The notes beneath the pieces are model-generated. The model did not search any database. It saw only the letters and a program-made list of their open reading frames with translations, and was not told the DNA's origin. A stretch of DNA of 63,656 bases, the filler included, from Vannella sp. (Eukaryota), in NCBI GenBank assembly GCA_023345925.1. It is 6 parts of 6 records of this genome, joined end to end, with 100 filler letters (N's around TTAATTAATTAA, not from the genome) between each part and the next. Parts side by side here need not be neighbours in the genome. Positions count along the whole stretch, not along the records: positions 37,616 to 47,833 come from JAJQQN010000126.1; 5 more parts are not named here. One strand, given 5' to 3'. How positions within the stretch are numbered: position 1 is the first letter of the stretch; every line of letters begins with the position of its first letter. This document shows positions 1 through 63,656 of the stretch, piece after piece. Position numbers and translations under genes: made by a program.

Positions 1-366
1 CAGCTTCTTTAACATGACCATGGTATTGGTCTATCATCAACTCCATTAATGAACTCTTTGTTGAGTGAATGAAACGGGCATACCATCGGCTACTGCTTGG
101 TTAAACGAGTGGGAGTTGTTCAGGATAGTATTCAAAAACGGAAACGAGACCTTACTAGAAGTGCACTAGAAGCTTCTTCTTCACTCCAGAAGTTTCTACA
201 ATTCAACTGAGAGAAGTTACGAGTGGTGAGGGGATTTTCACTTGTTTTCTTCCTCAAACATCCAAAAAGTGAAAAATGAAATCAGTCCAAAAGCTTATCC
301 TGAAGAGATGGAGGTCATCCCCAAAATTCGACAAATAGGATAAACTTGAGCATTTCCCTTTTGGCC

Positions 367-3334
367 ATGAGCGAGGAGCCGACTGTCCGGGCGAAGGGTC
401 CAGGGACGAAGGTGGGGGCGAGGGACATTGACGGGATGGTGGGGCATCTACGCTTGCTCGGAAAGATGGAGACAAACGAGCTACGGAAGCTTGTGGAGGG
501 TCAGATGGACCGGTTGGAGATCGAAGTTACTTCCGAGTTGGTGGACTGCTTGGAAGCTATGAAGCGCTTTCGGGCCATCGCAGATACCCAGATTGTAGCT
601 TGTACTGTCTTGGACCAGTTGGAAGAGCGACTGAAGCTTCTCAAGCCCTATTTGCTTCTCATCATGGAGCGCCGCTCGCACGACCATTTCCTTCGTAGGA
701 GAGCTCCCTTCCACTCACAACGCACTCACATCCAAGACAGATTACGTAGGAGGTGTCAGGTCTCTTTACTTGAGCTTCCTCGACATCTTTGGAGCGACAA
801 GGCGGATCATCACTTTCCAGTTGCAGAAGGCAAAGCCTTTACGCCAGCGCTTACCAACCCTCTCAAGTGCACTGGATACGCAATCATCTGGCTCTACTTG
901 GAACGAACAGAACGCCTTCCATCATGACGAACAGGACGAACATCCTCCCCAAGATGAGGCGGACTTGGGCAAAAGAGCTTCTAGGGGAAGGGGATGGAGC
1001 AAGAGCACATTCTCAACTCCTTGGAAGATGCTTTCATCTTATCTACCAAGCGTTCAGAGCTCCAAGTACGAGCCAATCCACCTTTTGCAGGAAAGCACGA
1101 ACGGGCCGATGCTCAAGTTGACCAAGTTCTTTGCTGACGTCTTCAAGAAGCAAATGGAACCCACCCTCCATATCCTATCCCATCTACAAGACCAACTTGT
1201 CCTCATGCAGGAGCTCTGGAAGAAGTCTGACAGGGTTGGGAGCCTCCACTCCAATGACAGCATGGTTTTCACTCCATTCCGCCCTCTGGGGGAGCTCTAC
1301 CAAGCCCACAGAGATCTGAATATGGCTGTCATTGCGAGTCATCACCACCTGGGCTTCACCTACGCTCGATCTCTGGTAGAATACTCCCAAAAGATCAAAG
1401 CCGTGTACTGTGCTGTGCACGAAGCCGAGTCCTGGAAGGACACGCGGTACATTAACCCCGGGGCCATGTTTTATGCAGCTGCTGCTCGCTTCTTTCTCTC
1501 GCCAGAAGTAGCAAATCAAGCCTACGGCAAAGTACGAGAGAGTTTGGACCTTTTTGTCCAACGAGAAGTGTGGAATCTTCTGGAAGACCCAGTTATTGAG
1601 TTCTTTGCCACTGCCTTGGGATTGAATCCGAAGAAGTTGGCTTTGCCAGTGGACTGCACTCTCCGTTTCGAAGCTACAATTGCACCACTCGATAAGAATG
1701 ATGCACCTCTTAATAGGATTGCTGATGGATCTTGCGGGATACCAGTTCTTCAAGAAAAGAAGATTCTTGTGAGCTGCAATTATGTGTACGATCATGAGGT
1801 GAAGATCGACCACCGTTTGTATCCTTCTCGACACTCTGACCAAAGCGAGAGCGACTCTGTCTTTAACCCCCTCCAATCAGATACGTTTCGTAGCCTTGTA
1901 GTCTTCCCCTCCCTCCCAGGATCTCGTTCTGTCGGCAACTCGAGGAGCAATAACGATGGATTGAAGGAAATTGGGAGGAAACTGGCAGCACTTCCCACTT
2001 CTCGGAAGGGCTATTCTACGTTAAGTGCAGATACATCGGATGAGTCTAACGGAGAGCAATATGAAATGGAACCTGGAAGGGAGTTTGAAGCTGGCAGGAA
2101 GCGAGAAGAGGATAAGTTTCAGAGACGCCGCAACCGGTTCATGGATGAGCAGCTGTCCACTTCTCCCAGCTCTTCGGACACACATAGTCGACCGAGGCGC
2201 CTATCTGGAGAGCTCACTGAAGTGTCATTGGCTTCTCCAGAAATTGAAGACTCCAAACCTCGAGTGGGGCGGATAATGGACTTGGACTGGGAAGAAGCCG
2301 CCATTGTTGATGATGAAGAGCCAGAGAGTACTCGGGAGAAGCTCTTTCCCAACGCAACGTTTGTCCCACCAACAACTGCGAGTGGATCAGATTCCCCTCT
2401 TCTTACGGAATACTCTCCCGTTATTATCTTACATATTCACGGAGGAGGCTGGATCTCTCAGTCACCTCGCACTCACTTGGCCTATCTCAGAATATGGGCA
2501 AGAGAAACGAAGCTTCCGATTCTCTCCGTCGATTACGGTAAGAAAGAGCAGCACAGATATCTGGATTTGGAATCTTACAAGCAATTAGGCCTTAGCCCAG
2601 AGAATGAGTTTCCAGGGGCCCTCAATGAATGCTATGCAGCCTACAAGTGGCTTCTTGACCCAGACAACGCACAGGCGATTGGAATGGCAGCTTTTGAAAT
2701 CCCTCCCCGTATCATACTAACAGGTGACTCTGCTGGTGGAAACCTCTGCGCTGCATTGACTATACGAGTATGTTAACTTCATTCATATCTCCTCATTGCT
2801 CACATCCTTACCAAGATAATTGAAGATGGACTTCCGAAACCCATCGGACTGCTTCTCTCCTATCCCGTTGTGATGGTGAATAGCCTTGGTAGTATTTCTC
2901 GGTAAGAACACCCCTTGACCCTGATTCTTCTCCTGACCTCTCCAAGCCTGCTGTTTTCACAAGACCCCATCCTCAATTTCCAGTCCCTGCAAATAGTCTT
3001 ACGGAGCTATCTTGGCTCTCGCGATGACTTGGCATCAACAGAACCTCTGGTTTCGCCAGCTCTTGCATCAGACCACATCCTGAGCCGATTCCCGCAAACC
3101 ATCATCATGGCGGGAGACGTGGATCCACTGTTAGATGACGCTTCGTACTTCTTTTACCGCCTTCGGGAAGTGAACGTGCCCACCACCTTGCAGATCTACA
3201 GGCGTTTACCTCACGGCTATCTCAATCTCCCCTCGCAACTGCCGAATGCCGCCTTAGCAATCTCTGATGCTTCCAAGTTCTTCAAACAGCTCATGCGCGA
3301 CGATGATCAACTGCGAGGCTTTTCTGTCATCTAA
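367..3334 (+). CDS. Hormone-sensitive-lipase-like alpha/beta hydrolase (multi-exon)
   Basis: HIHGGGW oxyanion motif, GDSAGG nucleophile elbow, DPLLDD and HGY catalytic Asp/His. Intron 695-740 (46 nt) joins ORF 346..927 to ORF 770..2776 in frame; further GT-AG introns near 2537, 2768 and 2902. Confidence 0.85.
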
Positions 3335-3456
3335 AACCGGTTCATGGTCTATTTGACTGGTTGAGAAGGAGCTCACTTCTTTTGATTAGTTGGAATATGT
3401 GCATGCCTGGCTTATCATCAGTACTGTGAAGCTGCGTTTCGAGCCTGATACCCGTT

Positions 3457-4824
3457 ATGTGGGAGCTACTCCGACAAGCGCAGTCTCGAGGAGGGTATTC
3501 GGTAGAAACGTTTTAGCACTTTTTCGAAGATTCTACTCCCTAGAGGAGTTTTCCAAAGGATAACGGTTGATCTGGACGGCCTTTTCCTGCCTCCTTTGGA
3601 AAACTGCTCTCCATACGCTCCTCTTTTCACTCGAAGGGGGCCTTTTGGACAAGGAGACATCTTCGAAAGAGGGGAGCTGACTTAATCGGAATCTGTTGAT
3701 GATACATCTATTACTCCCTTCTTTGAGTCAGAGCTGGGAATGTGGAAACGGTTTCCTCTTCAGAATTCGATTGAAAGTGACTTTCCCATTTCCTGCTCTC
3801 CGAATGCCCTTTGGCTCCCACACGCTCGTCCTCTCCCTCGAAGGCGGCCTTTGTGCTTTTGGAATCAACTACTTGGGTCAACTCGGTCTGGGTCACACGA
3901 GCTGCCAAAGGCAACCAGCAGAGGTGTCCTGGAACGGCCCAAAGCCAGTTCAGGTGGACTGGGGATTCTACCACTCCCTCGTGCTTGATGAGGAAGGCGG
4001 TGTGGTAGGCTGGTAAATCTCGGTCTAATGATCCTTTTCATACCTTTCAGCGAGTCCCGGAACTGCCTCGCATTGCTGTGGTGTCTGCTGGCATGTTCCA
4101 CAGCGCTGCCATTGACTCCAAAGGTGGCCTATGGGTGTGGACGAGCAAGAACGATCTCTCTTGGGCGGTTTCACTTGCCCATAGAGTGGAAGGCCTCCCT
4201 TCACTCTTCAAGGTAGCGTGCGGAGAAAATTTTCTCGTTGCAGAGGCCGAAGAAGGCCTCTGGGTATTGGGCAACAACTCTGGCGGGCAACTGGGCCTCG
4301 GCCACACCAAAGATACTCTCCAACCGGTCCTGGTTCAGATAAAGGACAACTCCCACCAGGGGTCTCTTCGATGCCTGGCGGCCTCCGAAAACGCAGTGAT
4401 CCTCATCGACTCGCAAGGAGCAGTCTTCTCAGCGGGAGGTTTCTGGTGCTTGTTTAAGCGAATCATTAACATCCCTCCCATGCGAACGGCTTCCTGCGGA
4501 TTGGCTCACTTTCTCTTTCTGGATGAGGACGGCGACGTCTGGAGCTGGGGATATGGCGAAAAAGGACAATTGGGGAATGGAAATACTTTCAATGTGGGCC
4601 AACCCACTCAAGTGCCCTCTCTGAAAGGAATGAGCGCTCTGGTCGCCGGTGGGAATCATTCTTTGGCATTCCCACAGGAAGGCGGCCTGCTGGTCTTCGG
4701 AAACAACTGCTTCACGGAACTGGGACTCGGACATACTACCTCTCAATCCTCTCCCACTCTCTCTCCTGTCCAGCCCGGTCCCCCTCAGTCCTTTACACTC
4801 AGCAGAAAGAAAAGTGCCCGTTGA
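3457..4824 (+). pseudogene. RCC1/BLIP-II repeat protein, probably pseudogenised at its 5' end
   Basis: Repeated GQLGLGH / VACG..H / AGGNHSL RCC1 motifs in ORFs 3696..4016 and 4078..4824. In-frame TAG at 3514 after ATG 3457, and apparent frameshifts near 3809 and 4005. The start position is inferred. Confidence 0.7.
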
Positions 4825-5014
4825 ATGATGTTGCAGATCACCTCAACACCGCCTCTGGTGGAAAGGATGAAGCAAGGGAGTAAAAGTGGGTTCGACTTCT
4901 TCGAAGGATTCCTTCATTTTGGTTCAGTCGTGAATGGAAGGTTCAGGAAAGAGAGAGGTACACGGCTTCTCTACACTGCTTGGAAAGAAAGCAAGAGAAA
5001 CGAAAGGGGAAGAA

Positions 5015-5575
5015 ATGAAAGTGCCCACCATGAGTGCCCCCTCATCATCAACACGGCATGACGAGCCCATCAGCCTTCAAGAACAAGTGCGTAATCTACA
5101 GAAGGAAGTGGACTCTTTGCAGCAGCAGGTTACTTCCCTTACTGCCGAGTCAAATCGAAGCACAAACGAACTCCAAACTCACTTTGCCCCTCAGGCGAGA
5201 GTCAAGACCCTCCACTTTGCCGGGAACCTCATCAATGCATATGGTCATAAGTGCTGTAAGTCGCAGTCTGGCCAAGGATGGCTTCACTTCTGCGACGAAT
5301 ACCACAAACTCCAAGAGGACCTCCACTGCAAGCTCTTCGACCCTCCCCAGTTCAATGCTACCGTTCAACGACTGTGCGAGGGCTTTGGCCTGGGCAGCAG
5401 CTTTCCAGCTGAACTCATCATGCGGCTCAAGGCAGAGTACGAAGAGACTTTCGAAACGCCCTCCTGGTTGATCCGACCCGTTTCTGACCGTTTCTGCGCT
5501 GAGGAAGATGAATCCAGCATTTCAGAAGAGGAAAGACTCGCTCTCCTCCTTCTCGTTCACAACCTGTCAGAATAA
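5015..5575 (+). CDS. Hypothetical protein with N-terminal coiled coil
   Basis: Intronless ORF with heptad pattern LQEQVRNLQKEVDSLQQQVTSL; no family recognised. Confidence 0.55.
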   Translation: MKVPTMSAPSSSTRHDEPISLQEQVRNLQKEVDSLQQQVTSLTAESNRSTNELQTHFAPQARVKTLHFAGNLINAYGHKCCKSQSGQGWLHFCDEYHKLQEDLHCKLFDPPQFNATVQRLCEGFGLGSSFPAELIMRLKAEYEETFETPSWLIRPVSDRFCAEEDESSISEEERLALLLLVHNLSE

Positions 5576-5735
5576 ACCCTCGCTCGGGGAACCAGTTCGG
5601 ATGTGGTCAAGTCCAAGACTTTCATCAATAACAGAAGAAACACTTGCACCACACCTGCTTTCCTGCAGCTGGAGAGCCCTTTGCATCCAACTTCAACGAG
5701 TGAAAGAAAACTGAGCAGTTTAGTGGTCAGTGAAC

Positions 5736-6512
5736 TTAAAAGGTGCATTGAGAGCAGCTTTGAACGTTAGAGCTTCCGGTGAGAGTGGCGCCCACAAGAG
5801 CGGGGCAAGGCTTAGCTCCGCTCTCGCAGAAGCCGTTGTCTCCGTACGTACCGCTATCGTACAAGCAGCAAATGTTTTGAGGAGCCCAACCAATGCGGAA
5901 GAGCTTGACTTTCCCGGCAGGTTGGATGGGGAAGGTCATGGAGAGGCTGAACACTTGAGTAAAGTCAGCGGTTCCCTCAAAGTCGGCATAGAACGCTTCG
6001 ACTGTGGGAATGTAATTAAGACCAAAAGGAGTAACAGGGATTGTGAGTAGGAGAGAACTGCTGCGGCCGTAGACATCAGTGATATTCGCCAAGACTCTGG
6101 CATCGTAATTGGAAGTCGCATCGATAGCGAGGGCGATGGAGTTGCCCAGAGTAAAGTCAATCTTGATGCCAGCGTCGTTCAGACCAGCGTATGTCAGAAC
6201 AGCCTTTCCGGTGCAGGTGGAGCCAAAGGGGCATCCGTCAACAAAGAAGAAGCCGTTGGTCACTCCAGAGGTAGCGAACACGTTGGGAGTGCCAGCGTTG
6301 GTCACGGAGATGTCACGTTGGCCACCGAGGATGGTGGAGTTCTTGAGGGATCCAGAGCTGGTCTGAGGGGGACCAGGACGAGTGTAAACCAGAACGTCTT
6401 TCTGCGTGGCCGAGAAATCGTCAACGGTATACACAGGAGCGAAGGTTCCAGCGTTGGGAATGGCAACAGACACAGCGATCAGGGCCAGGACAACGAAAAG
6501 AGCACGGATCAT
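5736..6512 (-). CDS. Secreted beta-rich protein with C-terminal Cys-rich module
   Basis: Signal peptide MIRALFVVLALIAVSVA; six-Cys tail CCLY...C..CPAL...CSQC; TATAAATAG about 45 nt upstream on the minus strand. Confidence 0.75.
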   Translation of the reverse strand: MIRALFVVLALIAVSVAIPNAGTFAPVYTVDDFSATQKDVLVYTRPGPPQTSSGSLKNSTILGGQRDISVTNAGTPNVFATSGVTNGFFFVDGCPFGSTCTGKAVLTYAGLNDAGIKIDFTLGNSIALAIDATSNYDARVLANITDVYGRSSSLLLTIPVTPFGLNYIPTVEAFYADFEGTADFTQVFSLSMTFPIQPAGKVKLFRIGWAPQNICCLYDSGTYGDNGFCESGAKPCPALVGATLTGSSNVQSCSQCTF

Positions 6513-6550
6513 GAGAAGGAGAAGGAGATGAAACAAACTGTTTCAGGACC

Positions 6551-6625
6551 CGCTATTTATACACCCTTCAAGAATCTTCCTTCTCCATCTCCGATTGGTT
6601 GACAGAAACTCTCTCATTGGTCCAT
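6551..6625 (-). promoter_or_regulatory. Putative TATA box plus two CCAAT boxes in a divergent promoter
   Basis: Minus-strand TATAAATAG (about 6552-6560) and two ATTGG (CCAAT) sites at about 6594 and 6616, between the divergent starts at 6512 and 6732. Confidence 0.4.
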
Positions 6626-6731
6626 TCTGTTGGGGTCGGGTCGGGTCGGATGGAATTTTCTTACATTGCCGCATTCGGAATTATTGTCCCTTGCTAGTCA
6701 TTATTGCGGAAAATCACCATTAATCTTCGCC

Positions 6732-7820
6732 ATGGCTTCGACGCCGACCATCAGGATGTTGGAGAAGAAGAGAGAAGCAGAGCTAAGGACTCTCGAGGAG
6801 AAGAAGAAACAGATCTCTGAGGGAGGCTCCGCGCATGTGGGGTCTATCACCACCAAGTTCGCTTCGCGGCAGGACTTTAAGGAAGACAAGCTCAAGCTCG
6901 CTACCTTTGGTGTGGTGACCTACGAGGAGTTCATGGCTCGTCAGGAAAGCTTGGAAGTGGACGAGAATCCTCTCACTACCATTGGCAGTGTGCCAGCTTC
7001 CAGGTAAGACACCCCACCCAGTCGCGGCGGCGACTTTCCCCGCTAATTAGCTCCCCGAGCCGGCTCCTTTAGGAGTAACACTAAGAGGAAAGCCAAGACT
7101 ACAGCGCTGTCCTTCACGGAAGATGAAGAGGAGGAAGAGGTTTCCCTTCCTCCTCTCAAGAGGATGCGGGCGATGAAGAACCCTTCCGTGGACACCTCCT
7201 TCCTCCCTGACAAGGAGAGGAGTGCCAATGAGAAGGCAGAACGACTTCTCTTGAAGAAAGAGTGGCTGAAGCAACAAGCACTCATCAAACAGGAGAAGAT
7301 CCTGATCACTTACTCGTTCTGGGATGGTTGTGGCCACCGCCGTACTCTGGAGGTCACCAAAGGGACCAGTATTGATCGCTTTTTGGAGCTTGTACGAGAT
7401 GAGTTCAAAGAGCTCCGCGCCACAAGCGTGGAGAACCTCCTTTACATCAAAGAGGACCTTATCATCCCTCATGTGAGTGCAGCGTGGGGCCTAAGGCGTA
7501 TATAAGACTCATCGGCAATCAGCAATACTCTTTCTACGACCTCATCGCAACCAAAGCCCGTGGAAAGAGTGGGCCACTCTTCTCCTTCGATGTCTACGAC
7601 GACGTTCGCCTTCTGGCAGACGCCACCAAAGAGAAGGATGAAGTAAGTGTATACTAGAAGCTGGAGGAACCAGTCTGACCATCGCCAGTCCCACGCAGGC
7701 AAAGTAGTCGAGCGTCATTGGTATGAGAGGAACAAACACATCTTCCCTGCCAACCGCTGGGAGATCTACGATCCTCTAGCAGACTACGGCAAGTATGCCA
7801 TCAAGGACAAGCGCGACTAA
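6732..7820 (+). CDS. FAM50: FAM50/XAP5 nuclear spliceosome-associated protein (4 exons)
   Basis: [44 protein letters not shown] and HIFPANRWE; introns near 7004, 7473 and 7643. Confidence 0.92.
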
Positions 7821-7862
7821 AGGCAACGGCGGTTTACTATCAACATCTTGAGACCCCTTCGC

Positions 7863-9065
7863 CTACAGTCCTAATAGGTCCTCCTCTAAGCTCCGCAGTC
7901 GCTTGTTGGTAGCTGGTATCTCTGCCTCTAGGCTTGCCTCTCGCTTTCGCTTCTTCAATAAGCTGGAGGGGACAGGAGGAGAGACAGCGGCGCTCTTTGC
8001 CATTTGGACGGTGGAGGGGACCCTGAAGGTCTTGGTCACCCGATTGGGCACAGGAGCGTCGTTCTCGATCTCTTCGCTGAGGTCACTGCTTTCACTACTC
8101 TCTATCTCGCTCGGTTGAGGTGAGCGGGGCAGAGGAGGCACGGACTTTCGGTTTTTCATGGGAGATGGGGATCTGGGGGGCTTGGGAGCCTTCTGCTTCC
8201 TCATTGCACTCTTCTTCTCTTCTTTGTGGTTGAGCAGGTCATCGTAGGCGCCCTTCCACTGACGAAGTAGTGACTTGTGCTCGCCAATCCATCGCCGGCA
8301 CATCGTTGGGAAGTGCTCCTGCCATTGATCTAGTGGCCCATCGATCCAGAGTGGTCGGTGTCGCTTGTATGACTCTCCCCAGTCCTCGTCACCCTCGTAC
8401 TCGCTGGCGATCAACTCCATTGAGCGGAGTAGAGAGGAGCCGTGGTACATCAGCCACGCCAAGAAGATGGTTGGAGACCGTCGTTGCCCCTTCTCGCAAT
8501 GAACCAGGGCGTTCCCCGCTCTCAGAGCGAACTCCAGGAACAAGACAGAGCGCGGAAGGAAGTCAGAACAGCCAAAGTGAGTGAGCTGGGCTGGATCAGC
8601 AAGATCTGGGACGTTGATATGGTAGTAGACAACGCCTTGGTGACGTACAAGGGCCTGGTAGCGCCCATTGGGGAAGAAGATGCGTTTGAAGGAGTTCAGT
8701 CCATTTCCGTCGGCTGGGGGAAGGATCTCAGTGTCAAAGTGGACCAAAGAGAGTACGGACTGGATCGATTCATCTCTCATTGCTAAGGATCCAGGGCGTG
8801 CGGAGGCGTAGGTGCCTAACACGAGACGAGCGCCCTTCGCGGTCTTCTTTGGGGACTCACGGACAAAGTAGGCGTAGTCTCGAGGACGTCCATGGACGCG
8901 AGTGAGAGAGTGAGCATGGCGAACATCTTCTCCAAAGCGGCAGGCCTCACACAATCGAAAGCCGCCCACCTCCTCCTCTAGTTCCTGCTCCGGAGCGCAA
9001 TGCTGACACTCGTAAGAGTCCTCGTACACATCCAATGGCTCTTGGCATCCATTACACTTCCTCAT
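7863..9065 (-). CDS. ZZ-like zinc finger plus dual-specificity phosphatase domain protein
   Basis: N-terminal CxxC..CxxC..LCxxC..HxH; catalytic VHCEKGQRRS (HCxxGxxRS); basic low-complexity tail. Confidence 0.75.
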   Translation of the reverse strand: MRKCNGCQEPLDVYEDSYECQHCAPEQELEEEVGGFRLCEACRFGEDVRHAHSLTRVHGRPRDYAYFVRESPKKTAKGARLVLGTYASARPGSLAMRDESIQSVLSLVHFDTEILPPADGNGLNSFKRIFFPNGRYQALVRHQGVVYYHINVPDLADPAQLTHFGCSDFLPRSVLFLEFALRAGNALVHCEKGQRRSPTIFLAWLMYHGSSLLRSMELIASEYEGDEDWGESYKRHRPLWIDGPLDQWQEHFPTMCRRWIGEHKSLLRQWKGAYDDLLNHKEEKKSAMRKQKAPKPPRSPSPMKNRKSVPPLPRSPQPSEIESSESSDLSEEIENDAPVPNRVTKTFRVPSTVQMAKSAAVSPPVPSSLLKKRKREASLEAEIPATNKRLRSLEEDLLGL

Positions 9066-9198
9066 GGCTCCTAAACCCTCCAAATGAGACCTCTTCTCCC
9101 TTCCAACCGCTACCCCTCGTTCCCGCCAACTTCAAATCACTTAGAAAGTGGTTTCTTGGCTTGTTTAGGAGTGGATAAGCATTCATTAGTTGGTAGGC

Positions 9199-9894
9199 AT
9201 GCGAGGAGGACTGCTCCTGATCGGACTGGGAATGGCTGCGTTCGTTTTGGTGGGTTTTTGGAGTTTGTCGTTGAGTGGCGGAGGCTCTTCTCAGAGTCAT
9301 GTGGATTATACGAAGATGGAGCTCCCTTCTGGTGGGTTGGACTTGACAGGCCTCCCTCCTGTGACGAGGATGGTCTACTTGGACATCGCCATCGACGGCG
9401 AGCAACGAGGGCGCATCGATATTGGGCTCTTCTATGACCACGTACCAATCACCTGTGAGAACTTCAGGCAACTGGTCCTGGGTACGCGAGGGAAGGAGCA
9501 AGGATACCCGCAATCGTACGTGGGAGCATCTTTCCATCGCATTATCAGCGACTTTGTCATTCAAGGAGGCAACTTGAAGACCAAGGACATGCCCCGTACT
9601 GAGAGGTCTTTGTATGACGCCTTGCAGTTCGATGACGAAGCCAGCGGCGTTGAACTGCGCCACCAAGGCCGCTATATCGTCCAAATGGCCAACGCAGGGC
9701 CAGATACGAACAACGCCCAGTTCTGCATCATGCTCAAAGCTGCTCCTCACCTTAATGGCAAGCACGCGGTCTTTGGACGAGTCGTCGGAGGCTTTAAAGT
9801 CGTCGATCTGATCGAGGAGTTGGCCTCCTCTGAGGATGGCGTCCCACGGGCTAACGTGACGATCACTGGAGCAGGAGAGTATCCAATGAAGTGA
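9199..9894 (+). CDS. Cyclophilin-type peptidyl-prolyl isomerase with N-terminal signal/anchor
   Basis: VYLDIAI, TCENF, SFHRII, FVIQGG, MANAGPDTN and HLNGKHAVFGRV. Confidence 0.92.
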   Translation: MRGGLLLIGLGMAAFVLVGFWSLSLSGGGSSQSHVDYTKMELPSGGLDLTGLPPVTRMVYLDIAIDGEQRGRIDIGLFYDHVPITCENFRQLVLGTRGKEQGYPQSYVGASFHRIISDFVIQGGNLKTKDMPRTERSLYDALQFDDEASGVELRHQGRYIVQMANAGPDTNNAQFCIMLKAAPHLNGKHAVFGRVVGGFKVVDLIEELASSEDGVPRANVTITGAGEYPMK

Positions 9895-9949
9895 ATAGGC
9901 CAGCCCTCTAGCGCTCCAGAAGTCTCCCTCTTCCATTATTTCCGCTTCC

Positions 9950-10898
9950 ATGATGGCGGGAAGGGGTCTCGGGAGGGGCCTTGCCCTAGCTTGTCAGCGA
10001 AGTGCCAGGCGACCTATCATTGCAACAAAGCTGTACCAGAGGAAGCTGTGCACAGATAGACCTGCAGTAGGACAGCCAGAGATAGAAGAACAGGAAAAGG
10101 GGGTGGTTACAAGGCTTGTCGGGCTCTCCCTGCTGGGGTGCGTGGGCCTCTACATCTACGATGTCATCCGTAAGAACACTCAACAAGATGAAGTGGCTGG
10201 TATGTGCTAGGAACCTTGCAAAGGACTGGTCTGATCACCCCGCAGACGTGAAGGTCACGACGGAGGGCGAGATCAGTATCGGCGGTCCCTTCACCCTCGT
10301 TGACCACGAAGGAGTTGAGCGCAACAGTGTAACAGACTACGGAGGCAAGTTCATGTTGATCTACTTTGGATTCACCTTCTGCCCGGACATTTGCCCCACA
10401 GAGCTCACAAAGATGGCTGAAGTCATCAACAGGCTCGGTATGACGCTCCTCAAGTCTATGGGGATCATCTCTCATCACCTGATCACAGAGGAGCAGGGCA
10501 AAGCAGACATGGTGACCCCAATCATGATCACAGTGGACCCTTATCGTGATAGTGTGGAACAGATCAACTCCTACGTGAAAGAGTTCCACCCCCGGCTCGT
10601 GGGACTGACAGGAACACCAGTAGAGATCAAGCAAGTGGCCAAGGACTTCCGTATCTACAACTTTGTGCCAGAGAAAGCCGGTCAAGAGGACTACTTAGTG
10701 GACCACTCCGTATTCACCTTCCTCATGGGCCCCAAAGGAGGGTTCCTCGACTTCTTTGGCCCTGATAAGGACGAAGCTGCAATTCTGGATCGCGTCCTGG
10801 AGCGCATGAGGGACTTAGACGAAGAAGCAAACCCTCCAACTCTGTGGACACAATTCACACGAAAATGGGATTCTCTGCGAAAGAAGATCTCTTTTTAG
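9950..10898 (+). CDS. SCO1: SCO1/SenC mitochondrial copper chaperone (3 exons)
   Basis: IGGPFTL, YFGFTFCPDICP and YLVDHS; presequence plus TM; introns 10200-10245 and 10438-10488. Confidence 0.93.
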
Positions 10899-10930
10899 TC
10901 AACAAATTCTATAACTTACTGCTAAACATA

Positions 10931-13564
10931 TTATACTCCATTGAATCGTGGGCGCTTGGGTGAATCAATGGGGAGTGTCGGGGTCCAATCCATGTCAGAA
11001 CGCGCGCTCTTTCCTCCAAACACTCCAGTGAGAACTCGGAGTGCCAGAAGTTCTTCCTCCCATGCGGGAATCATTTGCCGCTGCCACTCAAAGTAAAGAG
11101 GGGATTTGGTGAGAGAGATTCCGAAGGGCTCTTTTGAGTATTCAGTTTCTAATGAGAACCCAGGATCACTGTTCTCCTTGGACGAGTAGGCCAAATGGAA
11201 GTGATAGCTGGGTGGCGTTCTCCATGAAAAGTCCCTCATGTAAGATACTGCCTCGGCAGAGGTGCATTCGAGGACCAGCGTTCGCTGGGTACTCCTCAGG
11301 AACTCCTGCACTTTTGAGTTGTAGGGATAATGAGCTTCTGGATAAGACCCGTCAAAGTCTTCCAGAGGGTTCCTGGACACCAGTTTCCTTAATTTGGTGA
11401 TTCGTTTTCCGCAAAGAATGGCGGCGGCGGCTTGGGCATGGTCCTTTCGACCTCCACAGGAACGGAGTACGAGTTCCAAGATATAATGAGTGTGGTGCTC
11501 TGTTGATTGGTCGGCCTGATGGCGACAAACTCGCTCCAGCATCTCCATGGATCCATGAGCAGCACAAAAGCGAAGGGGAATACCGACATAAGCCGGCTCA
11601 ACCTTCGTCATCAAGTCCCCAAGTAGCTTTTCTAATTCAGGCTGAGCACTAGTGGCCAGTAAAGGATGCTGCGTCGAGTGCGAGGTTGGAGAGAGCATCT
11701 TCTCCAAGATAGAAACTGTGATGCGGATGGAAATAGTTCTTGGAAGGGAACATAACTCCTTCATAACTGAATTTGAGACATCCTCCCACAACTGGTCCTT
11801 AATAAGGTTGTAAATGGCCAAAGCAAAGTCGTCTTGGGAGATGGTATTGAACCCTTCTGTCACCAAAGAGAGTACTTGCAAGAGCCAAACGGCATGCTCC
11901 GCCCGAATGTTGTCTGTACAAAGCTGTGTGGCAACAGAAAGAGCCGTTTTAGCGTGAAAGCTAGTTATACTGTTGATGTAGTCCACGAATTGAATGCGAA
12001 GTTCGGTGGCAGCATCATGATGGGAGCTATTCTCTGGTGTTGGGACAGAAAAAACATCCAATTCCGATATAGGCTGAAGAATCACTTCTAATAGAGTGAA
12101 GGAGCGGAGGCGGGAGTCCCGCATGGTCAAGAACATTAACAGAATCCCACTGGGAGAGCCTCGGACGAGTTGCAGAAGCAATTTTAAATGAACTGGAGAG
12201 GCCCCAAGCTCATGCTCGAGCACATAGTCTATCAAGTGTTGTTGCAAGTACTGCTGGAAAGTTGGGACGTTCGGTCCAGTACGGATAACATGGCGAGTCA
12301 ATATCTTGAGAGGCTCCTCTCCTTCAAACAGTCTCTCGTAGTCCCTAAGGCGAAATGCAAACAGGCAGAGTCTGTGAGAAGCACTTTGGCCCTCTGCAAT
12401 CTCCCTTCGGGGAGAGAAGTCGATATCGTCATGTGGCCAAATGCCCCCTTGGCTAGGAATCTCCAATGCCAAGGGGTCATACAGTGGATGGCCATCAAGA
12501 GAGCGCCAAAGCTTGACCACAGTAGTCTGTATTGTTGATGTGCATCCAGACTGGTTGACAGCGGTAGAATCCACCTCAACCGCATTTCCACCAATGGACA
12601 TTGATCTGTACCGACGCTCTGCAAGGCCCAAAGAAAACCTCAGCTTTGACTCTGGGTTGAGCAAGTTGTTGGCTGCGTAGAGCAACCTCAGAGTGCGCAA
12701 TGAAGCCGGATGGAGTCCACCAAAGGTTGCCTGCTCCAAGGGCACGTGACTCTTAAGCTGTGCTGCAAAAGCGATCACTTTCCGGTTACTCCCCCACTGA
12801 GATAGAGCATCTGCCAATAGCTCCACTACAGAGGGTGGCCCAGTGAGCGGAGCAGGGTTGTCTTGTCCCCACATTATCTCGTAGACCAACACAACCCTTG
12901 ATCCAAAGACCAGCGGAGCAAAAGAGTGGTTCAGTCCGGCATAGAATGCGGCGTAAGAGCAAAAGTGCGCGCCGCCTGCAAGCGAGTGAACGTGGGAAGT
13001 CCCTCGTCTTTCCTTGACGGCAATCTCTCCACCAGAGCATCGAGAAGGGAGCTGGATGAGAAGCCGAAGAAAGGCACCTTCTCTTGTAGTAACTTGCGGG
13101 AAGTCCACACCTGAGCGCTGCATCACCATTCCTCGTAGTTCCAAACGGTGCTTGCCGCTCCCATCAATCCCTAACGCCTCGAAGATCCGCTTGCACACAA
13201 GGCGTAAGGAAGATACCCAGGTAGGGTTACCAAAGGATAGTCTCCTCCCATCATGCCAAGAGTCCTCAGGAAGACAAGAGAGGCGCACTTCCTCTGGGTA
13301 AACAGGAATCGGTACAGCATCCACCAGAACCTCCGGTAAAGCAGGGAGCTCTGGCAGAACCCCACCATCATGTAATGCCGGGGCAACATACTCTTCCGAG
13401 AGCCACTCAGGATGCCCCCACAGCGCCTTGTACATCGCGCCTGTGCACACTTCACCTCGCTTTGTTATCGTTTCCGCCATATCCTCCCTCCTCGCTCCCC
13501 ACCTATCTCCTGCAGGATCGCCATGGTCGCCTTCAAACACTGGAAAGTCCAAATTCGCGAACAT
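10931..13564 (-). CDS. Large protein with degenerate 2OG-Fe(II) oxygenase-like N-terminal domain
   Basis: Intronless ORF; LLIQLPS..SGGE, YAAFYA...H...L..GSRVVLVY pattern; start at 13564 or 13480. Confidence 0.6.
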   Translation of the reverse strand: MFANLDFPVFEGDHGDPAGDRWGARREDMAETITKRGEVCTGAMYKALWGHPEWLSEEYVAPALHDGGVLPELPALPEVLVDAVPIPVYPEEVRLSCLPEDSWHDGRRLSFGNPTWVSSLRLVCKRIFEALGIDGSGKHRLELRGMVMQRSGVDFPQVTTREGAFLRLLIQLPSRCSGGEIAVKERRGTSHVHSLAGGAHFCSYAAFYAGLNHSFAPLVFGSRVVLVYEIMWGQDNPAPLTGPPSVVELLADALSQWGSNRKVIAFAAQLKSHVPLEQATFGGLHPASLRTLRLLYAANNLLNPESKLRFSLGLAERRYRSMSIGGNAVEVDSTAVNQSGCTSTIQTTVVKLWRSLDGHPLYDPLALEIPSQGGIWPHDDIDFSPRREIAEGQSASHRLCLFAFRLRDYERLFEGEEPLKILTRHVIRTGPNVPTFQQYLQQHLIDYVLEHELGASPVHLKLLLQLVRGSPSGILLMFLTMRDSRLRSFTLLEVILQPISELDVFSVPTPENSSHHDAATELRIQFVDYINSITSFHAKTALSVATQLCTDNIRAEHAVWLLQVLSLVTEGFNTISQDDFALAIYNLIKDQLWEDVSNSVMKELCSLPRTISIRITVSILEKMLSPTSHSTQHPLLATSAQPELEKLLGDLMTKVEPAYVGIPLRFCAAHGSMEMLERVCRHQADQSTEHHTHYILELVLRSCGGRKDHAQAAAAILCGKRITKLRKLVSRNPLEDFDGSYPEAHYPYNSKVQEFLRSTQRTLVLECTSAEAVSYMRDFSWRTPPSYHFHLAYSSKENSDPGFSLETEYSKEPFGISLTKSPLYFEWQRQMIPAWEEELLALRVLTGVFGGKSARSDMDWTPTLPIDSPKRPRFNGV

Positions 13565-13710
13565 CAACCAACGCCAGAGCGCGAGAAAGTGTCTCAAAAG
13601 TAACACTCCTCTGAAAAAGTCCTCCAAATGGACCGGGAACAATTAGAAAGTGTTTTTTATTTGATTACACTTTTTCACTTTTTGACCACCTGGCAAAGGA
13701 GGCTGACTTG

Positions 13711-14750
13711 ATGGCGGAATTGGTGAAGACAACTCTCTGCTTTGGCGGTCAGGTTCAGAAGTGGAAGCATAAGAGTGTAGTGCTGGGACAGGAGTGTCAA
13801 GAGATGAACTTTACCACCTTCTTGCCGCCTCAGGCAGCGTTGAAGAAGGTGCCTGTTGTGTACTGGCTCTCAGGGCTGACCTGCAACGATGAGAACTTCA
13901 TCACTAAAGCAGCTGCTCAACGTCTAGCTGCTGAACTTGGTTTGGCTCTTGTTTGCCCAGACACAAGCCCAAGTAAGGGCCTCCTTTCCTCCCTTCCAGA
14001 CAGCCACTCACTCTTCACTCACTAGGAGGATGCGGGATTGAAGGAGAAGAGGATGGATGGGACTTTGGGACAGGTGAACACTCTCTTCAACAGCCAAAGG
14101 CCACCTCTTAACCGATATTATCCTCCAGGTGCTGGTTTCTACCTCAATGCCACCGCAGACAAGTGGAAGAAGAACTATAACATGTTCTCCTATATCACTT
14201 CTGAGCTCCCCTCTCTCCTTGAGGGCCTAGAAGGCTTTGACACTGCCAACTGCGCCATAATGGGACATTCCATGGGTGGACATGGCGCTCTGATCATTGC
14301 CCTGAAGCAGCGGGGCACCTACAAGGTGAGAAAGCCCTTGGAGGAAGTACACTACGCCGAGCGTGCCCTCTAATGCATCTGTCACAGAGCTGCTCAGCTT
14401 TTGCCCCCATCTGCAACCCTGTCAACTGCCCTTGGGGAAAGAAGGCCTTCAGCGGATACCTTGGCAGCACGGAAGAGTGGAAGTCGTGGGATGCCACTGA
14501 ATTGGTCAGTGTCGCAGAGAGCGAAACGATTCTCGAGATCCTGATCGACCAAGGCCAAGCCGACAACTTCCTCTCTGACGGCCAGCTCCTTCCTCACGCC
14601 TTCGAAGAGGCAGCAATCAAGAACACAAGCGCTCAAGTACACGTAACAACACGCCTTCAACCAGGCTACGACCACAGTTACTACTTTATCCAATCCTTCA
14701 TTGATGACCACCTCCGCTTCCACGCCAAACACCTCCTAAGCGCTCAATAG
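13711..14750 (+). CDS. ESD: S-formylglutathione hydrolase (esterase D), 4 exons
   Basis: [31 protein letters not shown] and GYDHSYYF; introns near 13973, 14074 and 14326. Confidence 0.95.
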
Positions 14751-14802
14751 TAGTATCACTCTCTGTTCCATTGGGTTGAAGGATTTATTTGGCTCTCGTC
14801 TG

Positions 14803-15087
14803 ATGAACGCGGTTGCGGCTCTCCGCTCGTTGAGGCCGATGGGCCCATTTGCTACTTCCTTTGTGCGCTTTTTCAGTGCTGGGCTTCAATCTAGTACATG
14901 GGGCATGACTACAGGCCTTCAAAGTACCCTCTGCTTTGCTCGTCCAGCAATCTGCATATCCGCTTCATCCCGACTCGCCTCCGAGTCTTCAGAGGGGATG
15001 CAATTGATGAACAAGAAGGGCAAGATGGCTAGGAAGAAGAAGAGCAAGAAGAAGGGCAAGCAGATCAGCCTACGATTCCGCGGATGA
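14803..15087 (+). CDS. Small basic protein with mitochondrial-presequence-like N terminus
   Basis: R/S/A-rich, acid-poor N terminus and Lys/Arg-rich tail; fills the gap between ESD and the next gene. Confidence 0.5.
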   Translation: MNAVAALRSLRPMGPFATSFVRFFSAGLQSSTWGMTTGLQSTLCFARPAICISASSRLASESSEGMQLMNKKGKMARKKKSKKKGKQISLRFRG

Positions 15088-15202
15088 ACATGATTAAAGT
15101 CCCTTTCACTCAGAAAAGAGGTTTATTCTAGCGAATCTCACGCCTTCGAGCAAGGACGTGATGAGTAAGAGGAAGGCGTATAGAAGAGTGCTCTTACCTG
15201 AA

Positions 15203-15628
15203 TTATGCAGTCTCTCCTGCAGCAGCCTCGTCCCTCTTTCTATTGTACTCCTCCAAGTCGTCGTTGAGTTTCTCCTGGTAGGCCTCAGGATCTTGCTTGA
15301 GATAGGCATCCATTTGAGCATCGAGCTCTTCCTCAGTCAAAGGCTTGGCCTTCTCCTTGCGACCACGGCCCTTTCCCCCGCTTTGGGCTCGCTTGGGTCC
15401 ATCTCCTCGCTTGGGGGCATCCTTTCGGTCACCACCACGAGTACTAGCACGAGAATCTCCTCTGCGAGCGGGCTTGTCTCTGTCATCTCGTCCTCTGGAG
15501 CGACCACCAGTCACTGAGGACTTGAATTCTACAACGGGTCCGCGTGAAGAGCGGCCTTCTCTTCTTGGCTCGTCGCGGTCCTTTCTGGTCTCCGAAACCT
15601 TGCTGAATCGTTCGCTTAATGTGCTCAT
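15203..15628 (-). CDS. CHTOP/Fop-like RG-rich mRNA-export adaptor
   Basis: TLSERF N-terminal motif, RG-rich middle and duplicated EELDAQMDAY / LNDDLEEY UAP56-binding motifs. Confidence 0.75.
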   Translation of the reverse strand: MSTLSERFSKVSETRKDRDEPRREGRSSRGPVVEFKSSVTGGRSRGRDDRDKPARRGDSRASTRGGDRKDAPKRGDGPKRAQSGGKGRGRKEKAKPLTEEELDAQMDAYLKQDPEAYQEKLNDDLEEYNRKRDEAAAGETA

Positions 15629-15893
15629 TGTAAACCTGGTAGTGCCAAAGTAACATGTCACAAAGGAGGGGGGCGCAAGTCAGAACCAGATCACGCCATA
15701 GCCACGGAGCTCAACACACACTCCTTCGCTGCAAGCAACTGGGAGCGAGTGCTGGTGTAGCCTTTGGGAGAGGGAAAATCACCTTGTAGCGTGCGAAGCA
15801 AGGGCAGGGAAGAAATGCCGTTGGGAAACGAATAATTCGGGTTTGCTTTATCTTCATGAATTTGTTGAGTGGAATCAGAAGCAGATGGGCCCT

Positions 15894-17714
<1,821 letters not shown>

Positions 17715-18169
17715 GAAAGAGAGCCAGGAAGTGACGAAAGTCCTCAAGACCCGGTTTGAACCATCGGCAAGCAATAATCAAGCAATTTCCCTAATCAATC
17801 ATGCCGAAGGAGAGGATGGATCTACCCAGATCAAAAGACTGATCATCAGCCTTCCAAAGACCTGCTTGAGGATGGATTCAGTGTCGGTCATGGTCACTGA
17901 TGGAGAGAACAGGCTGAATGAGAAAATGTCTTTTAGAGCTTAGGCAACGCGTGAAAGGGGACGAGGGGCCGCTCGTGAGTGCAGCTCGATCAGCTTCTGA
18001 ACTGGGTAGAAGGTGCACAGATGCGCAGCTTCGGGGTATGGAAGATAACCAAGAAGGAGGGTTTCCCCTTTCAGGCACGAGTGAGAGGGTCAAGGGCTAG
18101 GGCGCTTTGAGCGCAGTAGAATCCCGATTAGAAAGGAAGGGCTGGAAGCGCCCTTGCCCTGGACTACTC

Positions 18170-18872
18170 TCACACGTGCATGAAGCTGCTCACCACGAAG
18201 GGAGTGGGGAAGGGGATCTTGGACAGAGTAGCCCCAGTTTGTTCCAAAAGCTGAATCAAGTCGGAGGATCCACTGAACTTGGCCTCTTGGAGGATGGAGA
18301 TGCCAGCTTTGTTGTGTTCAGACACACTGGCACCACTGGTGACCAGAAGCTGAGCGATCTTAACTTGGTGCAAACTGATCGCAAAGAACAAGGGACTTTC
18401 GCCGTCCTCGTTCTTGGCGTTCCTGTCGGCTCCAGAGTGAAGAAGGAGCTCCACCATCTCTTCACGTTCTTCGCGTATAGCCCAATGCAAAGGAGTATCA
18501 CCAGACTCGTCAGGGATGTTGCAGAAGGCACCGAGCTTAATTAACAGCCGCACAAGCTCCGTCGAGCCTGAAGCAACGGCTATGAGGAGCGGTGTCTCTC
18601 CACTGAGAGACCTTCTGTTAACATCAGCACCAGCCTCACCAAGAGCGAGAACACATGACTTATTCCCCGCCATTACTGCCAAATGCAGGGCCGTGAGCCC
18701 CTTGGAGTTCTGATGGTTCACATTAGCGCCTTGCGCAATGACGCGGCAGGTGAGATCGTTGCGGTTTTGAATGACACACCAAAGCAGGGGTGTGTTGCCA
18801 AAGGCATCACGGGCCTCCAATGAGAAGCCAGCGAGAGAAGAAGACATGTTACTTTTGGGTGAAGCTGTTAAT
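18170..18872 (-). CDS. Ankyrin-repeat protein (5' end probably cut by contig end)
   Basis: GNTPLL, GLTALHLA, GETPLL, GDTPLHWA and GESPL repeats; the frame stays open to the linker. Confidence 0.88.
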
Positions 18873-18972
18873 NNNNNNNNNNNNNNNNNNNNNNNNNNNN
18901 NNNNNNNNNNNNNNNNTTAATTAATTAANNNNNNNNNNNNNNNNNNNNNNNNNNNNNNNNNNNNNNNNNNNN
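18873..18972. other. Artificial contig linker
   Basis: N44-TTAATTAATTAA-N44, giving stops in all six frames. Confidence 0.97.
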
Positions 18973-20254
18973 GCCCTGGAGACGGCTGCATCAGCAGTAG
19001 AGGCCAAGTTGTTGCCTACGCAGACAGAGACATCAAACCAATCTGGGCCGTCAGAGCAGTCACTCTCTTCTTCACCAAAGACTTCGAAGCCCGAGCCCGG
19101 CCCGAAGATGATGACGAAGAGGAAGGAGAAGCTCCTGCTCCTGCTTCCACCACTAAGGACTATCCTATCTCTCAAGTTGTGCATGCTCAGCCCACCCAAG
19201 CTCCACTCCCAGTTCAGTCCCAGCCTTCGCTTCCCAAGTACCCTTCGGACGCTGTCTTCCAGCTGGAGCCAGAGGTGCTCTATGCCATGAACCCAGAAGA
19301 GAGGGAGAAATATTGCCCTCTCCCGTTGTCACGCACCCCGGAGGAGCTCGCCCTGCTGAGTGATGCCCAGAGACGGAACTACCGATCCGAAGTTGAACCA
19401 AACAGTCAATACCATGAGGCCAGGAACAGATTCCTCAAAGGAGAACGTCCCGTTTGGCAAGACTACGAGTACTCTTTCTATCCAAAGGCCGCGTACCCTC
19501 CTGATGTCTACGATCCATTCGTCCCGATGTCTGTCACTGAGTGGAAATGGATGCCAGACTCCGATAAGATCCGAGAGGCATGCCTGAAAGGGCCCAAGGG
19601 TAAAGGAGGGAAGAAACAGGGCAACTCAAACCCACCCACTCCCAAAAAGCAAGTCGAGCAAGTGTACACTGACAGTGTTGAGCGACTTGACATCAAAGGC
19701 AAACCAGGGCATGATGGAATCAGACTTGGGTTTGCCGCTGACGGCAACAAGGCCTACAACAACTACAAACCACGAAATGGCACGGCCCAGGACCAATCGC
19801 CATTTAAGTTGTTTGCTCATGTTGTGAGTGCCACCGGTCTGAAAGGTGCCTCCATGAGAAGTAGGTTGCCCTCTCTCCCCCGATAGATTCTAACATTCTC
19901 ACAGAAACAAGAGATCCCTTTTGTGTCCTTACAACCGAAGATGTCTCCGTCAAAACCAGAGGGTTCATCAACAACCTGAACCCAGTGTGGAACGAACACA
20001 TCTCGATGGGCCTCTACGAGAAAGACGTTGCCAAAGGCGAGCTTGTGGTAGGCATGTATGAGTATTCCGACGTCTTCGCCACAGCCGTACTGCCTCTCTC
20101 TCGAATCCCTCATAACTCGCCGATGGAGTTCGATCTCAAGGTAAGTTGTAGCTTTCATGACCAACTCTGACCACCCTCTTGGCAGCTGACCGTTAGAAGC
20201 GAGAAGAAACCCCAAGGGACCGTCAAGATCTTCCTCCATTTCGGGAGTGCATAA
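18973..20254 (+). CDS. C-terminal C2-domain protein (5' truncated)
   Basis: HVVSATGL, DPFCVL..KTR..NLNPVWNE and GTVKIFLHF; introns near 19862 and 20141. Confidence 0.7.
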
Positions 20255-20354
20255 CCTAATTTGAGTTCCACAACATTTTGGTTTCTTCTTGATTCATAGA
20301 AGAAACCAACTTTTCCCTCTTGAAGGATTCGGCTGGGGTGTTTATTGCGTCATT

Positions 20355-21907
20355 ATGGTGTCATTGTTTGTTGGAATGCTGGGGCGCAGTGCTTTGCGTG
20401 TTGCTCGCTTCTCTGGTCTGGCGACTTCCTCGTGCAGACAAGTGAGTGTTACGAAAACCAGAACGATGTGTCGCTCAAGCATTCTAGAACTCGGCTTTGA
20501 AAGCGTCCGATCCGGAGATGTATCGCATCATCGAGAGCGAGAAGCAAAGACAGCGAGAGGGGATTGAATTGATTGCCTCAGAGGTGAGAAGCCGAGTATC
20601 TTGTTGATTCAGAGTCTTACTTTCATTAGAACTTCGCCTCGGCTGCTGTGATGGAAGCTCTCGGCTCCCATATGAATAACAAGTACGCTGAGGGCTATCC
20701 TGGCAACCGCTACTATGGAGGCAACGAGTTCATTGATCAGAGTGAACTTCTCTGCCAGAAGCGTGCCTTAGAAGTGTTTGGATTGTCCCCTGAAGAGTGG
20801 GGAGTCAACGTGCAACCTCTCTCAGGAAGCCCCGCCAACTTTGCTGTGTTCACTGCTCTGTTGGCGCCCCACTCTCGTATCATGGGATTGGATCTACCTC
20901 ACGGAGGCCATCTCTCTCACGGTTTCATGAGTGGAAAGAAGCGCGTGTCTGCCACTTCGGTGTTCTTCGAGTCGTTCCCCTATCGTCTGGATGAATCTAC
21001 CGGGCTCATTGACTATGACGCTTTGGAGAAGCTAGCAGCGACCTATCACCCGCAATTGATCATTGCTGGTGCCAGTGCGTACTGTCGTGACATCGATTAT
21101 GCTCGTTTCCGCGACATCTGCGACAAGAACAACGCCTATCTGCACGCAGACATCGCTCACATCAGTGGATTGCTTGCTGCTAAGGTCACTGCAACAAACC
21201 CTTTCGATTATTCCGATGTCGTCACCACAACAACGCACAAAACTCTCCGCGGACCTCGTGGAGGCATGATCTTCTACCGCAAGGGTCTGAAGAAGGTTGT
21301 CAAGGGACAGGAGATCATGTATGACTTGGAGGATAAGATTAACTGGGCTATCTTCCCTGCCCTTCAAGGTGGACCTCACCAACATCAGATTGCAGCCATC
21401 AGCGTGGCTCTCAAGGAAGCACAGAATCCTGAATTCGTAGATTACCAACGACAGGTACTGGCAAATGCCAAGTTGATGTCCAAGGAGATGCAGGAGCGTG
21501 GGTACTCCATTGTATCAGGAGGAACGGACGTTCATATGTTCTTACTCGATCTTCGTCCAAAGGGCATTGATGGTTCGCGTGTGGAAAAGGCTTTAGAGGA
21601 GTCACTCATCACTGTTAACAAGAACACAGTCCCTGGTGACACCAAGCCATTAGTCCCTTCTGGCCTTCGTATTGGTGCCCCCGCCATCACAACCCGCGGC
21701 ATGAAGGAGAAAGACTGCAAGAAAATCGCAGAATTCCTTGATAGAGGCATTCAGATTGCTGTCGCCCTCAACAACGCGGACCCTGAGAACAAGAAGCGCG
21801 TTTCCAACTTTGAAAAGTATCTTCACAGCAAAGAGCATTCCGAGATTACCGCTCTCAGAGAGGAGGTCAAACAGTTCGCCTCTCAATTCCCTCTTCCCGG
21901 TTGCTAA
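20355..21907 (+). CDS. SHMT: Serine hydroxymethyltransferase, probably mitochondrial (3 exons)
   Basis: IELIASENF across an intron, [20 protein letters not shown] and FPALQGGPH; presequence-like N terminus. Confidence 0.96.
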
Positions 21908-22046
21908 ACCACTAACTTTGGCCTTTCTTACCCGCAAAGGCCACCCCAATTGACTAATTAACATTCAAACGAAAGACTGGATGGGATTGGTGCGTTTATT
22001 TCACAAAAGGGCCGGGGTAACAACAGATTAGGATTGTACAAGTGAG

Positions 22047-25000
22047 CTACATGGTACTCTGTAAAACAGAGGCGTAGGCCTTGTCGAGTGTATCGAGGTC
22101 TTGTAACTCGACCTCTTGACGTTTGATGACTTCAGCCGCATAAGCGCGTTGGGACTGGCGATAAGCTTCTTGTTCTTCTTCCATGAGGGCAGACAACTCA
22201 TGTTGGGCAGCTTGATTGACTTTCTGCAGTTGCTCGATGACCGCATCAAGTTCTGAGTTAATTTTGGTGGCGAATTTGGGTTCGGCTGTTGGAGGGATTT
22301 TGTCGAGGTTGACCGCAACAAAGGCGAGGCACTCCAGGCGTTGAGACTCAGTTATTTCAATCGTCCTCTTTTGTTGGCTCTTCATGAGTAGCAATTTGCT
22401 GTGATGCTGAGCGTCCAGAGTCTGGGTTTTTTGAGTAAAGTGCTTGTTCATCAGCAGAATCTCTTCTTCGTGCTGCTCTTCTTTAATGACTCGCCGAGCC
22501 TGCATTTCTTCGTGATGCAGCTCAGAGCGTTGGTTGATGTGATATTTCTCGAGTTGCACAACCTTTTTCAAATGTTTCTCCTTCAGCTGTTCCCGCTGGC
22601 GTTGCTGATACATATCAAGCTGAGCTTCTTCCTCCTTCCTCTGTGCCGTCAGCTCTTGTTCCAAGACTCCATCGCGTTCCTGCTGATGCCTCTGGAAGGA
22701 ATCCTTCGACTCCTGGACAAGCATCCTTATCTCCGCCTTTGAGCGCCCAGCGCCTACTTTAATCGACTTTTGCTCGTCCGCGTTCTCTTTCATCTGCTTT
22801 TTCATCTCCGCGTTGTGGTCTTTGGTGCGATTGCGCTGGTCTGCGATTAAGAGTGCCAGTTGTTGGTCCCGCTCTACCTGGAGCTGTTGGTCAAAGTTTT
22901 GCTGTTCCAACTCATTTCGTTCAATGAGCAAGCGCTTCTCTAAGGGCTGGCATTTCAGTTGCTCTTCAACTCTCAAGTTGTAGTTTTGTTCTAATTCCTC
23001 TGTCTGCAGTGCCTGGGTCTGTTTCAGCATATCACGCTCCAGTTGCTGTGCTTGTATCTCCTCGTCCCGCGCGCGATTGTCAAGAGTTACTTGGTGCTCC
23101 CATTCCTGCTTCAGCTCTTCAAACCGTGCCTCTCTGGCCAAAGTATGCGAATGCAACATGCTATTGAGTTGGACTTCGACACGCTGCTCTCGCTCATAAG
23201 CCTTCAGTTCCACCTTTGAAAGGGTCTTCTTTGCATCACGTAATAGTGTCTTGTGAGTTTTGGTGAGATCCTTCTGCTCTGTGACGTGCACTTTCGTGCT
23301 TGTTTTAACATTCTCGCGAATTTGCTTTTGCCGTTGCTTGCCCTCCGCCTCGTAAAGCTTCTGGAAGGTGCGCTGATCTTTCAATTGTGACTTTGAAAGC
23401 CCCTCCTGTTCTTGTTTGTGCTGCTTCTCGAGGTTCTTCTTCTGGGTGTCGTAGTTCTTCATTAAAGTGTCCTGCTGGCGCTTGTAGTTGTCCACCAGCT
23501 GGTCTCGCTCACGTTGCTGAAGTTTAGATTGACGATCCAAACGTTTCTGAAGGCGTTCTTGAACGTCTCGAAGGTCAGCCATCTGTTGCTTGATAACGCG
23601 TTTGTTAATGGCTCGGGAGGCATCCTGATTGCCCTTCTTGGTCGCACGACGAGTCGCGGGAGGTCGCTTGAGTGTAGAGCGGGAAGAAGGGGCTGGGCGG
23701 CTGCCGGGAGTAGACTGAGAGGGAGCCCTTCCGGTGGCTTCGTCCATGGAACTCATTCCATCAGGGTCAATCTCATCTGGGAATGGAAGTTCGGAGGACT
23801 TGGTCAGAGGAGCACCATTAAGGGAGGAGGTACTCGTGCTGCGGTCATCCTGCTGCAATTGTTGGATCTTCGATCCTTGGGAAGCGCGCTTAACCATCAC
23901 CACTGGTGGTTGGCCATTTGTTACGGAGACTGGTGGTACAGGGCTTCCAGAGAACTCCCCAGCAAGGCTCAAGGGAGCTGCAGGGCGAGGAGGCAGCCCT
24001 GAGTGCCTGGGAGAGTCAGGAGGAGTCCCCATCTCTCCGTTGTGAAGGACAGACTGGCTCTCCCCATCATCCCCGTCTTCTTCCTCGTCAGAGTAATCGC
24101 ACACCGCCTCCAGCTTGTTCTTGCGTTCAATGAGGCGAACGAGAATCTGAGGATCTTTGCTGCAGTCGCGCACAAAGGGATGCTGCAGCATGCCATCACA
24201 ATCAAGGCGCTTCTTTGGGTTCTTCTCCAAGCAACACGCGATAAAGTCATGGAAGGCCCCGCTCCAGCGTTCCTTCTTGTCGAGTTGAGGAGCGTCACGA
24301 GCCGGGATTTGGAACAGCGCGCGCATGGGGTTGATATAAGAGAGGGGAGGTACTGTCTCAGCTAACTCAATACACGTGATGCCCAAGGACCAGATGTCCA
24401 CCTTCTTCCCGTACGTGCTCATGCCGTTCTTACTGTCAATCAACTCCGGAGCCATCCAGAAAGGCGTTCCGACGAAGGTCTTGGCTTTGGCTGCGTTAAG
24501 AGATGAAACGCCAAAGTCCACTACAACGACGCACTCCCTGTGAGTCCAAAGAAAGCCTCTGATGATGAAAGGGCTCTGCTTACCCAACTTCACGCCACCG
24601 GTAGGAGTGACAAGGATGTTAGCTGCTTTGATGTCACGGTGAATCATGTTGCAGTCGTGCATATACTTGAGTCCCTGTCGTCGAGTCCTCATCAGCAAAG
24701 AAGGGGAGAAAGGGGAAGCCATCCCACCTTGAGGCTTTCGTGCATGATGAGAGCGATCTCGTCCTCATGAAGGGGGTCATCAGTAAACTCGAAGATGTCT
24801 CGAACGCTTCCTTCGCACACTTCCATCGCAATCTGCCAAACGAGTGAGAAGTGCAGAGGAGCTTGAGGAAGGCTCCGTACGAAGATCTCATCGCCTTTCC
24901 TGTAGCCTCCAAAGTAGTCGACGATGTTCTCGTTCTTGCACTTCTTCAGAACAGCGATTTCCACCATCAGGTCCTCCGGTATTTCTCCCTCGTCCGGGGT

Positions 25001-25231
25001 GATAATCTTGATGGCTAGCGTCCTCCCTGTGGGGATGTGGGTACCCTATGACATCGTAATCAATCGTCTGGTCCACAAAAAGGAGCCAGGGGCGAACGGA
25101 AGGGATGAACCCACCTTGTAAACCGTCCCGAAAGAACCAGAAGCTATCTCCTCCTCTAAGGTGAAGATCTCATCCACGTCCTCCGGGTCTAGAAGATCAT
25201 TGATGTTCAACCCTTCGGGAAGAGACGCCAT
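22047..25231 (-). CDS. STE20-family (SLK/TAO-like) kinase with long C-terminal coiled coil (multi-exon)
   Basis: ASGSFGTVYK, HRDIKAANIL, DFG, GTPFWMAPE and DIWSLGIT; Q/E/K-rich coiled coil. Confidence 0.92.
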
Positions 25232-25694
25232 CGCCTCTCAAACTCTGAGCAAATGAACTCTCTTGAGCTCTCCGACCCAAACAGGCCGATCATTCCTTGA
25301 AGAATTCGATCACTACCGACATTAGAACCCGCAGTTCAATGTCGGTAGAATGCAGTTCAATGTGGCTTACATTAAAATCATTAAAATTTTGTTCGTTCCT
25401 ATTCGATGGGGCCTGCAAGAGGGGCCTTTTTGGTTTGGTGGCTCCACTCTTGGGAATGTCTCAGAAGGCAGAAGGAATGAGAGGTCACTTTCCCTCTGCC
25501 TTCTGAACTGGAAGGATAACAACTCCTCAGATCCATGCAGAGAGGATGTCTGAGCGATCTTCCCTTCCACGTCCGTCAACAACAAACGATTAAACTGGGA
25601 CTGGGAATCCAATTCTATCTAACAAAGTAAACATCGTTTCAAGATAACATTTGATTGGGGGAATGGAAACTCATTTTGTTGGCGGCGGGGGCGG

Positions 25695-28600
25695 ATGGAC
25701 ACCTCCAGAGAGGCTAAGTTCCTCTCGGCAATTCGCTTGTCCATATTGAGGCCAGGGGCCAACTTAGGCATAACCTGGGAGTGTTCGGAAAGCGAGAAAG
25801 TGGTGACGGCTTGTGTTCTGCTAGCAGGGGACGCAGCCAGACAGCTCATGGATGCCTTCCTGGAATCTTTGCTTCCAGCAGACCCTGTAACGATCACCAA
25901 CCGTAAGACATAGCCAATTAACCCCAGTCACTCTCTCATCATGAGACAGAGGGAGCACACATCGTTTACTGGTTGGGTGAGCATCCGGTGCGGGTGTCCC
26001 TCCTGCTCCTCAGCGAGACAAAGAAGGAAGTGGGCCATACTTCTGTTCTTGCATATAGTTTACCAAAGACGCTTTCCATGCCTTCGACTGCCCTGCATTT
26101 GAGTGCAGAACTCCAAGAACGTTCCCCTGTTGCTGTCCGCGTGAATGTAGGTCCCTTCTCTTTAGTAACCTGATGCAGCACTCATCGATGAAAGGTTCCA
26201 ACCTATCCAACTCCCCTCTCTCCCAAGGAGCTCGCAGGGAAGAACATATCTGATGTTGAGGTAGCCCGAACCTTCCTTGTGAACCTTTCGGCACCTATGT
26301 CGTTAGTAGCACCGCTATAGACTTGTAAAGTACTGAAGGCGATCATAGATTCTTGCGACCGATGGAGCAGAGCATCCGGATCGCCATTATAGGGGCAATG
26401 AAGAGGCAAAAGAAGGAGTCCCCCTTCCCCAAGATGGGCCGAGCCTCCTTCAGGAAACCCACCATTCGGGGGTCCGTTGAGCTATTTCCCTTAGTACGTC
26501 ACCAACGCCTCCCTTCCACATCCACTGACAGTAAACAGCCAGCTGGGTTTCTCCAAATAGGAACTCCCGACCGCCTAGACGAGATCGTGGCATCGAAGAA
26601 GTTCAATTACCGTCAAGTAGAGGTGAGAATGCCTTCTTCCTGTCCTTATCTCGCTCACATTCGCGTTAAAGGGCACAGATTCACCCTCCTTACTGGGGGC
26701 CTGTCATGCGGGTAACATTGCACTGGCTAGGCGGATCCTTGAACTCGAGGATGGCAAGGTTAACTTCTCAAACTGTCTTTTGGAGAATTTGCCTTCTCAA
26801 CTACTTGATTGGGCGGAACTTGGATTGTTGAAGGAGCTGGATGTGTCAAACAACATGATTCAATTGATCCCATCTCAGCTGAGACACGTTAAGAAAGTCA
26901 ATCTCTCTTATAATCCTCTTCAAGCCCTTCCAGTGGAGCTACGAGATGCCAAATGGAGTCGAGTGAGAAAGTATCTGGACGGAATAGCGTCCCGTGCTGC
27001 CGCTTGGGACATTCAAAAGCTCCTTATTGTCGGAGAAGAAGGAGTTGGCAAAACGGTATGCAGATTTTGCTGTCATTGCACCCTTCTAACATCATGAAGA
27101 CTATTGTCAAGGGACTGATGAGCCGAACCGGTCGAACAGAGGTCACACAAGAGTAAGAACCTTGTTTTTGTTCAATTAGCTAACACAAAGTAGTCTGGCC
27201 ACTGACGGCATAGAAATAAGTGAACTCCGCCTTCAAAGTGACGAGACCTCAGAGTCACTTGTATTCAACATGTGGGATATGGGAGGCCAGACCGTTTACT
27301 ATCCCACGCACCAATTCTTTCTTAGTAGCGGGGCTATTTATCTTTTGCTATTTAACCTTGAGCTTCCTCGATTCACCCGCATCGAGTACTGGCTGAAGCA
27401 GGCCAGACTGTTTCATTCTACAAGGGTTCTGAAGCTTATCCTTGTTGGCACCCATTGTGATTCTGTCCCTCCTGAAAGGCTTTCCAGTGTCACCTCAAAA
27501 GTTATGGAACGCTTCCCCTCTCGCGTGTATCCCCTCGTCAGCCAGGAGATTATGCTGGTGGACTGCAAGACCGGCACTGGCCTTGCAGATCTTAAACGAT
27601 TACTTCTTAAGATAGGCCATCGAGAGCAAATCCAGCAGGTACCTGAAGCTTGGGTGCAGCTGCATGAAATGGTCATTCAAAATCGTCAAGGCGGTAACAA
27701 GTACACTGAATGGGCGACTTACAGTGCGTGGGCCAAAATGTGTGGAGTCCCATCAGAAGACCTTCAGGTTGCCACAAACCACCTTCATATGTCTGGGACT
27801 TTGATTCATCATCCCAGTAAGATGCAACATGATCTCGTGGTGATTTCTCCTCAATGGCTGTCTGATGTTATGGCTTGCCTGATCACTATCCGTCCTACTT
27901 TTGTTGAGCACGGTTATGTAACGATAGACAATCTGGCTATCACTTTCGCCAACTTCCCAGAGGAGATACACGAGAATTTGCTGGAACTCCTTCAACGCTT
28001 TAACATCATTTTCCCTCTGATGAGTGGCCAGAATCGCCGCTACATGATCCCATCCTTGCTTACCACCACGTTTCCAGCCAAACAAGTCATGGAATTCTTC
28101 CCTGCAACGTTACCTCCTGGTATTGCCTCCTTTGGGCGAGTCTTTCGCTATCAGAGTCTACCACTGGGACTTTTTGGACGGGCCATGGTCGCTGTTTTGC
28201 ACCTTCCAGACGTTTCAGGGTTGGTGTACTGGAGAAATGGAATGCTGTTTGAATGTCATCTGGGCAGTGACTCTCTTTGTGTGAGGAGTCAATGCCTTCT
28301 TACTTACGAAGCCACAACATATTCTTTAAGTCTTTACATTCGCTTTCCTTCCTCTTCATTGGCGCTCTCTGTTAAGGTGTGGCGGACTCTCCTGGAAACT
28401 CTTCGCTCACTTGTTGAGTCCTTTTATCCCTCGCTGGCCAACGATATGGAGGAGTTCTTCCCTTGCGTACATTGTATGAGAGCGAGCAAAGATTTCTCTT
28501 CTATCCATTTGTTTCCTCACAGGCGCTGTACCAAGGCTCGAAGTAATGGAGACCAAGTAGTCTATTGCCAAGACATCATTTCCCCCGCCCGGGCCGTATC

Positions 28601-30791
28601 TGTTCACCACTTGGCACCTGATCTGTTCCTCCTTGATTTGGTACGCCTGGATGATTCCAACCTAGAGATTCGCCGTCTGCTTGGGAAGGGATCGTCTGGG
28701 GTCGTTTATCGAGCGACATTAAATGGAAAGGAAGTGGCTGTTAAACAGCCCATTATGATCGAAGGGTTGGATGATCCCCGGTTCTTTCAAGATTTCCAAA
28801 CGGAATCTTACATTATGAGTCTACTGGACCATCCCAATATCGTCCGCTTGTATGGAGTTATGGACAACCCACCACGGATGATTTTACAATATGTGGGAGG
28901 GACTGATCTCTTCCAATTGATTCATCCTGGGGCGAATGAGAACATGATTGGCGACGAAATACCTTCTATTGCCCAAGACGCTCTTTCCTGGCCTCGAAGA
29001 ATTCAGATTGCTCTGGGAATCGCTCAAGGGCTCCACCATATGCAAAGCGTGACTCCTCCTCTTGTTCATCGAGATCTACGCTCCCCAAATATCTTTATCT
29101 CTGAAGAAGGCCAAGCCTTGATTGGAGACTTTGGTCTGGCTCGGCAATATCAAGGCCAATTGGCAGGTCCATTGAAATCCTGGCGCTGGTTGGCACCTGA
29201 AGTTCTGCGGGGGGATGGTAGTGACTTGTACGATGAGAGATCAGACATTTACAGCTTTGGAATTCTCCTTTGGGAGCTTGCAAGTCTTTCAATCCCTTTT
29301 TTTGCAGAAGAGGCTCTCTTCGAGGATACTTTAGCCATCAAGACGGCTATCATACAAGCCGATTTACGGCCTACTTTTCCTTCTCAAACACTCCAAGGGA
29401 TAGCTGAGATTGGCCTGCGATGTTGGAAGACCGATCCAGCGCTGAGACCAACTTCGTCAGAATTAGTCACCCATCTGGCGGAAATGGCAGAGAAACTTGG
29501 AGAATTGATAACAGACTCAACTCCACCGCGTCCAGACATGGAATTTGATGTTTTACCAAACAAAGACCTCGATGAGGAGGTTGTGGTAGAAGATGGAGTC
29601 AAGATCACCCACCAGTTTCAGCATAGGGATGCTAACCGGCGTAATATCTGTTCCCAGATGGTAGAGGATTCTCTTTGGGTTGGTAGCACTGACGGAAAGA
29701 TCACAATCTACGTTATTGATCGAGTTTTGAACGAAGTAGCCGTGCAACAAATCTTGGAGTTTCACCAAGTCAGGGTTACCCAGCTGCTATTGATTGGCAA
29801 AGCTGTCCTCTCATGCGGAGAAGATGGTGTTGTTGCAGTTTGGGATTGCTTGTCGCCGAAACTACTTCACCAGTGGCAGCCCTTCCACATGGGCCATTCG
29901 ATTCTGCTGGCTTGTTCACCCACGGACCTTGCGAATTCTGTTATCTGGACTGTTTGTCCATTGACAGGTGAAGCGGCACTTTGGGAATATGTAAGTCTCT
30001 CTGATGGACGCGAGTACATTCTAACCATTATCAAGGACTACTGCTTCGTCCGAGGGTTCCGGCATAAGTCTCTCATAGGGAGAACAAATCTTTGTGTTTA
30101 TCAGTCATATCTCCTCGCTGCTGGCTGCCTTCCTTCCGTCTCAGTTATTCAAGAGGACTCCACAGAGGCTGACTCGCTAACGGGGCACTCCTCTGCTGTT
30201 CTTCAACTGCTTAGTGCAGATGAGAAACTTTTTACAATCTCACAAACAGAAATGCGAGTTTGGCAAGTCCTAAAAGTCAAAGTCGATAGCTCCAAGAGGC
30301 AGAGCCCCAATTCATCGTGGCAGTGTCTCTTTTCACTTGCATTGACAGATGTGCCAAAGCGCATCGGTATACTGCGATTGAGGAGCAAGTTGGCTATTGG
30401 AACTACCAACGGCTCTCTCTGGTACTTCTTAAAGAGCCCTCGAGGGTATCGACCAGAGCGCGAAATCGAACTTCCTCTTCAAGGAGACGCAGATAGATCT
30501 GTCCGCGGTATTGGAGAAGACTCAAGCCTTCGAGTGTGGGCAATAACCAGCCGATTCGTCTTTGTCATCACAAATATCGCCAAGGTACACCGATGCCAGG
30601 CAGGGGATCACAAGGCATCCTCTGCAAATGACTTCCGCCGAGCTTATCCAACATCAAACGCTCGATCCTTATCTGACACATCCCCATTGCCAGGGAAAAC
30701 AAGGGCGACGTCAGCCACGGGATTCCTTGGGATGGGATTGAGCCGCTCGCAATCTGTGGCAGACTCAGATTCAGATAGTTCCCCAAAATAG
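25695..30791 (+). CDS. Roco protein: LRR-ROC-COR-kinase-WD40-like (LRRK/Pats1-type), multi-exon
   Basis: LRRs (LDVSNNMI, VNLSYNPL), ROC GEEGVGKT / ATDGI / WDMGGQ / VGTH, COR (YWRNG), TKL kinase GKGSSG / HRDLRSPN / DFG / APE, and WD-like tail. The 5' exon structure is approximate. Confidence 0.9.
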
Positions 30792-30826
30792 CCTCAAATG
30801 TAAACCAATTCACTTTTACCACTTCT

Positions 30827-31784
30827 TTAGGACTTGGCAACTCGCTTAATCATGGACATTGAATCGAATCGCCTTCGGAAGACGGGGCCAGGAGCGTTGT
30901 TCATAGAAGGGGACTCCATCACAGGTGCCCCTTCAGGGGCAGGTAAATCATCAATTGATTTGATTTCTCCAGAGCGGATCTGTTTCCTCAGTATCGTTGT
31001 CCGAACCAATTCCTCTTCGTTCAACCCACAACGCTTTTTGATGGAACTTGTTAACTTCCGCGGCTCCACTTTCTCCGAACGTTCAAATCCTTCTTTCTCA
31101 CTGATTGTGGGAAGCCTTGCAAAGAGATTGGAAAAGTCGGGAAGAAGAACGAGATTGGCATACGAGAAGTCTTGAAAGTTGAGTAGCTGATTGATAGAAC
31201 TGGAGATCTTGTTGAATTTAGAGTGGAAGTTGATTTTGTCGTGCTGAATAAAGTTCGGGTTTCCGTCTTCAAGGAAGGTCAAGTCAGTGAGAAACATTCC
31301 CATGAAAGGTACGCAAGGTGGTGTTACTTCCTTCAATTCCTTACGATAGGCGGCGTAATTGTCGTGCATAAGGCGTGCAAGGGACTCTTTCAACAAGAAG
31401 AGCGAATCTCCTAAGGAGTCCCAAGTGATACGGAGGCGGTCAATAGCACAGTTATTCACTGCAGCAATCAAGGCCACGCACCCGTTGTAGTTTTGCAGTC
31501 GATATAAATGAATGCTTATCGTTAAGAAATGTTGGAGTGCCTTCACTCTGTCATCCAAGAGGTCGGCGCCAATTACCTCACGGAGAACAAAGCCTCCCAG
31601 ACGATTGAACTGTGCAGTGATAGCAGCAATGTTAGGTGCTAGAGCAGACCCCTTGCTATAACGCTGTTGGAGGAGCTCAGTCTCTTTGACCTTTTGAAAT
31701 TGCATGTGTTGGAAGACGGTCAGCTGCTCAGCAAAGACTTGCGGGTCGAAGTCACACACTGAAATCTGAACCCGAGGCTCCACT
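30827..31784 (-). CDS. RasGEF (CDC25) domain protein, 5' truncated
   Basis: FAEQLT, LQNYNG, PPCVPFMGMFLTDLTFLEDGNP and INFHSK. Confidence 0.92.
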
Positions 31785-31884
31785 NNNNNNNNNNNNNNNN
31801 NNNNNNNNNNNNNNNNNNNNNNNNNNNNTTAATTAATTAANNNNNNNNNNNNNNNNNNNNNNNNNNNNNNNNNNNNNNNNNNNN
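31785..31884. other. Artificial contig linker
   Basis: N44-TTAATTAATTAA-N44. Confidence 0.97.
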
Positions 31885-32322
31885 GCTTGGTTGGACGGCC
31901 TCGCACTCGATCAAACATCTTTGGGCTCTCACTGGTAGCCCTCACAATCCATAGGTTCCCGTCCCGCATGCAGAGCAGCTAGGGCATGTTGAAAGTGTTT
32001 CTGTGTGATCCGGAAGCTTTCCAACTGGACTCAGTATCAGATACTTGGCTGGACTAGTGGATAAATGAGATGTTTCAAGTCCTCCAGCTTCTGACTGTTG
32101 CCGGCACAAGCTCCAGCCAACATTTAAATTGTCCTTTCATGAGGTGGCAATTGTTAAGCCAGAGGCTCGAAAGCCCTTTGAGAGTTTGCTCAGCGGAGGA
32201 AGGAGATTCCGATTGGAACCAAAGGGTGAAGGAGCCCAGTCACTACACTGTGACTGGGTTATGCTCTTGCATCAAGTGATTCAGCTTTGATTGCTTGTTC
32301 TCTCTTCCTTTGAGGAGAGGTT

Positions 32323-32364
32323 CCTCTCTCCTGATTGGGCATATCCGCCCTCTCTCCTGATTGG
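32323..32364 (+). promoter_or_regulatory. Exact 16-nt direct repeat CCTCTCTCCTGATTGG (two inverted CCAAT boxes)
   Basis: Copies at 32323-32338 and 32349-32364, about 85 nt upstream of ATG 32449. Confidence 0.45.
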
Positions 32365-32448
32365 TTCATGCTTTTGCCACGAATTCTCTGTTCCAAGTAA
32401 AATAGCTATACCGGGGTTTGTTCATTTGCTATTTTATTGGTCCCTTGA

Positions 32449-35400
32449 ATGAGCGGTGGGTGGCCGGTTGGGGGGAAAGGGGTTGTGTTGATGTGGAGCA
32501 GAGGAATGGGCGGGTGATGGCTGGAAGCTTTGTCGTACGGAACAAGGGCGCCCTTACTATTTTAATCTTCGGAGTGGGCAGGCTTCGTGGTCTGTTCCCT
32601 CTCTGGGGACTTCTGTTACGGAGCTTGGTACGTGGGCATGCCCTTTGTAGGCGCGCGACGGTCTCTTTCTTACTCTGCTTTGTAGAGCTGCCTCCAGGAT
32701 GGGAGAAAGCTGTTGACGCAAAGGGGCGCACTTACTTTATCGATCACAATAACCAGAGAACGTCCTGGGTCCATCCTGGTCTCCAAAGGGTTAGTGGGAT
32801 GCGACCCGCCTCTTCTTTGCTCATTCCCCAGCAGCAGACTTCTCCTTTTAGTGTCCAGACTAGTATGGCACCTGCCTCTCAGCCTCAGCCAATAGCAAGT
32901 CCTCAAGCTTGGGCGATTCCCTCCGATAACGTGATGATGTCTGGTTTGAGCCCAGAATCTCAGTCTACCCTTGCTTTTGTAAGCACTGCTGGATCTCCTA
33001 CTGTTAGAAGGTACGAGGATCTCCTCACAGGAAGTCCCAATCAAAGCATGAGCTCTCTTTCATTGCCTCAACAAGAGGGGAATTCGCAATTGTGCGTGTG
33101 CGCTGCCCAGTACACGCTTCAGGATGACTTCAAACAATGCACCAAATGTGGTTCGCAAACTTCTTCTTGGTTTAAGCGCAAAATCACTTGCGCCTGCTGC
33201 TCATTGCCTTTCTGTTCTTCTTGTTGTCGCAAGTCTGCCAAGGGAACTGGAAAAGTGTGCGATGAATGCGACAGGCATCTCAGTGAACAGGATCCCAAGT
33301 GCATTAATCGAGTGTATCCTTGCTTCCTCGACCAGCGGAGTAATCTTCAACGTGGAGCTGCTTTGGAGCTCTATGACCTTCTGACAGGCAATGAGAAGTA
33401 TAGAGAGATCTTGGGCTCGCAGGCCTTCTTTTTTACTGTCCTTTTGGCCACAATGCAAACCTACAACGAGTTCATGAGACTGACTTGCACTCAAATTCTG
33501 ACGGTCATGATTGAAGACAGTGCCAATATCACTCGCTGTGCCACAAACGAAGCACTAGTTCGCTTGCTGTTGTCATTTCTCCGCTCACCAGATGCTCAGT
33601 TGGTTGCTGAAGTCTGCAAGATTATGGTGAAGCTGAAGGAAACTGTAACAGAGCTGAGACCTGACGATGAGCTCTATCGGAATCTTTGCAATAGTGCTAC
33701 CACTGTTGAGATCTCGGTATGTGAGGATGTCACTCGCCTCCTTTTATTCCTTTCCGGACAGGTTGACTTTGCTGCTGTGGCACAGCGGAACTTGGACAGT
33801 GTCTCATTATTATTGACCTTGCTCTCATCTGAAAGCCCGATTGTGGTGTTAAATACGTTAGGCATCCTTCACGTGTTGATTCAAACGCCGTTCAAGAAGG
33901 AACTTTACCAAGCTGGAGGCCTGAACATTATCTTCGCATGTCTGGATCGGTCAGAGATGCGTTCAGAGTATCCTGAAGTGACTTCCGCAGTGTTTAATTG
34001 CCTGAGTGAATTCTTGTTGCGGGGAGATAACACACAAACCTATTGCGAGTATTTTGTAAGCATTAGAGGGGTGAATCAATTGATAACAGTCCTTGGATCT
34101 TGCAACTCTGCCCAAAGTCTCCACATTCTGGCCCTTCTTTACAAGCTCACCTCTTTCCCCTCTCTATCACAAAGTGTGGTTAGCGAGCTGCTTGGAGGCC
34201 TTGGGCTGTTACTGGACCTGTTGAGTACAGATAGAGAAGAGGTTTTGGACTTTTGCTTGGCACTCATACTAGCAATGTGTTCAAACGAGAACATTCCTCT
34301 TCTAGTGAGGGAAACGGGAGGAATCCACCGGATTGTATCGATTCTTTCCTCTACAGACGAGATTCATCAACAGAAAGCGCTTCTCATTCTCGGTCACATG
34401 ATTCATGAGGATGAGGAAAACGCTCAAGCGATGCTCTCTGCCCAAGGCCTCATCATTGTGGTGCGCCTTTTGGAAACGGATAACGCTTTGGTACAAGCAG
34501 CAGCTCTGTCGGTGGTAACAGGTCTCACAGTGTTTCCCAATCTGTTCCCATCTATTGTCAGTGCTCAGTGTATTCCTGCTCTTCTGGGACTCCTCTACAA
34601 TTGCCGTCCCAGTGTAGTAGAGAGTATCTTCACTGCTTTGATTCACTTAGTAGGTGACCCTCTCTGCTTAGAGTCGATTGTGGCGAATGGGAATGTCGGA
34701 TTCCTTCTCGATTACTTCTCTTCGCGCCATTCTACCACTCGGATTCTCTCTCTTCGCCTTCTCGAAGCTATCACAAGACAGGAGAGATACTTGGGCCATC
34801 TCATCCTTGAGCCATGCGTTCTTCCCATATCCAACCTCCTCTCAGACGAAGTGCCTGAAATTCGCCTCCTTGCGGGCTCTTCTCTGATATCTATTCTACG
34901 CCATGCTCCTGCGCTTCGGGAAGGACTTTTATTCTCAGATGCACTGCCAAGCATGGTCCAGTTGCTGCAATCCCAATTCATTGGCTCTGTGCAGCACAGT
35001 GCCGAGCTCCTCTCCTACGTGGCAGAGATTCCTGCAGGACGACATATTTTGATACAATTGGGTATCATGCGGCAGCTCTTCACTATTCTGGCTTCTGAAG
35101 TGATCCTGGAAAATGTGGTAGTTGTGTACTTTGCAGTTCGCATCCTCTCTTCTGTGATTCAAGAGCCGGGACAACTTCAATTGATCATGCAAGAGGGTGG
35201 AATTCCTCGTCTTGTTGACTTGCTGAAAGGACCTGCTGAGATGGCACAGTTAGGAGCTGCAGCGATGATTGGAAGTATTTCTACTTCCAAAGAAAGCTGC
35301 TCGGCCATCATTGAAGCTGGTGCATTGCCTTATCTCTTTCAGCTTCTTGAATCAGACAAGTTACCCTTACTCAAGCAGGCTTGCTTGGCCTTGGACAATC

Positions 35401-37205
35401 TCTCTTTCTCTCGCAAGGTGGTGTCTTATGTTAACTCTCCCGCTCTCCTCCAGAAGCTTATTGCGCTTCTGGAGAGTGATGATTCAGATATTAGAAGAGC
35501 AGGTATTTCTATCATATTCAACGTGTGCCTGGAAGAGGGAAACTGGCAAAGTGCAGTGCGTTTGGGAGGAGTTCCTCTTCTTCTCAAGTTAGCAGGTTCT
35601 GGAAATAGTCACATTCAAATCAAAGCTGCAACAGAGTTAGCAGGCATTGCGGTGGATTCCGAAGGCCGTGATTTGATAATCCAACGAGACGGGCTCATTC
35701 CACTCATTCAAAGCGTTCTCTCTTCACCCAATCACGACGTCCAGGAAAGTGGATTGGCTGTTGTGGCTCTCCTGTCCAGTAACTTGATTTGTGGATCGTC
35801 AATTATCCATTTGGGAGGTTTAGGGCCGGTCGTAAGCTTCTTATCTCCGCAAGATAGTCCACTTTCGCAACATAACGCAGCAATCATTGTTGCCAACCTC
35901 TCAATGAATGCAGGCCATTTGCCTCTCCTTGGAGAGAAAGAAGTGATTTCACGTCTTATTGATTTGAGTGAATCATCAGAAAAGAACTTTTCTCTTCAAG
36001 AAGAGATTAATCGCGCTCTTTCGAACCTTATCAGAGAGGAAAAGAACGCGTTGGATCTCTTTCAGCATAGCCACTCTCTCGAACACTTTATGAATTTATT
36101 TAATGCCTCAGATACCTCGGTCCAACTGAGCGCTTCGGTAGCGTTACAGCACCTTGGAGGAATGGAATCAATTGAGAAAGTCCTTCGAGAGGACCGCCAT
36201 CTTCCTGATGCGCTGGTGCAAATGCTGTCCTCAAAAGACGCAAAGGTACAATCGATTGGCGCTCAAATGCTTGCAAAGCTCTGCCAGTATCCCTCTCCGT
36301 GGTACGAACGGATCATTCCCACTGTTTTGGATCTTCTCAATCATACACAAGAAGGAAGCGAGTTGCTAGAGCCAATCTTAGAAAGCTGCCGCCACCTTTC
36401 TGGCTCTCCCGTCTTGCGTAGGAATTTTGTCACGATGGGGGCGATGGACGCTTTTTGCCTTTTCTTTAATTATCCCGCACCAATTCATGCGATGGTCCTT
36501 CGCTGTATCGCCAACTTGTGTCTCGATGAAGACGGTTGTCGACTCTTTTCAGAAAAGACTCAAACTTTGGGAGAGGTCTTTCGATCCCTCTCCCAAGGAA
36601 GTAAACTTTCTCAAGAAGTTCTGCTTCCGACTCTTCTGGTCATCAAGAACTGCGTTCTTTCAGGAGCTGTCCGCCAGAGTGCTCTTGACCAAGAAGTAAT
36701 TGGGCACCTTTTGGCCCTGATAGCCACTGTTAGGTCTGGAGAGTATCAAAGACTGATATTGGACGTGCTAGAGATCCTCTCTGTTGACAGAGAATGTCGG
36801 CAGAGACTCATCCAGTCCAGGGGAATCCCAATCATTCTCAAGTTACTGGACAACTCTCCGGAAGAGGGCACTTCAATCAGGGTAACTATTCTATTTAAAA
36901 GCCTCTCTTTTGATCAAGATTGCACCGACGCCTTGAGAGAGAGCGGAGTTATTTCCTTCTTTGTGGAGCGAATCCAAGTCGGTGATGATGCCTCCATCAT
37001 TAGCTGCTTGTTTGCTTTGAACAATTTCATGTGTAATGGTACGTTCTAGCGAGTTTCTTTCTATCGTTTGCTCATCCCAATCCTCTCAGATTCTTGCCGC
37101 CTGGCGGTCTCTCGAGAACTTTCCGGAGTCCAGCTTAATCCCCTTCTTCTCTCTCGCAACTCTTTGGTCAGCCTGATGGCGCATAAGCTGAAAGGAATGC
37201 AGTAG
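32449..37205 (+). CDS. WW-WW-FYVE-Armadillo repeat protein (4 exons)
   Basis: Exon ATGAGCG, intron 32456-32501, WW1 GWKLCRTEQGRPYYFNLRSGQASWSVP, intron 32628-32685, WW2 LPPGWE..RTYFIDHNNQRTSWVHP, FYVE-like CxxC..F..K..CxxC..FC..C..VC..C, long ARM array, last intron near 37039. Confidence 0.85.
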
Positions 37206-37515
37206 AAATAAAGCATTTTACATTGGGTGATATTGTCCCCTCTCCTCTAATTGCCCAAACGCTCTCGATTCCAAGCGCGGTTGCTCTTTGCTTAGTTGCT
37301 TTTTAGGAAGGAAAAAATTGATTCGCTAACTCAGATCCTTCTTGTTTGGATTCTCCCAGCTTTTGCGCTTTCAACTTCAATGTGCGGAGAACGCAATGGC
37401 GAATGAAGTGATGTACTGGGGTGAAGAGGAAAAGGTTGAGGGAAAACGTGATTCGTTTAATTCTTGCAGTTGCTGTGCGCTTTACGAGACTTGTTCAATG
37501 CCCTTTTGTCCCATA

Positions 37516-37615
37516 NNNNNNNNNNNNNNNNNNNNNNNNNNNNNNNNNNNNNNNNNNNNTTAATTAATTAANNNNNNNNNNNNNNNNNNNNNNNNNNNNN
37601 NNNNNNNNNNNNNNN
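37516..37615. other. Artificial contig linker
   Basis: N44-TTAATTAATTAA-N44. Confidence 0.97.
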
Positions 37616-38315
37616 AGGAAAGGAGAATCAGCTCCGATCCCAAAGCGGGCTTGAGTCTTGATCCGACGCAGCGAGAGCGTGGCCCGCGTCGGACAGCCAA
37701 GAAAAAAGCCTCGAAAGAGAAAAGAGAAAATCCACCTGGCTGGGCGACCACCTGCGCTGCCAGGACCTTCGGAAAAGGGCCCAAAATCGATGTTGAATCG
37801 GATTTTTATTTGTTTTTAGGGTTTCAACTTTCTACTTCCAATGCGCGATCCGTCGCCCTCTCAAATCATCCTTGTCGAAGGCGAGATTTACATTGAGGAG
37901 AGTTGGGGGATTGTTGGTTAGGCTTAATTGCGTGTTTGCGATGAGAAATAGGAGGTGAAGGAGGGAAGCGGATGCTTAAAGTTGCTTTTTGGGTGTGTAG
38001 ATCTTGTTTGGCTGCCTAAGAGGGAGAAGGAAGAAGTCAGTTTCCCTCTTTATTGCTGTCCCACAGCACTTAGTTTCATGAGAAGATGGCATTTACTGCC
38101 ATTGATACTCCAGTCTGCGGCTCTTGAAGATCACGGTCTTGTAGCTTTTCTCACAAAAAGAGCGAAAAGGCGTATTTTTTGTTCTGGTATCTTTATTCCT
38201 CTTTGTTAGTCTCTCTGGAAACAAAGCCTGTCTCAAAAAGCGGAAAATCGCCTTCGGTTGAAACTCAAGAAAGAGGCAACTCACCGAAATGAAGTGAGAA
38301 TATGAAATTCACTCT

Positions 38316-39602
38316 TTATGTGATAATTAGGAAAGTGTCGTGGTCTAATGGGTGAATTGCGGTGGTCTCGCAGTCCTCACAAAGATTAAAGTCAAGGCAA
38401 TGGGCACATTGGAATCGGATGCCGACAATGTCCTTTTGACATTGGGAACAAGAATCATCGTGCACCTTCTGGTTTCTTTTAGCTCTGGTAATGTCCTGTG
38501 CAGTGACACGGGCGTTGAATAGTCCAGCATCGATGACAGGGCGGTAAGGAGCAGCTGCTGACCAATCAAATCCTCTCCCACATCCGCGCTGATCGTTACC
38601 TCCGTGAAAGTTCTTTCCGCATACCATGGCATCACATCCATTCAGCTTTTCGACAACAGTCTGGCAATGGGGACAGTGGCGAGTGTGGGCTGCCTTCCAT
38701 TCTTCGTCCTTCCTCAAATCTTCCAGACGTGCGTTTGCTTCTTGTTGGCGGATCTGATGAGCAGCTCGCTCAGCTTCTCCTTTGTAGCTTTGGCGATCAG
38801 CAGCCTTCCACTGGTTCCAGGCAAGCCTGGCCGCTTCCAATTCTGTGCAACCACCGTAGTAATGGTACTTCTCTCCACACCTGGAGCATAAGCATCCATG
38901 GCACCTGTTGCATTCGATAATGTCAGACTCTTTGTCGGTGTCCAAGATGTTCCAGCTACCACAGCCGGGATAGGGACAGTCACGGCCCCTGGTTCCGATT
39001 TTAGCGATTCTCACATCATGAGTGTAGAACTTAGTGAGGACGTTGTCATCGTGCCTCATATCTGCGATGAGATGGATCTCCTCGTGGGTGAGGGGAGCGG
39101 TGCATTCCTGGTCAGGGCAGGTCAAATGGGCTCCTTCTTGCGCTTGGCTCCTCACTTGGCGCTCCAGGCAAGTGTAACAGAAGGAGTGACCGCATGAAAG
39201 AACGCACATGTGAAGACAAGAGAAGTTCTCGAGGCAAATAGAGCATTCTTGGTCTTCACTGTAGGTCTCGTGATAAAGCCTAAGTCTCTCGTTCTCTTCT
39301 TCTATGAAGCGATACACAGCTAGCTGATTTTCATAATCCATGTCGGATGAATTGGATCCTGGAGGGGTGCAGGAGGAAGAAGTTGCACTAGAAAAGCGTT
39401 TCTGAGGTGGCATTTGAGTCTTCAGCTTGTTGTAGGCTAACTTGAGTTGAACAGTTCCTAATCCAAACATTGTGCATGATTGCACGAACTCTTCTTGGGA
39501 CAAATCTCTCACCAAAGTCTGTTGGTCAATACCCGCAAAGTACTCCGCCACTGCCACCCCAACGTTCGCTTCAAACCACCTAGACAGAGTTTTGGCGTCC
39601 AT
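38316..39602 (-). CDS. RBR E3 ubiquitin ligase with C-terminal ZZ finger
   Basis: RING1 CSICL..CGHSFCYTC..CP, IBR CPYPGC..CNRC..CSRC..H, RING2 CPHC..EKLNGCDAMVC..GCG..FDW, and ZZ CSQC..RFQCAHC.DFNLCEDC. Confidence 0.88.
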   Translation of the reverse strand: MDAKTLSRWFEANVGVAVAEYFAGIDQQTLVRDLSQEEFVQSCTMFGLGTVQLKLAYNKLKTQMPPQKRFSSATSSSCTPPGSNSSDMDYENQLAVYRFIEEENERLRLYHETYSEDQECSICLENFSCLHMCVLSCGHSFCYTCLERQVRSQAQEGAHLTCPDQECTAPLTHEEIHLIADMRHDDNVLTKFYTHDVRIAKIGTRGRDCPYPGCGSWNILDTDKESDIIECNRCHGCLCSRCGEKYHYYGGCTELEAARLAWNQWKAADRQSYKGEAERAAHQIRQQEANARLEDLRKDEEWKAAHTRHCPHCQTVVEKLNGCDAMVCGKNFHGGNDQRGCGRGFDWSAAAPYRPVIDAGLFNARVTAQDITRAKRNQKVHDDSCSQCQKDIVGIRFQCAHCLDFNLCEDCETTAIHPLDHDTFLIIT

Positions 39603-40188
39603 TAGGTAGGGGCGTGTATGAAATGGGTTGTTCTCTTAGCTTGCTTCAATTCCACTTTAACACTTCCCCCCTCAGATCCCCTCCTTTGATTCCCCCTTCA
39701 GAGCTTCGTTTGAGGTTAAGAAACACGTCTGAACTCAGTTTATTCTGCTTTTTATCAGTCACTTGCAGCTAGGACTCTCCTGGGCACTCTTCAACCAAAA
39801 ATGATCATGACTGAGCCTGAACCGTTGTTTGAGAGAAACTCAGTGTGGCAGGGCAAATTGAATTGGTGGAAACCTGGCATCTGCTCCAAGTTATCTAACT
39901 TGTCGAGCTACTGATCACATTCTAGCCTTTCATATGTCTGCATTTATTGCGTCTGCGCGCGGGTTGACCAGACTGCCACCCTGGAGGCTTCATCGAGAAT
40001 GAACAATTCTGTTTGGTGTTAGAATAATGACCCGTAGTTCTCTGGTTCAACCAACTGAGTCCCTCAAGAGTTGAGCTATTTATAGGCAGCGCTATTTTTA
40101 GACTGTTTCGCCGAAATAGATCATTCCATCGAGTCCATTCATTTGCTCCAGTATCCAATCATTTCAGAGACGCCTTCAAGGAGAGTGC

Positions 40189-40719
40189 ATGACTGAATAC
40201 TATCTCGCTGTTTTTGGAGCTGATGGAGTTGGCAGGAGTTCCTTGATACGGCAATTCATTCAAAACCGCTACTCGGTTTCTACTCGACAGTGGTTTACGA
40301 TAGATGGTGAGCGTTGTATCGCACGTGTAACCGATCTCCCAAATGATTACCCCTTACCTTTGCGAGAACAAGTCCTCCACATTTCACAAGGGTACCTGTG
40401 CATTTACTCTGTCAGCTCTCGCTCCTCATACGACGAAGTCATGTCTCTTCGGGAGGAAATACGATGCAAAGTGGGCGAAAAGAGACCAATTGTAATTGTG
40501 GGAAACAAATGTGATTTGGACGAGGACAGAGAAGTGACTTTGACCGAGGGAGAGAATCTAGCTGCTTTGTACGGGTGCCCAATGTTTGAATCATCTGCCA
40601 AAAACTCTATCAACATCGAGGAGCCCTTTTTTGAGCTGATCCGAGAGATCCGAAAGAACCAACTCATCGAGAACGACATTCAGAAAAGGAGAAATGGCAC
40701 CTGGTGCTCTCTTTTCTGA
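40189..40719 (+). CDS. Highly divergent Ras-family small GTPase
   Basis: MTEY start, GADGVGRS P-loop, VGNKCDL, ESSAK and CAAX box CSLF; switch I missing and DTAGQ replaced. Confidence 0.85.
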   Translation: MTEYYLAVFGADGVGRSSLIRQFIQNRYSVSTRQWFTIDGERCIARVTDLPNDYPLPLREQVLHISQGYLCIYSVSSRSSYDEVMSLREEIRCKVGEKRPIVIVGNKCDLDEDREVTLTEGENLAALYGCPMFESSAKNSINIEEPFFELIREIRKNQLIENDIQKRRNGTWCSLF

Positions 40720-40842
40720 AGTTACCTTTCGTTGAGCTCAATCAGATCGACCAATCAAAAGAAGAACACGTTAGGAGATAATTTTAATGACGCTCCACAT
40801 GGCCTCCAGCGCACTTACTCTTGGGATTGGAATGACGGACTC

Positions 40843-42537
40843 TCAGTTGTAGTACCCCAATTGGTCCCAAAAATCGCACTGCAACGATATGAATAAAGTT
40901 CAGGGTAAAGAGAATGATATAGATACCTTTTGAGAGTTATAGTTAGACGTTGTGGTGATCGGGATAGAAAAAGAAATGCTTGAATTGCTCTCTCGATCGT
41001 ACGTTGGCCAAATAGGGAGGCCAATAAAGGGTGCAGTATCAATGCCACGAGCAATGTTAATCCAATACTGCTGAAGATCTAAGCTGAACCGATTCTCGGC
41101 TTTTGTGAAGATCTCACCCACAAAACTTTCCGAGTGGAATACAAACGTCAGTTCAGCCGAGTGGCATGAACAATCATTGCATAGAGGATGGTTTTTTGGA
41201 TCAACAGGATCTGTTGGGACGTGAAGAAAGTGATAGAGACGAGAACGAGATTCTCCATTACTTGCTTTCGGAACGCTTTCACCGAAACTGAGCGCTGCTA
41301 GTCGATTTGGGCAATCAAAAAGCCAATCAGTTGCCGCAATAGAGAGCTGTGAACAATGAGAATGAGAATCCCCTTCTGTATGGGAGGACCTTACCAGGTT
41401 GTGGTTATCTTGCCCTCGAACAGGAGGATACTGTTTGAGTACCTTGCTCGCATTATTCGCAAAATAGGCTCTTACAATGGCTTGATATTCGTCATAATCA
41501 ATTGGAGGAGAGGGAACGAACTCCATAGAATCGTTGCGAGTGGTCCCAAAAGCTGCCAGCTGCAGATCTTGATTGAATTGACCACTTTTGATCATTTCCA
41601 TGGGCTGATTGGGAATGAGATCTCCGTCAATGACAGGATAGAAAGGAAGGAGCATTGTCGAATTGAGTGGCAACGCAAAGTCCAAACATCTCTGCTGGGT
41701 ATTTACAATCTCCTCCCAGCTTGCACCCTTCATACAATCGATGTCATCGGCTGCACAGTCCAAGAACTTGGCCAGCTGCGCCCCTTGAACGAGAGCTTGT
41801 TGAGAAGTTCGATAGTTCAATCCAATCGGATTGCTCTCCAGAATGGCTCTCTGAAACAGGCCGGAGCTTGATGGTGAGAGCATATGTAAGAGAGTGCTCA
41901 TCGCCCCTGCACTCTGCCCAAAGAGTGTCACTCTCTTGGGATCTCCTCCAAACGCCGCGATGTTCTTCTGGACCCAGGAGAGAGCCAGCTGCTGGTCCAG
42001 CAGCCCAAAGTTACCCTTGGGTGTTTGAGGGCTTACTAGATAGCCCAATGCTCCCAGGCGGTAGTTGATGGTGACAACAACGGTGTCGGAGGATCGATTG
42101 ACCAAGTAGTCGCCGTAGAACGTTGGGTCTCCTCCCCAGCCTGCAATGAAAGATCCTCCGTGGATAAAGACCATGACAGGAAGCTCTGCAGAAGCCTGTA
42201 CGGAAGGAGTGAAGACATTGAGCTGCAAGCAGTCTTCCGAGAGAGGGACTGTCAAGTAGGGCGGACTGCTGACGTCCCCAGCAGCCTGTGGACAAGCAGC
42301 AACATACGATGTTGCATTGTAAACTCTGGGAGACCACGGCAGAGCAGGCTGCGGGGCGGTCCAACGCAAGGAACCAACAGGAGGAACTGCATACGGGATG
42401 CTGCGGAACTTAAAGAGTCCATCCGCCTGCTCTCCAAGTACTCTCCCCAATGGCGTATTCACCAAGATCCCATTCGCCTCCGCATGAGCGCACAACAGCG
42501 CCAACAAGCTCAACACGACCCAAAGCCGACCGTCCAT
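40843..42537 (-). CDS. Secreted type-B carboxylesterase/cholinesterase-like (3 exons)
   Basis: Signal peptide, SEDCL, FIHGGSF, NYRLG, FGQSAG and CHSAEL; the last exon encodes CDFWD. Confidence 0.93.
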
Positions 42538-42729
42538 CGATCAAATGACTTTCCCCCTCTCACCTCTCTGTGCGGGTCTGGTTCACTGCAGTTTGAAAGT
42601 CTTCGCAACGATTGGTTCCCTCCTTGGGTTTGGGAACTTGTGCTCCATTCTTTGCTGGGGCCGTGTGCACTTCATGCCCGTTCTCACTTTGGCTCTTCTT
42701 GAGGAGAGAGCAGGACGAGACACTGTAGT

Positions 42730-44262
42730 GTAAGGTTCTTTCTGCTTTCGAGGTACTTCTGGTAGAGATCTTAGTTGGCTGGGCCCTGATCACAGAGACT
42801 TGTATGGCAAGCTGGATGGCGGGACCATTCCAGAAGGTATCAGTAACCTGGTCAACCTGACTATGTTGTAAGGAGTAGTCACATCCACTCTATAGCTCCC
42901 AGTAGTTGACAGGCGATCTGACTTGGATGGGACCTTGTGATCACAGAGACTTGTCTGAGAACCAGCTCAGCGGGCCATCCCAGAAGGTATCAGCAACCTG
43001 GTCAATCTGACACGTTTGTAAGGAGCACTACCATCCACTCTCTGGCTTCCAAGCTTGTTGACAGGCGATCTGACTTGGAAGGGACCTTTTGATCAGAGAT
43101 GTTCGGGAACCAGCTGAGCGGGCCCATCCCAGAAGGTATCAGTAACCTGATCAATCTGACAAGTCTGTAAGGAGCAATCCCATCTACTTGCTGGCTTCAA
43201 TGCTGGTAAACAGGTCTGACTTGGCTGCGCTATTGATCACAGAAACTTGAACCTGAACGAGCTGAGCGGGCCCATTCCTGAGGGTATCAGTAACCTGGTC
43301 AACTTGACTTTCTTGTAAGGAGCAATCCCATCCACTTTGTGGCTTCCTTGCTCCCCTGCAGACGATCTGACTTGGATGCGCCTATTGATCACAGAGAGTT
43401 GAATGAGAACCAGCTGAGCGGGCCCATTCCAGAGGGAATCAGCAACCTGGTCAAGTTGGAGACTTTGTAAGGAGCAATCCCAACTTCTCTCTCGCTTCAA
43501 AGCACGTCAACATGCGATCTGATTCGGTTGATCACAGAGACTTGTCTATGAACCAGCTGAGAGGGCCCATTCCCAGCGGAATCAGCGTCCTGATCAACCT
43601 GACTGACTTGTATGGAGAAATCACACTCACTTTCTGGCTTCCATGCTCCCGACAGGCAATCTGACTTGGAAGGGCCTTTGATCACAGAATCTTGTACGAG
43701 AACCAGCTCAGTGGGCCCATTCCAGAGGGTATCAGCAACCTAGTCAATCTGAGTATAATGTAAGGAGAAGTCCCATCCTCTTTCTGGCTTCAAAGCTTGT
43801 CAACATGCGGTCTGTTGGCTGAGCCTTTGATCATAGATTCTTGGCTGATAACCAGCTGAGCGGGCCCATCCCACAAGGCATCAGCAACCTGATCAAACTG
43901 AAAATGTTGTGAGGAGAAATCCCATCCACTCACCAGCTTCCATACTCCCTAACTGGCGATCTGACTTGTGATAACAGATTTCTCGAACAAAACCAGCTCA
44001 GCGGACCCACTCCAGAGGGTTTTAGTGTCCTGGTCAATCTGACATCAATGTAGGTAACAACCCCACCCACTTTCTGGCTGTACTTCTGGTCTGGGATCTG
44101 ATTTGGCCTTTGATCACAGAGACTTGGACCAGCAGATGAGCGGTCCCAAGCCAGAAGGCGGCAGTTTCTTGGTCCACCTTTAGATGTAAGGACCAAACCC
44201 ATCCACTTTCTGGCTTCAATTTCAATGCGATCTGACTTGGCTGGGCTTTTCCGTTCAAATAG
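42730..44262 (+). repeat. Tandem array of ten single-LRR exons (24 aa each) with conserved introns; period about 140-152 nt
   Basis: Exons 42796-42867, 42947-43017 (71 nt), 43097-43166 (70 nt), 43243-43314, 43395-43466, 43538-43609, 43688-43759, 43837-43908, 43978-44049 and 44120-44185 (66 nt, stop). They encode xLxxNQLSGPIPEGISNLVNLxxL and are flanked by AG acceptors (mostly GATCACAG) and GTAAGG-type donors. Confidence 0.93.
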
Positions 44263-44530
44263 TCCCACTTCAGAGCAACCTTTACTATGTCGCAAGAAAC
44301 AATTTAGCAATAGGGTCTTGTTGCCAAGGCATCTGATTGGCCAGAAGAATGAAGGATTGAATTCTCATCGGCAGAACTAGTGGAAAACACTCGTTGTTGA
44401 ACTGGGCAGGAGAATTTGGCCTGTACAACTCAAAGTTGGAATGATGATCAACAGTTTATTGAACAGTAGAAAGGGCCTGCATTGAACAGGGTGCTAGAAT
44501 GGATGCTGCCAGAAAATGGGTCTGAGCGGA

Positions 44531-46970
44531 CTAAGACCACATTTCTGTTCTCCTGTTGCTCTCTTCTAGCATGTCAACCATCTCGAACGCTGAATCCTCT
44601 GCAAGAGCTTCTTTGCGTCTGTTTGAGCGAAGCTTCCTCCGGTAAACAATCCATCCGACAGCGAGGAGGACGGAGATAATGAAGAGTGAGACAATGATTG
44701 TGAGAGTGTAGTTGCGCTGAGGCTTGTCCTGTCCTCTGGAACCAGTGGCAGTGAAGGGTCGGTCAAAGCCTTGGATCTGCTGCACGGGATGGGAAACCAG
44801 TCGAAGGTCTGCTTCAATCGTGTGGTAGTTTTGGACGATAAATGGATTGTTTTGCATGAGAAGCACATCTTCCACGCATGATTGGTTTAACATTGTGAGT
44901 GCTTGTCTATCGCAGCTCACAACTGCCCAATGCTGACAGGAGGAGCTGAATTGCTCAACCGTTGGAGTTGAAATAGGGTCCCCAATAAAGGTGTCGACTG
45001 ACTGACCTTCTGAATACTGGAACAGTGATTCCATAGAAGAAACCTGCCAAGAACTGGCAACCTCTTGAATTTCTGCCTCTGTTGCAGTCGACAAATCGAG
45101 GGATTCCCCACTTGCAGAGGTCAATGAAGACCTCATTCCATTTCCAAACAGTCCTTGTGCATCTTTACAAGTGTCCTGATGCAAGTTTGTGACTACAGAG
45201 AGGAAAGCTGCAATGCGGTGGGGAATCCTGTGAGAGTTATCAAAGTCATTGGACAGGAGATAGCGAAGGTAGATAGTGATCTCGCCTTGTTCTACGTGCA
45301 CATGATAAGCTGAAGCTTGGACAGATTGCCTGAGTCCATAAATCTCCGACTCCTGTTTCTTGGATGCTTTTGTAGTTTCAATTGTCTCAGCAGTTGGACT
45401 GGGGAGTGGTGAGGGTGAAACTGAAGATGTTGAACTTGGTGGTTCACCATTTGAGTAGGGCACTACACTAAGGTAATCTGTGCGAGTAATAACTCCTACA
45501 TTCGGGATGAACAGAGCTGAGGATGATTCCATGCCCACGCCTTCGTCTTCGTTTTGAGGTACCTCATTCAGGTAAACCACTGGGCTACTCGAATTGAAAG
45601 TTTTCTTCACCCAGCCGTCAGCTCCTGCTTCATTAAGTTGAAAAGACACTGCTTTCGAATGAGCATGAAACAAGTTAAGATATCTCCAACTCACCAACAA
45701 CAGAATTATCCAGCGTTAAACCCACTCCTGAGATGAGAGTACCGCCATTCTCTCCGGCCAATACATGCCGCGTCTGAATTGATATTTCAGGGCCCTTTGG
45801 ACAATCAGTTAGTATTGATTGAGAGAGGTTTCAAACATACCAGCATGGCAGAATATTCTCCTGGCGTTTGGAATGAGTAGAGCTCATCTGTGAGGGTCTT
45901 GAATCGAGGGTCACCAAAGGCACCAACGTTGCAAGAGCGTTGGAAAACGGAAGCTGCTGCTTTAGGGAGGAACGAAACAACCAAATCGTCCACCCAAGCT
46001 GCTCCAGTGTGTTCGCGAAGAATTACAGTGACATTAATCGAGGCTACTGGGCGCGTCAGAGGAATCACTCGATCTGAATACATCCAATCATGAGTTCCAG
46101 TGGTAAATGGGAGCACCTGTCCAAAAAGGCTGGTTCCGTCCTCATACTGAATGTCCAATAAAACTCCAAAGTTATCATCCGGAGTACCAGTCAGCTCGTA
46201 TGTCTTTGACCACCCACCAACATATAAGGCAGTAGCTGGAGAGTTCAATTCACTTTTTGGAATGGATTGCGAAGCACCTTGAAGGGAGTAAATGTACTCA
46301 TCCATCCTGCTTGTCACAAGAAAGATGGAACTCGTAAACGAGTCCGTCTCCATTACCCTGGGGAGGTCTGGCATGTATCCAAGGCCGACTGGCTTCCACT
46401 CAGGAAGGAATCCCAACCCGTTTCCATTGAACGAAGGGTTCTTCAGAAGGTTTCCCCCAGCATTGGAGACTACTGGGGTCACTGGAGAAGTATTCACAAG
46501 GAGAATTCTCTGGTCGCATTGAGATACACCGAGTTGGTTTTCAGATGCCACCAGAGCGCCATTCCCACAAGGTGAGAGGGTTCTAGGGGCGAGAGAAACG
46601 CCGTTCTCTAAGACCAAACAAGCAGTTCCCCAAGGAAATGCCGCCTAGGGGCGATTAAACAGGAAAGAATGACTCCTTGAGGCGGCTTACCACTGCGATC
46701 CGGTGCTCCGGATTGGTTGACGAAGCAACGACCCAGCCTGATTCGACATCTGGAGAAGATAGAGGAGTCTTCTGACATCCAAAGCTCATGGACTCTGGGT
46801 CAGAGTCATCCAAAAGAGCAAACTCAAAGCTGCCAACGACGCGCTTGTTCACTACCGCCAGAAGTTCAGTCACCCCTCTCTTCTCTTCCCATCTTCAACC
46901 TACTTGGGATCTCCCAAGCAAAGCTCACCAGGGCCAAGACTACAAGTAGCCCCAACGACAACCGGTGCAT
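44531..46970 (-). CDS. Type I membrane protein with carbohydrate-binding-like and VWD-like domains (multi-exon)
   Basis: Signal MHRLSLGLLVVLALVSFA, NLLKNPSF...AWVDDL (CBM4/9-like), GAFGDPRFKT..YSFQ.PGEY (VWD start), and C-terminal TM followed by RRK. Confidence 0.7.
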
Positions 46971-47066
46971 CCAAGAATGTCCCATTTCACCTCAGCCCTT
47001 TTACATTTCCCTTCATTTCACCCTCACATTTCACCCTTTCATTTCACCTTTCGTGGTTTGTGGTTG

Positions 47067-47720
47067 TCACTTTGGCTTGCTTTTGCGCATCACTTGGAGA
47101 GCCTCCATTTGGGCATGGGACTCTTTGTGGAAGGGAAGTTGCTCCATACGTTCAACCCAAAGAAGAAGATTGGGATAGCGAGAAAGGTCAAAGAGCTCAA
47201 AGACTTTGAGTTGATCGACCTCGCAGTAGCAGGAAAGGTCTGCAATGGTAGGAGTGGTAGTACCTGCGAGGAACTGGTCTTTCCCAAGCCAGAGGTCAAG
47301 CTTCTCCAGAACTCCGAGGATCTTCTCCTCCGCAGCTTGAGCTGACTTTCCAGCGAACATGACTGGGCGTAGGAACTCCATAGTCAACAGACGAGTGTTG
47401 GAGCCGTGCCAGAAGAGGTACTGGAGGACCTTGGCCCGAGTCTGAAGTTGAGTGGGGAACCACTCATTCAACGCATACTTTTCGCACAGGTACTGCAAGA
47501 TGGCTCCGCTTTCACCAAGAATCAAGTCTGCTTTGGTATCGTGAAGAGTTGGCACCAATCCATTAGGACTGATAGCCTGGAACTCGGCAGTCTTGTGTTC
47601 TCCTTTCATGAGGTCCAGCGACCTGAATTCGTGTGGGAGATCATTCATCAAACACAGCCAGCCAACAGCCCGGCTGGGCTGAGAGATCCAATTGCCGTAT
47701 ACGATAAGTTCCTTCTGCAT
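47067..47720 (-). CDS. Glutathione S-transferase, theta class
   Basis: SQPSRAV, GEHKT.EF, PNGLVPTL, ESGAILQYL and TIADL. Confidence 0.92.
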   Translation of the reverse strand: MQKELIVYGNWISQPSRAVGWLCLMNDLPHEFRSLDLMKGEHKTAEFQAISPNGLVPTLHDTKADLILGESGAILQYLCEKYALNEWFPTQLQTRAKVLQYLFWHGSNTRLLTMEFLRPVMFAGKSAQAAEEKILGVLEKLDLWLGKDQFLAGTTTPTIADLSCYCEVDQLKVFELFDLSRYPNLLLWVERMEQLPFHKESHAQMEALQVMRKSKPK

Positions 47721-47833
47721 CCTCTGCTGACGAAAAAGTGTCAACGCGGTCATCAGGAATATAACACATGAAGTTTCCGATTCCACGATTATTTTGTATT
47801 TATTTATATTGAGGTAAATGGCTGTCATTTAAT

Positions 47834-47933
47834 NNNNNNNNNNNNNNNNNNNNNNNNNNNNNNNNNNNNNNNNNNNNTTAATTAATTAANNNNNNNNNNN
47901 NNNNNNNNNNNNNNNNNNNNNNNNNNNNNNNNN
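47834..47933. other. Artificial contig linker
   Basis: N44-TTAATTAATTAA-N44. Confidence 0.97.
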
Positions 47934-50225
47934 TCGCGTTTTCAAAAAGACCGATTGCTCCTCCATTTCCTTCTGCCCAATTTCCAGTCATCTTACAGTT
48001 CTTGACTGTGGTCCTTGACCAGCCCCTAATCGTAACATGTTAGCTCGAAAATTACACCAACAAAGCGACAATCCTTACCCAAGCCAAAAAGCTCCACCAT
48101 CACTCTTCGCTGCGCCATGTGAGATCTAATAGAAAGTGAGCGAACCACGAGGCAATAATGATGAAAACTCACATTCAGCCTCTCAAAATGGGCTTCAGAG
48201 TTTCCATTCAGATGGACCGCGCCACCAAAAACTCCCTGATTATTTCTGTTCCGAGCTGAGTAAGGTACCAGCCGAAAGGAGGAGTAGGTCTTACTCGAGA
48301 GCAGAATCCATCAAAGTAATTTGCCCTAAAACCGCAGCGATACCACCGAGAACGCCTCTGTTTCCCTTGGCTAGAATATTGGTCAAGATCGCAAAAGAGT
48401 CCTTCGATACATGAATGAAGGACCCTGACGGATCCATAGCGGTGTTATTCTCTAATCGCACTTGGTCCATTAAGAGTAGAGAGCTTTTCAGCGACAGTCC
48501 ATTTCCGAGCGAATTGCTCCTCAAGAAAGAAACGTTGGTCAAATTGACCACCGAGAAATCTGCTTGCAAGAGTGATTCCACTTGTTGATCATAAAAAGTG
48601 GTATTTGAAATCGTCAGTATTGTGTACAATACGTCCATCATTGGCCCCAATATACACGGTCCGCTCTCGCAAGTGCCACCACCGAAAAATGAATCACGAA
48701 TGTAAACACTCCCAAAAGTGTCTGCTACCTGCTCTGCTGCTATAATGGGGACTTAATGATGTTAGTTTAAAGCTCAGCAAATGAAAGGGGGAGGGGACAT
48801 ACCATAACAATTGCTAGCACTCACTCTCAAGAATTCTACACTGCAAGCTTGGCCTTTTTCTATTCGAATTAGAGCAGGAGTTAATCCTTGTCCAAACCAA
48901 ACCGTTACCGAGTCAATAACTATGTCCTCTAGTACAATATGGGGCTTGACAGAAGGCTTGACACTAACCAGACTATTCAATCCAACAGACTGCAAATAGA
49001 GCTGTCGGATGTTGAGTTCTGGTCCACTAGAAGCCGAGGAGAATACAGAATTGACAGTGCATAAAGAGATGGAAACATTTTGGCAGAAAGCTTGACCAAA
49101 GAATGAAACAAAAACATCTGCACTTGCTCCACTCATAATGGCACTGTGAAAGTTCAGATGAGAATCTGAGCGAATCAGGGTATTGTGAGATCCTCCTTCA
49201 ATTATAACTTTTTCCAAAAATAATGGACCGCGGGAGCAGATAGAGTAAGGTACGAATATACCGTTAACGTTAATTAATGAGAGACCAGATAGTGAGGTGT
49301 TGCAACCTGGGTCAAGGTAAATGAGAGATATACTCTCTGGATCCAGCAATGAGACCTTGTCTAAAACAATAGATTGAAGAGACACGTCCGCAAGGAAAGG
49401 AGCTGTTTGGAAGCTATTAAATGCGACCAAATTGTCCGTTGCGGAAGTGCTTGTGAATGTCCAGTTGAAAGCCCGCGCGACGGAGAACCTTTGGATGGAG
49501 AGTGCATTAGTAAATTTGCCTCCGTTGACTGACAATCCTCCTAAAACAATGCTGGTAACGTTGTTCAGTTGGAGAATCTCACCACCAGATCCTCCCTTCG
49601 TTGTTAACCCGAAAACTCCAACGGAAGAGTCGAGAGGGCTTCCATTGGCCTCCACAAACGCGCCTGTGGTAGCACAATCGTCAAAAGTCACGTTATCAAT
49701 CTGAAAGTCCCCTCCTACAACAAAGATGAGCAAAAGTGAAGCAGCAAGAGACTTGGCAACTAACCATTCAAGTCAACTTGGACCAAACTTGCTGTTGAGG
49801 CCACACATGTCACCCTGAATCCCTTAAAGCTCGCCTTTTCTATCAATGTAGAGAAGCTCAGAGAGCCTTCACCTCTCATGATCAAAGTTGTCGCGTTCGC
49901 CCCCACCGAACTGAGGAAGTCAGTTCCCTTTCACACTCAGAAGGGCTTACTGGAGTGAGAGAGGACATGGAATGAGTATTGGTTCCGCAATACTGTAGTC
50001 TCCGTGGTCAACAAGGAGAACCGGGAGGTCTCCAGACTCACGGCTCCACACCGAGCAAGCTGTCGCCACACCTCCCTGTACAGTGGAGCACGCTGTGTCC
50101 CAAGAACCACCGCAAGTACCATTCACTTGACTCCCTGCTGAAACATAGAACATCCTCTCCTCCCCCTTCACAACAGCACAGCAAAGGCAAGCCCAAAGCC
50201 CCAACGCCACCCAGAAGCGGGCCAT
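47934..50225 (-). CDS. Secreted/surface pectin-lyase-fold (beta-helix) protein, 3' truncated, multi-exon
   Basis: Signal MARFWVALGLW, FYVS..CGGSWDTACSTV motif, and N/S/F-rich beta-helix repeats with GG..F..N patterns. Confidence 0.65.
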
Positions 50226-50319
50226 CACAGAATGCCAGCCATTCCAACCTTCCCAGCCCCTCACAAGGTCACAAAGGAGGGCGCCATCAACGAGAGGGGG
50301 GTTCATTGGCCTTTTGGGT

Positions 50320-51389
50320 CTAGTTGAACGTGGTCTTGACTAGGAGTTTGATCTTCTCCACAAAGAAGAAGGTGAGGGCCACATCAGCGGACACTCGGCC
50401 CATGCGAGCGCCCATTCCTTTGTAGAAGCCGCGGAAGCCTTCCTCGGCGAGGGTCACTGTGATGCAGTTCCAGGAGCTAGTGTAACGGTGCGCTTGGAAT
50501 CCCTGCATCTTGGTCTTGATCACATCCACTGGTGTGTTACCAACCACACTGGCAGCGCCAGCAAGGCCACCAACAACCATCCCTTGGAGATTGCCCTTGA
50601 ATTGGCCATTCACCTTGGCAAAGTCAGCGTTGACATCGCCCAGAATCTGCTTCTTCAAGTAGTAGTAGACAGGGAAGCGGATCATCTGGTTGGTGGACTG
50701 CTTGAGGATGGTAGCGCCCAATCCTTTGTAGATTCCAGCGACTCCCTGCTCCTTCAGGATCGTGCTCACACCGTGGAAGGTGTTACGGAAGCGTGGGTTG
50801 GGAGACAGCTTGTCGTGAATCAGGCGAACCTTCATCGTCTCCTGGACCGTGGTGATCGTCACCGCCTCGGAGAATCCGCCGACAAAACCGGCCATGACGT
50901 TGATCAGAACCGTGCCGAAGCGATCAGAGTGGTTATCTACACAAGTAATAGCTACTTGAGGACCTACTACACTACAAAGAGACCTTGGACGTACCCGCCA
51001 AGTACTCCCTTGCCACCTCGAAGCCAGTAAACCGGAAGGCATTACGGGGAACGCCGAACAAGATGAGTGGAGGCATTCCACGATAGATGGCTAGGTGAGA
51101 TGAGAACCATGTAACCACACGAAGAGAATGCCGAGTACTGACCGGTGAAGCCCTTGGGGAAACCGCCAAACTCTCCATAGACGTCCTTCCAGCACAGCCA
51201 GAAAGGCTTCCCTGCGTACTTCTTGGGTTCAAGCTGCTGTTGAGTCTTAGCAAACTCGAAGGGATAGGTAAAAAGGATCTCCAAAGCGCCGCTGACGCCC
51301 CCTGCCAAACTAGTGATGGAGATGTTCTTCACAGTGAGCTTGCTCTCCGGCTTCTTCTTCACCTCTACTACCGCCGCCTGCATCACCAT
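50320..51389 (-). CDS. Mitochondrial carrier, tricarboxylate/citrate-carrier-like (3 exons)
   Basis: TYPFEFAKTQQQL, ETMKVRLIHD, KQSTNQMIRF and NTPVDVIKTKMQ. Confidence 0.88.
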
Positions 51390-51560
51390 CAACACCAATC
51401 CACTATCCCACGTAGGTCCTTGTTACCATCTGACCCGAAGACAAAGAATGACCAGCCGCTCCGATCGCACGAACGATGAGATCTCACCACCCAACCACAA
51501 GAGAAGTCCGAAACCTTCGCCAAGCCCACGACTGAGTTAGTGGGCAGTGGTTTTAATGAG

Positions 51561-52955
<1,395 letters not shown>

Positions 52956-53041
52956 GTCCGCGGGGAAGTCAAAATAATGATGAGTACCTTCAGAATTCTA
53001 CTTAAGTTATGCCACGGAGGGCTTCATTTGAAAAGGGCCGG

Positions 53042-53644
53042 ATGGTGAGGCACATGGGGCTAGCATGACTGTGTGGTTACTGAGCTGGCGCAGGGAGACA
53101 TTGGGGAAGAGATGAAGGATGAGCTGAATGAAGCCTGGGGGTTGTACGATAAGAGCAACTCTGGCTCAATGCCAGCAAAGAACTTTGGTTACGTCATGCG
53201 CTACCTTGGTCAGAATCCCTCTGATGCTCAGGTGCTGGATATGTGTCAAAAGAACGGGTCAGGTGTGTTTCTACACTTCTTGTGTTAGCCACTGTCTACA
53301 CAGAGGGCTGACCTCCTCTTTCTAGGACAAATGATGACCAAGACGGGGTTCATGACTCTGATGACAGACACCTCTCAGAAGGTCTCTTCTGAACCTGGTG
53401 TCCTCGAAGCATTCCAAGTCTTTGACAAGGATGGGAAGGGTGAGAACCCACCGGCTTGGGAGAGGTGGTCCTAACCAGGCGGTTGTTAGGAATGATATCT
53501 GCGTCTGATCTCCGCAATGTGTTGACGAACATGGGTGATCGTCTGACGGATGAGCAGGTCCACCAGATGATGAGCGAGGCCCTGGCCAGTGATGAGGGCA
53601 ACCTGGACTACAAGCAATTCGTCCACACAATGATGAACCGATAA
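53042..53644 (+). CDS. Calmodulin-like / myosin light chain EF-hand protein (4 exons)
   Basis: ATG immediately followed by intron 53045-53093; MRYLGQNPS, EAFQVFDKDGKG, LTNMGDRLTDE and DYKQF. Confidence 0.85.
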
Positions 53645-53677
53645 GCAGCTCCTTTATAAAGCTCCGTTGGCCCTCTC

Positions 53678-54356
53678 TCACTGTTTGGATCGGTTGGAGA
53701 CAGCATTGAGTTGGTCTCTGATCTTCCCAAGACCCTCCAACATCGCTGAGAGGGACTCTTTGCTCAGTTCAAAGTCCACTATCTGTGAGGGCTGCTTTGT
53801 GTTCAGCGGGTCATTCACCTGACCAAAGTGAGTATCTTAGAGGTTCTCTTGACTTCAAGCGTACCTTCATGGCTACAAGGACAGAGGGGATGGAGATTTG
53901 GCCGATTAGATCAGATGCGCTCTTGATGTCCACACGCCAGTCGAACTGCTCCAGCTTGGGTAGTGAAATTTGGTTGCTCTTGGCTTGGTTTCGCCACTCT
54001 GGGAGGTGGTGGTCGATGATACTGGTGATGAGTTGAGTGAGAGCTTGATGGAATGACGAAGAGAACATCTTGCCGACTTCTTCACCCCCATAGTTCTCAT
54101 AGATACACTCTTTGATAAGATATTGAACGGCTCCAAACAGCTGGGCCCAATGAAAACCCTTCCTCAACGTTCAAAAGTCACCTACCGCCTCTCCCTCTGC
54201 TTCTGAAACTCCCAGCTTCTCCGCCACCACCTGGGCATCCTCCTCCCGCCCCCTTCCAGACCGATTGTCGTACACATACACGAAGATATCGTTCACCACG
54301 GCCTTCTTAGGAGCCTTCAGCAACAGGGACAAAGTCTTCTCCCGACGAGCGTCCAT
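53678..54356 (-). CDS. COMMD9: COMM-domain protein 9-like (3 exons)
   Basis: SLPKLEQFDWRVDIK and the C-terminal FELSKESL..MLEGLGKIRDQL. Confidence 0.82.
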
Positions 54357-54434
54357 GAACTCGGCAAATAAAATGTTCAGTTAAGTGTAAAAATACTTCT
54401 AAGGAGGCCATTGTCAGTCTTTTCCATTGCCATC

Positions 54435-56635
54435 ATGACGAGCCGTATGTAGGAAGGGTTTGGAGTCTGGTTGGGCTGACTGGGTGGGATTAGGCACTAT
54501 TGCGTTCGCGGTCTTGATTGTATGTCTCTTGGGAATGGCAGTGGCGCTTCCCTCTTCGGCATTCAGCCAGGGAGCATCGCTGAAGAGCATCATCGACAAA
54601 TACCACGCCAAGAACATTGAGGAGGCTTTCTATCTCACCAGATCAATCACGCAGTTGCAGGGAACACCCACAGCTAAGAAATCGTTGTGCGACTTGGCAA
54701 TGAAGGCACTTGAGAGCCCAAGCTCCATCAAAGAGGTCTTCTTCGGTGTCCACACGTCCGAGGATCTCGGATGCGCCAAAGCTGTGAACGAGAAAGTCTC
54801 CCGCATCATCTTCCAGACCATTGAGAACGAGGCGACAACAGAGGAGCTCTATTATGCCACTTCCGCTGCTTTCAAGCTGAAGGAGCACAAGCACATCAGC
54901 TTTGATGGAAAGAAGTTCCTTTCTGTCATTGAGTCTCTCTCTGACCTCACTGATAAGGATGGCAGCGTCAAGAACAAACCCAAGGACTCGAAAGGCTCCA
55001 TGACTTCCACTGGCCTTGCCTTCCAGACTGCCTCTTTGATTGTCAAGGGCACAACGATTGGGGAATCTGAAGAGTTTGCTGTTGGAGTTCTCAAGGAGAA
55101 CATGGAGGGCCTCTTAGAGCTCTCTGTTTCAACAGACGATGGAGCCATGTTCATCGATCGAGGTGACTCTCGCACCAGCTTCCGTGCCACTAACGCCTTC
55201 CTCTCTGGTGCATTCGACCTTGCTCAAGATGACATCGACTCTATCATTGATGCTGTACGTAGAACAACTGGAGAGAACCCGAATCCCTTCTAACGCAGTC
55301 CAGGACATTTTGTCTGACGTGACGGAGCACATCCTTGCAAACGTCCCTTACGGGAACCTCGAGGATGTCTACCACTTCACCACGTTGATGCGCTTGATCA
55401 CCTCGGACCGGGTCCCCCAATCGATCGTCCTTTCTCTGACCCGCACCATCCTCTCGTCCACTAACAAAGCAGATGGTATCATCTCTGTCAAGCTGACTGA
55501 CCTGATGGGAAACACAATCCCCGACGCGAAGGTGTTCTTGATGAAGGCCACGTCCTTTGCCGACAACACAGTGGCCTACAGCAACCAACCTCTTACCAAG
55601 AGTGGCGCTGCAGACTTTGAGTTCAACTTCTTTGCTGGCAAGCCCCAACAGGGCTTCTACACCTTGGAGTTTGGCGTGCAGGTTGGAGAGAAGGCAACGC
55701 GTTATACCACTCGAACAATCAAGGTGGCCACCTCCGTTGCTGTCAATGACATCAGCATCAACGTGATAGACAACTCAGACAAGGAAATAGCGCGAAAGAT
55801 CCGCATTGAGTATGGCAAGCAGTTCGAGTCCTTCAAGACCTCGTACTACTATGGCCTGAACGTGGCCTTCACTGTCCGTAACCTTGCTGTCAACAAACCT
55901 ACTCGTGTACAGCAAGCTGTACTCCGCTTTGAGGGTGCACAGAGCGAGAACACCTTCCCTGTGGACTTTGTAGGAGATTCTTACCGAACCTTCCTCGACA
56001 TGAAGAGTGTCGGTCCCTCTCTGCTCTTCCGATCCGGTGATTACAAGGTCTCTTTGATCATTGGTGATCCCTTCATTGACAACTCGTTTGTGTGGGATCT
56101 GGGAGTGATCGAAGTCAACTTCCCTCCCACTCTTGAGCAAGCCCAACCAGAGAGTGTTTACCGTTTCAAGTGAGTATCAGCCCGTCAGGTATGCACTCTA
56201 TCTCACAAAGAGTGCCAGGGATGAGATCCACCACAAGTTCCGTGTCCCTGAGAAGCGCCCTTCTGAGACCATGTCCCTTGGCTTCACTGCGGCGACTCTG
56301 GCTCCCATTGCCATTCTCTTATTGAGCGTAAGTCCCCTGCAATTGCTCTCTTGGTGGGCTATGGAGAGACTGACACTCTCCAGCTCCTCATCATTGGACT
56401 CCCCATCCGCATTCCAGGAGGTCTGAGTTTCATCTTCACGGTGGTCTTCTTCCTCGACATCGCCGGGATCTTCCTCATTTACCTTGGCTTCTGGTTTGGC
56501 TACTACAACATGTTCACTGCCATCAACTACACCCTCTTGGTATCCCTTGAGACCCTTCTCGTCGGCTACAAGGCCCTTCGTGCCCGCGCCCTCGCTCGTT
56601 GCCCTCCTGTGGATGCCACCAAGAAGGACAATTAA
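54435..56635 (+). CDS. RPN2: Oligosaccharyltransferase subunit ribophorin II (multi-exon)
   Basis: Signal peptide, SLIIGDPFIDN..WDLG, EIHHKFRVPEKRP and three C-terminal TM helices. Confidence 0.9.
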
Positions 56636-56727
56636 TCAGAACCAATAAATGGTTGACTTTCGGACAAACCCAAGCTCTGCAAGGGTTTCTTCACAATGGC
56701 AGTTGTTCTCGGCCTTGTGACGCGCGC

Positions 56728-57948
56728 ATGTTCTCCTCAAAGCCCAAGTTCACTCCTGGTGTCCCTTTTGAAGTGCAGCGGGTGTACGACTTGCTAAACC
56801 CTAAACCAAAGGTCTGGCTAGCATCAATTCACCTTCAGGTGCCCCCCTTGTTGCCGGACTGACCGTTTCTTGTGTAGGAGCTTCTCATCAATGCTGCGAC
56901 CCGCCGATTTGTTGCGTAAGTGGGAGAGCTTGTCGTTGTCGTGCGCTGAATCGCGCTTACCTGCTGGCAACAGAGAGGGAGAAGTGGGAGTGTTTAACCA
57001 CAAAGAACGCCGTACTAAGCGCAGACACCTATTCCTCTTCAACGACCTCCTTCTCATTACCAAGAAAGAGGGAAAGAAGTCCTTCTGGTTGAAGATCCTC
57101 ATCGCCCTCACTCCTAACCTCCGCGTGGAGGACGTCCCTGACAGTGCCACTCTCTACAAGGGTACGCTACTCTCAAGCCTTTCAGAGGGGAGTCTCATCG
57201 CTTTGCAGTGGAGTTCCGCATTTACGCGCTGAAGAAGACGATCATCCTCTTCACCCAGACGGAGAATGAGAAGCTGAAGTGGCTGCAGCAACTTCGTGAC
57301 TGCATCGGTGGTGCTCCAAAAAACCAAAGTTCTTACGATCCCAGCGAGGCCACCTCGTACTCTGAGAGCCCTGAGGATCGCGGACAGAAGGATGCAGACA
57401 GAATCAGCGGGGACATCGGGAGGATTGATATCCCAGGCATGGACAACTCTTCCTATGACGTTGGCTTCGTCCCTGATGATGGGGGCTATGAGTCTGACGA
57501 GTACAATCCCGAGTATTCTGGTCAAAACTCACAACCTTTCACACCCAACTCCACTCCGGTACAACCCAGCGGCTTTGATGAGTTCGACTCTATTGCCAGC
57601 CGAGGCGCTCCACCACCACCTCCCCAGGAGTATGCACCAGAGTTGCCCGCTGGCCGAGCTCCCGCGTTTGATCCCTTCGCCAGCTCACAGCCATTGGAGG
57701 CTAGCCCTTACATCCCAAGCTCTACCTCCGTATTGCAGCCTATCCCCGCCAACTCTTCTCCTGCTTATGTAGGCCAAAGTGTCTCAGGGGACTTTGGGGC
57801 TCTCAAGTCCTTGGACACCAACCCGTCTGGCTTCCTGCCTCAGCAGCAGCCCGAGCAGATGTTCTCACAGGGCTTCAACCCCAACTTGAGTGTGGAAGAG
57901 CAGATGCAGCGCCTCTCCATGGCTTCGCCCTTCTACCGAGGCAACTAA
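56728..57948 (+). CDS. PH-domain protein with Pro-rich, DPF/NP-containing tail (multi-exon)
   Basis: RHLFLFNDLLLITKK..EKLKWLQQL PH signature; FDPFA and FDEFD motifs. Confidence 0.78.
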
Positions 57949-58025
57949 GCCAGCTCTTGTACCTTCCTCCCTCAATAAATGCAAGTCTGCAACTCACAGA
58001 GGCCCACACAGGAGTACAGAGTGCT

Positions 58026-58939
58026 TCATTGGTCCTCACTATGATGCTGGCTATGTAGAAGCTGGTAAAGCTGTTGCAGAAGGCGAGGAATGCCGCCCTC
58101 GTTCATCAGTCCGCTCACCACTTCGCCTTCGAGGGTCTCCAAGAAGCGTGAAGGAACCAAATGACAGTCTCTGCGCTTAAACTCAATCTGCAGGTAGTCC
58201 TCTTCGTTAAACAAGGAATGCACTCGGCACCGCTTCGTGTTCTTCTTCTCAGAATCCAGCACATCCACGCGCCAGCCGAACAGCTTGCAGCATAGTGACC
58301 GGAACTCTTTGCACTTCCTCGTAGCAACCTGCACCGAGTCAGTCCAGGAGCCAGCCCGTAGGGAAAGTGAAATACTTCGGCAGTGCGTTTCGCTTCTTTC
58401 CGAGAGTCATTCAATTGCTCTTGGAGCTCTTCTATCGCAGTGTCGTTCGATTTTGATGAGGAGTAGAATTGCTGGAAGGCCCAGGAAGTCAGGAACAAGG
58501 TCAATAGATGCAAGTGACTTACAGCTACTTGGGGAGGCAAAGGGGGCGGGCTGGTCAAGTGGATGACTTTGGTGGTGATTGGATTGAAACAATGTGTCAT
58601 GTGGCCTTCTGTAGGGCTTGTTGTTGGGAGAGGGGCACTGGAAACACGGAGGAGAGGCAACTCTTTCACAATCTCATCTATTCCTGACCGTTCCTGGGCA
58701 CTCCAGCTCTCCTTAAGACCAGCAATGGTCTTTTTGATTGTATCGAGCTGCTGAAGTAGCTTCATATCAGGAGGAGGCGCAAAGAACGAGATGGAAGTCG
58801 GGACTTGCGCTTGAGAGGAGGCGAACTGTTCCAACTGCTGCTGGAGTTCGGCCTTCTCACTCTGCTCTACTCTCAGTTGATCCCTCAGGCGTACGATCTC
58901 CATATCCCGCTCCGCCAACAGCAAGAGGAGGGCTTGCAT
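58026..58939 (-). CDS. Short Mad1 C-terminal-domain-like coiled-coil protein (3 exons)
   Basis: Coiled coil, then KRTAEV..EFRSLCCKLFGWRVDV..RVHSLF, resembling the Mad1 CTD. Confidence 0.55.
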
Positions 58940-58984
58940 GCGCCACTTAACAGAAAGTGGCGAACTTTCACACGATTCGTGGCT

Positions 58985-59854
58985 TTATTCACTCTGGGGA
59001 CCTTCTGGAGACTTGGCTTTGGTGAACACAAGTAAAGGTCGCTCTGTGAAGCTGCCAAGAGGCCGCTCAGAGCTGTATACAACGGGTAGTTCGTCCATCC
59101 GTTCAAATCCGATCTCGTTCAAGAGCAGCTCGGAGAACTGAGGAGGACGGAGTTTGATCGTCTTGTAGTGTTCCTTAGTTGTTTCTGTAACGCCGAACTT
59201 CTTCTTGTACGAGCTCCATGGCTGGGGTTCGAGAATGAGGCGTCCTCCTGGTTCCAGCAATGCAAAACACTTCCGAAACATCGTCATGAGCCCTTCATCG
59301 CCCCAGTTGAGGTGCACCCACTTTGTTATACTCAAGCACAACACAGCCTTGTACAAAGGGACTGCTGGGACGTCATCTTCGACAAAGTTCAGCGACTTAA
59401 AGGCAACATTGTCGGGGAAACGCGCTGCATATGGCCTTGGTACCCTCTTGTTGCTGGCAGGAGGGTCACTGGTAGACTGTGGAGAGGTTTGGCAATCAGT
59501 GGGAGGTTCAGACTTAGGCGTACGCTCTTCGAGGAAGCGTTTGGAGCTGGTCATTCGATCGAGACTCTTTCTTGCATTGAAGATCAGCCGCGGGTCGATA
59601 TCCACCCCGAGTGCCTTGATTGGGTTATAGTGTGCTGCAATCGAAAGAAGGACATTGCCTGCATTGCATCCCACGTCCAACACGTGCCCGCCCTCAAACC
59701 AAGCAGGATCCAGCGCCTCTACGCGCGGGTCATCCTGCCTCGGAGCTCGATAGCCGTAATAGCGGTGATAGTTACCATATGGAGCCTTCTCTGGTTCAGG
59801 CTTCCGCTTCTTCGCTTCTCTTCCACCACTGCGATCTTCCCGAACTCTCTTCAT
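58985..59854 (-). CDS. MEPCE: 7SK methylphosphate capping enzyme / Bin3 methyltransferase
   Basis: YGNYHRYYGYR, VLDVGCNAG, LSITKWVHLNWGDEGL and ILEPQPWSSY. Confidence 0.93.
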   Translation of the reverse strand: MKRVREDRSGGREAKKRKPEPEKAPYGNYHRYYGYRAPRQDDPRVEALDPAWFEGGHVLDVGCNAGNVLLSIAAHYNPIKALGVDIDPRLIFNARKSLDRMTSSKRFLEERTPKSEPPTDCQTSPQSTSDPPASNKRVPRPYAARFPDNVAFKSLNFVEDDVPAVPLYKAVLCLSITKWVHLNWGDEGLMTMFRKCFALLEPGGRLILEPQPWSSYKKKFGVTETTKEHYKTIKLRPPQFSELLLNEIGFERMDELPVVYSSERPLGSFTERPLLVFTKAKSPEGPQSE

Positions 59855-59927
59855 CAACTTTCAGGAAAGAATGATTTCCCAATGAAAAAACGGTATATAG
59901 TGTAATTTTCTTGGTACCACGGAAAGG

Positions 59928-60343
59928 ATGGATGGGTCCTCTCTGTGCCACGAGTCGGGGCAGGAAGAAACCGAAGGAAGTGGATGTGGGAGTGCAGTTG
60001 AGCACCACGATTTGTATCAGGATACCTGTCCTGTTGTGTCGCAGTGAGGAGGGACTCTTTGAGAGGTGAATGGCGTTGATAGGGACAGACAGGGCCTGGA
60101 GATCCTCAATCTGGCTAACTTTAGCTGTACAATTGAGAAGTCCATGAAGACCATTGCTAAGAAGCAGAGGAAGACTCGACGAGGAGCTGCCCCTATCACA
60201 GGAAGGGGTTGGTTCGAGGATCCCCAACACAGATGGACGGAAGGAGCCTTCATCAACTGTGATCTACGCTTCTTCGATCTTCAGGCATTAGGAGGTGACT
60301 TTGGTGTGGTCTATGCGGACCCTCCATGGCAGGAGGTCCAGAA
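59928..60343 (+). CDS. MT-A70 family N6-adenine methyltransferase, 3' truncated
   Basis: FINCDLRFFDL...FGVVYADPPWQ; a probable intron from 60044 removes an in-frame TGA. Confidence 0.78.
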
Positions 60344-60443
60344 NNNNNNNNNNNNNNNNNNNNNNNNNNNNNNNNNNNNNNNNNNNNTTAATTAATTAAN
60401 NNNNNNNNNNNNNNNNNNNNNNNNNNNNNNNNNNNNNNNNNNN
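60344..60443. other. Artificial contig linker
   Basis: N44-TTAATTAATTAA-N44. Confidence 0.97.
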
Positions 60444-60824
60444 CATGCAGAACTTAGTGCAGAGGCAATCTATGGGAGCTCTTTTGGAGGTTGAAGAGAG
60501 AGCTCCTGTACAGACTGCTTCTTTTAAAGATGTAAGAAGGCAGATGGCCTTGAATTTGAGATCCATTGCCCGCAGTATGCAGTCCAGTTCCCAGCCCCCT
60601 TTGTAACTGAGCAACTTCACTGGGCCTTTGATTTTCTCCTCCATCTCATCAGTTCCACATTCAATCGCCATCTCTAAAGATCCTCCATCAACGGCCGTCA
60701 GATAAGACACTGACGATTGGTTCATCCGACTTTTCCTGCGGACAGGCCCATTCTGTGGGAGTTAGAAAGTTACAAAAGGCTCATGAGGGCGAGCCTCAAA
60801 GTCTCTCAAGGCTATCATTACATC

Positions 60825-61459
60825 CTACTCTTTAGTAGGTGTAGGTGAAGGTGTAGGTGTAGGTTGAGGTTGATGGGCTCCCAATCGTAAGGACTTCAAC
60901 GGAATGGTTGGACCAGGTTGTGAGAGCTCTCCAGTCACCACAGAGATAGTTCCTAATAGAAGGCCGATACCAAGACTAGTGACTGGGTGCTGTCTCCCTG
61001 AGCATTGGTCAGAGAGTGCGGGACTTCATTGTCTGGTCACTCACAGAGAGTTCCACCAATGGATCCAGCAGTGAGTCCACTGAAGAAGAGGCTCTGGTAG
61101 TCTTTCATTCCACTAGCATAGAAGAGCCAGTAACTTGCTCCGTAGAAGGAAGCCGTGGCAGAACCTTTCGCCCCACTGAGGATCACTCTCCCTAAGGATT
61201 GCATCCTTGTTTGGTACGCAGGTCGAGCGTGCTGAAAGATAGGGATCTTCTCTAACTTGACAATCATGTGCAGGCGATTGAGGTAATGCTGGACGAGACC
61301 AGCAGTCACCCCCGTTGTCAACCCGATCAAAGCCAGGTTGTTGATAGTAATCGATGGGGAAGAGGGATACGTGTAACGCATATCCTCCCCCGAGTGCTTC
61401 TCCCAATACTCGCGCACACGCCTCTGCAGCTCCAAGTGGTCCTCCCCAAGCTTGTCCAT
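60825..61459 (-). CDS. Small multi-TM protein, Tim17/22/23-like (2 exons)
   Basis: Gly-zipper hydrophobic segments (GLTTGVTAG, SGLTAGSIGG, SLGIGLLLG); intron near 61040; PT-rich tail. Confidence 0.5.
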
Positions 61460-62000
61460 GCGGGTCCCACCAAAAAATGATTTTTTTAGTCAAATGCACT
61501 CGCTTGACTTCCCCGCCAATCACATCTGCTTTCCTTTCTTCCGAATGTCAAGATTTGGTCCTCAACGGAGATTCAACAGCCTCCGACCGCCAAGAAGGGA
61601 TCTTCTTGCTTTGTTCATCGCTTGGCTGAGATCCTCCCTAGAACGTACTGGAGCCTCCTTAGTACAGAGATGAAGCAATGAGCGTCTTCATCACATCTCT
61701 GCACAAAGTGACTTGGAAGTCCTCTTTGGGTTGCTAATGAAAACAGTCACCTTAATGGAGCCCCTCGTTGAGCCTAAGTTCCAGCAAGTCACTGAGAACC
61801 CTTTTATCCTTCCCAGCTGCCACTCTCCGAAAGGAACTTGCCCGAACTTCCAAATGACCCACCCGCTCTACCAAAGGCTTTTAAAAGCCTGTTGCGGGTC
61901 AATCTGGGTCCAATGGCATGGTCTTTGAAGGAGAGAATGGGGAAAGAGCCGTTGTTATCGTAAAGAACTTGGAAGGAGAGTTTGAAGAGCACTTTCTGAC

Positions 62001-63419
62001 TTAAGGGCACTTGCGCTCTACCAACGATTTGCCACGCTCTTCATATTCGGCCTTGGACATCCACATCTGTTGGAACGTGCCAAGCGATCCCAAAATACTG
62101 CCTCCGATCCAAGCGCCGCACTTTCGCTCGATGGCATTGTTGGAAGAGACAATCTTGACTTTCTGTGCAATCTGAGCATTCAGCTCCTCCGTCAAGCGCT
62201 CTGAGAAGCCAGAATATAGTGTGTTCCCTCCTGTGACAATCACTCCGCTACAGAGGTCACGGCGAACGTCTGTGTCACAAAGGTTGACACTCTCTACCAC
62301 CATGTCTTGAATAGAGGACATATGGCGGTCCTTATCCACATCCAGGGGGCTCAGGAAGGCAGGATTGAACATGCATTCGGGTACTTGCAAGCGCTCAACA
62401 CCAACACCGATCACCTTACCGTCAGGAAGCTCGTAGGGAGTGGAAGGGATCATTTGATTCGCATCAGCATCGAACCGAGAGGGAGAGACGGTGCAAATGC
62501 TTTGGCGGATGTCAGAGATGATATCTCTAGTACAGTAATCCACGTAGGAAGGATGCGTGAGGGGGAACTGGTGCAACGTCACTTTGAACTTGCCTCCTCC
62601 TACATCTGACTTGGTCGTGAGATAGGCTGGCTGAACAGGTGAATCAGGGTGACGCTGACGAAGCTGTTCTTGAAGCTCCAGGTCCAGTCGGTTGCCAGCT
62701 AAGTGCGATCGGACGATGGATTGTTGCAAAGCATAACCGTCATACACTGGAACTACAGAGGTTTTGCCTCCCCCAGAGTCGAGAACAAGTCCTGAAGACC
62801 TCCCAGAAGCAAAGCAGGAGAGAACTGCGTCCTTGGAGACAAAGAGTGCGGGCACCTCGTACTTCTCGAACATAAGCTCCGTTAGCTTCTCACGGTTCTC
62901 TCGAGTGTTGTATGAAGGCTCTACCATCAGTACTGGGTGTTCTTTGGGATCCTCGTGAAGTCGGTTGAGCATCCCAAAGGACCAGAGACTTTCCACTGCA
63001 TCCCAGTCCTTCACCAAGCCGTCCTCATGAGGGTAACGGATCTCTATGTTGTCCTTTCGCACGATGAGTTGCTCCGTCCCCACAGAATAGCGCCTGGCGG
63101 ATGCTTTGTTGTCTACATCAACGTCCATGGCATCGCCCGTTGCTTGAGACCCTTCGCCAACAGTGCTGGAGCCAGCAATAGGAACACCAATGGCCTACCC
63201 ACATCCATCAGTACCGCCTTCTGCCTTCCAGAGATCCCTTGCAAAGGTACACACCGACGGATAGCTCGCCTTCGGCTGGTCATCTCCCGCGTACCCGATC
63301 CTTGTGAAGGACGAACCGCAGTCCACAACGATCGCCCCGACTTCGTCTACCAACAAAGATCAGAACCTGGCCACTCCAAACATCGTTCCACGCTGCTCAC
63401 CCCCTCCAAGGAACGGCAT
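62001..63419 (-). CDS. ARP4: Actin-related protein 4 (BAF53/ACTL6), multi-exon
   Basis: GGDEVGAIVVD across intron 1, GYAGDDQPK, ELMFEKYEVPA and WIGGSILGSLGTFQQMWMSKAEYEE..VERKCP. Confidence 0.93.
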
Positions 63420-63656
63420 GTCCTCGCTACTTGCTGATCAAATAATGAAAGGAAGGAGAAATTGGGGGTTTTTTGTTTATTTTGCACCTCATGGGAGGGA
63501 GAAGGAATAAAGGATACGAGCAACCAAGCCCAGGAAAGTGTGAAAATCGAGGGTTTGGAGGGTGTTGTTGGGGCAAATCCCCCGATGAGCACAAGGAGGA
63601 AGTTAGGCCGGGCCTGATTTCCGAGAGCAATGAGATGCGACGAAGCCTTCGGTCAA

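What the first reader, a model, noticed from the sequence alone, without database searches (positions are those of the whole stretch)
42730..44262. Orphan array of single-LRR exon cassettes with hypervariable ligand face: candidate receptor-diversification system
Seen: ten consecutive exons each encode one 24-aa plant-type LRR and are split at the same codon position (phase 2-2). Seven are exactly 72 nt. The scaffold NQLSGPIPEGISNLVNL is almost invariant, while the residues of the exposed beta-strand xxLxLxx, which straddles the splice junction, differ in every unit: TML|DLSEN, TSL|NLNLN, TFL|ELNEN, ETL|DLSMN, TDL|ILYEN, SII|FLADN, KML|FLEQN. The array sits in about 2 kb between a divergent carboxylesterase start (42537) and a convergent stop (44531). 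I see no signal peptide, TM, kinase or ROC exon attached. Established: these concave-face positions set LRR ligand specificity; LRR cassettes build lamprey VLRs; one-LRR-per-exon shuffling is described for brown-algal ROCO genes. Inference: this may be a cassette library used by exon skipping, recombination/gene conversion or trans-splicing to diversify pathogen or prey receptors in a protist. Because the junction splits the variable strand, each new exon pairing makes a new binding surface.
Basis: partly seen in the sequence, partly recalled or inferred. Interest (0 to 1): 0.88.

Follow-up and report, generated by a model that had tools for sequence, protein, structure and literature searches.

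The report
Decaying single-repeat exon array in protist
A protist (likely an amoeba) carries ten tandem copies of a small exon, each for one leucine-rich repeat, whose predicted binding-face residues changed several times faster than the rest; three copies are broken and no receptor parts are recognisable, so it is most likely a decaying member of a fast-evolving gene family whose layout is already known from brown algae and ciliates.

Summary
The array is real: ten LRR exon units with homologous 66-80 nt introns. Seven are 72 nt and phase 2-2; exons 2 and 3 are frameshifted, exon 10 has a stop, and a last intron leads to no exon. The five exposed-strand codons evolve about four times faster than silent sites while the scaffold is conserved (omega 3.5-4.9 vs 0.2-0.3); a codon-specific rate rise fits equally well. 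Intron alternation and exon-intron co-divergence point to germline tandem duplication. No cap, signal, membrane or kinase part was recognised. One database fragment, P0399, suggests a second gene with this layout. No spliced product was found; no RNA or genome was available. The same register, exon size and selected sites are published for Ectocarpus type II LRR exons, where no shuffling was found (PMC3341825). Best reading: a truncated, decaying member of a diversifying LRR family, probably amoebozoan. A cassette library is unsupported. This scan noted such arrays before in other protists and fungi.

The parts
42545..42729 (+). Possible leader exon: open frame in phase with exon 1, ATGs at 42545 and 42674; no Pfam match, no N-cap match; unproven
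42730..42795 (+). Intron 0 (66 nt, GT-AG), homologous to the array introns (56-69% identity)
42796..42867 (+). LRR exon 1, 72 nt, intact, divergent first repeat (12 of 17 scaffold residues)
42947..43017 (+). LRR exon 2, 71 nt, frameshifted; stop in the shifted frame
43097..43166 (+). LRR exon 3, 70 nt, frameshifted; 88% identical to exon 2 (youngest pair)
43243..43314 (+). LRR exon 4, 72 nt, intact
43395..43466 (+). LRR exon 5, 72 nt, intact
43538..43609 (+). LRR exon 6, 72 nt, intact
43688..43759 (+). LRR exon 7, 72 nt, intact
43837..43908 (+). LRR exon 8, 72 nt, intact
43978..44049 (+). LRR exon 9, 72 nt, open but with changes at two core positions
44120..44185 (+). LRR exon 10, 66 nt, degenerate, in-frame TAG
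44186..44262 (+). Trailing intron-like copy with no LRR exon behind it (array breaks off)
42868..44119 (+). Nine internal introns of 69-80 nt, 63-85% identical to each other, with a branch-point-like CTRAY 13-25 nt before the acceptor in 8 of 9; introns 3, 5, 7 and 4, 6, 8 form alternating groups

Best explanation
This is a tandem array of ten exon-plus-intron units, each exon coding one plant-type leucine-rich repeat, and it is most likely the truncated, decaying remnant of one member of a fast-evolving LRR gene family of a protist (likely an amoebozoan). The unit likely multiplied in the germline by unequal crossing-over, partly in two-unit blocks; because every intron splits the same Leu/Ile codon, gains and losses of units keep the frame (shown from the sequence). 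While the gene was active, selection likely kept the scaffold and drove apart the five exposed beta-strand residues, as expected of a binding surface for variable ligands (rate contrast shown; selection and ligand binding inferred). Deletions then broke exons 2, 3 and 10, and whatever followed the repeats was likely lost. Diversity would be generated over evolutionary time across gene copies, not by programmed assembly in the cell.
For: Units are homologous over exon and intron. Introns 3/5/7 versus 4/6/8 is the best of 10 possible splits (0.065 vs 0.007 for the next; pattern seen by eye before the test), and introns 3, 5, 7, 9, 10 group at bootstrap 79. Exon distances (face codons removed) follow those of the upstream intron (Mantel r 0.42, p 0.004 for exons 2-9; r 0.51, p 0.012 for exons 4-9). 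Scaffold omega 0.22-0.33, below 1 at p 1.5e-4; face omega 3.5-4.9, above 1 at p 0.0005-0.004, stable when any one face site is dropped, 0 of 245 neutral simulations as extreme. Exons 2 and 3 differ in amino acid at 3 of 4 scorable face codons but 1 of 16 scorable scaffold codons, so they diverged as coding sequence before they broke. 3 of 10 exons are broken, the last intron has no exon, and no cap or tail was recognised. P0399 aligns colinearly across intron, exon, intron and exon (E 2e-10 against the window), which suggests another family member. Brown-algal ROCO loci are about half pseudogenes and Tetrahymena arrays are ascribed to unequal crossing-over (PMC3341825; PMC6564038).
Against: Six consecutive exons (4-9) are intact with good splice sites, and an in-phase open leader exists, so a short LRR-only product is not excluded. 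The frameshifts could be assembly errors in a repeat; reads could not be checked. A model with neutral face codons and a fourfold higher local rate fits as well as omega above 1 (lnL -323.38 vs -324.28). The exons do not repeat the alternation of the introns (that split ranks 3rd and 8th of 10) and the correlation with the downstream intron is not significant (p 0.054 and 0.13), which leaves room for exon-level conversion. The non-LRR part of P0399 matches the array only weakly on its own (E 0.007; an unrelated window site scored E 0.001). The amoebozoan placement rests on best hits of one gene at 62-66% identity, with Diphylleia and Rigifila close behind.
Confidence: 0.6

Rival explanations
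1. The locus is a live LRR-only gene: a short leader (ATG 42674) is spliced to exon 1, the two broken exons are skipped or are assembly errors, exons 4-9 follow, and the protein ends in exon 10. It would act as a small soluble binding protein or decoy with one main isoform.
For: Leader frame open and in phase; skipping exons 2 and 3 keeps the frame; 7 of 10 exons intact and under purifying selection; LRR-only genes with such exons exist in Saccharina and Tetrahymena (PMC11378527; PMC6564038).
Against: No N- or C-cap recognised; exons 2 and 3 keep strong splice sites, so default splicing would hit a stop in exon 2; exons 9 and 10 have lost core residues; a homologous intron continues beyond exon 10; no spliced product among the listed hits although three joined units would score 146 bits against a listing floor of 120.
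Confidence: 0.2
2. The gene is expressed and alternatively spliced: skipping of units gives many LRR combinations, each new junction making a new exposed strand, as reported for two Ectocarpus ROCO genes.
For: All units are frame-compatible and any pairing gives Leu or Ile at the split codon; 7 distinct 3' halves and 7 distinct 5' halves among the intact exons; splice variants with different LRR content are reported in Ectocarpus (PMC11378527).
Against: No RNA evidence; near-uniform strong splice sites and introns of 69-80 nt give no sign of regulation; no Rfam match or long inverted repeat of the Dscam docking-selector type; seven intact exons allow only 21 forward junctions; frame compatibility follows from tandem duplication alone.
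Confidence: 0.1
3. The array is a silent donor library: its exons are copied by gene conversion or ectopic recombination (or trans-spliced) into complete LRR receptor genes elsewhere in the genome.
For: Orphan layout; diversified faces; P0399 suggests a related array with a similar intron that could offer homology; intergenic recombination among LRR loci is described in Ectocarpus, and LRR-only loci were proposed as a reservoir (PMC3341825; PMC11378527).
Against: No recipient or further unit in the 63.6-kb window, and none on the opposite strand; the ROCO gene in the window has unrelated LRRs; Ectocarpus exons of this same register showed no sign of shuffling; purifying selection on the scaffold fits past expression in place; occasional conversion among paralogues would not make it a dedicated library.
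Confidence: 0.07
4. A targeted mutational process, not selection, randomises the codons next to the splice junction.
For: Third positions of face codons differ at 0.71 versus 0.34 in the scaffold and 0.28 in introns; a neutral, fourfold-faster model fits as well.
Against: 0.71 is within the range expected under selection alone (0.61 +/- 0.09; 14% of simulations as high); the Leu and Asn codons between the variable ones are the same in 5 of 6 and 6 of 6 units, silent positions included; intron ends next to them are conserved.
Confidence: 0.03

Closest known systems
Ectocarpus type II LRR exons of LRR-kinases and eight other loci (Zambounis et al. 2012, PMC3341825; parts 2-5 of 7 of the text read)
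   Same: 72-nt, 24-residue exons with the same boundaries (start xLxxNxL, end LxxL), so the variable strand is split by the intron; positive selection at sites 3 and 23, two of the five face sites here; mean omega about 5.5 at selected sites.
   Different: Those are mostly intact kinases in a brown alga, with a different scaffold consensus; no inactivated exons were found there, whereas 3 of 10 are broken here; no kinase is attached here.
Brown-algal ROCO genes with type I LRR exons (PMC3341825; PMC11378527, abstract and sections 11 and 15 read)
   Same: One LRR per 72-nt phase-2 exon, diversifying selection on the concave face, dead exons among live ones, many pseudogenes, LRR-only loci.
   Different: The intron falls after the variable strand, not inside it; ROC-COR follows; inverted exons, inter-locus recombination and splice variants are documented there and were not seen or not testable here.
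[quoted passage not shown] 2019, PMC6564038; abstract and sections 25 and 27 read)
   Same: Protist; tandem equal-size LRR exons with phase 2 introns of clonal origin; unequal crossing-over proposed; many without membrane anchor.
   Different: 30-residue repeats of another LRR class; thousands of genes; associated with a LINE-like element; mostly purifying selection.
Plant LRR receptor ectodomains (MIK2, FLS2, ERL1, TDR)
   Same: Same 24-residue LRR class with the GxIP loop: all 25 solved-structure matches at E up to 1e-5 carry plant receptor-kinase or receptor-like names.
   Different: They have caps, and membrane or kinase parts. The one-repeat-per-exon layout of ERECTA and SERK genes is recalled; my searches did not give the intron position.
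Lamprey and hagfish VLR loci (PMC3308329, passages read)
   Same: LRR modules with a variable concave face.
   Different: VLRs use hundreds of cassettes over about 2 Mb around an incomplete germline gene, copied somatically by a conversion-like process with CDA1/CDA2; here ten spliceable exons in 1.4 kb and no incomplete recipient gene in the window.

Membership tests
Plant-type 24-residue LRR | Repeat LxxLxLxxNxLxGxIP with period 24 | tested here: met
   Seven intact units show it; profile hits plant receptor structures and bacterial and protist proteins with the same repeat.
One-LRR-per-exon array (Ectocarpus type II register) | 72-nt exons starting xLxxNxL and ending LxxL, frame-symmetric introns | tested here: met
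   7 of 10 units against the published consensus. Splicing is inferred from GT-AG and branch-like motifs, not from RNA.
One-LRR-per-exon array (Ectocarpus type II register) | Diversifying selection at exposed sites 3 and 23 | tested here: met
   Both are among the five fast sites; caveat that a local rate rise fits equally.
Brown-algal LRR-ROCO | ROC-COR tandem downstream of the LRR exons | tested here: not met
   No such exon between 44186 and the convergent stop; the window's ROCO lies 12 kb upstream with its own stop.
Brown-algal LRR-ROCO | Signs of active shuffling: inverted LRR exons, inter-locus recombination | tested here: inconclusive
   No unit on the - strand or elsewhere in the window; inter-locus exchange needs the genome, which is not held.
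Brown-algal LRR-ROCO | Splice variants with different LRR content | not testable with these tools
LRR receptor kinase / receptor-like protein | Signal peptide, N-cap, membrane helix, optional kinase | tested here: not met
   No Pfam match in three upstream frames or the downstream frame; a cap profile from 120 of 161 fetched cap segments matched only exon 1 itself; the leader from ATG 42674 has only a short hydrophobic stretch.
Agnathan VLR | Incomplete germline gene flanked by hundreds of cassettes | tested here: not met
   Ten units, no incomplete recipient gene in the window; the rest of the genome is unseen.
Agnathan VLR | Somatic assembly by conversion with an AID/APOBEC deaminase | not testable with these tools
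   Needs clone-level sequencing and the genome.
Tetrahymena 90-bp exon LRR genes | Exactly 90-bp exons | tested here: not met
   Exons are 72 nt; it works alike but is not a member.

The most novel reading that the evidence does not exclude
An amoeba keeps promoter-poor, cap-less arrays of spliceable single-LRR exons with homologous introns as a shared pool, and builds a variable repertoire of prey- or pathogen-binding proteins by exon skipping and intron-guided recombination between arrays; because the intron cuts the binding strand, every new pairing creates a new binding surface. This would be a combinatorial receptor system in Amoebozoa, where my searches found none described.
Probability: 0.08. 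Interest if true: 0.75.

Novelty: new member of a known kind. Interest (0 to 1): 0.3.

Why it matters
As it stands it extends a known pattern (one LRR per phase-2 exon, tandem growth, fast-changing binding face, frequent decay) to a probable amoebozoan; four full-text searches found no report of it in amoebae, though the library lacks most subscription journals. It adds to the case that exon-modular LRR families arise repeatedly in protists that face changing microbes. If RNA or clone data showed real mixing of exons, it would be a compact test case for the open question, raised for brown algae, of whether unicellular eukaryotes generate receptor diversity combinatorially.

Tried and rejected
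No whole genome is held and no sequencing runs were available, so family size, read support for the deletions and splicing are untested. Exact DNA patterns: exon pattern 0 matches in metagenome, prokaryote genome and viral contigs; intron pattern 0 in viral contigs and 1 in metagenome contigs, L001, which is a chance match in a gene without LRRs. Profile searches with the exons returned mostly long LRR proteins, the named ones bacterial, algal or plant (150 of 5,813 listed; 120 of 2,143; 120 of 134); none reached more than 14 of 17 scaffold residues or carried the array's signature. Only 7,991 candidates were scored, so absence is weak evidence. N-cap in the upstream frames: rejected for lack of a match. 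Link to the ROCO gene at about 25,650-30,791: rejected, since it ends 12 kb upstream and its LRRs do not match the unit profile. Link to the convergent membrane-protein gene: opposite strand. Structured RNA or docking-type pairing: no Rfam match; inverted repeats short or due to the repeat itself. A three-unit periodicity in the exons, suspected from shared residues, was not borne out by nucleotide identity. No structure was predicted: single 24-residue exons are too short to be informative. Look-ups in this scan's notes by place and by sequence returned nothing.

Full report
Observation. The region 42,730-44,262 holds a head-to-tail repeat of about 149 nt (TRF: 42,787-43,968, 7.9 copies, 73% matches, score 946). 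Parsing at the conserved acceptor and donor motifs gives ten exon-like units: 42796-42867, 42947-43017, 43097-43166, 43243-43314, 43395-43466, 43538-43609, 43688-43759, 43837-43908, 43978-44049 and 44120-44185. Seven (1, 4-9) are 72 nt and open, with one base before and two after 23 whole codons, that is phase 2-2. Exon 2 is 71 nt and runs into a stop, exon 3 is 70 nt, exon 10 is 66 nt with TAG. The introns are 66-80 nt, GT-AG, and homologous: 63-85% identity among the internal ones, with a branch-like CTRAY 13-25 nt before the acceptor in 8 of 9. One homologous intron precedes exon 1 and another follows exon 10 with no exon behind it. A profile of the unit finds 11 hits at E 5e-12 or better, all on the + strand within 42,741-44,250, and nothing else in the window below E 1.3. 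The nearest assembly gaps are more than 10 kb away. Splicing is inferred from sequence; no RNA was seen.

Surroundings and host. The array lies between a divergent carboxylesterase (PF00135, E 4e-108) and a convergent gene for a membrane protein with no Pfam match at E 0.01. Upstream of the donor at 42,730 the frame in phase with exon 1 is open for 65 codons with ATGs at 42,545 and 42,674; it has no Pfam match and does not match a cap profile built from 120 of 161 cap-like segments of the fetched LRR proteins. Downstream no acceptor opens a recognisable tail. A ROCO kinase (Roc, COR, kinase, beta-propeller) ends at 30,791 and has its own, unrelated LRRs. The window's SHMT has no close named relative: the best named EukProt hits that I looked up are Stenamoeba (66%), Protostelium, Diphylleia, Rigifila and Paradermamoeba (62-63%), with Planoprotostelium at 62% (the top-scoring plant record covers only 48% of the query). 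An amoebozoan is likely, not established; no tree was built.

How the array grew. Exons 2 and 3 (88%) and introns 1 and 2 (85%) are the youngest pair. Introns 3, 5, 7 and 4, 6, 8 form alternating groups: that split is the best of 10 (0.065 against 0.007 for the next), and introns 3, 5, 7, 9, 10 group at bootstrap 79 (I saw the pattern by eye first). This is what duplication of two-unit blocks by unequal crossing-over leaves (inference). Exon distances with face codons removed correlate with those of the upstream intron (r 0.42, p 0.004; r 0.51, p 0.012) and less clearly with the downstream intron (p 0.054; 0.13). The exons do not reproduce the alternation (that split ranks 3rd and 8th of 10), and their tree has little support, so some conversion is not excluded.

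Selection. In the seven intact exons the five exposed positions of xxLxLxxN (sites 22, 23, 1, 3, 4) have amino-acid-changing divergence of 0.62, against 0.15 at the other sites, 0.40 at their silent sites and 0.28 in intron interiors; the set ranks 1 of 2002 among sets of five non-core sites. A fixed-sites codon model gives face omega 3.45 (7 exons), 4.90 (6) and 4.50 (5), each above 1 at p 0.001-0.004, with the rest at 0.26-0.33. On a star tree face omega is 3.9-4.8 and the rest 0.22-0.23 (below 1 at p 1.5e-4); dropping any one face site leaves 4.4-5.5; 0 of 245 neutral simulations reach the observed statistic. Against this: letting the face codons have their own overall rate with omega 1 fits as well (rate 4.1, lnL -323.38 vs -324.28), so what is shown is a fourfold codon-specific acceleration. 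Selection is the better cause because the Leu and Asn codons between the fast ones are unchanged in 5 of 6 and 6 of 6 units, and third-position divergence at the face (0.71) lies within what selection alone gives (0.61 +/- 0.09). The data are five codons in five to seven short paralogues; recombination can inflate such tests. That these positions form the ligand face is established knowledge for this LRR class (all 25 solved-structure matches carry plant receptor names; PMC3341825), not tested for this protein. Exons 2 and 3 differ in amino acid at 3 of 4 scorable face codons and 1 of 16 scorable scaffold codons, so they diverged as coding sequence and broke later, or the breaks are assembly errors.

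Relatives. Exact DNA patterns found nothing related in metagenome, prokaryote or viral contigs (the single match is chance). Profile searches listed 150 of 5,813 and 120 of 2,143 proteins with the same repeat class; none is closer than 14 of 17 scaffold residues. A spliced product of three units would score 146 bits with the profile, whose list ends at 120 bits, so no such product was among the 7,991 candidates scored. The protein collection does hold this organism's SHMT (P0161, 100%). Among short proteins (120 of 134 listed), P0399 is a gene call that reads through intron, out-of-frame exon, intron and in-frame exon, colinear with 43,655-43,909 (40% over 85 columns, E 2e-10). Degenerate back-translation is compatible with the end of intron 6 at 27 of 33 bases (3 of 300 shuffles as good) and allows an acceptor, a 69-nt LRR-like exon with no forced stop, a donor and a 62-nt intron before a 72-nt exon (my reading of the base sets). 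Its non-LRR part alone is only a weak match (E 0.007). It is not encoded in the window, so a second gene of this layout probably exists, in this organism or a relative; like the SHMT it is recorded from two ENA contigs, which does not prove the same organism.

Comparison with what is known. Zambounis et al. (PMC3341825; parts 2-5 of 7 read, supplements not seen) describe two kinds of 72-nt LRR exon in Ectocarpus. Type I exons of ROCO genes end after the variable strand and show inverted copies, recombination and many pseudogenes. Type II exons start xLxxNxL and end LxxL, the register seen here; their sites 3 and 23 are positively selected, and no sign of shuffling was found. Teng et al. (PMC11378527; abstract, sections 11 and 15) report phase 2, selection on the concave side, splice variants in two ROCO genes and LRR-only loci proposed as a reservoir, and note that somatic recombinants have not been reported. 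Xiong et al. (PMC6564038; abstract, sections 25 and 27) describe thousands of Tetrahymena genes with 90-bp phase-2 LRR exons made by unequal crossing-over. VLR loci differ in scale and mechanism (PMC3308329, passages). The ERECTA/SERK exon layout is recalled and was not confirmed. Four searches for amoebozoan cases found none (listings only). Earlier notes of this scan describe similar arrays in other protists and fungi with the same verdict; they are leads, not evidence.

Verdict. The fast-changing face is real. The most likely reading is a truncated, decaying member of a diversifying one-LRR-per-exon family built by germline tandem duplication (0.6), ahead of a live LRR-only gene (0.2), combinatorial splicing (0.1), a donor library (0.07) and targeted mutation (0.03). 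It is a new member of a known kind, in a lineage where I found it not described. Interest 0.3.

Noticed in passing
window about 25,650-30,791 (+): ROCO gene: a few LRRs, then Roc, COR-A, COR-B, kinase and a beta-propeller; its LRRs do not match the array's unit.
   Followed up: partly
window 44,531-about 46,800 (-): Convergent gene for a type I membrane protein with a hydrophobic helix near the C-terminus and no Pfam match at E 0.01; one stretch resembles the start of a von Willebrand D domain (recalled motif, untested).
   Followed up: no
window 32,406-37,049 (+): 1,547-codon open frame with a WW domain, a weak FYVE-like finger and many armadillo repeats.
   Followed up: no
window 38,316-39,635 (-): RING-IBR protein with a C-terminal ZZ finger.
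   Followed up: no
window 10,931-13,642 (-), 48,774-49,772 (-), 5,736-6,542 (-): Long open frames (903, 332 and 268 codons) without a Pfam match at E 0.05.
   Followed up: no
window 42,868-44,119: Intron interiors differ less (0.28) than scaffold silent sites (0.40 by site counting; 0.34 at third positions); may reflect splice constraints in short introns or gap placement in the alignment.
   Followed up: partly
window about 18,927-18,974 and 31,784-31,828: Two runs of N (scaffold gaps), both far from the array.
   Followed up: no
P0382, P0453, P0374, P0477, P0479: Several other short database entries look like gene calls reading from an intron into a single LRR exon at the same codon position, in unrelated AT-rich DNA; this intron position seems widespread.
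   Followed up: no
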